Shown piece by piece: positions 1 to 64,000 of a DNA stretch of 64,000 bases. This stretch comes from Candidatus Xenobia bacterium (lineage in GTDB: Bacteria; Vulcanimicrobiota; Xenobia; Xenobiales; QWHO01): assembly GCA_045863235.1 (NCBI GenBank), contig BTUM01000007.1, positions 1-64,000 on the forward strand, in the 5' to 3' direction. A model generated the notes under the pieces. That model ran no database searches and had not been told where the DNA came from. It was given only the letters and a program-made list of their open reading frames with translations. Every line of letters begins with the position of its first letter. Positions within the stretch are counted from its first letter, which is position 1. The translations under genes and the position numbers were made by a program.

Positions 1-381
1 CTCTGCTCCGTGCGGTCGGGTTCCCAGCCTGCGGCCTTTCCAGCCTCCTGAATCGAACAAAGAGTCGATACCGCCGGTATAAGAAGCGAGCACCAGTTTG
101 GTTCATCGGGCTCATTTCGACGAACGGGGCTGACACGTCCTGAGCACGGGCGAGGCCTGAATCGTTCGATACGGTCAAGCGCTCGGACTTTGTGCGATAC
201 AGGCCTGCGGTCATCGCAGCCGGGCGTGCCAAGGACGAGTTGCTCGACTGGATGGCGTCCGTGAGCCGGGTATCAGCCGTGATGAGCCGAGTGGTTAACG
301 CCACCGCCTTTCAACGGATCCCTCCCGCTCCGCAAGCCGGTTGAAGGACAGCCAGCCCGGTTTGCACAATTTTCACCCACA

Positions 382-2073
382 ATGTCCCCTGAAGAGTTGC
401 TCGCGTTGGTAGTTGACGGCGAATCGCTGCGCCTTGAGCTCAAAGGCGAGAGTCGGCATCCCCTCAATGATCGCGACCTGGTGGAGGCCGTTGTGTGTCT
501 GGCCAACCGGTCGAGCTCAGAGCCCGGCTGGCTTTTCGTGGGGATCGAGGACGACGGGCAGATCACGGGGGCGCGCCAGCGTCACGAGGGGCGCACGGAC
601 CCACGCCGGCTGCAGGCCCTGCTGGCCAATCGCACCAGACCCTCGTTGTCCTGTCCGGTCGAGGTGGTCGAGGTTTCGGGCCGCGAAGTCATCGTGATCG
701 AGGTGCCGACCAGTCGAACTCCGGTTTCGACAACTGATGGCATCTTCTTGCGGCGCGCTCTGGGCCATCACGGCGCACCCGAGTGTTTGCCGATGTCTTT
801 TTATGAGATGCAGTCTCTCCAGGCCGACCGGGGAACTTTGGATTAGTCCGCTCTCGAAGTGCCCGGGTTGACCTGGGAGGATCTCGACCCGCTCGAGTTC
901 GCCCGGTTTCGACGGCGCATCGAGGAGAGCCGCGGACAGGGGGACAGAACGCTTCTCGATCTCTCCGACATCGATCTGGCCAAGGCTCTGGGCGCGGTGC
1001 GCGCCAATCACACGGTCACCTCGGTCCGTATACTCGGCTTGCTGCTTTTCGGCAAGGAACAGGCCTTGCGTGAGAACCTTCCTGCTCACGAGGTAGCCTT
1101 TCAGGTTCTGCACGATACCAGGGTGGAGGTCAATGAGTTCTTCCGCTGGCCCTTGCTCCGGGTGGTCGACGAGGTAGAGGCTCGATTTCGAGCGCGCAAC
1201 CGCGAAGAAGAGGTCATGCTTGGAATGACTCGCCGGGGGATCCCGGACTATCCCGAGCGGGCGATGCGTGAGGCGCTGGTCAACGCTTTGATCCATCGTG
1301 ACTACACCCGGTTGGGCACGGTGCACCTGCAGTGGCATCCGGACAGGCTGATCTACTCCAATCCGGGTGGCTTTCCCGAGGGAATCCGGTTGGATAACCT
1401 GCTGGTGGCCCCCCCGACTCCGCGCAACCCATCCCTGGCCGATGCCTTCAAGCGCGCCGGATTGGTGGAGCGAACCGGCCGCGGGATCGACATCCTGTAT
1501 GAAGAGCAGCTTCGTAATGGGCGACCGGCGCCATCCTACGAAGGCAGCACACCGACCAGCGTCGTCCTGGTCCTTCCCGGTGGAGCGCCCAACCTGGCTT
1601 TCGTCAGAATGGTGGTGGAGGAGTCCCGCTCGGGTTACGATCTGCGACTGGGAGACCTGCTGGTGCTCAATCACCTGTGGTTGGAGCGCCGCCTGACGAC
1701 CGCTGATGCAGCTCGCTTGCTGCAGCGCTCGGAGGCCGAGGCGAGGGCTCTGCTCGGTCGTCTGGTCGAAGCCGGCCTGATCGAGCACCGAGGGGATGGT
1801 CGCGCTCGCTCGTACCACCTGGCGGCTTCCACCTATCGAAGTCTGGGACAGAAAGTGGAGTATGTCCGACAGCGCGGCTTCGAGCCCATGCAGCAGGAGC
1901 AGCTGGTGCTGCAGTATGTCCACAAACACGGCCGCATCACCCGTCGAGAGGCCGCCGAGCTCTGTCGGCTGAGCCCCTACCAGGCGTCGCGCGTCTTGCA
2001 GATGATGACCGACCGTGGCCAGTTGACATCTCGAGGGAAGATGAAGGGGACCTATTACGAGCTGTCGGACTAA
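382..2073 (+). pseudogene. AlbA_2/Schlafen-domain + HATPase_c_4 + C-terminal HTH protein (putative regulator), interrupted by in-frame TAG at 844-846
   Basis: ORFs 382-846 (GESLRLELK, VCLAN, LFVGIEDDG) and 859-2073 (REALVNALIHRDY, NPGGFP, RNPSLADAF, VERTGRG, HTH tail) are in the same frame, separated only by GAT TAG TCC GCT (D*SA). Confidence 0.8.
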
Positions 2074-2136
2074 ATACGAGCGCGCTCGTATTCTTTTTGG
2101 GTCCGCTCGTATTTTATGAGCGCGCGCTCGTATTTT
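2073..2136. repeat. 20-bp perfect palindrome followed by a T-run, overlapping three CGCTCGTATT direct repeats at 21-bp period
   Basis: AATACGAGCGCGCTCGTATT at 2073-2092 then CTTTTT; CGCTCGTATT at 2083, 2104 and 2125. Confidence 0.8.
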
Positions 2137-2243
2137 CAGCGAGCCTGTGAGCGGTTGTTCGGGCGGATCGAGCCGGCTCTCTGCAGGACGTCGAATTTTG
2201 CCCTGGAAGCGTCGCGCGCAAGTCTGGCACGGAGAAGTGGCAA

Positions 2244-3515
2244 GTGGCAAAGAACACGCGACAGCAACAGAAAGTGCGCGCTCAAAAGCGGGCCAAGCGA
2301 GAGAAGAAGGCGTCGGGGCGGCGGACAAGGCCTCAGGAGTCCGATCTCGCCAGGGAAGCGCGCGAGCTGCTCGCCCTGCGACCCGAGCTCGCCGGACTGA
2401 GGTTTCCCGCCGCGAAGGTGCGCAGCCAGCTGGAGCGACTGGATGAGCTGGCCACGCAACTGCTCTCGGGCGAGCTGGAGCTGGAAAACCTGCCCGGCCC
2501 CTACGACCTGCGGGTGCTCCGAGGTGACCTGGTCAGCGCGCTGGCCGACGACAACCTGGCTCAACTCGCGGTCACCGCGCTGCGGGGGCTGGGGGTCGGC
2601 GGTCGACGCGCCGGGGCCCGCGACTTGCTGTTGGCCGGCGCCCTGGGCCACCTGGGCGGAGAAGGCGCCGTGGGCAATCCCCTCTGGGAGGCGCTGCTTG
2701 ACCGCTCCCTGCGCGACCCGGAGCTTGGCCCTCAGCTTGCCTTGCGCTCGAGGTGGCTCGATGAGGACGTCCCTTTTGTGGCGGAACTGGTCCTCCCCGG
2801 CCGCGCGCTGCTTCAGGACATGACCGGAGCCAGCGCCGAGCAGATGGAAGCCCTGGACCGGATCGACAAAGAGCTCATGCAGGCCGGTCAGCTCGATGTG
2901 GGAGTCCACTTTCTGTATCCCATGCTGCAGGCCGAGGCCAAGTTGCTGGTTCTGGCCCGGGGGCTCGACCCGGATGAGCGGGTCAGGCTTTACGCCCGCC
3001 TGAATCTTGCCTGGGCCCGCTCGGCTCCCCCAGAGCTTCTCGACAGCCTGGCCGGGCCCGTCCCCTCCCTGGGCGAGGCCAGCGAGCTGGGCCTGGCCTG
3101 GTTGGGGAGACAGCTCAATTTCCAACGGCTCCTCCCGGACTGGATCTGGCCACGATTCGGCGTTGATCCAGACAGCCCCGAGCCGGCTCTCGATCTGGCC
3201 CACGACCTGAGCGAGCACCAGGGCCGGGTCGAGGAGGCGATCGGAATTCTGCAATGGGTGACGGGCAAGTACCCGGAGCTCTTCGAAGCCCACCTCGAGC
3301 TGGCCCGGTTGTGGTCACTGGGCGGTGAGCGTGAGAAGGCGCAGCAATCGGCTCGGCGCTGCCTGACCGAGCTACACCGCCTGCCTCCCGACACCGTGCC
3401 TGCGGAAGGGATCAAGACCGTCGAGGAGCAGGTCCGGGCAATCCTGGCGGGTTCCCCGCTGGCGGGCACGGGCTGCTCGGGTGCCCATCACGACCATGGA
3501 GCCGCCCGCGCCTGA
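2244..3515 (+). CDS. hypothetical protein with basic N-terminus and TPR-like C-terminal helices
   Basis: 423-aa ORF with GC3-rich codons; C-terminal EEAIGILQ...EAHLELARLW...EKAQQSARRCL resembles a TPR. Confidence 0.65.
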   Translation: MAKNTRQQQKVRAQKRAKREKKASGRRTRPQESDLAREARELLALRPELAGLRFPAAKVRSQLERLDELATQLLSGELELENLPGPYDLRVLRGDLVSALADDNLAQLAVTALRGLGVGGRRAGARDLLLAGALGHLGGEGAVGNPLWEALLDRSLRDPELGPQLALRSRWLDEDVPFVAELVLPGRALLQDMTGASAEQMEALDRIDKELMQAGQLDVGVHFLYPMLQAEAKLLVLARGLDPDERVRLYARLNLAWARSAPPELLDSLAGPVPSLGEASELGLAWLGRQLNFQRLLPDWIWPRFGVDPDSPEPALDLAHDLSEHQGRVEEAIGILQWVTGKYPELFEAHLELARLWSLGGEREKAQQSARRCLTELHRLPPDTVPAEGIKTVEEQVRAILAGSPLAGTGCSGAHHDHGAARA

Positions 3516-3666
3516 TCGGGGAGACGACGGCTCAGGCCCCGGCAATTGATCCGTTGTTATATTTATTGCTGGCCACCGAATTCGAGGGCTGCCTGAATCG
3601 GGCAGTGGGCGCTCTGGGCCAGCGGCACCGGGTCGTGTGCCGAAAGCCCTCGTCAGCGAAGAACAG

Positions 3667-5322
3667 TCACTGCAACATCCCCCGCCGCGCCTGCTCGGAG
3701 CTCGCAAGCACATACAGCCGGTGCCGCGCCCGCGAGCAGGCCACGAAGAGCTCGGGCCGGTCCCACTTGGGCGGCGCGAGCTCGTCCATCTCGACCAAGA
3801 CCATCACCTCGGCCTCCATCCCCTTGAAGGCCCGGATGCTCGAAAACCACACCGCCCTGTCGGAGAGCCAGGCCTCCACGTCCTGCGTGAGGGCGTACTT
3901 CCCCAGGCGCTCTCCGGCCAGGGCCGAGTTGGCCGGCTTGCGCCGGCTGAGCAGGGCCACCTGGGAAGGGCGCAGGCGCTCCTGGTCGAGCAGTCTCTTG
4001 AGCAGGGCCTGACAGCTTCTCCGCAGCTCCTCGTCGTCAGAGTAGACCGTCACCTCGGGTGGGCAGCCGTCGGGAGTGCCGGGTGGGCTCTTGATGTCCT
4101 GGCCGAGCACCTGGCCGCAGATGCGGGCGATGGATCGGGTGTTGCGGCAGTTCTCATCGAGCACGTAGAGCATGCCTTCGGGGAACTCCATGCCCGTATC
4201 GAACAGGTTCTGATCGGGGTCGAAGAACAGGTAGAGAGGGCCGTTCGGCACCCGGCCCAGGGCCTCGATGGCCACCCACCACTCGTCGTGAAAGTCCTGG
4301 GCCTCGTCGACCACGATGGCGTCGTAGCGCTCGTCGACCCGCGCAAGAGCATCCAGGATGCCCTCGGCCGAGCGATAGCGCCAGAAATCAGCGGCATCTT
4401 CTTTGGGAACCACGAACTCGATGCCGGCCCTGGAGCAGAGCTCAAAGCAAAGAGAGTGGAAGTTGATGACCTTGAGGCCTTCTTGATCGCCCACCTGGCG
4501 CCGCAGCCAGAAGGGAAGGCTCTTGTTGTAGCAGAGCAGCAGCGTGGAGCGGCCTTCCCGGGCGAAGGCCAGAGCCCGGTGCAGGGCCAGCATGGTCTTG
4601 CCGCTGCCGGCGGTTCCCTGCACCTTGACGCGCGGGTTGGCGAAGATGCGGGCCAGCGCCCGGGCCTGGGATTCGGTGAGCTGCACCAGGGCCTCTTCGT
4701 CGCGCTTGAGGCAGTGGCCGAGCGGGGTCACCAGGTGGAAGGTCGACTGCAGGGCGGTCTTGATCTGCTCGAAGTCGGAAGGGTGCATCTGGCTCGACTT
4801 CTGGTCGCGGCTCCAGTCGCGCAGGGTATCGCGCACCCTCTCGCCCAGGTGGGGCAGGTCGCGCAGCGAGTAGAGCACCGAGCCCTGGGCTCCCGGGGGC
4901 AGGGTGCCCAGGTAGTTGCACTCGGGAAACGCCACCGCGTAGCCGAAAGTGCATGGAAAGCCTCCGGCACGAGGAAAGCGACCGCGCTCGAGGATCTGCT
5001 TTCTCAGGTCGTGGGTGTTTCCCCGGGCCTGGGCGAAGGGGTCGTCCATCGGGTAGCCGTTCTGCCACCACTGGCGCAGGTCGGGGTCATACTCGAGCTG
5101 GCCTCCTTTCACCTCCAGCACCAGCATGCCGTGGCGGCGGTGGAGCAGCACGAAGTCGACTTCTCCTTCTTTGAGGTGAGCGTCCTTGCGCAGCAGGTGG
5201 TAGTTGCAGTAGATGGTCCACTCCTGGTCCAGGCCTTTTTGCAGGGCTTCGGCCACCTGTCTCTCACCGGCATTGTCCATCAGCTCGAGCTTGAGCTCGG
5301 GCACGAAGCGGGCTCCGCTCAC
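3667..5322 (-). CDS. NERD (PD-(D/E)XK) nuclease fused to a UvrD-like SF1 helicase
   Basis: GEVDFVLLHRRHGMLVLEVKGG (NERD), GTAGSGKT (Walker A), IVVDEAQD (Walker B), ENCRNT, FKGMEAE, VACSRA. GTG start at 5322 overlaps the upstream stop (GTGA). Confidence 0.88.
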   Translation of the reverse strand: MSGARFVPELKLELMDNAGERQVAEALQKGLDQEWTIYCNYHLLRKDAHLKEGEVDFVLLHRRHGMLVLEVKGGQLEYDPDLRQWWQNGYPMDDPFAQARGNTHDLRKQILERGRFPRAGGFPCTFGYAVAFPECNYLGTLPPGAQGSVLYSLRDLPHLGERVRDTLRDWSRDQKSSQMHPSDFEQIKTALQSTFHLVTPLGHCLKRDEEALVQLTESQARALARIFANPRVKVQGTAGSGKTMLALHRALAFAREGRSTLLLCYNKSLPFWLRRQVGDQEGLKVINFHSLCFELCSRAGIEFVVPKEDAADFWRYRSAEGILDALARVDERYDAIVVDEAQDFHDEWWVAIEALGRVPNGPLYLFFDPDQNLFDTGMEFPEGMLYVLDENCRNTRSIARICGQVLGQDIKSPPGTPDGCPPEVTVYSDDEELRRSCQALLKRLLDQERLRPSQVALLSRRKPANSALAGERLGKYALTQDVEAWLSDRAVWFSSIRAFKGMEAEVMVLVEMDELAPPKWDRPELFVACSRARHRLYVLASSEQARRGMLQ

Positions 5323-7418
5323 GGCAGCACCTCCCGAAGAAAGCTCAGGGTCCGGGGCAGGTCGATGAGATACTCCCGCACCACCTCGAGCGTGCGCCGG
5401 CGGGGCAGGGCGTCCTGAAACTTGCTCAGGCGGTACTCGGGCATGGCCTTGAGCAGCCGGTCCTGAAAGTCGGGCTCTTCCCACAGCTCGGGCCGGGCGA
5501 GCTGGCGCAGACTGTCCTCCACTTTGGGATCGTCCGAGCGGCGGATGCGCAGGCGGAAGTTGTCGGACGCCACACTCCAGCCGTGCAGCAGGCCCAGGCC
5601 GTACTTCAGGGTCTGGTTGACGGCGCCGCCGGCGTAGGTCCACACCAGCTCGTCCTCGCCCCCCACCTCCACCGCCAGGCCCCGGTGCGAGGCGCGCTCG
5701 TGCCGCAGCGTGGCCAGAGCTGCGGCGGCGCTCTGGTCGAGGTAGGGGAGTGGGGTCTCGGAGGTGGCCAGCTGGTGCATCTTGCGGCACAGCTCATAGC
5801 CCAGGAACTGGGGCACGTAGCCGGCCCAGGTGGGCTTCATGCCGGCCGGGGCGGGGGCCACCTTCACCAGCCGCTCGCGATGGAAGACCTCGCGCACCAG
5901 CCAGGGACGACCGCCCAGCAGAAACGAGCTCATCTCGGCCACCAACTTGTCCACGAACGATTGCTCCAGAGAGCCGATGTCCTTGCCGCCCTCGGCCGCC
6001 ACCCGATAGAGCTGGGGAGTGGAGAAGACGGCGTAGATCTCTATGAAGTTCTTGCGGCCAAAGACCCGCTCGGCGTGCTGGCCCATCGAGAGAAGGCCCC
6101 CTGACGAGAACAGGTAGTCGTTGGTCAGCATGTGATCGATCAGCTCGTCGACCTCGGCCCGGGTGATGCCGGAGAAGTCGGGAACTCCCTTGAGCTCGTC
6201 CCAGCACCGCTCGGGGCTGATGCCGCCGTACTGCAGGCACAGGGCCAGCAGCTGGTGGACCAGCACCGGCCAGCACCGCGTCTGGGGACGCACCGACTCG
6301 ACCCGGCCCTCGCGCGCCAGCTCGACGATGGCGGCGGCCTGCAGCACCACCTCGGGGTCGGTGCACAAAAACATGGTGTTGGCTCGCTGTCCCGAGCGGC
6401 GGCCGGTGCGGCCCATGCGCTGCAGGAAGGAGGAGACGGTGGAGGGAGCGTCGGCCTGAAAGACGCGATCCAGGTCGCCCACGTCGATGCCCAGCTCGAG
6501 GGTGGAGGTGCAGGCGATCAGGGCGTTGCTGCCGTGGTGGAAGCGGTGCTCGGCGGCCTGGCGCTCTTCGAGCGAGACCGAGCTGTGGTGCACGAAGACG
6601 TCGATGCCGCGGCCGCGCAGGCGCTGGGCCACCGACTCGGTGAGGGCCCGGCTCTGGCAGAAGAACAGGCTCTTTTGTCCCTGAGCCGCCCCGGCGGCCG
6701 CCCGGGCCACCTGCTCCTCGGTGGGACAGTAGCGCACGGCGATCTCGCGGCCCCCCGGCGGACGCGGGGGATCGACCACCCGGCCCGGGCGTCGCGAGGG
6801 CCCGCTGAGCCAGGTCAGGATGTCGTGGGGGTTGCCCACCGTGGCCGACAGGCCGACCCGCTGCACGTCGTGGCGCGAGAAGCGGCCCAGGCGCTGGAGC
6901 ACGGCCATGAGGTGGGCTCCCCGGTCGCTGCCGGCGAGGGCGTGGACCTCGTCGATCACCACCGCCCGCAGGTCGGCGAACAGGCGGGCGTGGGGAACTC
7001 TGGGCGAGAGGAGCATGACCTCCAGCGACTCGGGGGTGGTCATCAACAGCTCGGCGGGCTCCTTGAGAAAGCGCCGGCGCTCGGCCTGGGTGGTGTCGCC
7101 GTGCCACAGAAAGCGGCGCAGGCCCACCATCTCGGTGTAGGTGCCCAGACGCTCGGCCTGGTTGTTGAGCAAAGCCTTGATGGGGGCGAGGTAGAGGGCG
7201 CCCACGGCCGAGGGGGGGCGCTCCATCAAATCGGCCAGCACAAAGAACATGGCCGCCTCGGTCTTGCCTCCGGCGGTGGGAGCCAGGATGATGGCGTTGC
7301 AGCCGTCGAGCAGAGCCGCTCCGGCCTCTTCTTGCACCGGACGCAGGCTGGTCCAGCCCAGCCGGGACACGATGGCCTCCTGCATCCGGGGCGGCAGACG
7401 GGCGAAGGTTGCGATCAC
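5319..7418 (-). CDS. brxHI: BREX-associated Lhr-like DEAD/DEAH helicase (BrxHI)
   Basis: APTAGGKT, DEVH, SAT, TSTLELGIDVG, QRMGRTGRR; lies directly downstream of brxD as in BREX types 2 and 6. Confidence 0.85.
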   Translation of the reverse strand: MIATFARLPPRMQEAIVSRLGWTSLRPVQEEAGAALLDGCNAIILAPTAGGKTEAAMFFVLADLMERPPSAVGALYLAPIKALLNNQAERLGTYTEMVGLRRFLWHGDTTQAERRRFLKEPAELLMTTPESLEVMLLSPRVPHARLFADLRAVVIDEVHALAGSDRGAHLMAVLQRLGRFSRHDVQRVGLSATVGNPHDILTWLSGPSRRPGRVVDPPRPPGGREIAVRYCPTEEQVARAAAGAAQGQKSLFFCQSRALTESVAQRLRGRGIDVFVHHSSVSLEERQAAEHRFHHGSNALIACTSTLELGIDVGDLDRVFQADAPSTVSSFLQRMGRTGRRSGQRANTMFLCTDPEVVLQAAAIVELAREGRVESVRPQTRCWPVLVHQLLALCLQYGGISPERCWDELKGVPDFSGITRAEVDELIDHMLTNDYLFSSGGLLSMGQHAERVFGRKNFIEIYAVFSTPQLYRVAAEGGKDIGSLEQSFVDKLVAEMSSFLLGGRPWLVREVFHRERLVKVAPAPAGMKPTWAGYVPQFLGYELCRKMHQLATSETPLPYLDQSAAAALATLRHERASHRGLAVEVGGEDELVWTYAGGAVNQTLKYGLGLLHGWSVASDNFRLRIRRSDDPKVEDSLRQLARPELWEEPDFQDRLLKAMPEYRLSKFQDALPRRRTLEVVREYLIDLPRTLSFLREVLP

Positions 7419-8723
<1,305 letters not shown>

Positions 8724-8735
8724 GGTGTGGCTCCT

Positions 8736-11534
8736 TCAGTCTTTGAGATAGCGTTTGCCGGCCGCGCTCGAGTCGATGCGTACCCCGAAGGGCAGCAGCC
8801 GCAAGTAGTTATCGAAGTCGCGGGTGAAGGCGCGGGCCCTGCGAGGCGTGCCCAGCATGGCGATCACCTCGGCCTCTTCCACGCTGCCGAAGCGCTCGAT
8901 GTGCTGGAACACGCGCACCACGGCCTGGTCTTCGAAGTGATCCACCCACGAGAGCACCTGCTCGGCCACGACCTGTCCCCCGCTGACCGGGAAGAACACG
9001 CTCAGGCGGCAGGGCTCCACCTCCTCGTTGCCGTCGGGATGGAACAGCTCCACCGGGGCCTTCTCGGTGCGCCCGCCCTGCAGCTTGAAGAAGACCTCAG
9101 CGCTCTGGCCCACCTTCAGGTGGAGGCGCTGGTTGACCAGCTCGGCTCCCTGGACGTCCTCGATGACCACCTCCACCTCGAGATCGGGCGGAACGCGCAA
9201 CGCCACTGGCAGAACCGGGGGGACTGCGAAGCTGAGAACGCCTTCGGAGCGGTCTTCCAGGAGCACCTTCAGGCGATTGCGGCCGAGCACCGGGGGCATG
9301 GACTCGCCGCTGAGCGCGTAACGGGCCAGTCGGGGGGCTCGGGCGGCGCGAAACGAAAGGCTCAGCACCGGGATGACCCGCTCTTGCAGGCTGTTGCCCC
9401 CGTGCACGAAGTTGCCCCGCCCCTGGAAGACGCGGCTGTCGCGCAAAAACATGAGATAGCCCTCGGCCCCTCCGTAGTTGAGCGCCTTGAGGGGGACGCT
9501 GGCCATCGATTCCTCGCGCACCGGGTGCTCGGTGAGCACGTAGCGGCGGCTGCTCTGGCCGCCCCGATAGGGGTAGGGCTCGCGCGACTCGTCAAGCAGC
9601 AGAAAGCCGTGGTCGGAAGTGATCACGAACTCGTCCACCCCGGCATTGCGCAGGTGCTGCACCGCCGAGCGCAGCTGGCCGAGCCAGCGGTCGAAGCTGG
9701 CCAGGCCCACGTCAGCCTCGCCGCTGCCGTCGATCTCACGGCTGTGCACCACGATCAGGGCGGCGTTCTTGACCTTTTGGGCCAGCTTCTCGGGTACCGT
9801 GTTGCTCACCTCGCTCAGAGTCAAGAGCAGGGGGGTGCGGCGCGAGCCGGTGTGGCGCTCGAGGCTGCGCTCAGCCATGGCCCGCACTCGCTGTTGGGGG
9901 GTGTGCACGCTGTACTCTCCGGCTCGAAAGCCTGAGAACGAGCTGCCGTCCAGAGTGAGGTTGCCGTCGCGGCAGACGGGGGCGAGCACGTTCATGCCCA
10001 CCGAGGTGATGGAGGGCAGCTCGGAGTAGCGGGCTTTGAGGTGCACCTGGCCCTCCAGGCTCTCGGCCAGCTCGGCGGCCATCTCAAAGCGCAGCGCGTC
10101 CACCATGAAGAAGGCCACCCGGCCGTCCGGGGCCTGAGTCAGCGGGTGCACCACCTGATCGTAGAGATGGCGTTGCTGCAGCCGGGGCTCGGGCAGGAAG
10201 CTCTCTTGCGAGCAAAGGTCGTTGAAGGCGGCGGTGAGATGGTCGAGCCACTCGCGGTAGGCCCTGCGCAGCCGCCGGAAGCCGCGCTCCAGGGCCTGGT
10301 AGTGGGGTAGCTGGGGGGTCCACAGCTGCAGACGTTCTTGCTCGAAATGGCGGTGGGCCTGGTCCACCTGGTGGGCACCCCCGGTGTAGCTTGCGAGGGC
10401 ATCCTCGAGGTTGCGACAGCCTTTCAGGGGGGCGGGGTGGTCGACCAGGAGCTGACCGAGCCGGGCGGCGTCGCGCACCAGACCCCACTCCTGGCGACGG
10501 TTCAGCTCGCTCTGCACCCACACCGAGGGGGCCTCGAGACGCTCTTGCGCCCAGGCCAGGGCCTGACCCCAGCGCTCTTGCTCGAGGCTGGCCAGAGCCG
10601 CTTCCAGCAGGCGGGTGTCCTCGCGGCTGAAGGTATCCACCTTGCCCAGCTCCTCGGGCGAGCCGGCCTCGAGCTCGGCCTCGAGCATGCTCTCGGTCTG
10701 GTTGGCATAGACGCGATAGCGCTCGGGGTGACGCTTGCGAAGGGTGGTCACCAGCTCATGGCAGGTCTTGCACAGGGGGGGCGACAGCGAGCGCAGGGGG
10801 CGCAGTACTTCCAGGTGGGGCGGTCGGTTGAGATCGTGCACATACTCCACCGAAAGCAGCCAGGCGATCCAGGCCTCGGTGAGCGCGCGCAGGGTGCGGG
10901 CGCACTCGCCCTGCAGAAAGAGCTCGGTGAGCTCGGCCGACAGGCCCGTGTGGCGGGCCAGGTAGTTGCGCAGGATCTCGCGCTTCTCGTCGCTGTCGAT
11001 GCGCTCTGTCAGCTCGCTGGGTGTGCGCACCAGAGCATCCAGAACCCGGTCGTGCTGCAGGCTCTCGAGATACTGGTCGAGGCCGGTGCGCTCGGGAGAG
11101 CCAAGCCGGGCCAGCCAGGCCTCGGCGTCCTCGAGCGTGCGCTGGCCCTGGCCGAGAAAGGCCTCGGTTTCCTCGGGCGGAACGCGCCCGGCGGCCACCT
11201 CGCGCACCAGGGTCTCCAGGGCCCGCTCGAAGCGGGTGCCGGCCTTGTAAGCCTCCAGAAGGGGGGTGCCGCGCACGGTCTGATCGGTGTGCCCCGGCAG
11301 ATGGATCAACAAAGCGGTGGGATCCAGGCCGTCGAGCTGACCCTCCAGCGCCAGCAACGCCTCCAGAAAGCTGCCCCGGAAGGCCACGATGGGGGCGAAG
11401 AAGTCGCCTCGCTGGCTCAGATCGTCCACGAACCGGGTGTAGACGCCCTCGCGGTCGAGCCAGAACACCACGCCCCGCTCGCGCAGGCGCGAGGTGATCT
11501 GCTTCTCCAGGGCCTGGGCCAGGGGGCTCGTCAC
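8736..11534 (-). CDS. pglZ: BREX PglZ alkaline-phosphatase-superfamily protein (type-6-like)
   Basis: VDALRFEMA, LPSITSVGM, EID, TSDHGF and HGGNSLQE motifs intact; N-terminal VVFWLD. Confidence 0.92.
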   Translation of the reverse strand: MTSPLAQALEKQITSRLRERGVVFWLDREGVYTRFVDDLSQRGDFFAPIVAFRGSFLEALLALEGQLDGLDPTALLIHLPGHTDQTVRGTPLLEAYKAGTRFERALETLVREVAAGRVPPEETEAFLGQGQRTLEDAEAWLARLGSPERTGLDQYLESLQHDRVLDALVRTPSELTERIDSDEKREILRNYLARHTGLSAELTELFLQGECARTLRALTEAWIAWLLSVEYVHDLNRPPHLEVLRPLRSLSPPLCKTCHELVTTLRKRHPERYRVYANQTESMLEAELEAGSPEELGKVDTFSREDTRLLEAALASLEQERWGQALAWAQERLEAPSVWVQSELNRRQEWGLVRDAARLGQLLVDHPAPLKGCRNLEDALASYTGGAHQVDQAHRHFEQERLQLWTPQLPHYQALERGFRRLRRAYREWLDHLTAAFNDLCSQESFLPEPRLQQRHLYDQVVHPLTQAPDGRVAFFMVDALRFEMAAELAESLEGQVHLKARYSELPSITSVGMNVLAPVCRDGNLTLDGSSFSGFRAGEYSVHTPQQRVRAMAERSLERHTGSRRTPLLLTLSEVSNTVPEKLAQKVKNAALIVVHSREIDGSGEADVGLASFDRWLGQLRSAVQHLRNAGVDEFVITSDHGFLLLDESREPYPYRGGQSSRRYVLTEHPVREESMASVPLKALNYGGAEGYLMFLRDSRVFQGRGNFVHGGNSLQERVIPVLSLSFRAARAPRLARYALSGESMPPVLGRNRLKVLLEDRSEGVLSFAVPPVLPVALRVPPDLEVEVVIEDVQGAELVNQRLHLKVGQSAEVFFKLQGGRTEKAPVELFHPDGNEEVEPCRLSVFFPVSGGQVVAEQVLSWVDHFEDQAVVRVFQHIERFGSVEEAEVIAMLGTPRRARAFTRDFDNYLRLLPFGVRIDSSAAGKRYLKD

Positions 11535-14500
11535 GTCAGCCGCACCCGCACGCCCTCCTTGAGCTGGGCGCTGATGCGGTCGCGCAGCTCCTGCAAGAAG
11601 GCCTCCAGCTCTTGCAGGTTGTTGAACTCGCGGCCGGTGGTCTTCACCCGCAGGGGCACGATGACGACGTGCTGGACAATCTCATCGAAGCGCCGGTTGG
11701 CCTCTTCGTCAGCGTGGCGCAGCTGGGCCGGCACCGAGTCGCGCAGGAAGGCCAGCGCCGGGCTGGTGGCCTCGGGGGTGGTGGTGCAACGCGCCTCGCG
11801 CAGGGGGCGCAGCACGTGGTCGGACTGCTCGCTCTTGAGCTTGTTGAACCCGTCGCGCAGGATCAGACGGTCGTGCAGCTCCTGGTAGAGCTTGTCCTGA
11901 CGATCGAGATAGTCGGCGCGCGCCTCGCGATAGCGACTCTGGATGCGCTCGGCGGCCTCCACCACGCTGTCCACCTCGCGCCAGGGGCAGGGAGCATCGA
12001 ACTGTCTCTCGAGCTGGTCCCAGTCACGGGCCACCTCTTGCTCGAGGCCTACGGTGCGCAGCTGCTCGAGCTCGACGGTGCGCACCCGGTCGACCCGGTT
12101 GAGCTTGCGCAGCGAGTCCTCGGTCAGGTCGCCCAGGTAGATTCCCAGGTGCTGCAGCCCGTCGCGCAGGGCGTCGAGGTGCTGCAGCACTGCCTTGAGG
12201 ACGTCCTCGACGTGGCGCGAGCGCATGCACCGGGCCAGCACTCCGCCCAGTTGCTCGAGGGCTCGGGGCACCTCGCTCTGGCGGGGCAGGCGCGCGAGGC
12301 GTTGCTGGAGCTCTTGCAGCTTTTCGAGCTGGCTCGGAAAATGACGGAAGATGGCATCGGCCAGGTGGTCGTTGTCGGGGTCGGCCTCCACTCTCAGGCT
12401 GTCAGATAAAAAGCGGCGCAGCTTGACGCGGGCCTGGGGGGTCAGGCCGCTGTCGTCGGCCGGCAGGATGTCGGCCAGCTTGAAGTCGCGGTCGCGGCGG
12501 AAGAGGTCTTGCACGTCCGGGTCTTGCACCGAGGTGACCCGCACGCCCGAGGCCGGGCGCAACACCACGAAGCTGCCCCGCAGAAGGCCGAGCACCGAGG
12601 CCCGCACGATGTCGGGGGCATAGCCGTAGGGCGGCCCGCCGAACTCGCCCAGCAGATTGGCGCCGGTGGTGCCGTTGTTGGCGATGATGAACTCCTTGAT
12701 GCGGGTGGGCACCTCGCCCCGACAGGTGGGAGAGTAGCGGCCCGAGTCGAGCTCGAGCAGGCCCAGCTCGCCCGGGAGGAACTTGTTGCTCACTCCCCTC
12801 AGCTCGAACTCGAGCAGCTGTCTCATGTCGCCCTCGGTGATGGCCAGCTCGGTGAAGTGAGGATAAAGAGCGGGCAGCACCTCCTGGCCGGCTGCCTGCA
12901 GCACGTTCGGGAAGCTGCGCGACCAGCTTTCCTTGTTCAGCTTGCGGGCTCTGAAGTAGAGCTCGCCGGCCAGGAAGCAGGCGGCCACCTGGTCGTTGAA
13001 ATCGTTCTCGAGATGGTCGAGCCGGGTGCGTTCATCGTAGAGCAGGCGGCGCCGAGCCTCGGGCAGCGATTGCTGGCGCGGCTCGTAGCGGCCCACCATC
13101 TGGCGCGAGCGAATCAGCTCGCGGGCGCGCTGCTCGAGCCCGGTGGTGGAGCCGCACACCCAGACAATTCGGTCGCGGCGTAGCTGCTCGTCGCTCTCCT
13201 TGAGCCAGAGCTCCTCTCGTCGCTCTTCCTGGCGAGTGAGAAAAGCCAGATCGAAGCCCACCACGGCCGGATCGTTGGGGGAGACCAGCCGCTCGTCGCG
13301 CGTGGCACGCCCGTCGGAGAAGCTGGCGGCCAGGGGGAAGGGACGGTTGCGATAGCGAGGCCTGTCGGCCTGCCCCACCAGCTGTTTGAGCTTTTCAGCC
13401 ACCAGCACGCTGACGGCCTGACCGGTCACGCCGTAGCTGTCGCGCTCGTTGGCCCAGTCCTGGCCGGCCGAGCTCTGAATGCGATAGCCCTGCTTTTCCG
13501 AGCGCGACAGGATGCCGTGCTCGGCGAGCTTCTCCAGGGCGCTTCGGAGCGCTTCCACCTCGCTCCCGGCGCCCAGCCGCGGATAGAGGCAGCGGGCCAC
13601 CAGCTCGGGCGTGGTGGGCTCCTGGTCCTGAATCAACTCCAGCAGCGCCACCGCCCTGGCGGCCCGCATCACGTTCCGGTCCGAGACCAGGTCGTCGAGG
13701 CTGGCCAGGCGGGCCATCGTGTTCTGCACGTCGGCGTCCAGGGCGGTGTGCTGCACATCGTAGATCTGGTCGATGGTCAGCAGCGTGCCCAGAGGCTGCT
13801 CACCCAGCTCGAGCTCTCGAAACAGCTCGCCGAGCAGCTGCAGCAGGCCGCGAATGGCGTGGTCGTCGCCCTTCATGCGGGTGGAGCGGGCCCTCAGGCT
13901 GCTGGTGATCTGCATCAAGAGGTCCACGTGGGCGGGCAGCATGGGGTAGACTTCCAGAAAGTCCATGCTGGTGATCTGATCGCATTTGTAGCCGTACAGG
14001 CAAAGGTCGGGGCGGTGCTGATCGAAGAGCGCCTCGAGCTCTCTGACTTTGAGCGGGTCTTTCTTGAGCAGCCTCTTGTGGACCACGTCGCGGATGTTGG
14101 TGGGGGCAAGGTGCACGCGCAGACGGGGAGGAAAGCGGTCTTTCAGCTTGCTGATGTTCCCACCCTCGACGTCTTCTTCGATCTTCTGCTGGCCGGTGGC
14201 AAAGATCCACACACGGCCCTTGAGCCGTTGCCCCAGCGCCGCCACAAAAGTCTGCAGCTTGAGCATGCGAGCTTCGTGGCCGTGGATGTACTGGCTGACC
14301 TCGTCCACCACCAGGAACACCGTCTTGCCGGGGGCGCGAAAGCCGAGCATGGCCTCGATGTCGCGCACCGTCTCGTCCACGGCCGTGCCCACTCCGGCCT
14401 GAGAGCCAGTGCGGATGTCGAGCCAGGCCATGGGGTCCTCGTAGCGGCTGGGAAACATCGCGTGCATGACCTCTGAGAAATGGTCCTCGGCCAGGCTCTC

Positions 14501-15142
14501 GGCGCGGGCCTGGCTCCAGGGCTTTCCGAGGGTCTGCTCGGCCAGGCTGAGAAACCTCTCATACTCATTGTCCTGCTCGAGCTTGAGCTCGAAGTCGGCC
14601 ACGTAGTGGCTCCCGGGGCAGTAGCCCAGCCGCTCTTGCAGCTGCCGTTTGGCGGCGGTGTGGATGTGCTCGTCATCGCGGGCCATGGCCCCGATGTCGA
14701 AGACCACCGCCAGCGGGTCGAGCTGGCCGCGCAAGTAGCTCCAGGCGGCGTGCAGCTCCTGGCGGCGAGGCGAGTCGTCTCGAGCCAGCAGCGCCGCCGA
14801 CAGCTTGCGACCGTCCGGAAGCACGCGCTCATCCAGCGACAGCCCCAGCAGCTTGGCGAAGCTGCTCTTGCCCGAGCCGTAGAAGCCAGAGATCCAGCAG
14901 GCCGGCAGCTCCACCCCGCCCGACCTGCCGAGCTCGGTGCTAAGGGCCTTGAGCAGGTGCACGAACTGCTCATGGATGCCGTCGCCGGTCCGCTGCCGGC
15001 GCGGGTCCCCCTCCTCGTAGCCGCCAGTGATGATGTACTCGTTTACCTCCTCGAGCAGCTTCTCGGGTTTTTGCTCGTGGAAGTAGATCACCGGCGGGAT
15101 ATCGCGGGTGATGTCGGACTGGAATATCTCCTTGATCTTCAC
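11531..15142 (-). CDS. brxC: BREX P-loop ATPase BrxC
   Basis: MKIKEIFQSDITRDIPPVIY, EYIIT, WISGFYGSGKSSFAK, VVDEVSQYI, ATGQQ, KLKDRF; 1203 aa. Confidence 0.92.
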   Translation of the reverse strand: MKIKEIFQSDITRDIPPVIYFHEQKPEKLLEEVNEYIITGGYEEGDPRRQRTGDGIHEQFVHLLKALSTELGRSGGVELPACWISGFYGSGKSSFAKLLGLSLDERVLPDGRKLSAALLARDDSPRRQELHAAWSYLRGQLDPLAVVFDIGAMARDDEHIHTAAKRQLQERLGYCPGSHYVADFELKLEQDNEYERFLSLAEQTLGKPWSQARAESLAEDHFSEVMHAMFPSRYEDPMAWLDIRTGSQAGVGTAVDETVRDIEAMLGFRAPGKTVFLVVDEVSQYIHGHEARMLKLQTFVAALGQRLKGRVWIFATGQQKIEEDVEGGNISKLKDRFPPRLRVHLAPTNIRDVVHKRLLKKDPLKVRELEALFDQHRPDLCLYGYKCDQITSMDFLEVYPMLPAHVDLLMQITSSLRARSTRMKGDDHAIRGLLQLLGELFRELELGEQPLGTLLTIDQIYDVQHTALDADVQNTMARLASLDDLVSDRNVMRAARAVALLELIQDQEPTTPELVARCLYPRLGAGSEVEALRSALEKLAEHGILSRSEKQGYRIQSSAGQDWANERDSYGVTGQAVSVLVAEKLKQLVGQADRPRYRNRPFPLAASFSDGRATRDERLVSPNDPAVVGFDLAFLTRQEERREELWLKESDEQLRRDRIVWVCGSTTGLEQRARELIRSRQMVGRYEPRQQSLPEARRRLLYDERTRLDHLENDFNDQVAACFLAGELYFRARKLNKESWSRSFPNVLQAAGQEVLPALYPHFTELAITEGDMRQLLEFELRGVSNKFLPGELGLLELDSGRYSPTCRGEVPTRIKEFIIANNGTTGANLLGEFGGPPYGYAPDIVRASVLGLLRGSFVVLRPASGVRVTSVQDPDVQDLFRRDRDFKLADILPADDSGLTPQARVKLRRFLSDSLRVEADPDNDHLADAIFRHFPSQLEKLQELQQRLARLPRQSEVPRALEQLGGVLARCMRSRHVEDVLKAVLQHLDALRDGLQHLGIYLGDLTEDSLRKLNRVDRVRTVELEQLRTVGLEQEVARDWDQLERQFDAPCPWREVDSVVEAAERIQSRYREARADYLDRQDKLYQELHDRLILRDGFNKLKSEQSDHVLRPLREARCTTTPEATSPALAFLRDSVPAQLRHADEEANRRFDEIVQHVVIVPLRVKTTGREFNNLQELEAFLQELRDRISAQLKEGVRVRLT

Positions 15143-15768
15143 GCCATGGCCTCCGAGTAGATGCGGGGTCGGTAGTCGCGGTCGGGGGGAAGCTCGCCCA
15201 TGAAGCTCAGCGCGGTCTTGTCGCGCTGCTCGCCCGGGTAGAGCAGCACCACGGGAATCTGACGGGTCTTGCCATCGAGGTGCCGGAGCAGGCTCGAGGA
15301 GCGATAGAAGGGATACAGGGCCCCCACGCGCCGGATCCAGATCAAGGTGCGCTCGGTATCGTGGGGCTGGCTGTCGGAGAACTCCTCGATCACCCGAACC
15401 ACGTCCGCAGCCAGGCCGTCCTCCCCTCCGATGAGCTGGCCCACCTGCTCGCGCAGACGGCTCAGAGCTCGGTCAGGATGGCGCTGATACTGCCGCTTCT
15501 CGGTCATGATCATCCTTGCGAGCACGTCCTCACCGAGCGACTTGAGGCGCTGCAAGAAGAGGCGCTGCATCGAGATGTCGAGCACGCTCCAGTGGCGGGC
15601 CTTCAGCTCGTCAGAAAGCGCTCGTACCTTCTTGCGCATCTCGAATTCGCTCTCGGGGGGGTAGGGGAGGATGGCGAACCGGTAGTTGCGCATGGTGGAG
15701 ATGCGCGGCCCTTCCTCGGCCAGAAGGTCACGCTTGAGCCCTTCAAAGGCGTTGCCGAGCCCGGTCAC
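15139..15768 (-). CDS. brxB: BREX protein BrxB (DUF1788-like)
   Basis: GPRISTMRNYRFAILPY, GALYPFYRSSSLL, PVVLLYPG, LSFMG..DYRPRIY. GTG start at 15768 overlaps the brxA stop (GTGA). Confidence 0.85.
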   Translation of the reverse strand: MTGLGNAFEGLKRDLLAEEGPRISTMRNYRFAILPYPPESEFEMRKKVRALSDELKARHWSVLDISMQRLFLQRLKSLGEDVLARMIMTEKRQYQRHPDRALSRLREQVGQLIGGEDGLAADVVRVIEEFSDSQPHDTERTLIWIRRVGALYPFYRSSSLLRHLDGKTRQIPVVLLYPGEQRDKTALSFMGELPPDRDYRPRIYSEAMA

Positions 15769-16526
15769 AACACCGCCTCGGCCCACTCGAGCAGGCTGGC
15801 GTGCTCGAAACTCAGGTCGTGCACGTCGCCGGCCCGCGCGTAGCGCACCCAGGGCATGCGGCGCAATCGCTGCTCCCATTCCACCGCTTCGATGCCCACC
15901 GAAGCAAGATACGGGTTGTCGCGCAGACTGCCCTCGAACTCCACTTCGCGCAGAAGCTGCAACAGGTAACCCAGGGCCAGGTCGCTGACCCGGGGAAGCC
16001 TGAGCGGTCGCACCGCCGAGCTTCCCTCGCACAGACCAGCCTCGCAGGCGCAGGCCAGAAGACCCGCCGCCATGCGCTGGCTGGTGGAGGAGGCCCAGCG
16101 CCCCTCGGTCTTGCGGTCCACGAAGCGCAGCGTGGTGGTGCGATCGATGGTGGGCTCGGGGTGAAGGCGTCGCCCTGGCAGGATGCTGCCGGTGAACTCA
16201 CGGTAGAGCGGGTCGGAAAGCTGCACGTGCCAGTGACACAGCACGTTGCGCTCGCGTGGGTCGGCCGGTTTCCAGCGGTGCAGCACCTGCAGGGCCCGGG
16301 GGTAGGTGTCGTAGCGATGGATGAAGTTGCTCACCAGGTAGCGTACCCTGGCCATGGTGCGGCTTCCGAACCAGCGTTCCTCGAACGCCACCCGGGCGCG
16401 CTCTCCCTCCAAGAGTGAGCGGTTGGCGTTCTCCCAGTAAGCGCGGCTGTCCTCGGCCCCCAGCCCCATGCGCAGCATGCGGGTGTGGATTTCGGTGGCC
16501 TCGCGCGGTTTCTCCAGGGCGATCAC
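15765..16526 (-). CDS. brxA: BREX protein BrxA (DUF1819-like)
   Basis: HTRMLR, AFEERWFG, CHWHVQLSDPLYREFT; located between brxE and brxB with GTGA overlaps on both sides. Confidence 0.8.
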   Translation of the reverse strand: MIALEKPREATEIHTRMLRMGLGAEDSRAYWENANRSLLEGERARVAFEERWFGSRTMARVRYLVSNFIHRYDTYPRALQVLHRWKPADPRERNVLCHWHVQLSDPLYREFTGSILPGRRLHPEPTIDRTTTLRFVDRKTEGRWASSTSQRMAAGLLACACEAGLCEGSSAVRPLRLPRVSDLALGYLLQLLREVEFEGSLRDNPYLASVGIEAVEWEQRLRRMPWVRYARAGDVHDLSFEHASLLEWAEAVL

Positions 16527-17074
16527 AGGCGGTAGTACGGGGCCGGATAGCTCGCCGGCAGGGGCAGCATGGCGGCGGCCAGGCATCGTGCCGCCTCGGC
16601 CGGGTCGGAGGGCATGGGGCCTTTCAGCTCGCGCCCTCCCGGTTGCACCGTATAGTCGCTCTGGGGGCCGAGCGCTTGCTCGAGCGCGGCCCGATCGAAG
16701 CGAGCCGTGGGCAACACGCTGATGGGCAGCTTGAGGGCCTCTTCAGGAGGCACCTGGCTCCACTTCAGCTCGCGGATGCGCTCGTCGAGCTGCTCTTCCA
16801 GCTCGAACCCCCAGCGATACAGGGTGCGGACGTTCTCGTGGCTGTGGGCCCTCTGGTCGGTCAGCCGGGCGGCCCGACGCACCGCCTCCAAAGCGGCCCA
16901 GCGATGCGTGCGCGGAGCCAGCCGCTGCATGAAGTCGCCCCCGCCGTATTCGTTCACCAGGTCGGTGCGCCACCAGCCGAGTCGGGGTGGGTCACTCTGG
17001 CCTTCCCCGGCCCAGGACAGGGCTAATTGCAGCGCCAGAATCTGGTCGATTGCGATGGCAACGGATGGCATCAC
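16523..17074 (-). CDS. brxE: BREX type 6 protein BrxE
   Basis: DQILALQLALSWAGE, PRLGWWRTDL, GGGDFMQRLAPRT, C-terminal YPAPYYRL; first gene of the locus. Confidence 0.82.
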   Translation of the reverse strand: MMPSVAIAIDQILALQLALSWAGEGQSDPPRLGWWRTDLVNEYGGGDFMQRLAPRTHRWAALEAVRRAARLTDQRAHSHENVRTLYRWGFELEEQLDERIRELKWSQVPPEEALKLPISVLPTARFDRAALEQALGPQSDYTVQPGGRELKGPMPSDPAEAARCLAAAMLPLPASYPAPYYRL

Positions 17075-17361
17075 TACCCCCTGAAGTCGTGGATTGCAGC
17101 GCCCTTCGGGGAGCCGGTTGCGATTCCCTCGGGATCGCTATTTCCGGTGTTCGTCAACTCCATGGCGCTTTGCGGATGTTTGAGACTGTTGCGAGCCGAC
17201 CAGTGGCCTCGCAGGCTGGACTGAGGCTGGACGGGGATTGAGCCACGTTCCCGACGCCCTTCAGCAACCTCGTTGCGCTTCAGGGCATACTTTCCGCCCT
17301 GGCGCAGGATCTTCAAGCTGCCGCCCTCAGACCCCAGGTGAAGCATGGTTTCGATGCTCAT
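17074..17361 (-). CDS. small hypothetical ORF, possibly a truncated remnant
   Basis: GAGG RBS before the ATG; the N-terminus (LHLGSEGGSL) looks protein-like but the distal half looks random. Confidence 0.3.
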   Translation of the reverse strand: MSIETMLHLGSEGGSLKILRQGGKYALKRNEVAEGRRERGSIPVQPQSSLRGHWSARNSLKHPQSAMELTNTGNSDPEGIATGSPKGAAIHDFRG

Positions 17362-17403
17362 ATCCTCAGCTTAGCGCCTGTCCGCGACAGGGAATGTCGT
17401 TGC

Positions 17404-19791
17404 TCAAAGCCGGTGCACCCGGCTGACCGTCTCCAGGGCCCGGAAGCGCTCGGGGTGACAGGTGAAGAGCAGCACCTGGAGCCTCCCTGAAACCTCCTTG
17501 AGCAGCGAGCAGGCCCGCTCCATGCGCTGGTCGTCGGTGTGCACGAGGCTGTCGTCGAGCAGCAGAACCTGCGACTCGCCCCGTTCGGACAAGAGCTCGG
17601 CCAGGCATACCCGGGCCAGGAACGAGAGCTGCTCGCGGGTGCCAAAAGAAAGCTCGCCCACCTCGGGTCGGTGGTCGGTGTAGGCGGCCACCACCGATTG
17701 GGGCTGAAAGTCGCCCTTGAGCAGCACCCCCTGGTAGCGAGCCGAGGTCAGCTCCACCAGGCGCTCGCTCAAACGGGTCTGGAGGGGGCCCACCAGATCG
17801 TCCTGGAGGTCGGCTTTGGTCTGGGTGAGGGCCTCACGTAGGAGCCGGATGGCCTGGGCCTCGAGCTCGACCTGGCGCTCTTCCTGGAAGGCGCGGGCAT
17901 ATTCTTCCTGGGCCACGGCCAGCTTCTCGTAGAGCCCTTTGTAGCGGCCCACGGCCCCGATCTTCTGCTGCGTCTCGCCGGCCACTCGCTCGCGGTCGGA
18001 GCGCACGGCCTCGACTCGTCCGCGCAGGGCGGCCAGCCCCTCGCGGGTGACCGGGGTGCCGGAGGGGGGCACCAGGGCGGCTCGCCTTTCCTCCAGGTCG
18101 CGGGCCAGCCTGGCGATCGCATCCTCCAGCGGCTTGTCCGGGAAGGGCTCTTTGAGCCCCAGTTCGGGGCGCTCTTTGGCCTGTGAGAGCAAGAGCTCGT
18201 GCACGGTCTTCCAGCGGCTCTCGGGGTCGTCGCGCAGCAGGGTCTCGAGCTCGCTCTGACAGGACCGGTAGCGCTGGTCGGCCTGGGCGTAGTCTCGCTC
18301 GGCCTGCTCGAGGGCGGCGGGCATCGCGGCCAGCTCGCGCTCGAGCTCATCGAGCCGATCGCCCACCTGCGGCTCGACCGGCTCGACGGTCTTGAAGGTC
18401 TTCAGCCGCGCGTTTAGCTCCTGGGCGCGCTGGTAACGCTCCTCGGCCTCCTGGGCGCTGCCCACCCGCAGCACGGCCAGCAGGCGCGCCAGCTCTTCTT
18501 TCTGGGAAGCCAGAGCCTGCCACTTGCTCTCCTGGTTGGCGCTCTCCACCATCAGCCGGGCCACCCCGGGCAGCTCGAGAGAGAGCGCGCTCCGCACCTT
18601 GTAGCTCTGGCTCGCGCCGGCAGCCAGGCTGCCTTCCTGGGGCACGCCGTCGAGCACCGCGCGGGGCGCTAGCAGGGTCTCGGCGGTCAGCGTGACGCTG
18701 GCCGCTCCCGAGTCGAGGGCGGCTTCCTGTCCGGCGATGCTCGACTCGAGCTTGCCCAGCTTCGTCAGCTCCTCCTTGCTGGGGGGAGAAAGCTCCTCCA
18801 GCTCGCGCGTCAAGAGCGAGCGAACGCGCCCTTGCAGGCTGGCCTGGCGCTGTTGCAGCTCGTCCACACGCGCGCGGGTCGGCCGCTCGCCCGAGCGCTC
18901 GCGCAGGGCCTGCAAGCGCTCCTCGTAGTTGGCCCGCGAGGCCTCCAGCTCGCGCAGGCTGACCACATTGCGGGCCCAGCCGGCCTGCCAGGACTCCAGG
19001 GCCTTCTTCTCCTGCTCCAGGGCGTTGCAGATCTGCACCTCGCGTTCGTAGAGGTCCCAGGCGCCCAGCGCCTCCTGGTCGCGGTCGAGCCGCTCTTGCA
19101 GGGCCCTCGCCTCCTGCTCCAGGCTGGCCACATCCTCGCTCAGGCTCCGGATCTGCTCGCTCAGCCGGTTGCACTCCTCGAGCTCGGACTCGTGCTCGGT
19201 GACCCGGTTCTCGCTTTGCAGGGTGCGGTCGCGCACGGCCTTGAAGGCCGAGTTGGCCGAGGCGCGCTTGTCGGTCCACCAGCGGTCCATCTCGTCTTTC
19301 AAAGTCGCTTCGAGCCAGCTCACGCCGGGCGTCACCGCCTCCAGGCTGGCCAGCTGCGAGCGCATGGAGACGGGGACGGCCGGCAGGGCGGTGTCACCCT
19401 GGACGGCCCAGAGGCTGGCCAGGCCCTCGACGGGAAGCAGGGCGTCGAGCTTCTCCTGCAGCCCTTCGTCCTGGGCCACGAGCTTGCCGTCGCACTTGAG
19501 CCACGAGCCGGTGCGGGCCAAAAATCGCTTGCTCAGCTCGTACTTCTGGCCGCCCAGGTCGAAGGCGATCTCCACCAGCGGGTTGACCGAGGTGCCCCAG
19601 GGGCGAGCGCTTTGCATGCCGCTTTTGCCCCTTTTTGTAGGGGGCTCGAGCAAGACGCAGCGGATGGCCTCGCGCAGCGACGTCTTGCCACACTCGTTGG
19701 GCCCGTGAATGAGGTTCAGTCCGGGAGCAAGCTCGAGCTTGACCTGCCCCAGTCCCTTCCAGCCGTCGATTCGAAGCTCGTTGATTCTCAT
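17404..19791 (-). CDS. Rad50/SbcC-like (AAA_27/YhaN-type) coiled-coil ABC ATPase
   Basis: IHGPNECGKT, long coiled coil, LSFGTREQL signature, LLLDDSLVHTD, LFTCH; no CxxC hook seen. Confidence 0.85.
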   Translation of the reverse strand: MRINELRIDGWKGLGQVKLELAPGLNLIHGPNECGKTSLREAIRCVLLEPPTKRGKSGMQSARPWGTSVNPLVEIAFDLGGQKYELSKRFLARTGSWLKCDGKLVAQDEGLQEKLDALLPVEGLASLWAVQGDTALPAVPVSMRSQLASLEAVTPGVSWLEATLKDEMDRWWTDKRASANSAFKAVRDRTLQSENRVTEHESELEECNRLSEQIRSLSEDVASLEQEARALQERLDRDQEALGAWDLYEREVQICNALEQEKKALESWQAGWARNVVSLRELEASRANYEERLQALRERSGERPTRARVDELQQRQASLQGRVRSLLTRELEELSPPSKEELTKLGKLESSIAGQEAALDSGAASVTLTAETLLAPRAVLDGVPQEGSLAAGASQSYKVRSALSLELPGVARLMVESANQESKWQALASQKEELARLLAVLRVGSAQEAEERYQRAQELNARLKTFKTVEPVEPQVGDRLDELERELAAMPAALEQAERDYAQADQRYRSCQSELETLLRDDPESRWKTVHELLLSQAKERPELGLKEPFPDKPLEDAIARLARDLEERRAALVPPSGTPVTREGLAALRGRVEAVRSDRERVAGETQQKIGAVGRYKGLYEKLAVAQEEYARAFQEERQVELEAQAIRLLREALTQTKADLQDDLVGPLQTRLSERLVELTSARYQGVLLKGDFQPQSVVAAYTDHRPEVGELSFGTREQLSFLARVCLAELLSERGESQVLLLDDSLVHTDDQRMERACSLLKEVSGRLQVLLFTCHPERFRALETVSRVHRL

Positions 19792-20795
19792 CGTAGATCC
19801 TCCTGGCCCGACCGGGCGATCAGTTTGCGGAGCAGCACGAGCGCCTCGCGGGCGACCTCGGACGACTCGGGGAGCTCGCCCGGGTCGACCGTGACCGCGG
19901 CCGCCCGGGTCTGCAGGCTGGCGGCCATGCGCTGCAGCAGGGGATGGCGATAGCCCACGGGGGCGGCCACCCCCACCTCGTTGATCACGCTCAGGTGTCG
20001 GCAGCGCGAAGCCAGGCGCTCGAGCTCTTTGTCCAGCTTGCCCAGCTCGTCCTCGGGCAGGCTGCCAGTGAGGCGCACGCGCAGCAGCACGTTGCGTCCG
20101 CCCGGGTGCTGCAGGCTGGGAGGGCTCCCAACCTCCAGCTCAACCGACTGCCACGACCAGCGCGCCACCTTCACGGGGTGCACCTTCAGGGGGACAAGCT
20201 CGACGACCAGGGCCGAGCCGCTGTCTCCCTCGTAGTCCACCGGCTCGGGGGTGCCGCTGTAGCTCTCCTGGCGGTCCAGGCTACCGCCCAGAGCGAGGTA
20301 GTCAAGGCCATGGGAAGCGGGCGGGTCCCCCACCGCCAGCCCCACGCGCAGGCCGGTGTCGGAGCCCCGAGGGGGGATCCAGGAGAGGTCTGAGGTGCCC
20401 TCGCGCCGGGTGATGGGGCAGGGATAGAAGGTCAGCCCGCTCTTGAGCTCGACAGGCTCGCTCTTGCGCAGCACGCGCACCGGCTCCTGGAACAGGTCGG
20501 CGCGCAGCTCGTAGGGGCTGTCGGGGGTGAGGGGATCGGTCTCGCCGGGCAGGATCAGCACCGGCACCGAGCTCGCCCCGAGCAGGCGCGAGACGTCCAT
20601 CAGGGTGCGGTGGCTGATGCGGTTGTCGGCCAGGGTGTTGCCCACCAGCACCAGGGCCTCGACCCGCTCTTTCTCGGCCAGGGCCACCAGGCTCGAGAGA
20701 ACGTCCAGCCTGGCCTGGCGCAGCTCCTCGGCCAGCTCGGGCAGCTCGCGGAAATCGCGCCCCACCAGGACGTCGGATGTCTGCAGGATCTTCAT
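19788..20795 (-). CDS. Mre11/SbcD-like metallophosphoesterase-fold protein with degenerate catalytic motifs
   Basis: MKILQTSDVLVG, LVLVGNTLAD, ILPGETD, DYLALGGS, YSGTPEP. ATG at 20795 after GGAGG; ATGA overlap with the ATPase gene. Confidence 0.8.
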   Translation of the reverse strand: MKILQTSDVLVGRDFRELPELAEELRQARLDVLSSLVALAEKERVEALVLVGNTLADNRISHRTLMDVSRLLGASSVPVLILPGETDPLTPDSPYELRADLFQEPVRVLRKSEPVELKSGLTFYPCPITRREGTSDLSWIPPRGSDTGLRVGLAVGDPPASHGLDYLALGGSLDRQESYSGTPEPVDYEGDSGSALVVELVPLKVHPVKVARWSWQSVELEVGSPPSLQHPGGRNVLLRVRLTGSLPEDELGKLDKELERLASRCRHLSVINEVGVAAPVGYRHPLLQRMAASLQTRAAAVTVDPGELPESSEVAREALVLLRKLIARSGQEDLR

Positions 20796-20797
20796 GC

Positions 20798-23488
20798 CTA
20801 CCTCCCTTGCTCCAATCGAAACAACCGCTCGGCGCTGGCGCGCACGAAACGACAACCTCGGATGCGCCGCTCTTCTTGCTCGAGCTCGCGGGCGATCTGC
20901 CAGAGACGTTCCTCGCGCTGGTTGTGCAGATCGAGCAACTCGCGCGAGAGCTTGCGGCTGGCCTGAGCGGCCGCGCGCGCAACCTCGGTGCTGGTGGCGT
21001 TGCGGCGCCTCTTCTCGGCCTCGGTGAGGGCTTTCTGAAGCTCTCGTTCTTTGGCGTCGAGAAACATTCGCGCGTCCTGACGCCGACCCGAGAGCGCCGC
21101 CAGGAGCCGCTCGATGCGCCCCTCTTGCTCTTTCTCGACCGCTTGCTCGAGCTCGCGCAGGGCGGCGGCAAGCTCGGGGTGCTGCTCGGCAACCTCTTCC
21201 ACCCGCTCCAACTGGCCGCTCGCCAGGGCCTCCTCCAGCCCTGGCCCTCCCAGCACCAGCAGGCGCTCCTCTTCCTCCAGCCCGCTCAGGGTCACCTTGT
21301 AGACCTCCCACAGGGCCTGGTCACCCTCGGAGCGATAGCAGCCGCGCGCGAGGCGGGCCTCCCGGATGATCTGGCGCACCGCCGAGTGGCCCACGTGGAG
21401 CGGCTCGCCGAATTCGTCCGAGGGTTGAGGCGGCCCCAGGTGGTAGGCCACCCCGCGCCACTCGAGCAGCACCCGGTCGCCTCGCACCCCTTTGCGCAGC
21501 ACCGGCGACTCGGCCTCGAGCAGGGCCAGAAGTTCTTCATCGCGGCGGCTCAAGGCCTGGGGCAACTCCTCGGAGCAGCGGGCAAAGCGCGCGCGTACCT
21601 CCTCGTCGAGCCGTCCCCCCCGGCCGGCCAGGTGGGAGGAGCGCCGGTTTCTCTCGACGGCGTCGATCTCGAGCTCGAGGCGGTCGAAGGCCTCGCGGAT
21701 CGACTCGGGCGTACGGCAACTCGAGAAGATGTTGGCGATGCGGGTCTCCAGGTCGAGCGTGGAGACCACCGCGCCCAGAATGGCGTCGGAGGAGCCGAGC
21801 AAGCCCTCAAAGAGCTGGAGTTTCTCGTTGAGCAGGTGGTAGACGCGCTGCTCGCCCTCGTTGTCGAGGTTGATGAAGTTGACGATGATCACGTCGTGGC
21901 GCTGGCCGTAGCGGTGCACGCGGCCGATGCGCTGCTCGATGCGCTGGGGGTTCCAGGGCAGGTCGAAATTGATCAAGCAGTTGCAGAACTGCAGGTTCAA
22001 CCCCTTGGCCCCGGCCTCGGTGGCGATCAACACCCGGGTGCGCGTCTTGAACTCGTGCACCAGGGCCGCTCGCACCGCCGACGTGCGCTCGGGCCGCTCG
22101 CGCTCGTCGAGGTGGGCGGCCACCTCTTGCTCCCAGCGGCGCAGCGCCTCCTCGGCCCGGGGGCCCTCGTTGGTGCCCGAGAAGGCGGTCACCTGGTCGC
22201 CGATCCCCTTCTCGGTCAGGAAGGCCACCAGCCCCTGCAGGGTCTGGCGGCTCTCGGTAAAGATCACCACCTTGTCGTTGACCACCCCGGTCAGCGAGTG
22301 GTGGGCGATCTTCTCGAGCAGCTCCCACAGCACCGTGAACTTGTTGGTGCCCTGAGCCAGGAGCTGGCGGGCCCTGGCCTCCATGCGCGTCAGCTCGAGG
22401 CTGTCCTCCTCCACCTTCTCCCATTCGCCCTGCGAGGAGGTGCGGGCGAACTCTTTCATGCGGGTGAGGTTGCTGGCCAGGGCGTGGAGCGAGCTGGCCA
22501 TGCGCCGGGTGACCTGCAGCATCACCAGGCGCCGCGACTGGGGCTTATAGACCGACTGCTTTTGCAGCCAGCGGCTGACTTCTTCGTAGAGCTCGCGCTC
22601 GGCGGCCTGCAGGTTGAAGTTGACCGTCTCGCAGTGGCGTTTGGTGAAGGGGAGCTTCATGTGCTCGGCGGCCTGGCGGCGCAGCGTGCGTTGGACCACG
22701 AAACCAAGCCGGTCGCGCAGCTCGCCCTCGGCGTTGGGCCGGAGTGAGCGTCCGCCGGGACCGGCGTAGAGCTGGCAGAACTCGTTGAGGTGCCCGAGCA
22801 CCAGGTGGCGCGGATCGACGAAGTGGACCAGCGACCAGAGCTCGTAGAGCGAGTTCTGCAGCGGTGTGGCCGTCAGCAGAAGAGCCGGGGCCTGGGCCTG
22901 AATGTGCATCAACCAGGCAGCCCGGCGGGCAACGCCCTTCCTCGGGTCCTCTTTGGGCCTGATGTCGCGCTTACCGAAGCGCTTGTGAGCGCCGCTGAGC
23001 ATCTCGTGGGCCTCGTCCACCACCAGCAGGTCCCAGGGGCCGCGCCGGGCCAGCTCTTCGGCGTAGCGAGGCGAGGTGGCGAACTCGCGCCCCGCGATGT
23101 AGATGCCTCTTTTGGTGTGCTTGTCCAGGTTGGTCATGCTCAAGATGGTGGTCTTGAGGCTGAATAGATCGCGCATCTCCACCTGCCACTGGCGCGCCAG
23201 CGGCAAGGGCACGATGATGAGCACGTGTCCCCGCCCTTCGGTCTTGAGCTGGGTCAGCACCAGCCCGGCTTCGATGGTCTTGCCCAGCCCTACCTCGTCG
23301 CAGAGCAGGGCGCCCCCCTCGCTCAGCCGCTCGAGCGCGAAGATGACCGCCTCCACCTGGTGAGGATTGGGATCGATGGATGAGCGCCGGAACACCTCGA
23401 CGTACCGCTCGAAGTCGTCGGTGCGGCGGCGGCGCAACAGCTCTTCGGCCAACATCAGCTGGCGCAGTCGGATGGCTGGAGATGGCAT
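20798..23488 (-). CDS. SNF2/RapA-like helicase with C-terminal coiled coil
   Basis: DPNPHQVEA, LCDEVGLGKTIEAG, DEAH, LTATPLQNS, TEAGAKGLNLQ, DLPWNPQRIEQRIGRVHRYGQ; start placed at ATG 23488. Confidence 0.9.
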   Translation of the reverse strand: MPSPAIRLRQLMLAEELLRRRRTDDFERYVEVFRRSSIDPNPHQVEAVIFALERLSEGGALLCDEVGLGKTIEAGLVLTQLKTEGRGHVLIIVPLPLARQWQVEMRDLFSLKTTILSMTNLDKHTKRGIYIAGREFATSPRYAEELARRGPWDLLVVDEAHEMLSGAHKRFGKRDIRPKEDPRKGVARRAAWLMHIQAQAPALLLTATPLQNSLYELWSLVHFVDPRHLVLGHLNEFCQLYAGPGGRSLRPNAEGELRDRLGFVVQRTLRRQAAEHMKLPFTKRHCETVNFNLQAAERELYEEVSRWLQKQSVYKPQSRRLVMLQVTRRMASSLHALASNLTRMKEFARTSSQGEWEKVEEDSLELTRMEARARQLLAQGTNKFTVLWELLEKIAHHSLTGVVNDKVVIFTESRQTLQGLVAFLTEKGIGDQVTAFSGTNEGPRAEEALRRWEQEVAAHLDERERPERTSAVRAALVHEFKTRTRVLIATEAGAKGLNLQFCNCLINFDLPWNPQRIEQRIGRVHRYGQRHDVIIVNFINLDNEGEQRVYHLLNEKLQLFEGLLGSSDAILGAVVSTLDLETRIANIFSSCRTPESIREAFDRLELEIDAVERNRRSSHLAGRGGRLDEEVRARFARCSEELPQALSRRDEELLALLEAESPVLRKGVRGDRVLLEWRGVAYHLGPPQPSDEFGEPLHVGHSAVRQIIREARLARGCYRSEGDQALWEVYKVTLSGLEEEERLLVLGGPGLEEALASGQLERVEEVAEQHPELAAALRELEQAVEKEQEGRIERLLAALSGRRQDARMFLDAKERELQKALTEAEKRRRNATSTEVARAAAQASRKLSRELLDLHNQREERLWQIARELEQEERRIRGCRFVRASAERLFRLEQGR

Positions 23489-23902
23489 CGCGTTCGAGGG
23501 TGAGCGGAGAAAAGGCGCGACTACGCTCCGCGCGGCGTTCGGTGGGGAAACGGGAGAGTCCTGGCAGAGCGAGTTGGTCGGCACGGGACGAGTGTATCCG
23601 GTGCGGGTGACATGTAGCGTCGTCACCGGGGAAGGCGCAGCTGGACCTGAGGCGCGGCAGGGCAACAAGCAGACCCCTGGTGGACACGGAGCATCGGGTC
23701 ACCGCGGGCGCATCCCACTGAGCAGTTGGACCGACCAGGTCTCTGAGAATCAATCGTGCCAGGGAGTCACGGGGCCCTGATGCCCGTCGTCCTCCCCGAC
23801 TCTATAGTGAAGCGCTGAAGACTTGCGCGAACTGGCGCTGGTAGATCTGCCTGGAGGCGCCCCCGAAGGCCTTCGGCACTTGACGCTCAGCACACTAAGA
23901 CT

Positions 23903-24283
23903 CTACGCCTTTAGCCTGCGGCGAGAGGTGCCAGACTTTCCGGTCCGGTACTGTGATAGCTTCTGCGCGAACTGAGCCGTACACAGGCCGACTCGGGAAA
24001 GCGCCGACTCCAGTCGAGCTTCAAACCTCAGGTCACCGGGAAACGTTCTCTTCAAGACGCTGCTTGCTGTGATGACCTGTCCGTCCTGCTGGTCAAATTC
24101 CGACCCCTCATACCAGACCCCTCTGGACAGAGAGTCCAACGCCTCCTCCAGATTGGGTGGAGGTGTCACGACCTCTCCGGCCGAGTTCAGTTCGATGACT
24201 CCGGCTGGCGAGAGGTCACTTTTCCAGAAGAGCTCAATCTGCACGTATCCGCCTGAAGAGAGCAGCCAGGTTGGGCCGGTCAC
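23903..24283 (-). CDS. hypothetical protein (lower GC, island-like)
   Basis: 126-aa ORF with an upstream GAGGAAG; no recognisable motif. Confidence 0.4.
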   Translation of the reverse strand: MTGPTWLLSSGGYVQIELFWKSDLSPAGVIELNSAGEVVTPPPNLEEALDSLSRGVWYEGSEFDQQDGQVITASSVLKRTFPGDLRFEARLESALSRVGLCTAQFAQKLSQYRTGKSGTSRRRLKA

Positions 24284-24458
24284 AGAAATCTTCCTCTGAA
24301 GCAGTGTAGTCCGAGAACTGCTCCGCGAAGAGCTCTACCCGCTCCAGATAGCTAAGTTTCTCTGGCGCCAACCCATCACCCTTCAACGCGAGGGACGCCC
24401 TCCGAGCCGGTGATCCCCAGGTCTGGTAACCCTGGGAACGGTCGCGCCCTCGTCGTGC

Positions 24459-24833
24459 TTACTGTGATCGCTTTGCTCTGGCAGTCAGCTTGCCGGCGTA
24501 ACGAAGCTGCCGCCAGGTAGAGCAGTAGGACCGCCAGGCGCATTCTGAGTGGCTGACCTTCCGCCGGAACTCGGACCTCCAACTCGGGTTGTCAGGAAAG
24601 CGATGCGGCCCGAAAGGCCCGTCATCTCCGTAGTCAATCTCGAACTTCCCGATCAGCCAGAGGTTCGACCGGTGTTCTCGGAGGGTCCTCCCGGAGCTGC
24701 CGCTCTCCTTCAGATGAGCAAGAAGGTCGAGGAAGAACGCCCCTATCTCGCGCGCCAGGGCGTGCGACTTCTCGTCGTGATACCAGTCTCGAATGAAGGC
24801 CTCGAGCTCGTGCGCCAGGTCGCGGCAGGTCAC
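24459..24833 (-). CDS. hypothetical protein coupled to the CcbP-like gene
   Basis: GTGA overlap with 24830-25141; plausible helical sequence. Confidence 0.55.
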   Translation of the reverse strand: MTCRDLAHELEAFIRDWYHDEKSHALAREIGAFFLDLLAHLKESGSSGRTLREHRSNLWLIGKFEIDYGDDGPFGPHRFPDNPSWRSEFRRKVSHSECAWRSYCSTWRQLRYAGKLTARAKRSQ

Positions 24834-25141
24834 TGGCCCAGCCAGGAGCGGTAGGCCGCGTGATACGGCGCTGCCGGCGAAGTCGCTGGAAAGGACAGAT
24901 CGGCCACGGAGACGTTATGGACGCTTCCGTCGCCTGAGCGACAGGAGGCGGTCAGCCCGCGCAGAGGGTTTCCGTCGTAGTCGAACTCCAGCACCTCGAC
25001 TCGCTGGCCGATGATGCTCGCCTCGGCCGGAACGGGCACTTCTTCCGAGAAGGCATTGAGAAATGCGCAAAGCTGCTCATCCTCTCCGTAGCAGTCCACC
25101 AGGATCTCTCCGAGGAGGTCCTCGATTGTCTCTGTGCTCAT
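24830..25141 (-). CDS. CcbP-like (annotated calcium-binding) family small protein
   Basis: EILVDCYGEDEQLCAF...YRSWLG pattern; AAAGGAG RBS. Confidence 0.6.
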   Translation of the reverse strand: MSTETIEDLLGEILVDCYGEDEQLCAFLNAFSEEVPVPAEASIIGQRVEVLEFDYDGNPLRGLTASCRSGDGSVHNVSVADLSFPATSPAAPYHAAYRSWLGQ

Positions 25142-25489
25142 GGCGGCTCCTTTCTGATGCCCTGGTTCTCGTCCGCCGGAGCCCGGCTGACTGGCTGCGT
25201 CGGTCGCCCGTGAGTGGTCGTGCGGCAGGCAGGGGTTGAATTCCTTTCGAGCACATGTGCTCTTCGTCAGTGCGATTGCCGACTATGGCTGAGACGACTC
25301 GAGCAGTCGCCGCAGTCTCGGGCGCGGAAGTAGTCTGCTCGCGCGCGTCAATAGCCCCGCGCGAGGTGTCTACGCTGGCTCGGAGGCGGAATTCGTCTGC
25401 TTCGTGCGCGACACTCGCCTGAGAAAGCAGAGCGCGGGAGCCCGGTCGCGGCAAAGGCCAAGCCGGGGCTCAAGTCGAAGTTGCACAAG

Positions 25490-25816
25490 ATGGCCGCTGT
25501 CATTGAGGGGTTCGATCGGATTACCTTCGACCCGGGCATCATGGCCGGACAGGCATGCGTGCGGGGCATGCGAATTCCGGTTTCTGTGATCTTGAGCCTG
25601 GTCGCAAACGGGATGTCCCCCGCCGAGATCATGGAGGATTATCCCGACCTTGAGCCTGCAGATATCAAGCAAGCCCTCGAGTACGCGGCCTGGCTGAGCC
25701 GGGAGAGCATTTTTCCTAGATCTCGACCGTCACCATGCCTTCGGGAAGCTTTGCCCCCTGGCGCAGGACGGCCACCCGCATCTCGACCTTCTGCTCCTGG
25801 TTGCGCACGGCCTTGA
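25490..25816 (+). CDS. DUF433 antitoxin-like protein with no adjacent toxin; runs into the convergent gene
   Basis: DRITFDPGIMAGQACVRGMRIPVSVIL...EIMEDYPDLEPADIKQALEYAA. Confidence 0.8.
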   Translation: MAAVIEGFDRITFDPGIMAGQACVRGMRIPVSVILSLVANGMSPAEIMEDYPDLEPADIKQALEYAAWLSRESIFPRSRPSPCLREALPPGAGRPPASRPSAPGCARP

Positions 25817-26123
25817 TCAGCATCACCTCATAGCGATCCGAGCGGTAGAGGAATCCGCTTCCATAGGGCTTTCGAGTCCAGCCATTCTTCTCGACCAGCT
25901 CTCGATCGAGGGTCGCCGCCCATTCGTCGAGACCCACGCCCAGCTCGAAAGCCATCTTGTCCCAGGCGCAGTCTCCCCGGACGACGCGCACCGGCGTGGC
26001 GACCATGGTCTTGTGCTCGGGCAGGGGGATGTCGCTTTCGATCTCGTAGCGCTTCTTGCCCATCTCGGACAGGCCACATCCGAGGCAGGCGAGCAGGGCC
26101 AGGCACACCAGCAAACTGCGCAC
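25716..26123 (-). CDS. putative lipoprotein
   Basis: MRSLLVCLALLACLGC lipobox-like signal. Confidence 0.65.
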   Translation of the reverse strand: MRSLLVCLALLACLGCGLSEMGKKRYEIESDIPLPEHKTMVATPVRVVRGDCAWDKMAFELGVGLDEWAATLDRELVEKNGWTRKPYGSGFLYRSDRYEVMLIKAVRNQEQKVEMRVAVLRQGAKLPEGMVTVEI

Positions 26124-26169
26124 GAGCGCGTGTTTCTCGGTCGGTGGACTCGTTCCCCGCTCGACGGAG

Positions 26170-28086
26170 TCAGACCGGCGTGAGCAAGACCCGCTCTTCC
26201 TCCGAGGCCAGCTGAGCGCGCAAAAGCTCGAGCTGGGCCTGCAGGGCCGCCTGGCTCATCCCCGGCACGCCCACCCCGGGCCGCAGCTCGCCGGTGCGAA
26301 AGTCGACCAGGTTGAGCCTCTCGTTGGGGTCGGCCACCAGGTTGTACATCTCGAACTGGTTGGGCAGCGTCCCCGTGTCGTCGATGTAGCGGCAGTACTT
26401 CCACTCGCCGGTGCACAGCATGTGAACCGTGTTGGGCTCCACGCAGGCCCCCGGGAAGAGGGGCGCCCCGCCCGCGATGAAGCTGCCCACCCGAGCGATG
26501 AACACGTCGAAGTTGTCCTGGTTGACCGGGTCGGGCACGTCGGCGAGCCGGGTGGCGTCGTCGGAGGTGGTGAAAATCACGCCCGGGCGCGGCGGGGCGG
26601 TGTTGGTCTCGAGCAGCGGGGCCAGGTTGACGCCCACGAAGTCGCGCACCTGGCTCTGGCCCGTGATGCGGGTCTTGAGCACGGCCACGTCCTCTTCGTT
26701 GAACCCGGCCAGACCCAGCAGGGTGGGAGCGAGATCGATGCTGCTGGTGGGGTGGAAGAACTCGGTGATGCGGTCGGTGGGGTTGATGAGGGGGCTGGAG
26801 ATGACCATGGGCACCTTCAGCGCCTCCTCGTAGGCGGTGAAGAACTTCTGCAGCATCAGGTTGTGAGCCATGGTGTTGGCACCGTGGTCGGAGGTAAAGA
26901 TGATGATGGTGTTCTCGGCCAGCCCGGCCGCGTCGAAGGCCTCCAGAGCCCGGGCGATCTGCAGGTTGGTCAGGTACTGGATGTACATGTAGAACTGCCC
27001 GTGGGCCAGGGCCCAGTTCTCCTGCAGGGGCGAGGGGAGGGCCTGCATGGGGTAGGGGAGGACGTTGTCCTGGAGGGCAAGCGGGAAGGCGGCCGCCAGG
27101 GCCATGGGCATCTTCCAGGCCGAGTCGAGGTGGCAGTGGGGCTTGGCGCTCAGGTCCTCGTTCCAGGTGGGGGGCAGGTTGAATGTCAGCTGAGGGAAGC
27201 CGTCCGGGTTGAGCTCGACGGTGACGCCGTCGGCGCTGGTGTTGCTTACAGAGCCCTGGGGCGGGATGGGCTGGGGGAAATTCTGGCCGGTCAGGGGATC
27301 GGTGACCCCGCCGGCGGCCTCTGGGAGAAAGAAGGGGGCGGGCCAGGCGCCGATGTCGTGCGGGTTGGTGAAGGAGGCCACGGCGAACCACGGGTCCTCG
27401 TTGCCCTGCTGGGAGGTGAAGAAGTCGCTGATGATGTTGGCGAAGCCCACGTCGCGGTAGGCGCCCAGGTTGGGGATGGAGCTGTCCGGGTCGGGCCCGG
27501 AGGTCTCATAGCTGGCAAAGCCCCACGGCTCGAGGTCGAAGGGCGGCTCGGAGGTATTGGAGACGTGCCACTTGCCGAAGTAGTGGGTGGCGTAGCCGGC
27601 GGCCCGGAACCAGTCGCCCAGAGTGGGCACGCCGTCGGGGTCGAGGAACTTGATCTCGTCGGGCACTTTGAAGGTGCCGTTCACCTGGGTGACGCCGTGC
27701 AGCGAGGGATACTGGCCGGTGAGGAAGGTGGTGCGGCTGGGAGCGCAGGCGGCCGAGGCGGTGTAGTGGCGCCGCAGCACCATGCTGTTCTGGCGCAAGC
27801 GCATGAAGGCCGGGAAGAAGCGCTCGAAAGGATTGCCCGGAGTCAGGTCGGGCCGGAAGCCCAGGATCTCCTTGAGGGCCGGCAGCTCGCCCTCGTTGGG
27901 GCCGTAGCCGTCGGGGGGAGTGCGCATCTCGTCCACGAGCAGGAGCAGGATGTTGGGTCGCTTGCGGGTGGGGTCGAGGGGGAGGGGGTTGCCGAGCGGG
28001 CTGGATTCGTTGCCGCAGCCGGCGCCGAGCATGGCGCCGGCCACCACGCCGGTGGCAGCTTTGATGAACTCGCGTCTGGTAGCCAT
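26170..28086 (-). CDS. Tat-exported formylglycine-dependent sulfatase (probable lipoprotein)
   Basis: TRREFIK twin-arginine signal, GAGC lipobox, PNILLLLVDE, CAPSR, GKWH, TSDHG. Confidence 0.88.
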   Translation of the reverse strand: MATRREFIKAATGVVAGAMLGAGCGNESSPLGNPLPLDPTRKRPNILLLLVDEMRTPPDGYGPNEGELPALKEILGFRPDLTPGNPFERFFPAFMRLRQNSMVLRRHYTASAACAPSRTTFLTGQYPSLHGVTQVNGTFKVPDEIKFLDPDGVPTLGDWFRAAGYATHYFGKWHVSNTSEPPFDLEPWGFASYETSGPDPDSSIPNLGAYRDVGFANIISDFFTSQQGNEDPWFAVASFTNPHDIGAWPAPFFLPEAAGGVTDPLTGQNFPQPIPPQGSVSNTSADGVTVELNPDGFPQLTFNLPPTWNEDLSAKPHCHLDSAWKMPMALAAAFPLALQDNVLPYPMQALPSPLQENWALAHGQFYMYIQYLTNLQIARALEAFDAAGLAENTIIIFTSDHGANTMAHNLMLQKFFTAYEEALKVPMVISSPLINPTDRITEFFHPTSSIDLAPTLLGLAGFNEEDVAVLKTRITGQSQVRDFVGVNLAPLLETNTAPPRPGVIFTTSDDATRLADVPDPVNQDNFDVFIARVGSFIAGGAPLFPGACVEPNTVHMLCTGEWKYCRYIDDTGTLPNQFEMYNLVADPNERLNLVDFRTGELRPGVGVPGMSQAALQAQLELLRAQLASEEERVLLTPV

Positions 28087-28159
28087 CTCGGGCGGTTCAC
28101 CCAGCAGCAGACGATTCCTGTTGCGGAGGCTTTCTCGGGACAAAGTGAAAGAGACTGCT

Positions 28160-29218
28160 ATGCGACGCCTGGCTCTCCTGGTGATGGCGGTCAGTTTGCT
28201 GGCGGCATCCCCCGCTCGCTTGCAGAAGGTGCTCGACCGCGCCGTGCAGCGCGGCATTCCCGGGCTGCAGGCCTGCGTCACGGGCCGGGGGATCGATTGG
28301 GTCGGGGTGGCCGGAGTGGCCGACAAGAAGGGGATCCCGGTCACGCCCACCACCCGCTTTCGCATCGCCTCGTCCTCCAAGACCATGGTTGCCGCCACCG
28401 CCCTCATCCTGGTGGGGGAGGGAAAGCTCGGATTGGACGATCCCGTGGCGCGCTACCTCACGCCCGAGGTCGCTTCGCACTTTCCCCGGGGCATCACCGT
28501 GCGCATGCTGATGAACCACACCAGCGGCCTGGAGGATTACCTGGGCCAGGAGATCGACTTTGACGAGGCGGCCCGCAAGAATCCCCGGCGCGAGTGGACG
28601 CATTTCGAGACGCTGCGCTACGGTTACGACCTCGAGCCCGTAGGCAAGCCTGGCCAGAAGCACTATTACTCCAACACCAATTACATCTTGCTGGGGGTGG
28701 TGCTGGAGAAAGTGACCGGCGAGCCCATTGGGACCACCATGCAAAAGCGCCTCTTCACTCCGCTGGGAATGCGCCACACCTACTGCGGCCTCTACGCCCG
28801 GGCCCCGGCCGAGACCGCTCGCGGCTATGCCGAGGAGGGCGATGTCTCCTACTACAACCCGGGGGACGGACTGGCTGACGGCGGGGTGCTCTCCACCGCT
28901 CCCGATATGGCCATCTTCCTGCGCGCTCTGTTGGAGAAGAAACTGCTCAAGCCGGCCCAGCAGAAGGCTTTGATGACCTTCGTGGCCACGGACGAGCGCG
29001 ACTGCACCTACGGGTTGGGCCTGGCGCGCTATGACACCGAGCAGGGCGTCTGCTACGGGCACGACGGCAGCATCGACGGGTATCGCTCAGCCATGTACTA
29101 CTTCGAGGACAGCGCCCTGGTGACCGTTGCGCTGGGCAATACGACCATGCGCGACGAGGTCTTCGACAGTCTGACCGAGAGTCTGGAGGCGGCGGCAGGC
29201 AAGCCTGAGCGGGATTGA
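28160..29218 (+). CDS. secreted serine hydrolase (beta-lactamase / D-Ala-D-Ala carboxypeptidase family)
   Basis: Signal peptide, FRIASSSK (SxxK), LMNHTSG, YSNTNY, GHDG. Confidence 0.88.
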   Translation: MRRLALLVMAVSLLAASPARLQKVLDRAVQRGIPGLQACVTGRGIDWVGVAGVADKKGIPVTPTTRFRIASSSKTMVAATALILVGEGKLGLDDPVARYLTPEVASHFPRGITVRMLMNHTSGLEDYLGQEIDFDEAARKNPRREWTHFETLRYGYDLEPVGKPGQKHYYSNTNYILLGVVLEKVTGEPIGTTMQKRLFTPLGMRHTYCGLYARAPAETARGYAEEGDVSYYNPGDGLADGGVLSTAPDMAIFLRALLEKKLLKPAQQKALMTFVATDERDCTYGLGLARYDTEQGVCYGHDGSIDGYRSAMYYFEDSALVTVALGNTTMRDEVFDSLTESLEAAAGKPERD

Positions 29219-29386
29219 CCCTGACCGGCCCCGCAGCTAATTGTGCTCGCACTTTGGTTTTGCACATTAGCACAATCTGACGAACGCGCCGGAACTGCGT
29301 TCCTGCGCGTTGTAAAGTGCAAGACCAGAGGCCTTGCACTTTAGCGACGGCAGGCCCAACCTGGCACGCGGACGAATTCTCTCGGG

Positions 29387-32146
29387 ATGCACCTCGGCGG
29401 GATCGGCCCCAAGGGCTTCACCCCTTTGCCCATGAGCGCAAGCGGGGCGACCGGCGACAGTCTGCCTGCGGACAGGGTCTCCCTCGGCGGGCCAGCGCCC
29501 GAGCCATCGCTGCCTGACCGCCCGACCGCCGCGCCAACGCTGCCTGACCAACAGGCCACCGCGCCAGGCACCCCCCCGGCCCAGCTCCTGGCCGAGCCCC
29601 CTGCCCCGCAAGTCCTGGACGACGACAACGACCGCTTCCTGGCCGGCCTGCGTCGGGCCGAGCGCCGTCAGCACGCCCCCCTGCTCCTCAACCTGGACAA
29701 ACTGGAAGGCGAGGCCCGCGATCAGGCGCTCAACCTGGCCCGAGACCTGACTGCCACCAGTCAGGATCCGCTGGTCCGCCGCCTGGCCCGGCGTGTCTGG
29801 CCGGATAGCCAGCCGCAGCAGGTCCCCGGGCCCGGGCCCAGAGAGCCGCTCGCACCCGAGGCGCCCCTGGAGGCTTTGATCGAGAGCGTCCTGCAACCTG
29901 GCGCCCCGGCTCAGGACCGTCAGCGCCTCGCCACCGCCATCCGCGACCCCGAGCACAAAGACCGGCTGGCCCCGCACGTCGATCGCCTCAGCCGCGCGGT
30001 CCGAGAGAGCCATCCCGAGCAAGATATGGACCTGGATTTCTCGCGCGTGCACCTCACTGGCTCGCTGCTGGCGGCGTTCCCCGAGGTGCTGACCGAGGAC
30101 TTCTTCCGCCACGAGGTGCTGGGGCTGGCCCAGCGCTCCCATTCCATCACTTCGGACGCGGCCCGCGAGCTGGCCACCGATTGTCTCAAATCGCGCCCCG
30201 AGCTGCGCGATCTCATTCCCGAGGTCATCCTGGCCTGTCGCGAGCGCAACCTGGACAGGCTCGATTCGCGCGACCTGGCCCTGCTGGCCCTGGCCAGCGA
30301 GCAGGGCTGGGTGCCGGGAAGCGAGACCCAGAAGGACTGGCTGGCCCAGTGGCTGCACGTGCCCGAATCGCTGGCCTCCAGCCCGACCTTCCAGAAATGC
30401 CTGGCAATGGTCAGCCAGCATGCTTCTCTCTACGCCGACTGCGAGCTGCCCGGGCCCGACGGCCAGGTTCAGAAGCTGCCCGTGGCGCTGTTGATGCGAG
30501 CCAGCCTCGAGCCGGATCACTCCGACCTGGCCGAAGAGGCGGTCGGCACTTCGGTCCGCGTCCGACCGGTCCAGGCCTGGCACCAGCGCCTGATCGAGCT
30601 GATCCGGCAAGCCCGGCCCGAGCCCCTGCTGGCGCGCACCGAGGAGTTCTATCGCCAGGCCGGCTCGCTGCAACGACTGAGCGAGGAGGAGCGCACCCGG
30701 TTGGCCCTGGTTTCCACCCTGCCGGGAACCGACGAGAAGCTGGCCGCGCTGTTGAGCGACGAGCGCAACCAGAAGGCGGGCGTGCTCAACCCGCTGGTGG
30801 ATCGACTGGTGCGCGACCCTCGCCGCGCTGAGATCCTGCGCGAGATGAGCCAGCCCGGAGTGACGGCGGCGCGAGTCGTGGAGCTGGGTCGCGAGTCCCT
30901 GGCCATGACCATGACCGGAACGAGCGAGGAGCCGCTGGCTTCCGTTCAGAGCAAGATGCTCGAGGTGCTCGAGAATGGCTCGTCGGTGGCCGTGTGCGAG
31001 CAGGGCGAGAAGCTCCTGGCCGAGCTCGCGCCCGAGCTGGCCCGCTATCGAGCCATCGAGGAGGTGCCGCCCGAGGTGGTGGTCAATCTGGGCTTGCTGA
31101 CGCCCTTCCTGTGCCTGGATCCGGAGCTGCGCAAGAAGGCCGAGCCCACCATGATCTCCTTCCAGAACATCGACCGGAATGGCTGGGGTGCGGGCTGGCT
31201 GCACGTGGGCAACCAGCTCTCCCGGATGGTGATGACCTCCATCAAGGACGATTTGAGCCATCTCAAGCCGCATGAGCAACGCACCCGCATCCACGAAGCA
31301 GTGAACCTGGCTTTCTTGCTGGGGAAAGGGCGGCAGTCCAACTTGAGTCTGCCTCTAGCCGAGTGGAGCCGCACCTGCACCGAGCCTGCCGGATTCCCTC
31401 GCGAGCACTGGGCCACCGACCGGGTGGCCTGGATGGAGACGGGCCTGGCCAGCGTCAAAGAGCCGCGGCTTCGCCGGGAATGGGCTCGCCAGGCGGCCGA
31501 CCTGAAGCATTCGGGCCGTTTGCCTGAAATCGCTCAGTTTGCGGCCGACGTGGCCCGCGAGATGCTGGCCGACGAGCTGGAGCGGCTCAAGTCGAGCGAC
31601 CTCACTTTGTTTGAGCGCTCGCGCCACTTTGGCACGGCGGTCGACCTGGTCGGCGCGATGGGGGAAGGGGTGCGCGACCTGGAGTCGAGCTTCCTGGAGA
31701 ACGCCTCGGACTGGGAGAAGAGCCTGAAGAACAGCACGGGCTTCTCGGGGGCGTCCCGAATTCACGAGCTCATCGCGCGCCAGCCGGGGGAGCCGGCCGA
31801 GACCTGGGCCCTGCTCCAGCCCGTGGTGGGCAAGCTGGCCCCTCACCTGGGGTTGGGGCGGTTGCTCGAGGCCCTGGATGAAGTTCCTGGCCGCGAGCTC
31901 AAGCCTGAAGTCGAGCAGTTCGACCGTCTGGTGAGCGCGCTTGGCCCCGACAAAGCTTACGATGCGTTGCAGCTCTTTCGACAGGTCAAGATTCTTGAGA
32001 AAGAGGGCCTCCCGGTGGAGCAGGCGCTGACGCGCGTGGTGAAGCAGCACCTGAAGATGGAGGCTGATCCGGGCGGCGCGCTCAAAGAGAGCGAGCGCTC
32101 TGTGACCATGGGCGGCGTGCAGCTACGCAAGCGGACGCGGACCTAA
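29387..32146 (+). CDS. large helical hypothetical protein with Pro-rich low-complexity N-terminus
   Basis: 919-aa ORF with coherent codon usage; no catalytic motif recognised. Confidence 0.75.
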   Translation: MHLGGIGPKGFTPLPMSASGATGDSLPADRVSLGGPAPEPSLPDRPTAAPTLPDQQATAPGTPPAQLLAEPPAPQVLDDDNDRFLAGLRRAERRQHAPLLLNLDKLEGEARDQALNLARDLTATSQDPLVRRLARRVWPDSQPQQVPGPGPREPLAPEAPLEALIESVLQPGAPAQDRQRLATAIRDPEHKDRLAPHVDRLSRAVRESHPEQDMDLDFSRVHLTGSLLAAFPEVLTEDFFRHEVLGLAQRSHSITSDAARELATDCLKSRPELRDLIPEVILACRERNLDRLDSRDLALLALASEQGWVPGSETQKDWLAQWLHVPESLASSPTFQKCLAMVSQHASLYADCELPGPDGQVQKLPVALLMRASLEPDHSDLAEEAVGTSVRVRPVQAWHQRLIELIRQARPEPLLARTEEFYRQAGSLQRLSEEERTRLALVSTLPGTDEKLAALLSDERNQKAGVLNPLVDRLVRDPRRAEILREMSQPGVTAARVVELGRESLAMTMTGTSEEPLASVQSKMLEVLENGSSVAVCEQGEKLLAELAPELARYRAIEEVPPEVVVNLGLLTPFLCLDPELRKKAEPTMISFQNIDRNGWGAGWLHVGNQLSRMVMTSIKDDLSHLKPHEQRTRIHEAVNLAFLLGKGRQSNLSLPLAEWSRTCTEPAGFPREHWATDRVAWMETGLASVKEPRLRREWARQAADLKHSGRLPEIAQFAADVAREMLADELERLKSSDLTLFERSRHFGTAVDLVGAMGEGVRDLESSFLENASDWEKSLKNSTGFSGASRIHELIARQPGEPAETWALLQPVVGKLAPHLGLGRLLEALDEVPGRELKPEVEQFDRLVSALGPDKAYDALQLFRQVKILEKEGLPVEQALTRVVKQHLKMEADPGGALKESERSVTMGGVQLRKRTRT

Positions 32147-32207
32147 AGGGGCGGCCGGAAAGGCCGTGCCGATCAATACATGGCCGCCTGCACAATGTGC
32201 GCTCCCT

Positions 32208-32702
32208 TTAGCGACCCGGAAAACTCCACTTGCTCTTGCGCTTGCGCTCTTGCAGCTTGTCCATGTCGGTGCGCATCTTGTCCGACTCGGCTCGCAGGAA
32301 CTCGACCACCTCGGCGTGCACGGCCACCTCGTCGCGCCAGGCCTGGGCCGAGTCCTGGTAGAACTCGCAGTCCTGGGCCAGCTTGTGGTTCTCCTTGCGC
32401 AGCTTCTCGATCTGTGCTTTGAGCTGCTGCACTTCCTTGCGGGCCATCTCGCAGCGCAGCATGGCCTCCAGGGCGCGCTGTTGCAGGGCCTCGGAGCGGT
32501 CTTTCTCCTTGCGTAGCTCGGCTCGCAGGGCGGGGTCGGCGTTCAGGGCCAGATCCAGCTTGCGCTCGCGCTCGGCCTGGTCGCTCAGGTTCGAGAATAG
32601 CTCGCGCTCGAGGCGCATGAGCCGGCGCATCTCCATCGAGCGCGGCTCGGTCTCGTCGGAGAGGGAGACGATTTTTGGCTTTTTGCTGGATTCCCCCGCC
32701 AA
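32208..32702 (-). CDS. coiled-coil hypothetical protein
   Basis: Heptad-rich E/K/R/L sequence; GAGG upstream of a TTG start. Confidence 0.65.
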   Translation of the reverse strand: MAGESSKKPKIVSLSDETEPRSMEMRRLMRLERELFSNLSDQAERERKLDLALNADPALRAELRKEKDRSEALQQRALEAMLRCEMARKEVQQLKAQIEKLRKENHKLAQDCEFYQDSAQAWRDEVAVHAEVVEFLRAESDKMRTDMDKLQERKRKSKWSFPGR

Positions 32703-32815
32703 AGTCGGGACCTCTTTTCCAGGCGCAGAGTCCCCTCAGGAATAACCCGTTTTCGTCGCGCTGTCAATATCCGGTTAACATCGAGCCGGCCCGGGCCGTC
32801 TGACAATGGCACGTC

Positions 32816-33493
32816 ATGCCCAGGCGCATCCTGATCGCGTTGCTGGTGACCCTCTCTTTGACGGCTGTGGCCCAGGAGACGGGTCTGCAGGGCTTTTTCG
32901 CGGGCACCACCCCGGAGGGGGCCATCTTCCTGGCCCAGAGCCATCAGGATCTGTCCGGCTCACTGCTGATCCGGCCCGCCGGCGTGACCGTTCCCACCAA
33001 GGCGGCTAACGCCTACAACAAGTACTGCAGCCAGGTGCTGGGAGGGCGCCTGCTGACGGTGCGCATCTACGGGGCTGCGGGCCCCATCTCGAGCGGCGAG
33101 ATCACCATCGTGGCCGGCGAGAAGCGCATCAATTTCAACAAGCAGCTGCTGGCCGACGGCTACGCAACCCTGAACCGCGACGATCCGCGTTTCTCGGGTT
33201 GGGACAAGTACGAGGCCATGGGCAAGCAGCGCAAAGTGGGGGTGTGGGCGGTCGGCAAGCCGGTCTGGCCGATTCCCAAGCTGCCGACCGGCCAGACCTC
33301 GGGGGGAACCGACCGCGACCGGGTCATCGCTCAGTACGGGCAGCCCAACCACACCAACCGCACCACCGTGCCCGACAACGAGAGCATCACCAGCTATCAC
33401 ACCTACATCACCGACTTCTACTTCCAGCAAGGCCTGGTCTTCATTTACCGAGACGGCAAGCTGGTCAACAAGCAGCCGTACCGGGAGCGCTGA
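32816..33493 (+). CDS. secreted protein with thermonuclease(SNase)-like C-terminal helix motif
   Basis: Signal peptide; NFNKQLLADGYA...EAMGKQRKVGVW resembles the SNase tail; catalytic residues not evident. Confidence 0.55.
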   Translation: MPRRILIALLVTLSLTAVAQETGLQGFFAGTTPEGAIFLAQSHQDLSGSLLIRPAGVTVPTKAANAYNKYCSQVLGGRLLTVRIYGAAGPISSGEITIVAGEKRINFNKQLLADGYATLNRDDPRFSGWDKYEAMGKQRKVGVWAVGKPVWPIPKLPTGQTSGGTDRDRVIAQYGQPNHTNRTTVPDNESITSYHTYITDFYFQQGLVFIYRDGKLVNKQPYRER

Positions 33494-34855
33494 ATGCGAA
33501 AGCTGATCCTGCTCATCTGTCTTGTCTTGGGCCTGGCCGCCACCGCGTGGGCCGACGAGCCCCAGCCCCTCATCGAGGAGGAGGATTGGACCAACGTGCG
33601 TCCGGCCGTCGATCCTTCCCTCAGCGGGCGCCCGCCGGCGCTGACCTGGTGGTGTGGGCCCTATGCCGAAGAGGTGGGCTGGGCCGTGCAGGTGGCCAAT
33701 CGCTGGAACCGGCTGCACCCCGACCAGCCCGTCGAGCTGCGCTCATTGCCGCCTCACCGGCTGGCCGAGGATGTCTTCCGCGAGGCCATCGCGGCCGGGC
33801 ACACGCCTGACCTGACCAACTTCCTGTTCCCCACCAATGCCCACGAGTTCGCCGCTCGGGGAGCGTTGCTGTCGCTCGACTCCATCCCGGGCATGACCGA
33901 GTACCTGGCCCAGCGCTGTGGCCAGGGGGCCGACCGCTCCTTCCGCTCACCCGATGGGCGCCTCTACCAGTTCCCCTGGAAAGGCAACCCGCTGATGATG
34001 CAGTACAACGCGGCCATGTTCCGCCGCTACAACCTGCGTCCCCCGCGCACCTACTCCGAGTTCCTCAAGAGCGCCAAGGTGCTGGCCGCGGCCGGCAAGG
34101 CCGAAGGCCGCCCGCTCTACCTCTGGGCGCCCAACCCCGGGCCCCAGTTCTGGCACCGCTACTACGACTTCTACCCGCTCTACCTGGCCGCCTCGGGCGG
34201 TCAAGGGCTGTTGACGCCCGAGGGCAAAGCTGCCTTCGACAATCCCGCGGGCGTTGCCGTGATGCGCTTTCTGGCCGACCTGTGGCGCGAGGGCCTGGCT
34301 CCCCGCCAGAACCTCTATCCCGACGACCTCGACCAGGTGCGCGCCTTTGCCGATGGGGGACTGGGGATGATGCTGACCGGCCCCTGGAACATCATGCAGG
34401 TGCGCGACCTTGCCGGTGAGGAGTTCCAGTTCGATTTCGCCCAGCTGCCCGTGCCCGATGGCCGCCCTGCCGCCGAGCCCGTCTACAGCTACGGCAACTA
34501 CCGCAACTTCGGCATCTTCTCCAGTTGCAAGAACCAGGCCCTGGCGGCCGAGTTCGTGCGCTTTGCCACCTCCAACGAGAGCGATCTGGGCTTTCTCTAC
34601 TCGGCCCTGCAGTTGCCCGTGCGCAACGACCTGGAGGAGGAGCCGCTCTTCGTGCTGGCCCTGCAGCAGAGCCCGGCCGCCCTGCTCAAGTTCGCCGTGC
34701 AGGGGCGCTGGGAAGAGCCGGTAGGCAACGTTCCCCACTTCAATCGGGTGCTGCAGATCCTCTCCGATGAGCTGGTACTGTGCGCGGTGGAGGGCAAGAA
34801 GACGCCCGAGCAGGCGGTGCACGACGCCGCCCGACGAATCGACGCCGGGGAATAG
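33494..34855 (+). CDS. ABC transporter extracellular solute-binding protein (family 1, sugar-like)
   Basis: AIAAGHTPDL, DGRLYQFPW, YNAAMF, PRTYSEFL, GMMLTGPW. Confidence 0.8.
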   Translation: MRKLILLICLVLGLAATAWADEPQPLIEEEDWTNVRPAVDPSLSGRPPALTWWCGPYAEEVGWAVQVANRWNRLHPDQPVELRSLPPHRLAEDVFREAIAAGHTPDLTNFLFPTNAHEFAARGALLSLDSIPGMTEYLAQRCGQGADRSFRSPDGRLYQFPWKGNPLMMQYNAAMFRRYNLRPPRTYSEFLKSAKVLAAAGKAEGRPLYLWAPNPGPQFWHRYYDFYPLYLAASGGQGLLTPEGKAAFDNPAGVAVMRFLADLWREGLAPRQNLYPDDLDQVRAFADGGLGMMLTGPWNIMQVRDLAGEEFQFDFAQLPVPDGRPAAEPVYSYGNYRNFGIFSSCKNQALAAEFVRFATSNESDLGFLYSALQLPVRNDLEEEPLFVLALQQSPAALLKFAVQGRWEEPVGNVPHFNRVLQILSDELVLCAVEGKKTPEQAVHDAARRIDAGE

Positions 34856-34857
34856 GC

Positions 34858-35290
34858 TCAGATCAGCTCGCCGGCCCAGAGCTGGCGGACGAACTCGTCC
34901 AGGGGCAGGAGCTGGACCGGTCCGTGCCGGTCGGTCAGCTCCCGCGGACTCTTCTCCAGGCACACCACCATGCGCCGACCCACCGGAGCGTCGTCGCTCA
35001 AAGCGGACAGCCCCTTCAGGTCGGTCTGGTGGACCCGTCCGCTCTTGACCTCGATGGCCAGCCGGCGATCATCGAGCAGAAAGTCCACCTCAAAGCCTGA
35101 TGCCGTGCGCCAGTAGCGGATCTCAAGCTCCGGGGCGCGGTAGGCCTGATAGGCTCGCAGCTCCACGAAGACCAGTTGCTCGAAGCTCCTGCCGAACTCG
35201 GGAGTGCCCGGGGCCGGTTTTCCGCGGCCCCCACAGGAAGACCGACTGCCCGGGACGGTCGGGGAGGGTCAGCAGCCTGCTGAGATTCAT
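34858..35290 (-). pseudogene. AAA_14/DUF4143 ATPase remnant with large internal deletion and frameshift
   Basis: MNLSRLLTLPDRPGQSVFLWGPRKTG (truncated Walker A) is joined out of frame to PGTPEFGRSFEQLVFVELR...YWRTASGFEVDF...AIEVK. Confidence 0.78.
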
Positions 35291-35353
35291 GCTCTATGGT
35301 TCCGAATATCAGGAAATTTCGACCTTCCACTCCGGATTATCAGCTCCGGGGAG

Positions 35354-35455
35354 CTAGCAGAGTGTCCTCGAAGAGGGCTTTTGCATCATCCTGCGCTCAA
35401 CAGATTGTGGAGCAGGCTGATGCCCTGCACAACCGGTCTTGCATCAGCCTGTTAG
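35354..35455. mobile_element. MITE-like element, copy 1
   Basis: CTAG CAGAGTG...TTTTGCATCATCCTGCGCTCAACAGATTGT...CAGGCTGATGCC...TTGCATCAGCCTG TTAG; homologous to 37124 and 53241. Confidence 0.7.
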
Positions 35456-37014
35456 TGAGGCCGGTTGAAGCGAGCCTGCAGCCCGTCGCCGTCGGCCAGA
35501 ACCCCGAAACGGGCGTTGGCGGCCAGGTGGCGGCAGATGTGGAAGACCGACTCCACCCGGTCGCTGGCCTTCAGCTTCTCGGCCACCTGCTCGGCGGTCT
35601 GGGGCTCAGGGCCGAGCGCGGCCACGATCTTTCCTTGCAGCTCGAGCACCGCGGCGGCGGCCTTCTTGCCGGCCTCCACTCCGGGCTGGTGGTAGGCGTT
35701 GATGTTGACCAGGAAGCCATAAAAGCCCACCGCTCGCTCGTAAAGCGCGATCAGCGCCCCGATGGTGCGCGCTGAGACATCCGGCACGGTGATCAGGATC
35801 GACTCGCGCCCACCCTCGGTCAGGGCTTCGCGGGTGCCCTGCCACATGCCCGAAAGGTAGTCTCCCGTGGTGGCGCCGGGAGAGACCTCGATGGAGTCGC
35901 CCCGGCGGTCGTGCTCGACCACGATGAAGGTGGCGAAAAAGTTGTTCAGACCGTCGCGCAGCTGCTGCACGTAGGCGTGCTGGTCGGTGGAGCCCTTGTT
36001 GCCGTAGACGGCGATGCCCTGGTGCACCACCTGGCCGGAAAGGTCGTCCTTCTTGCCCAGCGACTCCATCACCAGCTGCTGCAGATAGCGCGAGAAGAGG
36101 GCCAGACGGTCCTTGTAAGGCAGGATCACCATGTCCTTGAGGCCTTTGCCGCCGGTGGCCGCGTACCAGGCCAGGGCCAGCAGCCCGGCCGGATTCTGGT
36201 GAGAGGATTCGGCCCGGGTCAGCCGATCCATCGCCGATGCCCCGGCCAGCATGCCCTGGATGTCGATGCCCTGCAGAGCGGCCGGCAAGAGTCCCACGGC
36301 CGAGAGCTCGGAGGTGCGTCCGCCCACCCAGTCCCACATAGGGAAGCGCTCGAGCCAGCCTTCCTTCTCGGCCAGCTGGTCCAGCTTGCTGCCAGCGCCG
36401 GTGACGGCCACCGCCTGTTTGGCGAAATCGAGCCCCGCTTTCTTGCAGGCGTTCTGGGCCTCGATCATGCCGTTGAAGGTCTCCGGCGTTCCGCCTGACT
36501 TGGAGATCACCAGGATCAGCGTGTTCTTGAGCCGCTCGCCCAGCCCGGCCAGCACCCGGTCCATCCCGTCGGGATCGGTGTTGTCAAAAAAGTGCAGAGC
36601 CATCATGTCATTGGGCCCGCCCAGGGCGTCGTGCACGAACATCGGCCCCAGGGCCGAGCCCCCGATGCCGATGGAGAGGACGTCGGTGAAGTGCCGCTCG
36701 CCGTGAATCTTCCGCGCGAAGGCCAGGATGCGCTGCAAGGTGCCCTCGATCTCCTGGCGGATGGCCGGCTCGGGCGCAAGCTCGGGGGCGCGCAGCCAGT
36801 AGTGGCCCACCATGCGATTCTCGTCCGAGTTGGCGATGGCCCCGCCTTCCAGGGCTCGCATGGCGGCGGTGGCTTTGTGCCAGGCCTCCTGCATGCCCTG
36901 CAGCTGCTCCTCGCTCAGGCTGGTGCGGCTGACATCCAGAGACACGTCCAGTCCGGGATCGTGGTAGAAGAACTGGCAAAAGCGCTCCCAACTGGTGCTG
37001 AGCAGAGTGTTCAT
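35452..37014 (-). CDS. pgi: glucose-6-phosphate isomerase
   Basis: [52 protein letters not shown]. Confidence 0.96.
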
Positions 37015-37123
37015 GCGGCCCTCCGAGCGGGTGGAATGGCCCCGGCTTCGCTTGCGGCGCGGGATTGACCTTCACTTGCCCCCATTTCGGGCATGTCCTG
37101 GACTGCTCTGAACAGGGGCGAGG

Positions 37124-37163
37124 CTAGCAGAGTGATGCAAAAGTCCTCGCATCAGCCTGCTAG
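37124..37163. mobile_element. MITE-like element, minimal copy 2
   Basis: CTAG CAGAGTGATGCAAAAGTCCTCGCATCAGCCTG CTAG: imperfect terminal inverted repeats flanked by CTAG on both sides. Confidence 0.7.
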
Positions 37164-38797
37164 GTGGGGAGCGCTCCTTCCACTTCGGCCAGGCGATTCT
37201 GCAGTGACTTCTTCTGGTCCGGGCGCTGGGCCAGCTCCAGGGCCTTGCGGTAGGCCTCACGGGCCTGGGGCAGCTGGTTGCGCTTCTGGCGCAGCTCGCC
37301 CAGCGAGCTCCAGGCGGCGCAGTCGCGCGGGCTGCTCGAGACGGCCCGCTCGAGATAGCTCTGGGCGTCCTCCAGGTCGCCGCGATAGGCCAGCAGGTTG
37401 CCCAGGCCGGCCAGCAGCTCGGAGTCGCTCGGGTTGCGCTGCAGCTTCTGACGAAAGTCGCGCATGGCCTCATCGAAGAGAGGGTTGGCATCGGCCTCGC
37501 GACCCTGGCGTGCCAGCAGGTAGCCCAGGGTGGCCCGTACCGCCGGCCCGGCCTCGCCTGCCCGCAGGGCGCGCCGGTACTCGGCCTCGGCGTCATCCAG
37601 CCGACCGAGGCGCACATAGGCCTCGGCCAGGCGGCTGCGGGCCGCCGGCCGGGTCATCTCGCCCAGCAGGCCCGAGTCGGCCCGGCCCACGGCGCGCTCG
37701 AGCCAGCTGACGCAGAGCGTGTCCTCGCCCTGTAGCTCGTAAAAGCCGGCCCAGGCGAGCTGCACCAGGGGATGCTCCGGGTTCTGCTCTTGCAGGCGCT
37801 CGAGCAGGTCGCGGGCGGCTCCGAGCTGGCCCGAGGCCATCTCCAGCTCGAAGCGAGCCAGCATCAAGGAGAGATAGCGGGGGTTCTGGGAGATCTGCCG
37901 CCCGTTGCGCAGCTGCTGAGCGGCCTCCACCATCACCCGGGCCAGTGATTGCTCAAGGCTCTGGTGGGCCTCGGTGTAGCGACCGGCCCGGGTCTGGATC
38001 TCGCCCAGGGTCTGGAGAAAGAGCCCGGCCCAGGGGGGAGCGTGCCCGATCGCGTCGAGCAGGTAGCGCTCGGACTCCTCGACCCCGCGGGTGCGCTCGA
38101 GCAGCCCGGCCACGGCCACCCGGCTGTAGGCTGCCTCCAGCGAGCGAGGATCGCTCAGGATGGAGGCCTCCAGGGCCTGCACGGCCTCGTCGAGCTTGCC
38201 CTGGCGGGTGTGCAGCTGGGCTTTGGAGCGGAGCAGGTGGGCCCGCAGACGGGCCTGAGAGCGGCGAGACATTCCGAACTTGGTGCCGGCCCAGCGTGAA
38301 TCGAGCCGGTCGAGGGCCAGCCGGTACTCTTCCAGGGCTCGCTCCAGGTCGCCGGTCAGCTCGTAGAAGATGGCCCGCTGCTGGGCGTCCACCGGATGGG
38401 GTCGGCGGGGGACGCTCTCGAGCAGAGCCCGGGCCTCGTCGAGCTGGCCTTCCTGGCGCAAAAGGTGGGCTTCCAGGCGGCGCAGTGCGATCAGTCGAGG
38501 CCGCTTGCGGGCCACCGCGCGGGTAAGAGCGAGCATGGCCTGACGCACGCGCTCGGGGGGCAGGGGAGAGACCAGGCGCACGTCCAGGGCGGCCCGGTTC
38601 CAGATGGTGGTGAACTCCAGGCGGCGAGGCACCCAGGTGAGCAAGTGGTGGAAGGCCCGCTCGGCCTCCTCCAGGTGGCCCGAGGCAAGGCTGCGCTCGA
38701 GCCGGGTCAGCCAGTGCAGGCTCAAGAGGTGGAGCGCGGTGAGGGTGACCAGCATCGTGGACAGGAAGATCAGTAGAAAGTTGTAGGCAAGCTCCAC
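37160..38797 (-). CDS. membrane-anchored TPR protein
   Basis: N-terminal hydrophobic helix followed by many TPR motifs (LGRLDDAEAEYRRAL, AWSSLGEL). Confidence 0.85.
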   Translation of the reverse strand: MELAYNFLLIFLSTMLVTLTALHLLSLHWLTRLERSLASGHLEEAERAFHHLLTWVPRRLEFTTIWNRAALDVRLVSPLPPERVRQAMLALTRAVARKRPRLIALRRLEAHLLRQEGQLDEARALLESVPRRPHPVDAQQRAIFYELTGDLERALEEYRLALDRLDSRWAGTKFGMSRRSQARLRAHLLRSKAQLHTRQGKLDEAVQALEASILSDPRSLEAAYSRVAVAGLLERTRGVEESERYLLDAIGHAPPWAGLFLQTLGEIQTRAGRYTEAHQSLEQSLARVMVEAAQQLRNGRQISQNPRYLSLMLARFELEMASGQLGAARDLLERLQEQNPEHPLVQLAWAGFYELQGEDTLCVSWLERAVGRADSGLLGEMTRPAARSRLAEAYVRLGRLDDAEAEYRRALRAGEAGPAVRATLGYLLARQGREADANPLFDEAMRDFRQKLQRNPSDSELLAGLGNLLAYRGDLEDAQSYLERAVSSSPRDCAAWSSLGELRQKRNQLPQAREAYRKALELAQRPDQKKSLQNRLAEVEGALPT

Positions 38798-38852
38798 GGG
38801 AATTAGTTTCGACGCGGGCGCGGCCGGCCCTGTGAAGGCGGGGATCTGGCCG

Positions 38853-38882
38853 TGGACAGCCGGTTGACACTCATGCTATAGT
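38853..38882 (+). promoter_or_regulatory. putative sigma70 promoter of the tRNA cluster
   Basis: TGGACA at 38853, 18-bp spacer, extended -10 TGcTATAGT ending at 38882, 11 nt before tRNA-Gly. Confidence 0.55.
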
Positions 38883-38893
38883 ATCATTCGCCC

Positions 38894-38968
38894 GCGGAAG
38901 TAGCTCAGCGGTAGAGCATCGGCTTCCCAAGCCGAGGGTCGCGAGTTCGAATCTCGTCTTCCGCTCCA
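38894..38968 (+). tRNA. tRNA-Gly(CCC)
   Basis: Acceptor GCGGAAG/CTTCCGC, anticodon arm TCGGC-TTCCCAA-GCCGA, TTCGAAT loop, encoded CCA. Confidence 0.97.
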
Positions 38969-38975
38969 CACATCC

Positions 38976-39049
38976 GGCGATGTGGCCGAGGGGTTAGGCA
39001 GCGGTCTGCAAAACCGCGCACCGCAGTTCGACTCTGCGCGTCGCCTCCA
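38976..39049 (+). tRNA. tRNA-Cys(GCA)
   Basis: Acceptor GGCGATG/CGTCGCC, anticodon arm GCGGT-CTGCAAA-ACCGC, TTCGACT loop, CCA. Confidence 0.96.
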
Positions 39050-39056
39050 TACACAC

Positions 39057-39133
<77 letters not shown>

Positions 39134-39136
39134 TTC

Positions 39137-39167
39137 GAGGCCTGCCATCGTGCAGGCCTCTGTCTTT
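39137..39167 (+). terminator. intrinsic terminator after the tRNA cluster
   Basis: GAGGCCTGC-catcgt-GCAGGCCTC followed by TGTCTTT. Confidence 0.7.
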
Positions 39168-39205
39168 GCCCTGGACTTGAGAGGGATTCAAGGACGCTGG
39201 TCCGA

Positions 39206-40426
39206 ATGCACCTGGGCATGCTGACTCTGTTTAGCCTGTCTCCTCTGGCCGACGAGTTGGAGCGTTTCGACGAATTCGGGGGCCCGACCCGGGTCGAGCA
39301 GGCGAGCGGGGTCACGGTCTTTACCAACGAGTTCTGGACCTCGCGCCAGCGGGCCGCCTCGAGCCTCCACGAGATTTCTTACCGGGCCTGTTTCAAACCC
39401 CAGCTGCCGCGTTTTTTCATCCAGCGCCTGACGCGCCCGGGCGATACCGTCTACGACCCCTTCATGGGCCGCGGCACCACGGTGCTGGAGGCGGCCCTGA
39501 TGGGTCGCGCGCCGGTGGGTTGTGATGTCAATCCACTCAGCGCTCTGCTGGTCCGGCCCCGGCTCGGGCCGCCCACTGTAGAGCAGGTCGCCGAGCGATT
39601 GAGGGCCATCGAGCTCAAGGAGTGTGCAGCTCCTGAAGAGCTGCTGGTCTTCTACCACCCCCAGACCCTGGCCGAGATTGCCTCGCTGCGCGGGTATTTT
39701 CTCGAGCGCGAGGCGGCCGGCGCGCTGGACGCGGTGGATGAATGGATCCGCATGGTGGCGGTCAATCGCCTGACCGGTCACTCGCCGGGATTTTTCTCGG
39801 TCTATACCATGCCGCCCAATCAGGCCGTCTCGGTGCAGGCCCAGCGCCGCATCAACGAACGGCGCAACCAGTCGCCCCCTCGTCGGGTGGTCCGGGAGAT
39901 CATCTTGAAGAAGACGCAATCCCTGCTGGCTGACTGCACGGATGAGGTACGCTCGCAGCTGCGCAGGGCAACTCCCCGGCTCTACACGGGCGAATGCTTC
40001 CGGGTGAAGGCCATGGCATCCGCCTCGGTGGACCTGGTGGTCACCTCGCCACCCTTCCTGGACGTGGTCGACTACCAGGGTGACAACTGGCTGCGTTGCT
40101 GGTTCTGCGGCATCGAGCCGAGCCAGGTCAAGGTGACGATACTGCGCCGGCTCGACGAGTGGGAGGCGGCCATGACAAAGGTCTTCCGCGAGCTGTTCCG
40201 GGTCGTGCGCCCGGGCGGCCACGTGGCCTTCGAGGTGGGGGAGGTGCGGGGCGGAAGGCTGGCCCTGGAGAGCAGTGTCGTCTCCTGTGGACTTTCGGCC
40301 GGGCTGGACCCTGAGCTGATCATGATCAACGCTCAGGAGTTCACCAAGACAGCCAACTGCTGGGGGGTGGCCAACGGCAGCAAGGGCACCAATACCAATC
40401 GGATCGTCTTGTTTCGGCGCTCGTGA
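39206..40426 (+). CDS. orphan amino-DNA methyltransferase (N4-C/N6-A type)
   Basis: YDPFMGRGTT (SAM binding) and VTSPPF (catalytic); no cognate endonuclease adjacent; start may be 39218. Confidence 0.85.
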   Translation: MHLGMLTLFSLSPLADELERFDEFGGPTRVEQASGVTVFTNEFWTSRQRAASSLHEISYRACFKPQLPRFFIQRLTRPGDTVYDPFMGRGTTVLEAALMGRAPVGCDVNPLSALLVRPRLGPPTVEQVAERLRAIELKECAAPEELLVFYHPQTLAEIASLRGYFLEREAAGALDAVDEWIRMVAVNRLTGHSPGFFSVYTMPPNQAVSVQAQRRINERRNQSPPRRVVREIILKKTQSLLADCTDEVRSQLRRATPRLYTGECFRVKAMASASVDLVVTSPPFLDVVDYQGDNWLRCWFCGIEPSQVKVTILRRLDEWEAAMTKVFRELFRVVRPGGHVAFEVGEVRGGRLALESSVVSCGLSAGLDPELIMINAQEFTKTANCWGVANGSKGTNTNRIVLFRRS

Positions 40427-40533
40427 AGGCGGTCGGGATCCGCACCGAGGTTCTCAAGATCAAGCTCTAACCTGAAAATGGCCCAACGGCACTTCGCTGC
40501 CGCTGATCAGACCTCGGTCTGGGAAGACTCGCT

Positions 40534-40950
40534 TCAGGTCCAGGGGTCTATCAGTCTGATCCCACATCCGTGAAAGTCTCGGACGTTGCGGGTCGCGAGC
40601 GAGGCTCCCGCTGAGCGTGTTACGGCGGCGATTTGCGCGTCGAATTGCGAGATCGGCTGACCAGCGCGGCTCCGTTCGGCCGCGATCAAAGCATACAGGG
40701 GAGCTGCCTCGGTGCCGAACGAGAGAATCCGGCCGGCGAAGTCTTCGCGAAACATCGCGCCCGCAGCCTCGGTGAGCGCGGTGCGGCGGCGACCGGATGG
40801 AAGCAAGGCCAGGCCGTGCAGGATCTCGGCCTGGGTGATGCTGGTCAGAAAGAGGCTCGAGGGAGGCTGCTCGGCCATCCAACGCAGCACTGCTTGCTCG
40901 GGACGCTCGCGCATCAACTCGGAGAGGACGTTCGTATCCAGGACGATCAT
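40534..40950 (-). CDS. vapC: VapC/FitB PIN-domain toxin
   Basis: MIVLDTNVLSE, ITQAEI, FDAQIAA, LATRNVRDF, IDPW. Confidence 0.92.
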   Translation of the reverse strand: MIVLDTNVLSELMRERPEQAVLRWMAEQPPSSLFLTSITQAEILHGLALLPSGRRRTALTEAAGAMFREDFAGRILSFGTEAAPLYALIAAERSRAGQPISQFDAQIAAVTRSAGASLATRNVRDFHGCGIRLIDPWT

Positions 40951-41186
40951 TGCCCGGGGGGGGTTCGAATCGGCTCGCGGGGGGGCAGCTCCAAATCCAC
41001 CCCACCCAGCTCCTCGAACCTTTTCCGAATCGCATCGGCCAGATCGGGAACGGGCGACTCCTGCGCCAGCACGGCACACAGGATGTTACGGGCTTCCTCC
41101 TCCATGGAGCAATTCCGCTGGGCGGCCCTTATCTTGAGCCGGCGCTTGGTTTGTTCATCCAGGTTTCTAATGGTGATGCTGGCCAC
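40947..41186 (-). CDS. FitA-like ribbon-helix-helix antitoxin
   Basis: ASITIRNLDEQTKRRLKIRAA..SMEEEARNIL; ATGA overlap with the toxin; GGAGAG RBS. Confidence 0.9.
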   Translation of the reverse strand: MASITIRNLDEQTKRRLKIRAAQRNCSMEEEARNILCAVLAQESPVPDLADAIRKRFEELGGVDLELPPREPIRTPPGQ

Positions 41187-41308
41187 CGTACTCTCCTGTG
41201 CAATCAATGATTTCATTTTATGCATTGCTGGTGGCCGGGTCAAGCTCATCGAATCTCATTGTCCGGAGCTCGCGGCCGCGCCACGCCGGGCCGGCCTTCC
41301 AGGCGAAC

Positions 41309-44281
41309 TCAAACAAACCTTGCCGTGCTGCCCCTCGGCCCGGGCGTGACCTCGATGCGGGTGGGCACGCGCTCGCGCATCTCGGGGAGCTGAGACACGA
41401 TGGCCACGAGCCGGCCCTCGGCGCTTAGCTCCTGGAGGGCCTGCAGGGCCAGATCCAGCGCCTCGGAGTCGAGGAAACCGAAACCCTCATCCACCCACAG
41501 GCTCTCCAACCCGCTGCGCTGCTCGCGGGCGTGCACCGCATCCGACAGGCCCAGCGCCAGGGCCAGCGAGGCCAGGAAGCTTTCGCCCCCGGAGAGCGTG
41601 GCCACCGAGCGGGTGCGCCCGGTAAAGTGATCCAGGGCGACCAGGTCGAGAGGGCTCTCCCCTCGCAAGAGCTGAAACCTGCCTTTGCTGAGCTTGCGAA
41701 GGCGAGGCTCGGTGGCCTCCAGCACCTGCTCGAGCAGGCGACCGAGCACGAAGCGGTGATACGAGGTCTTCAAGTTGTTCTCGCCGGCGGCCACCCGGGC
41801 CAGGCGGTCGAGCGCCTGGCAGCGGGACTCGAGCTCTCCCAGTTTGTCCTTCCAGTCGGCAAGCTCTTGCTCGAGCTTCTCCAACTGGTCGATCCGATCG
41901 AGCAGGCGCGCCTCCTCGCTGATGGCTGACTCCAGGCGCTTACGGCTGGTCAGGCGCTGCTCCACGTAGCCGGTCGGGTCTTCGAGCTGCATCTCGGCCG
42001 CCGTGGCCCGGGCCCGCTCCAGCCGATCGCGAGCGGCCGCCAGCTCCTCGTCGTAGCGGCGCAGGGCGCCGCTTTCTCTTTCCAGCCAGCCCGCCTCCGG
42101 CTCCTCGAAGGGGGCCACCCGGTCCAGGCCGAGCTTCTCCAACCGCCCCTTCAGCTCGCTCTGGGCCTCCTGCTGGCGGGTCAGGCAGCGCTGCAGGGCC
42201 TGCTCGGCGGCCTGCATTGCGGCCCGGGCGGCCGCGACCGCCTCAGCGGAAGCTCGGGCCGCCTTCTGGGCTCCTTCCAGCCCGCGTCGTCCCTCTTCGA
42301 GCTGGCCATGGACGAGCTCCCAGGTGTGCTCCAACTCCTCCACCGAGACGCCCAGCTCTTCCAGCTTGCGGCGCCGCTCCTCGAGCACGGCTCGAGCCTG
42401 CACCACGCGTTGCTCGGCCTGACGGCGCTGTTCCTCGACCTGCTGTTGGCGGGGCTCGAGCAGGGCACCCTTGCTGCGCAGCCGCTCCAGGTCGCCCCGC
42501 AGCTTCAGGGCTTCGGCCTGGGTCTCCTTGACCGAGTCGAGCTGGCGCTGCAGGCGGACATACTCTTCTTCCAGGCGACCCAGGTCGTATGTGCCCAGCT
42601 CGATGGTGACCTGGTCGAAGCGCGCCTGCAGCCGCTCCACCACCAGCTTCTTGTCAGAATACTCCAGGCGGGCCTGGCTCAGGAGCCGCTCGGCCTGCTC
42701 GAGCTGGTTGCTCAGTTGAGTGATGCGCTCTGCCTCGGGATGCTCGCCCTCGAACTCGGCCGGTCGAGGATGCTTCGTCGAGCCACATACCGGACACGGC
42801 TTCCCGCTCTCGAGCTGGGCTGCCAGGGAAGCCACCTGACTCTCGCCCCTTTTCTGGCGTTGCTGGGCCAGCTCGACTTTGAGCCGTTCGACCCGCTCCT
42901 CCAGATTATGCAGCCGCTCGTCTCGAATCGCCTTGCGAGCCCGGGCCAGCTGGCGCTCGAGCTCGTCAGCCTGGCGGGCCTGCTGGTAGAGCCGATAGGC
43001 CTCCCGCGTACGCAGCGAGAGCAGCTCTCGCTCTTTGCCCGAAGGGTCGATCTCGCCCAGGCGCTTCTCCTTCTGGGCCAGCGCCAGGGTCAGCTTCTGG
43101 CCGGTGCGCCGACCGGCCTCCAGAGCCTCCACCAGGCTGTCGAGAATGCTCTGGGCGGCGCTCAGCTCGCGGTCGGCCACCCGCAATTCCTCCAGCCGCT
43201 CGTGCCCCGATTCGAGCTCGAGCAAACGCCGCTCGGCCTGCTGGCGCTGGGAGGAAAGCCGGCGGGCCGCTTCCACCTCGGCTTCGGCCTGCTGCTTGTC
43301 TTCCTCCGCCCGGGACAGGGCTTGCTGAGCCTGCTCCAGGGTGCGCTGAGCGGCTTCCGAGTCGGCCAGTCGTCGGGTCACATTGGCTCGCAGGCCGGTC
43401 AGGTCGGCCAGGGCCCTGAGCTGCTCGAGCTTTGCTCGTCGCTCGGTCATTTCGCCCTCGCGCTCGGTCAGCTTGCGATAGACTGCGTGGGCGCGATCGA
43501 GCTCCAGATAACGCTCCTGGCTGCCTTCGGCCTGGCGGGCCTGATTCTCGGCTTGCTGCTCCCCCTGACGCAGGCTCGCTTGCAGCGACTCCAGCTCCTG
43601 TACCCGGGCCCGAATCTCGGCCAGCTTGTCCTCCAGTGCCTCGGGCGAATCCAGTCCCTGGCTCTCCAGAGCCCTCTGGCGCGTTTCGCGCAGCTCATCC
43701 AGCTCGCGCGCCCCTTCCAGGGCCCGCTCCTTCAGGTGCTCCTGAAAATGCTGGAAGGGCAGGGTGTGGAACAAATTGGCCAGCACCCCTTCGCGCTCGG
43801 CCGGCTCGGCCTCAAGAAAGCGGCGAAACTGGCCCTGGGGCAGCATGGCCGCCTGGCAGAACTGCTCGGCTCCAAGTCCCATCAGCGATACGACCGCTTC
43901 GTCCACGGCCGTCCAGCCCTCGGCCAGCACCCGAGTCTGCTCGCCCTCGGTGGGCTTGGAGAGGATGGCTTCGTCTGGCTGGCCCTCCAACCGGGGCCGG
44001 CGCATGACCCGGTAGAACTCGCCCTGCAACCGGAAATCGAGGGTCACTTCGGTGGGCTGGGAATCGTCGGCAAAGTGGCTTCGCATCTGAAACCCCTGTC
44101 GCTCGCCGCCCGAGGTGACCCCGTAGAGGGCGTAGCAGACACCGTCGAGCAGAGCCGTCTTGCCCGCTCCGACGGGTCCGCAGATGAGCACGAAGTTCTG
44201 GTTCTTGAGGGTGCGAAAGTCGATCAGCTGCTCGCCAGCGTAGGGTCCGAAGGCTCTCAGGCGTAACCGGTCCGGTCTCAT
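41309..44281 (-). CDS. sbcC: SbcC (Rad50) ATPase
   Basis: AFGPYA, GPVGAGKT, LPQGQFRRFL, CPVC zinc hook, LSGGESF, VDEGFG. Confidence 0.9.
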   Translation of the reverse strand: MRPDRLRLRAFGPYAGEQLIDFRTLKNQNFVLICGPVGAGKTALLDGVCYALYGVTSGGERQGFQMRSHFADDSQPTEVTLDFRLQGEFYRVMRRPRLEGQPDEAILSKPTEGEQTRVLAEGWTAVDEAVVSLMGLGAEQFCQAAMLPQGQFRRFLEAEPAEREGVLANLFHTLPFQHFQEHLKERALEGARELDELRETRQRALESQGLDSPEALEDKLAEIRARVQELESLQASLRQGEQQAENQARQAEGSQERYLELDRAHAVYRKLTEREGEMTERRAKLEQLRALADLTGLRANVTRRLADSEAAQRTLEQAQQALSRAEEDKQQAEAEVEAARRLSSQRQQAERRLLELESGHERLEELRVADRELSAAQSILDSLVEALEAGRRTGQKLTLALAQKEKRLGEIDPSGKERELLSLRTREAYRLYQQARQADELERQLARARKAIRDERLHNLEERVERLKVELAQQRQKRGESQVASLAAQLESGKPCPVCGSTKHPRPAEFEGEHPEAERITQLSNQLEQAERLLSQARLEYSDKKLVVERLQARFDQVTIELGTYDLGRLEEEYVRLQRQLDSVKETQAEALKLRGDLERLRSKGALLEPRQQQVEEQRRQAEQRVVQARAVLEERRRKLEELGVSVEELEHTWELVHGQLEEGRRGLEGAQKAARASAEAVAAARAAMQAAEQALQRCLTRQQEAQSELKGRLEKLGLDRVAPFEEPEAGWLERESGALRRYDEELAAARDRLERARATAAEMQLEDPTGYVEQRLTSRKRLESAISEEARLLDRIDQLEKLEQELADWKDKLGELESRCQALDRLARVAAGENNLKTSYHRFVLGRLLEQVLEATEPRLRKLSKGRFQLLRGESPLDLVALDHFTGRTRSVATLSGGESFLASLALALGLSDAVHAREQRSGLESLWVDEGFGFLDSEALDLALQALQELSAEGRLVAIVSQLPEMRERVPTRIEVTPGPRGSTARFV

Positions 44282-45414
44282 GGGGCGCCCGGCTCGGCCG
44301 ACCTGTCTGCCGCTCCTGTCGCCGCTGAAAGCTCGCCGAGCAGAACCAGGTCGGTGAGCGAGGGCGCCTGGCCCGTGACCTCGCGATGGAACTCGGAGAA
44401 GAAAGCAGGGTCCTCGGGGCGTTGCAGCTCCAGTGGCAGGCTGGCCTTCATGCGCGGATGCTCCACGCTCAGAAGGTTGGGGAAGATGGCCCGCAGCCGG
44501 CCCCAGGCATCGGCCACGGGTACGTCGTCGGTGAGGCGGATCTGCAGATAATCGCCCTGGGGGATGTCGAACGAGGTGGCGATCAGGTCTTCGAGCTTGC
44601 CTTCCAGCCGGCGCAGCAGACGCCGGGGGTTGATGGGTGCCGCCTCGACCCTCAGGCGGCCGCGGTTGTCAAGGGTGATCTTGTTGACCGAGCGGGTCTG
44701 ACCGGCCTCATCGAACGAATAGGGGAGCAGCGAGCCGGCATAGACCACTTTCTTGCTGCCCACCGATTGGGGCTTGTGGAAATAGCCCAGGGCGGCCAGA
44801 TCGAAGCCCTCGAAGAGGGCCGGCTGCACCCAGGAGTGGGGCGGGATGGGGGGCTCGGAAGGGCTGGGCTGCCCGCCCACGCAGGGAGTGTGGGCTACCA
44901 CCACCGAGCGCACGCCCTCGGGGTGGGCCGCCCGGACCTTTTGAACCAGGGCGCGGGTGGCCTCGCTGGGGTGGATCAGGTCGGGGCGGTTGAGGAAGTT
45001 GCGCAGGGTGGGCAGATCGGCGCAGGGCACCGGGTAGATGCGCACCGGGCCGTGCTCGTCGATCAGCTCGACGGCCACCGACCCTGTCAGGGTGGTGCGG
45101 GCGTGGACCCCCTGGTTCTCCAGCAATCGGGCCGCGAAGCTGAGCCGGTCGGGACTGTCCTGGAAGCCGTCGATGAAGATCACCTTGACCTTGACCTCGC
45201 GGACCAGCATCGAAAGAACGTTGTCGAGCAGGGCGACGGCCTCGGGCGGCGGCACCACGCGGTCGTAGATGTCGCCTGAGATCAGGATGGCCGAAGGACG
45301 GAAGTCGGAAGCGATGTGGACCAGTTGCTCCAGAGCGTGGGCCTGATCGTCCACCAGGGAGGCCCCGCACAGGACCTTGCCCAGGTGCCAGTCAGCGGTG
45401 TGAAGAAGCCGCAT
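44278..45414 (-). CDS. sbcD: SbcD nuclease subunit with substituted motifs III and V
   Basis: HTADWHLG and GDIYD intact, but GFQD replaces GNHD and GYFH replaces GHxH; YAGSLLPYSFDE. Confidence 0.85.
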   Translation of the reverse strand: MRLLHTADWHLGKVLCGASLVDDQAHALEQLVHIASDFRPSAILISGDIYDRVVPPPEAVALLDNVLSMLVREVKVKVIFIDGFQDSPDRLSFAARLLENQGVHARTTLTGSVAVELIDEHGPVRIYPVPCADLPTLRNFLNRPDLIHPSEATRALVQKVRAAHPEGVRSVVVAHTPCVGGQPSPSEPPIPPHSWVQPALFEGFDLAALGYFHKPQSVGSKKVVYAGSLLPYSFDEAGQTRSVNKITLDNRGRLRVEAAPINPRRLLRRLEGKLEDLIATSFDIPQGDYLQIRLTDDVPVADAWGRLRAIFPNLLSVEHPRMKASLPLELQRPEDPAFFSEFHREVTGQAPSLTDLVLLGELSAATGAADRSAEPGAP

Positions 45415-45453
45415 GAAGAATTGAACTTCTTTAGAGGACCCCGGCCTTCCTGG

Positions 45454-47880
45454 CTATTCCCAGGACAAATTGGGCAGCTCGAGATAATCGCCCTTGCTGA
45501 GCGGCTCGAGCGACTTCCACGAATCGGTCTTGCGCAGCTCTTCCTGGAACTTGTTGGGCCCCAGGACCTCCTCGATGGAGGTCAGGGTGGCGTAACCCTC
45601 GGGCACGCCCTGGTCGACGCGGCGGTCGATAGCCTCGCGCACTTCCTGGCTCGAGTCCACCAGACGGCGCACCACCGCGGCGGCTTCCTTCTCGTAGTTG
45701 TAAATGCGCCGGATGGTCTCGCGCACGATGCTCGAGCGCGCCTCGGTGATGCGGTGGGGCTTGTCGGGTGAGTCGATCTCGCGCAGGCGCTCTTCGGCCA
45801 CTTTGAGCGTGTTGACCTCCACCGACTCGAAATCCCAGGTCTTGAGAAAGTCGTTGACCAGCGCCCGCTTCTGCTTCTGAGACTCGGCGTCCTGAGGATC
45901 GAAGCCGATCGAGCCCGAGAGCTCCCAGTTGTCCATCAGCCCGCGGCTGGACATGTTCGTGCTGCCCAGCACGGCCATCTTCTCGGTGATCAGGGCTTTG
46001 GCGTGCACCTTGCGGTCGTGGGTGGGGTCGGTGCGGGCGAGTAGAGCCCAGCGCACCGGGATGCCGGCGTCCTCCAGGGCCAGGTAGCCTGCTTCGTTGG
46101 GCGTTCCGCCGTCGGGATAGATGCCCGGGTCGAGCACGGCGCGAACGTCCAGGGTCTTGCCCTGGGCCTTCAGCTCTTCGTAGCGGGCCACGATGGCCCG
46201 GGCCACCACCCGCGTCATCACGAAGCTGGGGACGTAGATGAACTCCTCGGCGGTGGCGATGGTGTTCAGCATCACCGCCATGCGCTCGGTTGGCACGTTG
46301 CCGATGGCCAGGGACGACTTGCCCACCGCTTGCCCCTCGGGCAGAGTGATGTCGCTGGCTCGCTCGACGTTCTCCTCGGCCTGTACGCGCTCCACGATCT
46401 CCTTGAGTTGACGGGCCAGGAGGCGCCCTCCTTCGCGCTTGAGAGCCAGCGTGTTCGAAGGGGTATCCCCTTTCTGCAGGAAGGCCTGCAAATCCAGGCC
46501 GTCTTTGGTTTTGTCCCCGTTCTTGTCCTCGAAGTCGACGATCAGGTCGAGCCGGGTGCCGGCGGCCTCAGCCAGGGTGTGCAGCGTGTCGGCGTTCCAC
46601 GGGAGGAGCGGCTTGTCTACTCCTCGGTAATCGGTGCCGGCTGCGGCCAGCAGGAGCGAGATCAGGCCCGACGGCCCGATGTACATGTTGCCGGCCGAGA
46701 TCAGAGCCGTCTTCTCTGGATCGTAGATCTCCTCGATTTTGGCTCCTTTGGAAAGCTCGGTATCTTCAGAGAAGATCTCCACCAGCCGCCGCGCTCCCGG
46801 GCCCTGCAGCTTGACGGCCGCGTCCACGTTCTCCGAGGAGGCCGAGTTGGCGTTCATGCCCCCCAGGATGACTTCTTCCCCGACCCGGAAGAGCTTCTGG
46901 TGCATCAGGTTGGCGTCGTCGATCTCGCGCTCGACCGGGAACAACGTCATACCGATGTCGTGGCCCTGGTCGGCGGCGTCCAGGATGCAGTAGGAGGTGT
47001 AGAGCTTCTTGGCCAGCTCGTTGACGAACATGTTGCCCGAGCGGTCCTCGGTGACCCGGCCCGGGTCGAGGTTGACGCGTACTTTGCAGCCCGCTTTGGA
47101 GGCCTCCACCAGCTTGCTGAGCATGGTCCGGCTGGTCAGCTCATAGTACTGCACGTCGACTTCCGCCGCCACTCCGCCGTTCCTGGCGGTGGTGATGGCC
47201 TGGTCGAGCATCTTCATTTTGGCCGACCAGATCTGATCGCGGGTCAGCACCTGGGCCGAGTTGCCGTTGTAGACGATGGATTCGTCCCCCCGGCGGATGC
47301 GCTCCATCTCGCTCAGGGTTTCCTTCATGCTCTTCTGGGAGATGGCCGCGAAGGTGTAGAAGCCCGCGGTGGTGGGCGAGAAGGCGGGTGAGCCCTCGGA
47401 GATGCGGTCCAGCTCCTGGGTGCGGGCCTGGACCCGGTAGCGCTCGCGGGCGCCTTCCCACTGCTGCAGGAACTGGTGCACCTTGACCAGGTTTTGATTG
47501 GCCTTCTTGTCGGTGTAGTCGCTCTCGCGATAGGTGGTGTGCAGCTCGCGGTGCCAGCTCTGCACTGCCCGCACGAACTTGTCGAACTCTTTGAGCTCCA
47601 CTTTGTCAGCGGTCTGGGTCTCGCGGATGTCCTTCATCAGGTTTTCCAGACGCTTGGGGGAGAGCGACTCGTCGAGCTTGATCTGCTTGGCGAGATCGGC
47701 CACCACCGCCAGACCTTCTTCGCTGATGATGTCGCGGCCAACCCGCACTCGTCCCGGCTCGAGCTCGGGAAACTCGGGAGAGGAGTCATCCGCCTCGTCG
47801 CAGGCTTCGTCAGGCGGGGGAAGGTAGCGTCCCGGAGCCGTGCGCGCGTAAGCCGCTTGAGGGTGCGTGAAGATCTCCAT
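45454..47880 (-). CDS. phospholipase D superfamily protein with two HxK motifs and a long N-terminal extension
   Basis: HQKLFRVGEEVILGGMN and HAKALITEKMAVLGSTN. Confidence 0.82.
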   Translation of the reverse strand: MEIFTHPQAAYARTAPGRYLPPPDEACDEADDSSPEFPELEPGRVRVGRDIISEEGLAVVADLAKQIKLDESLSPKRLENLMKDIRETQTADKVELKEFDKFVRAVQSWHRELHTTYRESDYTDKKANQNLVKVHQFLQQWEGARERYRVQARTQELDRISEGSPAFSPTTAGFYTFAAISQKSMKETLSEMERIRRGDESIVYNGNSAQVLTRDQIWSAKMKMLDQAITTARNGGVAAEVDVQYYELTSRTMLSKLVEASKAGCKVRVNLDPGRVTEDRSGNMFVNELAKKLYTSYCILDAADQGHDIGMTLFPVEREIDDANLMHQKLFRVGEEVILGGMNANSASSENVDAAVKLQGPGARRLVEIFSEDTELSKGAKIEEIYDPEKTALISAGNMYIGPSGLISLLLAAAGTDYRGVDKPLLPWNADTLHTLAEAAGTRLDLIVDFEDKNGDKTKDGLDLQAFLQKGDTPSNTLALKREGGRLLARQLKEIVERVQAEENVERASDITLPEGQAVGKSSLAIGNVPTERMAVMLNTIATAEEFIYVPSFVMTRVVARAIVARYEELKAQGKTLDVRAVLDPGIYPDGGTPNEAGYLALEDAGIPVRWALLARTDPTHDRKVHAKALITEKMAVLGSTNMSSRGLMDNWELSGSIGFDPQDAESQKQKRALVNDFLKTWDFESVEVNTLKVAEERLREIDSPDKPHRITEARSSIVRETIRRIYNYEKEAAAVVRRLVDSSQEVREAIDRRVDQGVPEGYATLTSIEEVLGPNKFQEELRKTDSWKSLEPLSKGDYLELPNLSWE

Positions 47881-47927
47881 TGAAGACAGGATACCTCAGG
47901 GATACCCCTGAGCGTGGAAACCTTTTG

Positions 47928-48476
47928 TTAAAGCCTGGACGATCCGGGCAGCACGAATCCGGGAGGGGCCTCGTAGTTGAAGCCCTCGGGCAGTTGCACG
48001 CCGGGCATGTCGGTGGGCCCTGGCATCATTCCGGGCATCATCCCCGGCACGATCGGCATGGGGGCGGAGGTATCCAGGACGGGAACACCAGGGGTGGCCA
48101 CCCGGAAGGCGGTGGTGCGCAGGCAGACTTCCTGGCCCGGGACCCGGAAGCGAAACTCGGGGGGCGCCTGTCCCATCATGACCACGGCCTGGGGGGCGGT
48201 CAAGAGCTCGACCGGGCCGGCGCTCTTCACCTGATAGGTCAGGTAGGCCACGCCCAGGCGGTGGGTGGTGACGTTCACGAAGACCTGGGCCTGGGTCAGG
48301 CCCGGCACGGGGACTGGCTGTGTGGCCCCGTTGGCCAGCTCGACCGTGGCAGCGCTGCGATTGCCCACGGAGGTGGAGCAGTCGAGCTCGAGCTGGAAGA
48401 GCACGTCCGAGAGCGCCGCCAGAGCCGGGGAGAGCAGCAGGAAGAACAGCGCCACAACGATCTTTCGCATCGCCAT
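47928..48476 (-). CDS. secreted hypothetical protein
   Basis: MAMRKIVVALFFLLLSPALA signal peptide; PGMM repeats near the C-terminus. Confidence 0.65.
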   Translation of the reverse strand: MAMRKIVVALFFLLLSPALAALSDVLFQLELDCSTSVGNRSAATVELANGATQPVPVPGLTQAQVFVNVTTHRLGVAYLTYQVKSAGPVELLTAPQAVVMMGQAPPEFRFRVPGQEVCLRTTAFRVATPGVPVLDTSAPMPIVPGMMPGMMPGPTDMPGVQLPEGFNYEAPPGFVLPGSSRL

Positions 48477-48517
48477 GAGGGTAGCTCGCCGGGATGGTGG
48501 GTTCTGTTGCCGGGGAG

Positions 48518-49210
48518 TTAACTTCTGGCTGCTTCCACCAGGCGGTCGAACAGGCTCTGCTGCGATCGCATGTCCTCGGGGTGGAACTGGACCCCGAGCT
48601 GAAAGCCTCCCCGGCGTCGCTCGATGGCCTCCGCGGTGCCGTCGGCAGCGCTGGCCACCACCTGAAAGGGAGCGGCCAGGCGGTCGATGGCCTGGTGATG
48701 GATGGAGTTGACCCGGGGGTTGGCTCCGAGTAGTTTGCGCAACTCCGAATCCGGGGCCGTCTCCAGGCGGTGGACCGGTTCCGCGCGTAGGGCCGGGTCG
48801 TCCAGGACGCGCTCGGGGGCGTGCTCGGGGAGGTCCTGGTGCAGGCTGCCCCCCGCAGCCACGTTCATGACCTGTAAGCCGCGGCAAATGCCCAACAGGG
48901 GAAGGTCCTCACGCAGGGCTTTGCGGGCCCAGGCCAGCTGGAAGCGATCCAGCTCGAGGTCGTGCTCGGCTGGTAGCAGGGGACTCTGGCCGTAGAAGCC
49001 GGGATGCAGGTCTCCACCGCCGGGAAGAATCAGTGCCTGGGGACGGGAGAGGGGCCGGGCACCGGGCTCGAGCAGCTCGGCTTCGGCTCCAGCGCGCTGC
49101 AGGGCCTCCTGGATGAGGGGGATGGTGCGATGGGTGGGACCGTTTCCGGCTGTGGCGCGGATGGGCTTGAAATAATTCCGGGGGATCAGGATGGCAACTC
49201 GGATCAGCAT
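48518..49210 (-). CDS. peptidase C26 / gamma-glutamyl-gamma-aminobutyrate hydrolase family (class I glutamine amidotransferase)
   Basis: PGGGDL, GICRG (nucleophile Cys), NSIHHQ, GVQFHPE. Confidence 0.88.
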   Translation of the reverse strand: MLIRVAILIPRNYFKPIRATAGNGPTHRTIPLIQEALQRAGAEAELLEPGARPLSRPQALILPGGGDLHPGFYGQSPLLPAEHDLELDRFQLAWARKALREDLPLLGICRGLQVMNVAAGGSLHQDLPEHAPERVLDDPALRAEPVHRLETAPDSELRKLLGANPRVNSIHHQAIDRLAAPFQVVASAADGTAEAIERRRGGFQLGVQFHPEDMRSQQSLFDRLVEAARS

Positions 49211-49251
49211 ACGTACCTCTGATTGTTGGATTGGGGCGCGAGGACTTTAGC

Positions 49252-49332
49252 TCAGCGACAACAACAACAGAGGCAACAACAACGGTACGAGGAGGCAGCG
49301 AAGAAAGGCGCGTCCTGGATGTACCGCATCAT
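49252..49332 (-). CDS. poly-cysteine leader peptide MMRYIQDAPFFAASSYRCCCLCCCCR (putative attenuator sORF)
   Basis: ATG ATG CGG ... CGT TGT TGT TGC CTC TGT TGT TGT TGT CGC TGA; stop lies 41 nt upstream of the C26 start codon. Confidence 0.8.
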   Translation of the reverse strand: MMRYIQDAPFFAASSYRCCCLCCCCR

Positions 49333-49338
49333 AGGGGT

Positions 49339-49367
49339 ATGATAACCGCTCCACTCCTTTCTGGCAA
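49339..49367 (-). promoter_or_regulatory. sigma70-type promoter placing the start site at the leader ATG (leaderless)
   Basis: Minus strand: TTGCCA, 17 nt, TATCAT, 6 nt, ATG. Confidence 0.7.
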
Positions 49368-49484
49368 GCCCGGGATGTTACAATTCAGTTGCGGCAAAGT
49401 CGTGACGGGCATCTCCAGCCACAAGTGACCGGTACATAAGGCGCCGCACCCTTTCGGAATGGCGGGCGCCGTTCAACAGATTGT

Positions 49485-49535
49485 CTACACTCCCGCGCGT
49501 TCCAATTCTGAACAGGTCGACGCGCGGGAGTGTAG
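49485..49535. repeat. 16-bp perfect inverted repeat with 19-nt spacer
   Basis: CTACACTCCCGCGCGT ... ACGCGCGGGAGTGTAG. Confidence 0.8.
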
Positions 49536-49690
49536 CGTCAGGCAACAAACTCGGCTCGCTTGCTGAATCTCATTCCAGTCGTTTCGGCGAATATCTGTTC
49601 GCCCCCTGAGGCTCAAACTCCCGGAAGCAAAGCGCTCTGGAAAATCAGGGGATTCGAAGGGCCCGGACGGATCACGACGAAACGAAGCTC

Positions 49691-52600
49691 GTGGCACTTC
49701 AGCCTGGGCAGTTGCTTGGAGATCGCTACCGCATTTCGCGCGTCCTGACCAGCGGCGCCATGGGTGCGGTGTATCAGGCTGAGGATTCCCGGATGCAGTC
49801 TTATTGCGTCATCAAGGAGATGCTCGAGATGCAGCCGGGATCGGCTGACGACCAGGCCATCATGCGCCGCTTCGAGGAGGAGAAGGCCATTCTGGCGCGC
49901 GTCAGCCATCCCGGCCTCCCCCGTGTGCGTGATTTTGCGCTGGTCAACGGTCTGTGCTACATCGTATCGGATTTTGTCGAGGGCACCAGCCTCGAACAGC
50001 AGCTGACCGATTGTCTCAAGCAGACCGGCCGTCCCGTTCCGGGACGCGAGCTGGTGCCAACCATCCTCTCGGTGCTGGAGATCCTCGAATACCTGCACTC
50101 GCTCACTCCCCCGGTGCTCCATCGCGATGTCAAGCCGGCCAACATACTGTGCGAAGCCCGCAGCGGCAAGGTCATGCTGGTGGATCTGGGTCTGTCTCAG
50201 CCGCTGGATGCGCGACGCACCCCCTCCGGGGCCAACACTCTGGGGTATTCGCCCCTCGAGCAGATTCAGGGCCGTCCCGAGCCGCGCTCGGACCTGTACG
50301 CTCTGGGTGCAACCATGAGCCAGATGCTTTCCGGGCAGCTCCCGGTGCCTCTGGGAATCCCCCCCCTGGCGACCCTCACCTCGCTCGTCGATCCCCCCCT
50401 GGCGGCTCTGGTCGATCGGGCCTGCGCTTTCAACCTGGAGCATCGCTTCGCCAGCGCCCGAGAGATGCGTCAGGCCCTGGCTGCCTGGCTGGCCCGGGCC
50501 AGCGGAGAGCCTGTCCCGGCTGAAGAGGCGCAGTCGACCGATTCTTCCCCGCGCCGGCCGCGCCCCGCCCCGGTCTTTCCCAGCAAGTCCGGAACCGTGC
50601 CGACCGGACGACCACAGGTCGTGCCTCCGATGCCCAGTTCGTCTCCTGTCGCTCGTCGCGAGTTCGGACGTGCCGCTGGCGAGGGACCCCCCGGGGGGGC
50701 GCCCGGAGAGGCGCCGGCATCCGTCGGCTCGTCTGAGGTGCCAGCGCCGGCCCAACCGCCGGCAACACCGCCTCCCATGGCACAACCGCCCGCTCCGGCC
50801 CCCCCAGCTCCAGGACCGGTTGGAACGTCTTCGCCCCTGCCCCCGATTCAGTCCGCTCCGCCCGTCGCTGCTCCGATGCCTCCGGCTCCGCCGGTGGCCG
50901 CCCAGCCGGCCGCTCCGATGCCTCCCGCCCCGCCCGTGGCCGCCCAGCCGGCCGCTCCAATGCCTCCCGCCCAGCCCGTGGCCCAGCCGGCCGCTCCGAT
51001 GCCTCCCTCCCCGCCCGTGGCTCAGCCGGCCGCTCCGATGCCTCCAGCCCCGCCCGTGGCTCAGGCCGCCGTTCCGATGCCTCCAGCCCCGCCCGTGGCT
51101 CAGGCCGTCGCTGCGATGCCCCCGCCTGTGGCTCAGCCGGCCGCTCCGATGCCTCCCGCCCCGCCCGTGGCCCAGCCGGTCGCACCGATGCCACCCGCCC
51201 CGCCCCTGGCCCAGCCGGCCGCTCCGATGCCCCCGCCCCTGGCCCAGGCTCCCGTCCCGCCCTCGATGCCTCCGGCGCCTCTTGCTCCGCCGGGCGTGAC
51301 TCCACAGTTTGCTTCGGCCCAGCTTCCCATGGCCCAGCCTCCCGGTGCCCCACCGGTGCCCCCGATGGGGTCGGCTTTCCCCCCTGCCACGGGCCCCATG
51401 AGTCCCCCTGCAGGTGCCGCCTGGCCGCCGCCTCCCGATACCGAGTCAGCCGTGATATCGGGCCCACCTCCTGCGCAGCCGGCTCTCATCCCTCCGAGGG
51501 GCGAGGCCTTGCTCCCCCCTCTGCCCGGGTCGAGACCTGGCCCCCCGCCCATGACCGAGGGGATGGATGAGGCCCTGGATGCGCCGATGCCTCCGCCGCT
51601 TCCGCCTCTCAATCTTCCGGATAGTGCCGCCAGGCTGGAGCCGTGCGAGGTCACGCTGCCGTCCCCGAGTTCACATCTGGCGGCCCCGCGTCCGGCTCCG
51701 CCTATTCCCAGCTTGCGGCCCGATGCTCCCGAGCCCGCGCCTTTGAAGCTGGCCCTGGAGCGTCCCGACGCTGCCGGGCGGCCACCGATGAGTGCCCCGG
51801 AGCCAGAGCCCGACCTCGAGCCTCAGGCCGAGGTCAGTGAACCTGATCATGAACCCTTTGGCGGGCCAGAGACCCCGCCACCATTCGACCCGTATCTTGA
51901 GCCCGAGGAGCCTTATGCCCAGCCTTCTGCTCCGGCCGCAAAGAAGGCTGCGCCGAAAGAGAAGAAGGCAGGACGCGGACTTCCCCTTCCGGCCATCCTG
52001 GTAGCCGTGTTGCTCGTCGTGGTAGGCGGATTCTTTGCGGGACGCTACTTCAACCAGGGTCCCCAGCCTGTGGCCAGCGAGTCTCCCACGGTCACGCCCT
52101 CGGATGAGCCCTCAACAGAGCCTTCACCCACTCCGGCAGCCTCGGTGAGCCCCGAGCCTGTGGCTTCGGCCAGTCCGGAGACCTCGCCCAGTCCATCGGC
52201 CAGTCCCGAGCCGGTCGCCTCGGCCAGTCCTTCGGTCAGTCCCTCAGCCAGTCCGGAGGCTTCGCCCAGCCCGTCGGCCAGCCCCGAGCCGTTGGCCTCG
52301 GCCAGCCCGGACGCATCCCCCAGCCCGTCCGCTTCTCCCTCTGAGGTGGCCTTGCAGGACGCCGATGATGACCGGGAAACCGACCCGAAGGCTTCGTTGC
52401 CCCCTCCTCCCACCTCCAATCCCACCGCCGAGGGAGGGCTGAAAGTCGAGTCGACCGGGGCGGGCCTCTCCTTCGAGGTCCCGGCCGGGTTCGAAGTGCG
52501 CCGCAACAACTGGGGCAAGCACAGTGCCGAGCTTCATTTCCGCAAGGTGGAGCCCTGGGGAGAAATGCGCCTGCGCGTAAAAGTTCAGCTCGGACGCAGC

Positions 52601-52855
52601 GGCTCGCGCATGCTCAAGAGCTACGAGCAGGTGCTGAAGGGCGCTTGGAGCTCGGTGACCCCCAAAGGCCTGGATGAGTTCGCCCTGGTCGGGGTGGACG
52701 GCCGGGGGATGAGCTGGGTGGGGGCCCGCCGCCGCGACGACGAGCACGTGGTCTTCGCGACCGTGACTTACAGCTGGGTGGGCGCGAGCGCACCCACAAC
52801 GGGGTTCGAGGAGGCAGCTGGGGTGGTTCGCTCCAAGCTGGAGTTGCCCCGCTGA
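49691..52855 (+). CDS. Hanks-type Ser/Thr protein kinase with Pro-rich linker, TM helix and extracytoplasmic domain
   Basis: SGAMGAVY, VIKEM, HRDVKPAN, VDLG, YSPLEQ, DLYALG; TM segment LPAILVAVLLVVVGGFFAG. Confidence 0.9.
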   Translation: MALQPGQLLGDRYRISRVLTSGAMGAVYQAEDSRMQSYCVIKEMLEMQPGSADDQAIMRRFEEEKAILARVSHPGLPRVRDFALVNGLCYIVSDFVEGTSLEQQLTDCLKQTGRPVPGRELVPTILSVLEILEYLHSLTPPVLHRDVKPANILCEARSGKVMLVDLGLSQPLDARRTPSGANTLGYSPLEQIQGRPEPRSDLYALGATMSQMLSGQLPVPLGIPPLATLTSLVDPPLAALVDRACAFNLEHRFASAREMRQALAAWLARASGEPVPAEEAQSTDSSPRRPRPAPVFPSKSGTVPTGRPQVVPPMPSSSPVARREFGRAAGEGPPGGAPGEAPASVGSSEVPAPAQPPATPPPMAQPPAPAPPAPGPVGTSSPLPPIQSAPPVAAPMPPAPPVAAQPAAPMPPAPPVAAQPAAPMPPAQPVAQPAAPMPPSPPVAQPAAPMPPAPPVAQAAVPMPPAPPVAQAVAAMPPPVAQPAAPMPPAPPVAQPVAPMPPAPPLAQPAAPMPPPLAQAPVPPSMPPAPLAPPGVTPQFASAQLPMAQPPGAPPVPPMGSAFPPATGPMSPPAGAAWPPPPDTESAVISGPPPAQPALIPPRGEALLPPLPGSRPGPPPMTEGMDEALDAPMPPPLPPLNLPDSAARLEPCEVTLPSPSSHLAAPRPAPPIPSLRPDAPEPAPLKLALERPDAAGRPPMSAPEPEPDLEPQAEVSEPDHEPFGGPETPPPFDPYLEPEEPYAQPSAPAAKKAAPKEKKAGRGLPLPAILVAVLLVVVGGFFAGRYFNQGPQPVASESPTVTPSDEPSTEPSPTPAASVSPEPVASASPETSPSPSASPEPVASASPSVSPSASPEASPSPSASPEPLASASPDASPSPSASPSEVALQDADDDRETDPKASLPPPPTSNPTAEGGLKVESTGAGLSFEVPAGFEVRRNNWGKHSAELHFRKVEPWGEMRLRVKVQLGRSGSRMLKSYEQVLKGAWSSVTPKGLDEFALVGVDGRGMSWVGARRRDDEHVVFATVTYSWVGASAPTTGFEEAAGVVRSKLELPR
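50860..51250 (+). repeat. coding tandem repeats (PAAPMPPAPPVAQ-like units) in the kinase linker
   Basis: Recurrent GCCGCTCCGATGCCTCC...CCCGTGGC units; coordinates approximate. Confidence 0.8.
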
Positions 52856-53244
52856 CCCTGCGCACTCTGTATCGCCCTGTGGGCCTCAAGGAGTGGCGAT
52901 TGATCGAAGCCTCCCAGCGGCGCGCCTTCCCGCCCAGGCTTCCCCAGCAGCCGATCTTCTACCCGGTTACCAACGAGCAGTATGCCATCTTGATCGCGCG
53001 CGACTGGAACAGCTCCGACCCCAACTCGGGATACGTCGGGTTGGTGACGGCCTTCGACCTGCCCGAGGAGTTTGTTGAGCGCTATCCGGTGCAAACGGTC
53101 GGAGGACGGGTGGCCCAGGAACTCTGGGTGCCGGCCGAGGAGCTGGCCGAGTTCAACGCCCAGATCGTGGGACCCATCCGCCTTCTGCATGTCTATTACG
53201 GTGAGGAGTACCGCGGGCCCCGCGGTCTGGGCGGATTCCCTTAG
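52852..53244 (+). CDS. conserved hypothetical protein (family often labelled ADP-ribosylation/crystallin J1-like)
   Basis: TLYRPVGLKE, FPPRLPQQPIFYPV, ARDWN, ELWVPAEELAEFN; the family-like N-terminus extends upstream of GTG 52879. Confidence 0.7.
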   Translation: MTLRTLYRPVGLKEWRLIEASQRRAFPPRLPQQPIFYPVTNEQYAILIARDWNSSDPNSGYVGLVTAFDLPEEFVERYPVQTVGGRVAQELWVPAEELAEFNAQIVGPIRLLHVYYGEEYRGPRGLGGFP

Positions 53245-53374
53245 CAGAGTGATGCAAAGGCTTTTGCATCATCCTGCGCTCAACAGATTGTCTAGCAGGC
53301 TGATGCCTACACAATATCTTGTGGTGGCGGAGCTATGCTTCGACACCACAACCGGTTTTGCATCAGCCTGTTAG
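53241..53374. mobile_element. MITE-like element, composite copy 3
   Basis: TTAG CAGAGTGATGCAAAGG...CTAG CAGGCTGATGCC...TTTTGCATCAGCCTG TTAG; both ends overlap stop codons of convergent genes. Confidence 0.72.
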
Positions 53375-55164
53375 GCTCGGGCTCGGGTTCGCTCGGCCAA
53401 TTCGCGGGCCAGGGCCACGTTGGCCCGGATCAGGTCACAGCCACCCTGCCAGAAGCTGGCCTGACCGATGTCGATCTCGAGCTTTTCGAGCATGCGGGTG
53501 GGGGGCAGGCTGCCGCCGCTGGCGAGAAGCTCGAAGTACTTGTCCACGAAGCTTGCTCCCTCGCGCTTGTAGCGGGCGTAGAGCGAGAGCACCAGAAGCT
53601 CGCCGAAGGCGTAGGCGTAAACATAGAACGGCGTGCTGACGATGTGGGGGATGTAGAGCCAGCTCCAGCGATGATCCTCGCCCAGAGTGAGGGCCTGCCC
53701 GAACATCTCTTGCATGCACTCTTGCCAGAGGCCATTGATGCTTTCAACGGTCAGCTCGCCCTGCTCGCGTCGGCGTTGGTGAAGCCGTTGCTCGAAGCGG
53801 TACATCGAGACCTGACGAAAGACCGTGGCAAAGGTGTCCTCGAGCTTCTCGCACAGCATGGCCAGGCGGGCCTCGTCTGATTTGAGGTCGCGCTGCAAAC
53901 GCTCGAACACCAGCAGCTCGCCGAAGGTGCTGGCGGTCTCGGCCATCGGCAGAACCGGGTGGTAGTTGAGGAGATTCTGCTTGCTGGCCAGGCGGTCATG
54001 CACCCCGTGGCCCAGCTCGTGGGCCAGGGTCATCACGTCGCGGGGCTTGCCGGTGTAGTTGAGCAACACGTAAGGATGGTGGTCGGGGGTAACACCCGCG
54101 CAGAAAGCCCCACCGCGTTTTCCATCCTTGACGACGGCGTCGATCCAGCGCTTGGAGAAAAAGGGCTCGGCCAGCTCGGCCAGCCGGGGAGAGAAGCTCC
54201 CGAAAGCCTCCAGCACGATCTCTCGGGCCTTCTGGAAATCGAGCTCGTCGCGGTCCTTGGAGATTGGGGCGTAGCGGTCGTAGTGTTTGAGGTCGCTCAG
54301 GCCCAGAAGCTCTCCCTTGAGCCGATAGTAGTCGGCCACCAGGTCGAAGTTCTGCACGCAGACGCCCACCATCGTGTCCACCATCTCCTGGGAGAGTTCG
54401 TTGTCCAGGTGCCGGTCGGCCTCGGGGCTCTCGAAGCGACGCAACTTGTCGATGACCTGCTTTTCGTGCAGCAGTGTGTTGTGGGTGAAGTTCAGCACGT
54501 GAGCGTTCTTCTCGAGCCCCTCGGCCAGAGCGAGCGCGGCAGCCTGGCGAAGGCTGCGGTCAGGCTCATACAAAAGGGCCATCAGCTGGCTCTGGTTGAG
54601 ATCCCTGGTTTCGTCGCCGTGGCGCAGGGTGTACTTCATGCCCGAGGTGATCTCGGTGAAGAGACGGCGCCAGGCCCGGCCGCGATCATTGGCGGTCTCC
54701 TCGAGGATCTTCTCTTCGGGCTCGGACAGGTAGTGGGCCGCCAGTTTGCGCTGGTGGTCGAGGTAGTGGTGGTAGTCGGCCAGCACCGGATCGTTGAGCA
54801 GCCGGGCAAACGTCTCGGGGCTGATGCGCCCGATCTCCAGGTCAAAGAAGATGAGATGGGTGGAGATCTCGCTGCCCAGCTCACGGACGCGCTGCACCAG
54901 GGCTTTGCGCGCATCGTCGGAGGTGTCGGTGGAGAAGAGCAGCTGGGCGAACGCCTGCGGTTTGGACTCGTGGCGCAAGAGCGCCTCATATTCGTCCAGG
55001 GCCCCCTTCAAGCGTTCCGCGGTCAGGCTCTCGGAGGCGATCTGGTCGCGATAGCGCCGCTCAAAGTCGCGTGCCTGGTTCAGTGACTCGCCCAGGTCAG
55101 CTTCGATGCGGGGGTCATCAACACCCGAATAGAGGTCGGACAGGTCCCAGGTGGGCAGTTCCAT
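53371..55164 (-). CDS. pepF: oligoendopeptidase F (M3B)
   Basis: WDLSDLY, KRGGAFC, HELGH zinc motif, AETAS, WLYIPH, FYVYAYAFG. Confidence 0.9.
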   Translation of the reverse strand: MELPTWDLSDLYSGVDDPRIEADLGESLNQARDFERRYRDQIASESLTAERLKGALDEYEALLRHESKPQAFAQLLFSTDTSDDARKALVQRVRELGSEISTHLIFFDLEIGRISPETFARLLNDPVLADYHHYLDHQRKLAAHYLSEPEEKILEETANDRGRAWRRLFTEITSGMKYTLRHGDETRDLNQSQLMALLYEPDRSLRQAAALALAEGLEKNAHVLNFTHNTLLHEKQVIDKLRRFESPEADRHLDNELSQEMVDTMVGVCVQNFDLVADYYRLKGELLGLSDLKHYDRYAPISKDRDELDFQKAREIVLEAFGSFSPRLAELAEPFFSKRWIDAVVKDGKRGGAFCAGVTPDHHPYVLLNYTGKPRDVMTLAHELGHGVHDRLASKQNLLNYHPVLPMAETASTFGELLVFERLQRDLKSDEARLAMLCEKLEDTFATVFRQVSMYRFEQRLHQRRREQGELTVESINGLWQECMQEMFGQALTLGEDHRWSWLYIPHIVSTPFYVYAYAFGELLVLSLYARYKREGASFVDKYFELLASGGSLPPTRMLEKLEIDIGQASFWQGGCDLIRANVALARELAERTRARA

Positions 55165-55228
55165 TTGGATCAGGCTCCCGCTTGATGGATTTCTCAGCCC
55201 TTTCCAGCCCGGTCGCGCAGTTCCTATC

Positions 55229-57394
55229 TCAAGGCTCGTAGCGGAAGCTGGCTCTCCCCGTGGCGGCAGAGCTGTTCCCGACGTAGACCAGCACCTCGCC
55301 GGGGTCGGCCACCCAGCCCCCTTTCGGGCCCCAGTAGAGCAGGTCTTTGCGCGAGAGCGTGAAGTTGACGGTCCGCGCCTCCCCCGGGGCCAGCTCGACC
55401 CGCTCGAAGCCGCGCAGCTCGCGTACCGGACGGGTGACCCGAGCCACCGGGTCCTGGATGTAGAGCTGCACCACCTCGGCCCCGGCCCGCTTGCCGACGT
55501 TCTTGATTTCGACGCTCACCGTCAGAGGGGAAGTCGCATCCATGGTGGCGGCCGACAGGCGAGGGGCAGAGATGGCAAATCGCGTGTAGCTCAGGCCGTA
55601 GCCGAAGACGTACTGAGGCGAGTTGGGCACGTCCAGGTAGCGGGAAGCGTACTTCTCGTTCTGCTTGCCCGACCAGGGACGGCCGGTATTCTTGCTGTTG
55701 TAGTAGATGGGCACCTGGCCCAGGTTGCGCGGGAAGGTAATGGGCAGCTTGCCACTGGGGTTGACGTCGCCGAACAGCACGTCAGCGATGCCGTTGCCGG
55801 CCTCGGTGCCGGCAAACCAGGTTTCGAGGATGGCCGGGCTCTTGTCGGCGACCCAGCCCAGAGCCAGAGGACGCCCGTTCATCAGCACCACTGTGTAGGG
55901 CTTCCCGGTGGCGTGAATCGCCTGGATCAGGGCCAGCTGCGAGCCGGGCAGATCGATCGAGGTGCGCGAGGCAGCTTCGCCCGACATTTCGGCATCCTCG
56001 CCCACGGCCAGCAGGACCACATCGGCCGCCCTGGCGGCGGCCACCGCCGCCTTGAAGTCGGTCACCACCCCTTTGACGGGGCAGCCCTTCACGAAGGTGA
56101 CCCGGGCGCCCGGGAGCTTGGCTCTGACGCCGGCCAGCAGCGTGACCACGTCCCTTTTCTGGCCGTCGCCGTTCCAGGAACCCATCATGTCTTGCTGCGA
56201 ATCGCCCAGCGGACCGATGATGGCCACCGACTTCACGTTCTTGGAGTAGGGGAGAAGGTTCTTGTCGTTCTTGAGCAGTACGCAGGAGCGGGCCGCCGAC
56301 ACGCGGGCCAGCTGGCGGTGCTCCGGGATCAGGAAGTTGGCGGCTTCCGTGCCCTCGGGCACGTAGGGATCCTCGAACAGTCCGAGCCGCTTCTTCAGAC
56401 GTAACACCCGGCGCACCGACTCGTCCAGGGTGGCCTGGCTCAGCTTGCCATCTTGGATCAACTGGGCACCGTTCTTGACGTAGGTGCGGCTGACCATCTC
56501 GATGTCGACGCCCGCATTCAGGGCTGCGTCGCAGGCCTCGGCGGGGGTCCCGGCAAGGCCGTGCTTGATCAGCTCCTCCACCGAGGTGAAGTCGCTCACC
56601 ACGACGCCGTCCCACTTCCACTCGCCCCGCAGGACCTCGGTGAGGGTGAAGCGGTTGGCGCTGGCGGGTACTCCACCGATCTCGTTGAACGAGCTCATGA
56701 AGGTGCCCACGTTCGCGTCCACGGCCGCCTTGAAGGGCGGGAAGTAGACCTCGCGCAGGGTGCGCTCGGACATGTCGGCGGTGTTGTAGTCGCGGCCTGC
56801 TTCGGCCGCCCCGTAAGCCACCCAGTGCTTGGCGCAGGCGACCACCTTGCCGCTACGCTGAAATCCCTTCACCCGGGCCTCGGCCACCCGTGACCCGTAG
56901 TAGGGATCCTCGCCGGCGCCCTCAACCACCCGGCCCCAGCGAGGGTCGCGGGCGATGTCGACCATGGGCGCGAAGGTCCACTTTACCCCGTGGGCATAGG
57001 CCTCGCGCGAGGCAACGGCGGCTGTCTCCTCCATGCCCTCGAGGTCGAAACTGGCGGCCTCACCGAGCGGGACCGGGAAAATGGTCCGATAGCCGTGGAT
57101 CACGTCGAAGGCGAACAGGATCGGGATCTTGAGCCGGGTCTCGGTGACGGCTACTTTCTGGATGCGGTTGACGGTGGCTGCCCCTCGCACGCCCAGAGTG
57201 CTGCCAACCTGGCTCGCTCGCACCATCTCCATGCCGTCTTTGTCCGAGAAACCCTGGTGGTCGCCGCCGATCTGCATCAGTTGGCCGAGTTTCTCCTCGG
57301 TGGTCATCTGCTGGAGCAGGGATTCGATGTCCACCGGCTGGGCCAGGGCCGAGGCAGTCAAGAGCCCGAGAAGAGTTGGCAGGGTGAGCTTCAT
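55229..57394 (-). CDS. bglX: secreted GH3 beta-glucosidase (BglX-like)
   Basis: Signal peptide, DVIHG, APMVDIARDPRWGR, EGAGEDP, KHW, VVSDF, Fn3 tail; ATGA overlap with the upstream gene. Confidence 0.9.
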   Translation of the reverse strand: MKLTLPTLLGLLTASALAQPVDIESLLQQMTTEEKLGQLMQIGGDHQGFSDKDGMEMVRASQVGSTLGVRGAATVNRIQKVAVTETRLKIPILFAFDVIHGYRTIFPVPLGEAASFDLEGMEETAAVASREAYAHGVKWTFAPMVDIARDPRWGRVVEGAGEDPYYGSRVAEARVKGFQRSGKVVACAKHWVAYGAAEAGRDYNTADMSERTLREVYFPPFKAAVDANVGTFMSSFNEIGGVPASANRFTLTEVLRGEWKWDGVVVSDFTSVEELIKHGLAGTPAEACDAALNAGVDIEMVSRTYVKNGAQLIQDGKLSQATLDESVRRVLRLKKRLGLFEDPYVPEGTEAANFLIPEHRQLARVSAARSCVLLKNDKNLLPYSKNVKSVAIIGPLGDSQQDMMGSWNGDGQKRDVVTLLAGVRAKLPGARVTFVKGCPVKGVVTDFKAAVAAARAADVVLLAVGEDAEMSGEAASRTSIDLPGSQLALIQAIHATGKPYTVVLMNGRPLALGWVADKSPAILETWFAGTEAGNGIADVLFGDVNPSGKLPITFPRNLGQVPIYYNSKNTGRPWSGKQNEKYASRYLDVPNSPQYVFGYGLSYTRFAISAPRLSAATMDATSPLTVSVEIKNVGKRAGAEVVQLYIQDPVARVTRPVRELRGFERVELAPGEARTVNFTLSRKDLLYWGPKGGWVADPGEVLVYVGNSSAATGRASFRYEP

Positions 57395-59589
57395 GATCTT
57401 TCTACCGCTCCTGTCGTCGCTGAATGATTTTCTACCGCTCCTGTCGTCGCTGATTTTTCTACCGCTCCTGTCGTCGCTGACTTCTTCTCCATGGCAAAGG
57501 TCTTGATCAGGAAGGTATAGATGTCCGCCGCCTCCTCGATCACTTTGGAGGTGGGCTTGCCACCGCCGTGGCCAGCCTTCGTTTCGACCCGGATCAAGAT
57601 GGGCGCCGGGCCGCCCTGGGCGGCCTGCAGAGCGGCAGCGAACTTCTTGGCGTGCGCCGGCACCACCCGGTCGTCGGTATCTGCCGTGGTGATCAGCAGC
57701 GGCGGGTACTTGGCGCCTTGCTTGACGTGGTGCAGTGGCGAGTAAGCATGGAGGAACTTGAACTGCTCCGGGTCGTCCGAGCTTCCGTACTCGGGGACCC
57801 AGAAGCGACCGACGGTAAACTTGTGGTAGCGCAGCATGTCGACGACGGGCACCTGGCAGACGGCTGCCCCGAAGAGGTAGGGTCGCTGGGTGACCATGGC
57901 GGCCACCAGCAGGCCACCGTTGCTGCCTCCGTTGCAGGCCAGTCGGTCGGGCCGGGTGTAGCCTTCCTTGATCAGGGTCTCGGCGCAGGCGATGAAGTCG
58001 TCGAAGACGTTCTGCTTCTTGCCCAGCATGCCGGCCTGGTGCCACTCCTCGCCATACTCGTTGCCACCGCGAAGGTTGGCCACCACCAGGACGCCCCCAT
58101 TCTCGAGCCACACCAGTCGGCTGGCCGAGAACGAAGGGGTCAGGCTGATGTTGAAGCCGCCGTAGGCGTAGAGCAGGGTCGGGTTGCTCGAATCGAGCTT
58201 GAGGTCCTTGCGAGCGGTGACGAACATCGGCACTTTGGTGCCGTCCTTGCTGGTGGCAAAGATCTGCTTCGTCTGATAGGCATCGAAGTCGAAGGCCACC
58301 CTGGGCTGTCGAAAGATGCTGAGCTGGCCGGAAGGAACTTCATAACGGTAGCTGGTCTGGGGCACCAGGAAGGAAGCGAAACCCAGGAACATCTCCCTGT
58401 CGGTGCGCTTGCCGGACATTCCGTTCACGGTCCCCAGCCCCGGCAGGGGAAGCTCGCCCAGAGACTTGCCCTCGAGGTCGTACATTTTGACCACGTGGCG
58501 CGCGTCCCGCATGGCGGCCACGAACAGCCGATTGTTCACCATGGCTACGTAGTCGATCACGTCTGAAGACTGCGGCACGATGGTGCGGGGGGGCGTTCTC
58601 TTGCTCGGGTCCATGGTGATGATGCGGCCGCGGGGCGCTTGAAGGTCGGTGTGCAGGTAGACGGTGCTGCCAACGTTGTCGATGACGTTGTAGAGAGCCT
58701 CCTCCTTGTCGACCAGCTTGATCATCGGCGAGCCCGGCTTGCTCAGGTCCTGGCAGTAGAGCATGTTCTTCGGGTCGGTACCGCGATTGACATAGAGGAA
58801 CAGGTAACGCCCGTCATCGGTGACGGCTGGCGTGAACAGCAGCTCCTTGTCCTGAGGGTAGTCGTAGATCAGTTTGTCGGTCGACTGGGGAGTGCCCAGC
58901 TTGTGAAAGAAGACTTTGTTGTAGCTGTTCTCGTCCTCTTTGGCCACCGTGCCCGGCTCGGGGAAGCGGTTGTAGTAGAACCCCTGGCTGTCAGAGGTCC
59001 AGCCCACCGAGGTGAACTTGCACCACTTGAGGGACTCGGCCAGATCGGTGCCGGTATCCACCTGGCGAACCTTGACCTCCTGTTGATCCGAGCCGGAGGC
59101 CTGAATGCCGTAAGCCATGAGCTTGCCATCGGGGCTGACCTTGTGGATCGAAGTGGAGACCGTGCCGTCGGCGCTCATCGCGTTGGGGTCGAGCACCACC
59201 CTGGGCTCGGCCGTGTCGCCGGTCAGCATATAGAGCACCGACTGGTTCTGCAGCCCATTGTTCTTGAAGTAGAAAGTGCGCCCCCCCTCACGGAAGGGAA
59301 GGCTGTAGCGCTCAAAGTTCCAGATCTCGGTCAGGCGCTTCTTGAGACGATCGAAGGTGGGCCCGGCATGCAGGTAGCTGAAGGTGAGCTGATTCTGGGC
59401 CTCGACCCAGGTGCGGGTGGCCTCCGAGTCGGGATCCTCCAACCAGCGGTAAGGGTCGCTGACGCTGGTGCCGTGATAGACATCCACCACGTCGCCCCGG
59501 GGCGATTGGGGGTACTTCCATGGCTCTTCAGAGACGCTAACGCTCGCCAGCGTCACGACCAGGGCCAGAATGGAGCAAAGGCGCTTCAA
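57391..59589 (-). CDS. secreted prolyl oligopeptidase (S9A)
   Basis: DPYRWLED, GGSNGG, DDRVVPAH, AGHGGGKP. Confidence 0.92.
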   Translation of the reverse strand: MKRLCSILALVVTLASVSVSEEPWKYPQSPRGDVVDVYHGTSVSDPYRWLEDPDSEATRTWVEAQNQLTFSYLHAGPTFDRLKKRLTEIWNFERYSLPFREGGRTFYFKNNGLQNQSVLYMLTGDTAEPRVVLDPNAMSADGTVSTSIHKVSPDGKLMAYGIQASGSDQQEVKVRQVDTGTDLAESLKWCKFTSVGWTSDSQGFYYNRFPEPGTVAKEDENSYNKVFFHKLGTPQSTDKLIYDYPQDKELLFTPAVTDDGRYLFLYVNRGTDPKNMLYCQDLSKPGSPMIKLVDKEEALYNVIDNVGSTVYLHTDLQAPRGRIITMDPSKRTPPRTIVPQSSDVIDYVAMVNNRLFVAAMRDARHVVKMYDLEGKSLGELPLPGLGTVNGMSGKRTDREMFLGFASFLVPQTSYRYEVPSGQLSIFRQPRVAFDFDAYQTKQIFATSKDGTKVPMFVTARKDLKLDSSNPTLLYAYGGFNISLTPSFSASRLVWLENGGVLVVANLRGGNEYGEEWHQAGMLGKKQNVFDDFIACAETLIKEGYTRPDRLACNGGSNGGLLVAAMVTQRPYLFGAAVCQVPVVDMLRYHKFTVGRFWVPEYGSSDDPEQFKFLHAYSPLHHVKQGAKYPPLLITTADTDDRVVPAHAKKFAAALQAAQGGPAPILIRVETKAGHGGGKPTSKVIEEAADIYTFLIKTFAMEKKSATTGAVEKSATTGAVENHSATTGAVERS
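57399..57480 (-). repeat. three tandem 25-bp cores (27/30-bp period) at the prolyl oligopeptidase/bglX junction
   Basis: TTTCTACCGCTCCTGTCGTCGCTGA at 57399, 57429 and 57456. Confidence 0.9.
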
Positions 59590-59719
59590 GGCAGGACCTC
59601 CTGTTTGGGGTCGCCTCCCCTTTGCGGCCCCGCCAGAGGTTCCTCGTGCCCGGGCAAGATTTTTCTCGGCTGGCCCGGGTAGCGAGGAGCGCAGCCGGAA
59701 ATCCTCTCTTACAGGTTTG

Positions 59720-60868
59720 TCAGTGCGGACTCTTGCAGGGCAAACTAGCTACTACGGCGGGGCCCGGGGTCATGAGGGCCTGGGCTGACTCCGCGATGAA
59801 GGCGTCTGTCAGGCGCATGGCCTCCTCATCGCTGAGCTGGCGGGGCGGGTGCTTCATGAAGTAGGCGCAGGGACCCTCCAGCGGACCTCCCAGCCCGCGC
59901 TGGAGGGCCAGTTTGGCGCAGCGCAGGGCATCGATCACCACTCCGGCGCTGTTGGGTGAATCTTGCACCGACAGGCGCAGCTCCAACTCCATGGGCACGT
60001 CCCCGAAACCCTGGGCCTCGAGCCGGATGAAGGCCAGTTTGTTGTCCTTCTGCCAGGGCACATAATCACTGGGTCCGATGTGGATGTCCCCCGCCTCGAG
60101 CGGTTTGCGCAGTTGCGACTGCACCGACTCGGTCTTGGAGCGCTTCTTGGACTTCAGCCGACGGCGCTCGAGCATGTTGAGGAAGTCGGTATTCCCGCCG
60201 GTATTGAGCTGGTAGGTCCGCAAGACTTTGACCCCGCGAGAGGTAAACAACCGCGCCAACTGGCGGTGCAGGATGGTTGCTCCCACCTGGCTCTTGATGT
60301 CATCGCCCACAATGGGCAGGCTGGCTTTGCGGAATCGTTCCGCCCAGGTCGGGTCGGAGGCGATGAAGACCGGAACGCAGTTCACCATGGCGACTCTTGC
60401 CTTCAGGCAGGCGCTGGCATAGTGCTCCACGGCGCGCTCGGAGCCGACCGGAAGGTAGCACAAGAGCACTTCGGCCCCGCTCGCTTGGAGCACTTCGGCC
60501 ACATCGACCGGCTCGGTGTTGGCAGGCCGGAAGGCCTCCGACTCGGGATAATCCTCCATATGGGGCGCCACGCCGTCCAGTACCGGACCCATGCAAACTC
60601 GCACTCCGCTGGCCGGGATCTGGGCCTGGAAGACCCGGGTGCAATTTGGGGGGGCGAAGATGGCCTCCTCGAGCGGCCGCCCAACCTTGCGCTGGTCCAC
60701 GTCGAAAGCGGCCACGAACTCCACATCGCCCACTCCCCACGGCCCGATCCGAGGATGCATCAGCCCGGCGTAGGAGTCGCTCTCCTTGCCACGGTAGTAC
60801 TCCACTCCCTGAACCAGAGAGCTGGCGCAGTTCCCTACCCCAGCGATGGCCACACGGATCTTCGACAT
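59720..60868 (-). CDS. ino1: myo-inositol-3-phosphate synthase
   Basis: IRVAIAGVGNCASSLVQG, YLPVGS, GDDIKSQVGAT, GGNTDFLNM, DSPNSAG. Confidence 0.93.
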   Translation of the reverse strand: MSKIRVAIAGVGNCASSLVQGVEYYRGKESDSYAGLMHPRIGPWGVGDVEFVAAFDVDQRKVGRPLEEAIFAPPNCTRVFQAQIPASGVRVCMGPVLDGVAPHMEDYPESEAFRPANTEPVDVAEVLQASGAEVLLCYLPVGSERAVEHYASACLKARVAMVNCVPVFIASDPTWAERFRKASLPIVGDDIKSQVGATILHRQLARLFTSRGVKVLRTYQLNTGGNTDFLNMLERRRLKSKKRSKTESVQSQLRKPLEAGDIHIGPSDYVPWQKDNKLAFIRLEAQGFGDVPMELELRLSVQDSPNSAGVVIDALRCAKLALQRGLGGPLEGPCAYFMKHPPRQLSDEEAMRLTDAFIAESAQALMTPGPAVVASLPCKSPH

Positions 60869-61036
60869 CGAACGGTGCTCCTTTGACTCCCCCGCGTCCC
60901 TCGCGACGAAGCATTGTGCCGGCAGTATAGCTGTTCGGCCCTGGAGAATCAATGCGTGAGGCAAGAGCCCGCGAAGGACGCATGAGTTAACCTTTCGGAT
61001 CTCGCCCAGGCTGCCCGGGTACGCTATCTTGCCCAG

Positions 61037-61546
61037 GTGCAGGTCAACCCGGCAATCGACACGGTCATGCCCGAATCGGGGCCCGGCTTTCGCACGTACA
61101 ACCGCGAGCCGGGCGGGACCGACCAGTACGGGCTCGAGACCACCATCGACTTCTTCGTGGAGTTGGGCGACGAGTGGGAAGAGCGGCATGAAGTGCCCTT
61201 TCAGGTGGGCGACATCAGCCGACGCGGAGGAGGCCCCTTCCCGCCTCACGCCACCCATCGCAACGGCAACGACGTCGACCTGCGTCCGTTTCGACGGGAC
61301 GGCGAGATGGCCCCCACCGACATCTTCGACCTGGCCTACGATCAAGACGCCACCCGTGAGTTCGTGGAGCTGGTGAAAGAGCGCAACCCTCGCGCCATCG
61401 TGCTCTTCAATGATCCGCAACTGATCCACGAAGGCCTGACGCGTTACTCGCGAGGCCATTACAACCATCTGCACGTGCATCTGCCCCTGGAGGGCTCAGA
61501 TCCGGATGATTACCTCATCTGCTCGTGTCAGCATGAGCAGCACTGA
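61037..61546 (+). CDS. MepA/M15-like zinc metallopeptidase (murein endopeptidase-like)
   Basis: VGDISRRGGG, HATHRNGNDVD, GHYNHLHV. Confidence 0.75.
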   Translation: MQVNPAIDTVMPESGPGFRTYNREPGGTDQYGLETTIDFFVELGDEWEERHEVPFQVGDISRRGGGPFPPHATHRNGNDVDLRPFRRDGEMAPTDIFDLAYDQDATREFVELVKERNPRAIVLFNDPQLIHEGLTRYSRGHYNHLHVHLPLEGSDPDDYLICSCQHEQH

Positions 61547-61611
61547 GTCAACGCGCGGGACCTCATGCAAACGTCCTCGATGGCTGATGCAATAGCCCTT
61601 ATCGTGCTAAT

Positions 61612-62127
61612 CTAGTTTCCCCCGCGACGAGCCAGCAGATCGAGCATGGCCTGGTTGCCGGCGGCCAGATCGAAGGCGCTGCGGCCCCGATTGTCGACCA
61701 GCCCCACGGCGGCTCCCCGTTGCAGGAGCAAGGCCACGACTTCGGTGTGTCCCTCCGTCACCGCCTCCATCAGCGCGGTCCGACCTCGGTGGTTGTGGGC
61801 GTTGATGAAGGCACCCCAGTCAAGCAGCAGGGCCACGACATCCCGGCGTCCCTCCTCGGCCGCCTCGATCAGGGCCGTCTCACCCTCATCGTCGTGCAGG
61901 TTGGGTCGGGCGCCCTGCTCGAGCAGCCAGCGCACCACCTCCAGATGGCCTTCCTCGGCCGCTTCCATCAAAGCGGTCTCGCCTTCATCGTCTCGACAGT
62001 CGACTCGCACGTGAATTCGGGACATGGTTTGCAGGTCACCCGCTTCGGCGGCCTCCAGGAAGCGCTCGGCGGGACTGGCCAGGGCAGGGGCCACGAGGGC
62101 CACGAGAATCAGCAGGGTGTTTCGCAT
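61612..62127 (-). CDS. secreted ankyrin-repeat protein
   Basis: Signal peptide followed by repeated GETALMEAAEEGH..VV..LL..GA. Confidence 0.88.
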   Translation of the reverse strand: MRNTLLILVALVAPALASPAERFLEAAEAGDLQTMSRIHVRVDCRDDEGETALMEAAEEGHLEVVRWLLEQGARPNLHDDEGETALIEAAEEGRRDVVALLLDWGAFINAHNHRGRTALMEAVTEGHTEVVALLLQRGAAVGLVDNRGRSAFDLAAGNQAMLDLLARRGGN

Positions 62128-64000
62128 GCCTCGGGCCTTCGCGCCCCTGACTCCAGAACCTCGCGCAGAGCATTGGCCGCCAGGGATAGCTGCTCATCGC
62201 TGTGCTGGCAGGTGACGAAGAATCGCAGCCGGGTGCTTTCTTCTCCCACTGCGGGGTAGAGGATGGGCAGCGCGTGCACTCCCCGCTCGTGCAGCCCGGC
62301 GGTGGCTTCCACCGTCTCCTGCAGGGTGGGGAAGAGTACCGGGATGACGGGTGTGCCCTGGCTGGTGCCGGTGTTGCCGCCGGCCTCCTGCAGTCGCTCC
62401 AGAAGGAAAGCCGCTCGCGCTCGCAGTCGGTGGACTCGCTCCGGCTCGCGCTGCAGAATGCCCAGGGCGGCCAGGGCGGCCGCCGCCGAGGCGGGCGGCA
62501 TGCCCACGCTGTAGACAAATCCGGGAGCGGTGAGCTTGAGGTAAGTGATCAGGGCCTGCGAGCCGGCCACGTAGCCGCCGCAACTGGCCAGCGCCTTGGA
62601 GAGCGTGCCCATCCACACGTCCACGCGGCCCGGCTCCACCCCCCAGTGCTCGGCCAAGCCCCGTCCGGATGCTCCCAGCACTCCCAGCGAGTGGGCCTCA
62701 TCCACCATCAGCAGAAAGCCATGTCGCTCCTTCAGCTGTAACAGTGCCGAGAGATCCGACAGGTCGCCATCCATGCTGTAGATTCCCTCCACCACCACCA
62801 GGGCTCGCCGATGCCCGGAGCGGTGGCGCGCCAGCAGCTTGTCCAGCGCCTCCAGGTCGTTGTGGGGGAAGGCCAGCTGCCTGGCTCCGCTCAGTCGGGC
62901 TCCCTGCAGCACGCTGTCGTGGATCAGGCCGTCGTGCAGCACCAGGTCACCGGGCCCCACGAGGCAAGCCAGCAGAGATACGTTGGTGGCGTGGCCGCTG
63001 ACCAGCGTCAGGCAGGCTTCGACACCGAGGAAGGCGGCCAGCGAGCGCTCCAGCTCCTCGTGCACGGGACGCTGGCCGGACACCAGACGCGAGGCAGAGG
63101 CCGAGGTGCCCCAGCGCTCCAGAGCCTGCACGGCGGCCTGGCGAACTTCGGGATGTCCGTTCAAGCCCAGGTAGTTGTAGCTCGAGAAGCTGAGCATCCG
63201 GCGCCCCTTGACCTCGGTCCAGGGGCCGCCGTCGCAGTCGTGGGTGTGCAGGTAGGGAACCTGCCACCCCCGCTCCTCGAAGTCTGCGATGCGGTCGAGC
63301 ATCGCGAGCACCTCGGGGAATTGGCTCAGGTCGTTCTGGGCCGTCAACTGAGCCTGCTGACCCAGTTCCTCCAAGAGCTGGCCTACCGTCGGGCGGCACT
63401 TCCAGAAATCGAGCGAGGGAGCACGCCCCAGCGATGCCTGCAGCTGCGCGTGCAACTGGGTCAGCATGAGCGAGTCGAATCCCAGGTGGGTGCTCAGGCT
63501 CTGGCGGCGCGTGATCTGCTCGCGGGGAAAGCCCCCCACTCGGGCCACCAGCGCCAGCACCGTCTCGTCCGACCGGTCGGCCGAGGGAGCCGGCAGAACG
63601 GAAAACTCGACCTCGGCGAGCTCCTCGGGCGGGGGATCGATCACCCAGTAGCGCTGCCGCTCGAGGGGCACGACCGGCAGGTTCACCAGCTGTCTACCCG
63701 GATACAGCCCGCTGAGCTCGATCGGATGACCCAGGGAATGGGCCAGGCCCAGGGCCAGCAGCTCGTGGCCCGGTCGGGCCAGCGACAGGGCCAGCTCGCC
63801 CGGAGCCTCGGCCCAGACGCACTGGCACAGCCCATCGCTGGGGCCCAGCTCGAGCCAGAAGGCAGGCTGGCTCTGGAGAGCCGCGGCCAGGGCGGGATGA
63901 AAGTCGGCCGGCAGGCTGGCCTGAGGATCGGCCTCCTGAACTAGCGGCGTGTGGTAGGCGTAGCGTCGATTCAGCACCCGGTAGGGGACCTCGCGCTCCT
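62109..64000 (-). CDS. 3' part of a type I PKS-like protein: AT C-terminus, ACP, then PLP-dependent alpha-oxoamine synthase (BioF/SPT-like); 5' end outside the window
   Basis: YAYHT (AT motif), PLERQRYW linker, LGFDSLM (ACP Ser), FSSYNYLGL, YSMDGD, DEAH, GTLSKA; frame stays open to the window edge. Confidence 0.85.
   Translation of the reverse strand, partial: EREVPYRVLNRRYAYHTPLVQEADPQASLPADFHPALAAALQSQPAFWLELGPSDGLCQCVWAEAPGELALSLARPGHELLALGLAHSLGHPIELSGLYPGRQLVNLPVVPLERQRYWVIDPPPEELAEVEFSVLPAPSADRSDETVLALVARVGGFPREQITRRQSLSTHLGFDSLMLTQLHAQLQASLGRAPSLDFWKCRPTVGQLLEELGQQAQLTAQNDLSQFPEVLAMLDRIADFEERGWQVPYLHTHDCDGGPWTEVKGRRMLSFSSYNYLGLNGHPEVRQAAVQALERWGTSASASRLVSGQRPVHEELERSLAAFLGVEACLTLVSGHATNVSLLACLVGPGDLVLHDGLIHDSVLQGARLSGARQLAFPHNDLEALDKLLARHRSGHRRALVVVEGIYSMDGDLSDLSALLQLKERHGFLLMVDEAHSLGVLGASGRGLAEHWGVEPGRVDVWMGTLSKALASCGGYVAGSQALITYLKLTAPGFVYSVGMPPASAAAALAALGILQREPERVHRLRARAAFLLERLQEAGGNTGTSQGTPVIPVLFPTLQETVEATAGLHERGVHALPILYPAVGEESTRLRFFVTCQHSDEQLSLAANALREVLESGARRPEACETPC

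What the first reader, a model, noticed from the sequence alone, without database searches (positions are those of the whole stretch)
5319..17074. Type-6-like BREX locus lacking the PglX methyltransferase, with brxC overlapping pglZ
Seen: brxE-brxA-brxB-brxC-pglZ-brxD-brxHI are all full length with intact motifs. The brxC stop overlaps the pglZ start (GTGA, 11531-11534), the same junction style used through the operon, and no methyltransferase remnant is visible. Established: canonical type 6 BREX has pglX between brxC and pglZ, and in studied BREX systems PglX provides self-marking and specificity; pglX is also known to be rearrangement-prone. Inference: either a methylation-independent BREX derivative, a locus using a pglX encoded in trans, or a precise deletion.
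Basis: partly seen in the sequence, partly recalled or inferred. Interest (0 to 1): 0.85.

Follow-up and report, generated by a model that had tools for sequence, protein, structure and literature searches.

The report
Complete BREX-6 with displaced pglX gene
This bacterial anti-phage gene cluster has not lost its DNA-marking enzyme: an intact copy sits in the same genome, most likely about 6 kb past the end of the cluster on the adjoining contig, so it is probably an ordinary methylation-based BREX system with a rare gene order.

Summary
The local observation holds: brxE-A-B-C-pglZ-brxD-brxHI are intact and brxC overlaps pglZ (GTGA, 11531-11534) with no methyltransferase between. The headline does not. 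The genome encodes one full-length BREX-6 PglX (1341 aa, NF033455 1930 bits, cut-off 900, DPACGSG and NPPY intact) at G000:C39:66963-70988. The last 55 nt of C39 equal window 1-55, a 55-mer found nowhere else. That join puts pglX on the operon's strand, 6.3 kb past brxHI, just off the window's edge. A congener (L035, proteins 57-79% identical) has the same order on one contig. pglX and the core show purifying selection and similar divergence. The order is rare. pglX is the nearest BREX gene upstream of pglZ in 37 of 39 distinct informative loci and in 31 of 31 informative places in a second phylum; brxC-pglZ adjacency was seen only in this genus. Verdict: a complete type-6 BREX whose pglX has left the operon with its own leader, not a methylation-independent system. 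Activity is untested. Two look-ups of this scan's notes showed no earlier report of this arrangement.

The parts
16523..17074 (-). brxE (183 aa)
   Evidence: NF033448 BREX-6 BrxE 189.3 bits over cut-off 80; PADLOC BrxE 3.7e-52
15765..16526 (-). brxA (likely start GTG at 16526, overlapping the brxE stop)
   Evidence: PADLOC BrxA 2.5e-86; junction sequence
15139..15768 (-). brxB (209 aa from GTG at 15768)
   Evidence: PADLOC BrxB 4e-80; Pfam PF08747 over cut-off
11531..15142 (-). brxC AAA+ ATPase (1203 aa)
   Evidence: NF033441 681.9 bits; Walker A at residue 86, Walker B VVDE at 278
11531..11534 (-). GTGA overlap of the brxC stop and pglZ start, where pglX normally lies
   Evidence: bridged by a contig of run X3; 4-nt overlaps also in L034/L072 and L035
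8736..11534 (-). pglZ, type 6 (932 aa)
   Evidence: NF033443 915.5 bits, cut-off 400; single copy in the genome
7419..8723 (-). brxD ATPase (434 aa)
   Evidence: NF033438 497 bits, cut-off 350
5319..7418 (-). brxHI SF2 helicase (699 aa)
   Evidence: PADLOC BrxHI 1.9e-267; DEVH at residue 156
3667..5322 (-). NERD nuclease + UvrD-like helicase, GTGA-coupled to brxHI; candidate accessory effector
   Evidence: Pfam NERD and UvrD_C_2 over cut-off; same position in L035, 57% identical
2244..3515 (+). 423-aa ORF without a family, opposite strand, between the operon and pglX
   Evidence: no hit over threshold in PADLOC, Pfam or NCBIfam
382..2073 (+). Schlafen/AlbA_2 + HATPase_c_4 + wHTH gene interrupted by an in-frame TAG at 844-846; opposite strand
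   Evidence: Pfam PF04326, PF13749; sequence
1..55 (.). 55-nt exact overlap with the end of contig C39 (71970-72024), inside an approximately 180-nt repeat. It links the window to the pglX gene, which lies OUTSIDE the window: G000:C39:66963-70988 (= L005:14864-18889), minus strand, 1341 aa, starting about 980 nt before window position 1, behind its own leader with AGGAGG and a divergent Uma2-family gene
   Evidence: 55-mer occurs only at these two contig ends; 55 nt is the commonest exact end overlap in this assembly, 28 of 57 contig pairs. PglX: NF033455 1930 bits, cut-off 900, no stops; DPACGSG at 348, NPPY at 576; Uma2 PF05685; leader alignment

Best explanation
This is a complete type-6 BREX gene set whose intact methyltransferase gene pglX lies outside the operon, most likely 6.3 kb downstream on the same strand, and the system likely works like other BREX systems: PglX would methylate a short host motif together with BrxB, BrxC and PglZ, and unmarked phage DNA would be blocked. 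Shown: all eight genes are intact in one genome, which holds one brxC, one type-6 pglZ and one type-6 pglX. brxC overlaps pglZ, and a congener has the same order on one contig. Inferred: (1) the C39-C7 join; (2) that pglX has its own promoter, since three opposite-strand genes separate it from the operon and it carries a 5' leader shared with a congener's pglX; (3) that it assembles with the operon's products, by analogy with type-1 BREX (PMC13326643); (4) that BrxD-BrxHI and the coupled NERD-helicase act in the restriction step. The likely route: in this order pglX is often separated from brxC and pglZ by inserts of 1-23 kb, so it already behaved as a free-standing gene. Recombination in the defence island then left brxC fused to pglZ and pglX downstream.
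For: Full-length PglX over the BREX-6 cut-off with both catalytic motifs; 3 solved BrxX/PglX sequences match it, E 5.7e-56 to 1.3e-49. The 55-mer overlap is unique. L035 shows brxE-A-B-C-pglZ-brxD-brxHI-NERD helicase-4 kb-pglX on one contig, and a stretch like window 48-109 lies in that same interval (81% over 62 nt). Divergence from G004 is similar for pglX (73% aa, dS 0.87), brxC (69%, 0.79) and pglZ (66%, 0.91). dN/dS is 0.24 for pglX and 0.06-0.31 for the core in all 14 core comparisons. Quick pglX and brxC trees both place G004 outside G000+G002. GC3 of pglX is 0.885, as in the core (0.88-0.91). All 4 runs laid carry pieces of both the operon and this pglX at 90% or more. [quoted passage not shown]
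Against: No listed record bridges the C39-C7 join in the runs laid. The overlap sits in a repeat with a 94.7%-identical copy about 180 nt away, so a misjoin is possible. No sigma-70-like promoter was found before pglX (0 sites in 1.2 kb; the scan is weak in high-GC DNA). G001 (90% complete) has the brxC-pglZ junction but no close ortholog of this pglX, only a partial one at 72% that lies upstream of a second pglZ. One strain contig of run X7 deletes the core while pglX is kept. Expression, methylation and phage resistance are untested, and type-6 biochemistry is inferred from type 1.
Confidence: 0.82

Rival explanations
1. The system is genetically complete but silent or decaying: moving pglX out of the operon uncoupled its expression, and strains are losing parts of the island.
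For: A contig of run X7 joins window 5368 to 16931, deleting most of the core. L072 keeps only a stub of the NERD-helicase gene. The neighbouring Schlafen gene has an in-frame stop. No promoter consensus before pglX.
Against: No stops in any of the eight genes; dN/dS 0.06-0.31 against a near relative and 0.12-0.30 against G004. The displaced order is kept in a congener 65-79% identical in the core.
Confidence: 0.08
2. pglX is cognate but lies elsewhere in the genome (the 55-nt join is a repeat-induced misjoin) and acts in trans.
For: The overlap is inside a repeat whose copy number appears to differ between strains (joints 19565-19730 and 19881-19701). No listed bridging record.
Against: The 55-mer is unique in the assembly, and none of the 56 contig ends with a 55-nt overlap has more than one partner. 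The same order is on one contig in L035.
Confidence: 0.07
3. One reading: a methylation-independent BREX derivative; the PglX on C39 is an unrelated leftover.
For: The clean coupled brxC-pglZ junction, kept in three species-level genomes (G000, G001, G004). No close pglX ortholog in G001. BrxD-BrxHI resemble the two Shango proteins SngB/SngC, which act in a system without a methyltransferase (recalled).
Against: The genome's only type-6 pglX is intact, adjacent by assembly overlap, under purifying selection and co-diverged with the core. No alternative marking enzyme was found among the 23 ORFs scanned in window 1-31 kb. PglX is required for restriction in all type-1 systems examined (PMC13326643).
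Confidence: 0.03

Closest known systems
BREX type 6 (NCBIfam NF033448 BrxE, NF033441 BrxC, NF033455 PglX, NF033443 PglZ, NF033438 BrxD; PADLOC BrxA/BrxB/BrxHI)
   Same: All eight components are present and intact, and the three type-6-specific NCBIfam models are over cut-off.
   Different: Order is E-A-B-C-Z-D-HI ... X instead of E-A-B-C-X-Z-D-HI (canonical order seen here in L038, L039, L114, L139, L142 and in 21 of 21 single-contig cases of a second phylum). A NERD-helicase gene is coupled after brxHI.
BREX type 1 (E. coli, Salmonella, Acinetobacter; PglX/BrxX structures 8c45, 8zek, 9ewz)
   Same: Homologous PglX with the same catalytic motifs. Rakesh and Krishnan (PMC12839542) treat types 5 and 6 as subtypes of type 1. 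Rearrangements of pglX are reported in type 1 (programmed inversions, split genes; PMC9881135).
   Different: No BrxL; BrxE, BrxD and BrxHI instead. The reported type-1 rearrangements in the passages read are inversions or splits within the locus, not a move of the whole gene behind the operon.
BREX type 4 (methyltransferase replaced by a PAPS reductase, phosphorothioate mark)
   Same: A BREX in which no pglX lies next to brxC and pglZ (PMC12839542 introduction).
   Different: This locus has a pglX nearby, type-6 PglZ and BrxE, and no PAPS-reductase hit among the ORFs scanned.

Membership tests
BREX type 6 | Type-6 PglZ | tested here: met
   NF033443 915.5 bits, cut-off 400
BREX type 6 | BrxE (exclusive to type 6 per PMC12839542) | tested here: met
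   NF033448 189.3 bits, cut-off 80; paper passage
BREX type 6 | BrxA, BrxB, BrxC core | tested here: met
   PADLOC E 2.5e-86, 4e-80, 0; NF033441 over cut-off
BREX type 6 | BrxD ATPase and BrxHI helicase after pglZ | tested here: met
BREX type 6 | Intact type-6 PglX methyltransferase in the genome | tested here: met
   NF033455 1930 bits, cut-off 900, no stops, DPACGSG and NPPY
BREX type 6 | pglX at the same locus as the core | tested here: met
   Unique 55-nt contig overlap gives 6.3 kb and the same order is on one contig in L035. The join itself is inferred; no listed record bridges it.
BREX type 6 | Customary order brxC-pglX-pglZ (usual, not a required component) | tested here: not met
   brxC overlaps pglZ; pglX is downstream. 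This is the variant feature.
BREX type 6 | Asymmetric m6A self-mark and phage exclusion | not testable with these tools
   needs a methylome and a phage assay
   none among the 23 ORFs of window 1-31 kb scanned against PADLOC, Pfam and NCBIfam; the rest of the window was not scanned

The most novel reading that the evidence does not exclude
In this genus pglX has become a free-standing, separately regulated specificity cassette. It sits outside the restriction operon with its own leader, and its target-recognition region is swapped between strains. Marking and restriction could then be tuned or re-targeted independently, and core-less strains could keep the mark without the defence.
Probability: 0.2. 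Interest if true: 0.45.

Novelty: new member of a known kind. Interest (0 to 1): 0.2.

Why it matters
Mostly as a correction and a caution. The apparent methyltransferase-free BREX is a window-edge and contig-edge effect. Proximity-based calls on fragmented assemblies can report 'pglX-less' BREX when the gene is a few kb away. The remaining point is modest: a rare natural gene order suggests that PglX need not be co-transcribed with BrxC and PglZ. It also gives a natural split of marking and restriction genes for testing type-6 BREX, for which my four literature searches listed no experimental study.

Tried and rejected
1) Loss of pglX: rejected by whole-genome HMM searches. 2) Misassembly at 11531, or a pglX-containing form there: an X3 contig bridges the junction. 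The joint table shown lists no form with an insert at 11531, but 15 joints and 465 pieces were not shown, and contigs drop rare variants. 3) Direct bridge of the C39-C7 join: none among the listed records. One X7 record (1727 nt) runs 25 letters past the C39 end, but those letters were not shown, so it is not counted. 4) Promoter scan before pglX: 0 sites, shuffles 0.0; uninformative. 5) Duplication-and-loss origin: looked for a pglZ remnant after pglX. Only one NF033443 match in G000 and G004, so no trace. G001 has two pglZ but one brxC and one close brxD. Its pglX-insert-pglZ contig groups with G002 and L073 and may be a second locus or a co-binned contig; unresolved. 6) One or two origins of the brxC-pglZ fusion: the junctions of G000 and G004 differ in sequence. 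The pglZ tree is unresolved at that node (quick method), quick pglX and brxC trees put G004 basal, and the brxD tree groups G004 with L073. No verdict; no formal clade test was run. The careful pglX and brxC trees timed out. 7) Goldfarb et al. 2015 is not held, so the canonical type-6 order is recalled and was checked on data instead. The supplement of PMC12839542 (gene neighbourhoods) could not be read and may already show this order. 8) No structure or complex prediction was run: the families were clear from sequence. 10) Dropped rows: 12 of the 19 loci (L041-L052; best segment 23-28% identical, plus one weak partial hit) were left out of the type-6 count.

Full report
Observation. PADLOC models name them BrxE, BrxA, BrxB, BrxC, PglZ, BrxD and BrxHI. 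NCBIfam puts PglZ (NF033443, 915.5 bits, cut-off 400) and BrxE (NF033448, 189.3, cut-off 80) in type 6 and passes BrxC and BrxD. The brxC stop and pglZ start share GTGA at 11531-11534. The same overlap joins brxE/A, A/B, B/C and brxHI to a further gene, while pglZ/brxD has a 12-nt gap and brxD/brxHI abut. The junction is real: a 1636-nt contig of run X3, 104 letters different, spans 10560-12195.

The methyltransferase is not missing. A whole-genome search with the BREX-6 PglX model gave one match, G000:C39:67011-70955, 1930 bits against a cut-off of 900, covering model positions 1-1318 of 1319 with no stops. The type-1 model hits the same gene and nothing else. The protein is 1341 aa from an ATG behind AGGAGG, with DPACGSG at 348 and NPPY at 576. 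It matches 3 solved PglX/BrxX sequences. The genome has one type-6 pglZ and one brxC, so there is one core and one pglX.

It most likely lies just beyond the window's left edge. The window is the start of contig C7. The last 55 nt of C39 are identical to window 1-55. That 55-mer occurs only at these two ends, and none of the 56 contig ends with a 55-nt overlap has more than one partner. Of 57 contig pairs with an exact end overlap of 20 nt or more, 28 have exactly 55, as expected of graph edges from a k=55 assembly (my inference). Through this join the pglX start codon is 6,299 nt past the brxHI stop and 4,647 nt past the NERD-helicase stop, on the same strand. Caveats: the overlap lies in an approximately 180-nt repeat with a 94.7% copy nearby, strains appear to differ in repeat number, and no listed record bridged the join. 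Independent support comes from a congener. L035 (G004) has brxE-A-B-C-pglZ-brxD-brxHI-NERD helicase, 4 kb, then pglX on one 69-kb contig, with proteins 57-79% identical. A stretch like window 48-109 lies in the same interval there. L034/L072 (G001 and a 99.9% identical record) have the brxC-pglZ overlap, but their contigs end in or 0.7 kb after brxHI. G001 (90% complete) showed no close ortholog of this pglX. All 4 runs laid hold pieces of both the operon and this pglX.

The pglX is cognate by descent. Against G004, pglX has 73% identity and dS 0.87, like brxC (69%, 0.79) and pglZ (66%, 0.91). dN/dS is 0.24 for pglX (0.32 against G002), 0.12-0.30 for the seven core genes against G004 and 0.06-0.31 against L072 (Nei-Gojobori; dS near or above 1 is imprecise). 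Quick trees of pglX and brxC share the branching G004,(G000,G002) with supports 0.99 and 0.84, whereas the brxD tree differs. GC3 is 0.885, against 0.88-0.91 in the core. Residues 701-800 are the least conserved (53-58%). One contig of run X1 replaces 369 nt of pglX (about residues 584-707) with 375 other letters. This fits variation in or near the target-recognition domain that follows the catalytic domain (PMC12839542, section 17).

How common is the order? (a) One search examined 87 loci: 80 from metagenomes and 7 of the 19; the other 12 were distant or weak hits and were left out. 44 were informative: pglX was the nearest BREX gene upstream of pglZ in 41 and brxC in 3 (L034, L035, L072). 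After merging at 95% PglZ identity this is 37 against 2 of 39. 43 were uninformative: 20 with under 5 kb upstream, 21 with a partial pglZ, and 2 (L090, L146) with 10 kb upstream and no BREX gene. One of the partial ones, L137, lacks pglX, but through a deletion that also breaks brxC and pglZ. pglX downstream of pglZ was seen only in L035. (b) In 401 genomes of the phylum of L038, 45 had type-6 pglZ at 46 places. From searches places show brxC-pglX-pglZ on one contig, 10 have pglX upstream with brxC elsewhere, and 15 have neither on the contig. None has brxC upstream without pglX, and none has pglX downstream. The pglX-pglZ gap ranged from 104 to 15,719 nt. (c) In the window's own phylum 13 of 401 genomes had type-6 pglZ, all in one order. 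Of their 15 places, 3 are brxC-adjacent (G000, G001, G004), 7 have pglX upstream on the contig and 5 are uninformative. There pglX is often set apart by inserts: 11.6 kb after brxC in G011, 5 kb in G030, about 12 kb or more in G002, and 4-23 kb before pglZ in G002, G001, G027 and G023. The inserts scanned include an ABC-type ATPase and a HigB-type toxin-antitoxin pair. Kin are not independent, so these are descriptive counts.

Mechanism. Three genes on the opposite strand lie between the operon and pglX: an unknown 423-aa ORF, a stop-interrupted Schlafen gene and uma2. Read-through from the operon is therefore unlikely, and pglX likely has its own promoter in the roughly 110 nt it shares with the divergent uma2 gene. 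About 66 nt of leader are homologous to the leader of G002's pglX, so the gene appears to have moved with its leader; a consensus scan found no promoter. [quoted passage not shown] I infer the same here, with BrxD-BrxHI (a linked ATPase-helicase pair, PMC12839542 section 24) in place of BrxL and the NERD-helicase as a likely accessory nuclease of the kind catalogued in section 35 (part 1 read). None of this was assayed. Whether the fusion arose once or twice is unresolved.

Comparison and novelty. Every component that defines type 6 is met; only the customary order is not. pglX is known as a rearrangement hot spot (PMC9881135, passages). Four full-text searches (listings and abstract openings only for papers not named above) listed no paper on a downstream pglX in type 6. 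The neighbourhood supplement of PMC12839542 could not be read, and Goldfarb 2015 is not held (its type-6 order is recalled). Two look-ups in this scan's notes showed no report of this arrangement. Verdict: a new member of BREX type 6 with a rare, genus-limited gene order; the claim of a PglX-less system is refuted. Interest 0.2.

Noticed in passing
window 5369-16930: A 1878-nt contig of run X7 (depth 6.6) joins 5368 to 16931: a strain with nearly the whole BREX core deleted. The NERD-helicase is kept, and the same run holds pglX pieces with few differences.
   Followed up: partly
window 382-2073 (+): Schlafen/AlbA_2-HATPase-wHTH gene split by an in-frame TAG at 844-846. This module is described as a frequent BREX neighbour in PMC12839542; homologs lie in or beside other type-6 loci (L030, L061, L121, L138, L142).
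   Followed up: partly
window 17404-23668 (-): SNF2 helicase (DISARM DrmD-like, below cut-off), a phosphoesterase-like ORF (SbcD-like by my reading, no family hit) and a Rad50/SbcC-like ATPase directly upstream of brxE. Homologs of all three lie between the NERD-helicase and pglX in G017:C64; a possible co-travelling defence module.
   Followed up: partly
L071:8321-13451 (G000:C7 about 98.3-103.5 kb, outside the window): A second BrxD/BrxHI-like pair (43% and 41% identical), also similar to Shango SngB/SngC, behind a 571-aa gene with no PADLOC hit. Similar brxD-like copies occur in congeners.
   Followed up: partly
L005:16769-17137 (pglX, about residues 584-707): A contig of run X1 carries 375 other letters in place of 369, and other runs diverge around residues 740-985: probable allelic exchange near the target-recognition region.
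   Followed up: no
window 1-125 and G000:C39:71766-72024: Approximately 180-nt repeat in at least two copies across the contig join. A 45-nt core of it recurs as a spaced array on C97 and on other contigs, and in congeners. Nature unknown.
   Followed up: no
window 29230-29345: Approximately 110-nt element with dozens of 80-97% copies across the genome, with inverted self-matches (REP-like).
   Followed up: no
G459:C36:9699-17671; G292:C11; G402:C22: Tandem or partial duplicate pglX genes in type-6 loci of a second phylum; G459 has two full-length copies in a row.
   Followed up: no
L090, L146: Type-6 pglZ-brxD-brxHI with no BREX gene found in 10 kb upstream and no pglX in 10 kb downstream; probably very long inserts, unchecked.
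   Followed up: no
L070:9912-12791 (G003:C32): A uma2 gene 89% identical in DNA to the one beside pglX sits divergent to the NERD-helicase instead, in a 64%-complete genome with no type-6 pglZ found.
   Followed up: no

Follow-up and report, generated by a model that had tools for sequence, protein, structure and literature searches.

A conserved poly-Cys leader ORF as a predicted cysteine-sensing attenuator of a peptidase C26 gene in Vulcanimicrobiota

The window analysed here is a stretch of 64,000 nucleotides of contig BTUM01000007.1, from the Candidatus Xenobia bacterium assembly GCA_045863235.1. On its minus strand, a gene of the peptidase C26 family is preceded by a very short ORF that ends with a run of Cys codons and is itself preceded by a promoter-like motif. 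The features of this locus are, in the direction of transcription:

49362..49367, minus strand: TTGCCA, -35 box of a sigma-70-like promoter (motif)
49339..49344, minus strand: TATCAT, -10 box at 17 nt from the -35 box and 6 nt from the leader ATG; predicted leaderless start
49252..49332, minus strand: leader ORF of 26 codons, MMRYIQDAPFFAASSYRCCCLCCCCR-stop, with its ATG at 49332 and a counterpart in 19/19 orthologues
49283..49327, minus strand: 5' hairpin predicted by folding within the leader ORF, which stops just short of the Cys tract
49258..49281, minus strand: Cys-codon tract CCCLCCCC in the leader translation, predicted stall site
49262..49275, minus strand: anti-Shine-Dalgarno (anti-SD) arm, in which the non-Cys codon CTC gives the bases pairing with GAG
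49214..49228, minus strand: 3' arm, containing the Shine-Dalgarno (SD) sequence AGAGGT of the C26 gene (49215-49220), 4 nt before the ATG at 49210
48518..49210, minus strand: gene for a peptidase C26/class I glutamine amidotransferase-like gamma-glutamyl hydrolase of 230 residues (Pfam and structure model)

The original prediction, made from the letters of the window, placed a peptidase C26 gene at 49210. That gene is intact, and its product matches the Pfam family Peptidase_C26 (PF07722) with 153.7 bits for a cut-off of 20.5. It belongs to a clade of ~105 proteins sharing 43-93% identity, all of which (105/105) harbour the C109-H210-E212 triad and Q113, and whose N-terminal loop contains near-invariant Y13, N23 and R28 residues. 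The structure model (pLDDT 92) shows a class I GATase fold with no apparent N-terminal signal peptide. Lin1909, PuuD of E. coli and SpuA of the P. aeruginosa type, the top fold hits (TM 0.77-0.82), have the same fold and Cys-His-Glu triad. Nevertheless, the protein differs from these solved C26 enzymes by its low identity to them (26-30%), by its own N-terminal loop and by a score for the PuuD equivalog (NF008471) of 74.9 bits, below the cut-off of 266. The members of the clade are labelled by default as gamma-glutamyl-GABA hydrolases or putative amidotransferases, and none of the C26 annotations refers to cysteine.

The genes found next to the C26 genes vary among loci and are mostly unrelated to sulfur, so that the neighbourhood gives no clue to the substrate. 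In the window, genes for a 182-residue protein with a signal peptide-like start and an 808-residue phospholipase D-like protein closely follow the C26 gene (45454-48476, minus strand). They may share its transcript here; this gene order is not kept outside the genus. In one relative (L034:1-1512) the C26 gene lies near a divergent methionine synthase gene, which was not seen at the other loci scanned.

The leader ORF and its promoter had been described as TTGCCA-17-TATCAT-6 nt-ATG opening a 26-codon poly-Cys ORF, and all these elements are present at their coordinates on the minus strand. This TTGCCA-17-TATCAT motif is the top promoter-like site between 47800 and 49750, with 10 matches out of 12 (2 sites compared with 0.2 expected). 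Six of the seven Cys codons of the ORF are TGT, a codon that accounts for 15% of the Cys codons in the 1710 long ORFs of the genome; TGT was thus rightly called atypical in this DNA. As one tRNA-Cys(GCA) gene was found in the genome, TGT codons are decoded by wobble. With seven Cys in eight codons, the leader ORF ranks first among 2174 intergenic upstream short ORFs, a set derived from rough gene calls in which the runners-up have four. Genome-wide, 8 of 48,209 six-frame Met-led short ORFs have at least 5 Cys residues in their last 10 codons, and the leader ORF has the highest number (7). No Rfam match was found up to E = 1 in the region 48900-49800. For the other four genomes of this genus, folding predicts a 5' hairpin similar to that in the leader ORF. 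Further upstream (49465-49536), we found a 72-nt repeat that forms a long inverted repeat (-33.9 kcal/mol) and is REP- or MITE-like. It yielded 56 BLAST hits in the genome, 32 of which are aligned over at least 55 nt, and many RNA-library contigs carry it as well.

The 6-nt interval between the -10 box and the leader ATG brings up the question of a leaderless mRNA. Throughout the genome, TANNNT motifs upstream of ATG starts show a sharp peak at 6 nt (108 of 2723 genes, for 5-16 at distances 0-5 and 11-27), which indicates that leaderless mRNAs are probably common in this organism. The description of the ORF as leaderless thus agrees with the genome-wide peak as far as motif spacing goes, but the strict spacing is found in 5 of the 19 orthologous loci only; it is 9-10 nt in 6 loci and 14-26 nt in 8. 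Across the 19 loci no SD was ever seen ahead of the leader ATG, including those with spacings of 9-26 nt. All 19 harbour a TTG-led hexamer 17-18 nt upstream of the -10 box, which is TTGCCA in 10 of them. A leaderless start is therefore a fair prediction from motif spacing at this locus and not a fixed trait of the lineage. Two RNA runs, both available as contigs only, touch on this region. A contig from a relative (~90% alike) spans the C26 gene and the Cys tract and ends at the position corresponding to 49292, inside the leader; a second run, which may be DNA, covers the promoter with a uniformly low depth, and neither run shows a start site.

Close orthologues of the C26 protein (E 5e-53 or better) were found in 17 of the 61 genomes searched; 5 belong to this genus and 12 to two genera of a second family. 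A scan of metagenomes yielded 2 true orthologues among 80 loci. These 17 genomes and 2 metagenome loci provide the 19 closest orthologues, all from two families of Vulcanimicrobiota. An ATG-led poly-Cys leader precedes the gene in 17/17 genomes and 2/2 metagenome loci, the ATG being picked by hand in each case as the one that follows the promoter-like motif. Thus, the Cys frame is conserved in relatives, a feature on which the original prediction depended. The leaders are 24-39 codons long and contain 6-10 Cys, with a stop codon 0-2 codons past the last Cys (9 TAA, 6 TGA and 4 TAG). Their 156 Cys codons comprise 120 TGT and 36 TGC. The residues ahead of the Cys tract are not conserved across orthologues, and the two other reading frames of the 19 loci have no consistent ATG starts and stops. 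Within the genus, leader lengths change by 3 nt, and one RNA-library contig also has a 3-nt deletion.

Outside this group, no leader of this layout was found upstream of any of 161 distant C26 loci. They comprise three sets: none of 13 in the first, none of 72 in the second, ten of which had scattered Cys-rich stretches in another layout, and none of the 76 that were scored out of 78 in the third, with two off-pattern hits. A quickly built tree places all 19 proteins with a leader in a single group of 24 (SH-aLRT 96). Its five remaining members are three extra gene copies of genus g2 without leaders and two long branches, one with upstream DNA too short to score. These extra g2 copies (L012/L286 in G005, L284, L285) have no Cys leader; one of them is located immediately downstream of the copy with a leader, possibly on a common transcript. 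A sequence-only RNA model recovered the 17 known loci with E values up to 5e-10; it gave no strong hits elsewhere, as expected from its construction, and among 33 weaker hits examined, no intergenic Cys leader was found. The (TGY)4 pattern was also tried as a leader finder over 45 genomes and discarded as too unspecific, since 40 of them matched and hits to a control pattern were frequent as well. For the leaders themselves, poly-Leu and poly-Val readings of the Cys-codon repeat were rejected on the placement of starts and stops.

Repeated UGU triplets automatically yield a Cys run in one frame, and TGT might be favoured because it pairs with ACA. The ORF might thus be incidental to a (UGU)n hairpin that acts as RNA only, fixing a low translation rate or binding a protein. 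We consider this improbable, given the in-frame ATG and the position of the stop in 19/19 leaders, with all three types of stop codons. The interchange of TGT and TGC and the 3-nt indels also argue against it, as does a second Cys leader located ahead of a cysteine synthase gene (see below).

A link between the Cys codons and the C26 gene is apparent from base pairing. The Cys tract had been proposed to be complementary to the segment containing the SD, and the predicted duplex between 49275-49262 and 49228-49214 indeed has 14 pairs with one bulge and one G-U pair, and includes AGAGGT in its 3' arm. The leader folds with -40.8 kcal/mol (z = -2.9), a value equalled by 2 of 200 shuffles. No intrinsic terminator is predicted between the leader and the C26 gene (49252 to 49210). 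The effect of a ribosome on this structure was computed by masking the Cys codons with a 30-nt footprint, a comparison that the original prediction had put forward as a check: the energy needed to open the ribosome-binding site (RBS) falls from 18.0 to 4.8-6.5 kcal/mol. Masking reduces the opening energy in 17/17 loci, by 1.7 to 15 kcal/mol. The effect is slight in locus L006, where the closed state is weak (6.3 compared with 4.6). A footprint on the stop codon gives 7.6 at our locus, which is near the value for the Cys position, and keeps the RBS more closed in genus g2 (9-17). As a ribosome at the stop codon opens the RBS nearly as well in the present genus, the switch would have to rely on ribosome dwell time.

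A duplex covering the SD region is predicted in 19/19 loci, with complete pairing of the three AGG core bases in 17. As in the window, the anti-SD bases come from a non-Cys codon (Leu, Pro or Ser) within or just ahead of the Cys tract. The positions that flank the SD core form differing standard pairs between lineages in these predicted duplexes. The upstream regions of relatives had been expected to contain an anti-SD covarying with the SD, and the two do shift in step. Cognate duplexes have a mean energy of -17.7 kcal/mol compared with -14.7 +/- 0.5 for swapped ones (0 of 20,000 permutations), a statistic that ignores kinship as the relatives are not independent. With 9 hand-picked dissimilar representatives, the values are -17.8 and -14.0 kcal/mol (1 of 20,000 permutations), and the cognate partner is the best in just 5 of 9 columns. 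Fourteen of 17 duplexes are better than 95% of shuffles of the SD region. The remaining three are L012 (0.11), L014 (0.08) and L016 (0.71); the arm of the latter lies partly beyond the 42-nt window used. RNAalifold on a plain MAFFT alignment of the 19 leaders returned no consensus structure. We attribute this to the varying position of the helix along the tract: its distance from the stop is 5-23 nt in this genus and reaches 40 nt in others. The natural compensatory changes support an SD-hiding helix, with the reservation that the pair table was built from predicted duplexes, which makes this table partly circular.

Runs of Cys are also reminiscent of the precursors of thiazole-type peptides. 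With 6-10 Cys at its C-terminus, the leader peptide could itself be the product, as a metal-binding mini-protein or a Cys-rich RiPP precursor, and the genome has one partial match to YcaO, on another contig. We deem this very improbable. The peptides have no conserved N-terminal leader, their lengths and numbers of Cys vary, and no modifying enzymes were found among the neighbours scanned. Furthermore, neither the TGT bias nor the pairing with the SD would have a role for such a peptide.

Altogether, the leader is very probably a cysteine-sensing translational attenuator of the type described for Ms5788A in Mycobacterium smegmatis. This reading has a computed basis: the ORF and its conservation, the pairing and its covariation, the opening of the SD on masking and the intact catalytic triad. 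The comparative results favour the attenuator that had initially been proposed. Based on the promoter spacing, RNA polymerase would start at or next to the leader ATG, and a ribosome would translate the 26 leader codons. With ample Cys-tRNA, it would clear the tract; the SD region would then be taken up by pairing with the Cys codons, leaving the C26 gene untranslated. When charged tRNA-Cys is scarce, ribosomes would dwell on the seven Cys codons and block the helix; the SD would thus be free and the hydrolase would be made in response to a lack of cysteine.

The same sensor might have another main output, namely Rho-dependent termination or RNA decay acting on the C-rich spacer, with the SD pairing as a secondary feature. 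Rho is encoded in the genome, and in all 19 loci the spacer that precedes the SD region is rich in C and poor in G (32-52% C, 0-20% G). Rho-dependent control has also been proposed for actinobacterial Cys leaders (PMC1262725). However, the spacer measures only 36-59 nt, its C- and A-rich composition is accounted for by pairing with UGU repeats, and the anti-SD covaries with the SD. In addition, an inserted SD removed the response of Ms5788, which indicates translational control, with polarity downstream of it (10.1101/834739). We therefore regard Rho or decay as an unlikely main output. With Rho encoded in the genome and a spacer rich in C, polarity may reinforce the translational switch, and it could be a secondary effect at the C26 locus too.

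The best independent support for the C26 leader comes from a second Cys leader in the same genome:

G000:C69 26758-24366, minus strand: Cys leader of cysK-cysE, for which an antiterminator and an intrinsic terminator are predicted

Its promoter and start, TTGACA-17-TACTGT-7 nt-ATG, lead into an ORF of 35 codons, five of them for Cys. A GC-rich hairpin and a U-rich stretch come next, ahead of cysK, cysE and a siroheme-synthase fragment. Folding suggests the layout of a classical attenuator: once the Cys codons are masked, a segment becomes available for pairing with the 5' arm of the terminator in the nascent RNA, although over the full length the terminator is the favoured fold. Cys leaders of this terminator type were identified in 5 genomes (loci L111, L114-L116, L174, L176), before cysK-cysE in 3, namely this one and two relatives, and before a sulfite-reductase operon in 2. 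Among the cysK loci fetched, 3 of 30 have the leader before cysK, and 2 more have it before the sulfite reductase gene. Sulfur genes of this lineage thus appear to be controlled through Cys codons. Upstream of cysS, the 30 loci examined in this order, out of 38 matching genomes, showed no convincing Cys leader; 2 ORFs there contain one CC pair each. Between the terminator and cysK lies a short ORF (G000:C69 about 26550-26425; L111:8553-8426, minus strand) with a sulfite-reductase-like start and a cysH-like end, by comparison with the relative G004. By eye, it looks like the scar of a deletion of the sulfite reductase and cysH genes.

The mechanism proposed here is already published; what is new is the phylum and the target gene. 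The layout of Ms5788A, part of the 'Cys ribulon' of M. smegmatis, was proven by mutants (10.1101/834739). Both systems have a short first ORF with a C-terminal Cys run whose codons pair with the SD of the next gene, lack an intrinsic terminator and are among several Cys-led loci of their genome. The C26 system differs in its phylum, in its hydrolase target, in the computed nature of its evidence and in its spacer, which is shorter than the 97 nt of Ms5788A. Leaderless spacing is found in part of our lineage only, and the sister cys-operon locus has an intrinsic terminator. The main text of the Ms5788A report contains neither 'glutamyl' nor 'peptidase' (10.1101/834739). We infer that the C26 system arose independently of it.

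Other Cys leaders have been predicted in Actinobacteria before cys or cbs genes (PMC1262725), and a leaderless two-Cys leader was described for cysS of Deinococcus deserti (PMC4007540). They share with ours the Cys codons in a short upstream ORF; they differ in that their cysteine-related targets are cys, cbs or cysS and that they were read as controlling transcription or as acting through Rho. A 2026 paper deals with four attenuators of Mycobacterium tuberculosis (PMC13096801). As in trpL-type attenuators, stalling on cognate codons would select an RNA structure. The cys-operon leader fits the trpL design, unlike the C26 leader, which has no terminator before the gene and acts on the SD. Our literature search, with thin coverage of subscription journals, found Cys leaders described neither for this phylum nor upstream of C26 genes. 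A non-mycobacterial host and a new target had been foreseen in the original prediction, in line with the source names of close proteins, which agree with Vulcanimicrobiota, and with the C26 identity of the gene.

The substrate of the C26 enzyme is less clear-cut. The gamma-glutamyl site is general to the C26 family (PMC12958103), and the fold therefore does not name the substrate. GGP1, an Arabidopsis member of this family, degrades glutathione, and the invariant Gln four residues after the nucleophile of our clade corresponds to its Q104 (PMC12958103). GGP1 is absent among the listed sequence and fold hits, and it is thus a functional precedent and not a close relative. A number of indirect hints point towards cysteine salvage, namely the regulation by Cys codons, the Cys-poor sequence, the lack of sulfite reductase hits, the GCS2 or GshB-like ligases and the GGP1 precedent. 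In the clade, 79 of 105 proteins have only the catalytic Cys in their core region, compared with 36 of 133 other C26 proteins, a count in which kin are not independent. No sulfite reductase gene was found in this genome, which is 97.6% complete, and a single query detected one in just 2 of the 17 genomes with a leader. The genome has cysD- and cysN-like genes (G000:C36 70386-73175); with no sulfite reductase found, activated sulfate may serve sulfation and not cysteine synthesis. The search for an ergothioneine route gave no EgtB match over the cut-off.

As for thiol ligases, neither gshA nor gshB was found in this genome, which makes home-made glutathione an unlikely substrate and leaves gamma-Glu-Cys and imported glutathione as candidates. 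The genome encodes two GCS2 ligases, and of the 11 genomes with a leader in g1 and g4, 10 contain GCS2. The six leader-bearing g2 genomes gave no GCS2 hits, and GshB-like hits below cut-off only. Such GshB-like ATP-grasp proteins (L314-L323), below the curated cut-off, occur in all 8 g2 and both g5 genomes, and in at least two of these g2 or g5 genomes the genes adjoin a second ATP-grasp gene. Overall, GCS2 or GshB-like hits were obtained in 16 of the 17 genomes with a leader, the exception being G019, which has neither; two genomes have GshB-like hits without a leader-bearing orthologue. From these sequence data, the enzyme most likely cleaves gamma-Glu-Cys or glutathione, a prediction with about even chances of being right. 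The same chances apply to the most likely substrate class, which would be gamma-glutamyl amides that hold Cys (gamma-Glu-Cys, glutathione or a conjugate), from which Cys or Cys-Gly would be freed.

It is a serious possibility, at somewhat under even chances, that the switch is real and that the enzyme does not release cysteine directly. It might hydrolyse another gamma-glutamyl amide useful in cysteine shortage, such as a gamma-glutamylated sulfur amine, a PuuD-like substrate or glutamine. Such a role would change the enzyme step alone and leave the switch unaffected. The PuuD- and SpuA-like nature of the nearest structures and models would fit with it, as would the missing gshA and gshB, the g2 leader genomes devoid of GCS2 and the situation of G019. 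Furthermore, two gamma-glutamyl transpeptidases are encoded in the genome and could already split glutathione. In contrast, the sub-threshold PuuD score, the other C26 paralogues without leaders in the same genomes, the near-general presence of ligase hits in leader genomes and the scarcity of Cys in the clade argue for a Cys-holding substrate.

A translational and a terminator-type Cys leader in one genome constitute a pair with which to study how one signal is converted to two outputs. With the C26 leader, a mechanism so far proven in mycobacteria alone is extended to a phylum that is largely uncultured. The leader also serves as an annotation, as it connects the ~105 members of this protein family with the supply of cysteine and allows a substrate to be predicted. 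We tentatively propose, with the balance slightly against it, that the members of the clade are bacterial cytoplasmic gamma-Glu-Cys or glutathione hydrolases, counterparts of GGP1 held off by the ribosome, and that together with the cys-operon leader they form a two-armed cysteine ribulon that evolved independently in Vulcanimicrobiota. If this is true, the off-state would spare the thiol store of the cell unless cysteine is short. Cysteine synthesis would be controlled at transcription and salvage at translation, giving a two-armed ribulon in bacteria most of which yielded no assimilatory sulfite reductase.
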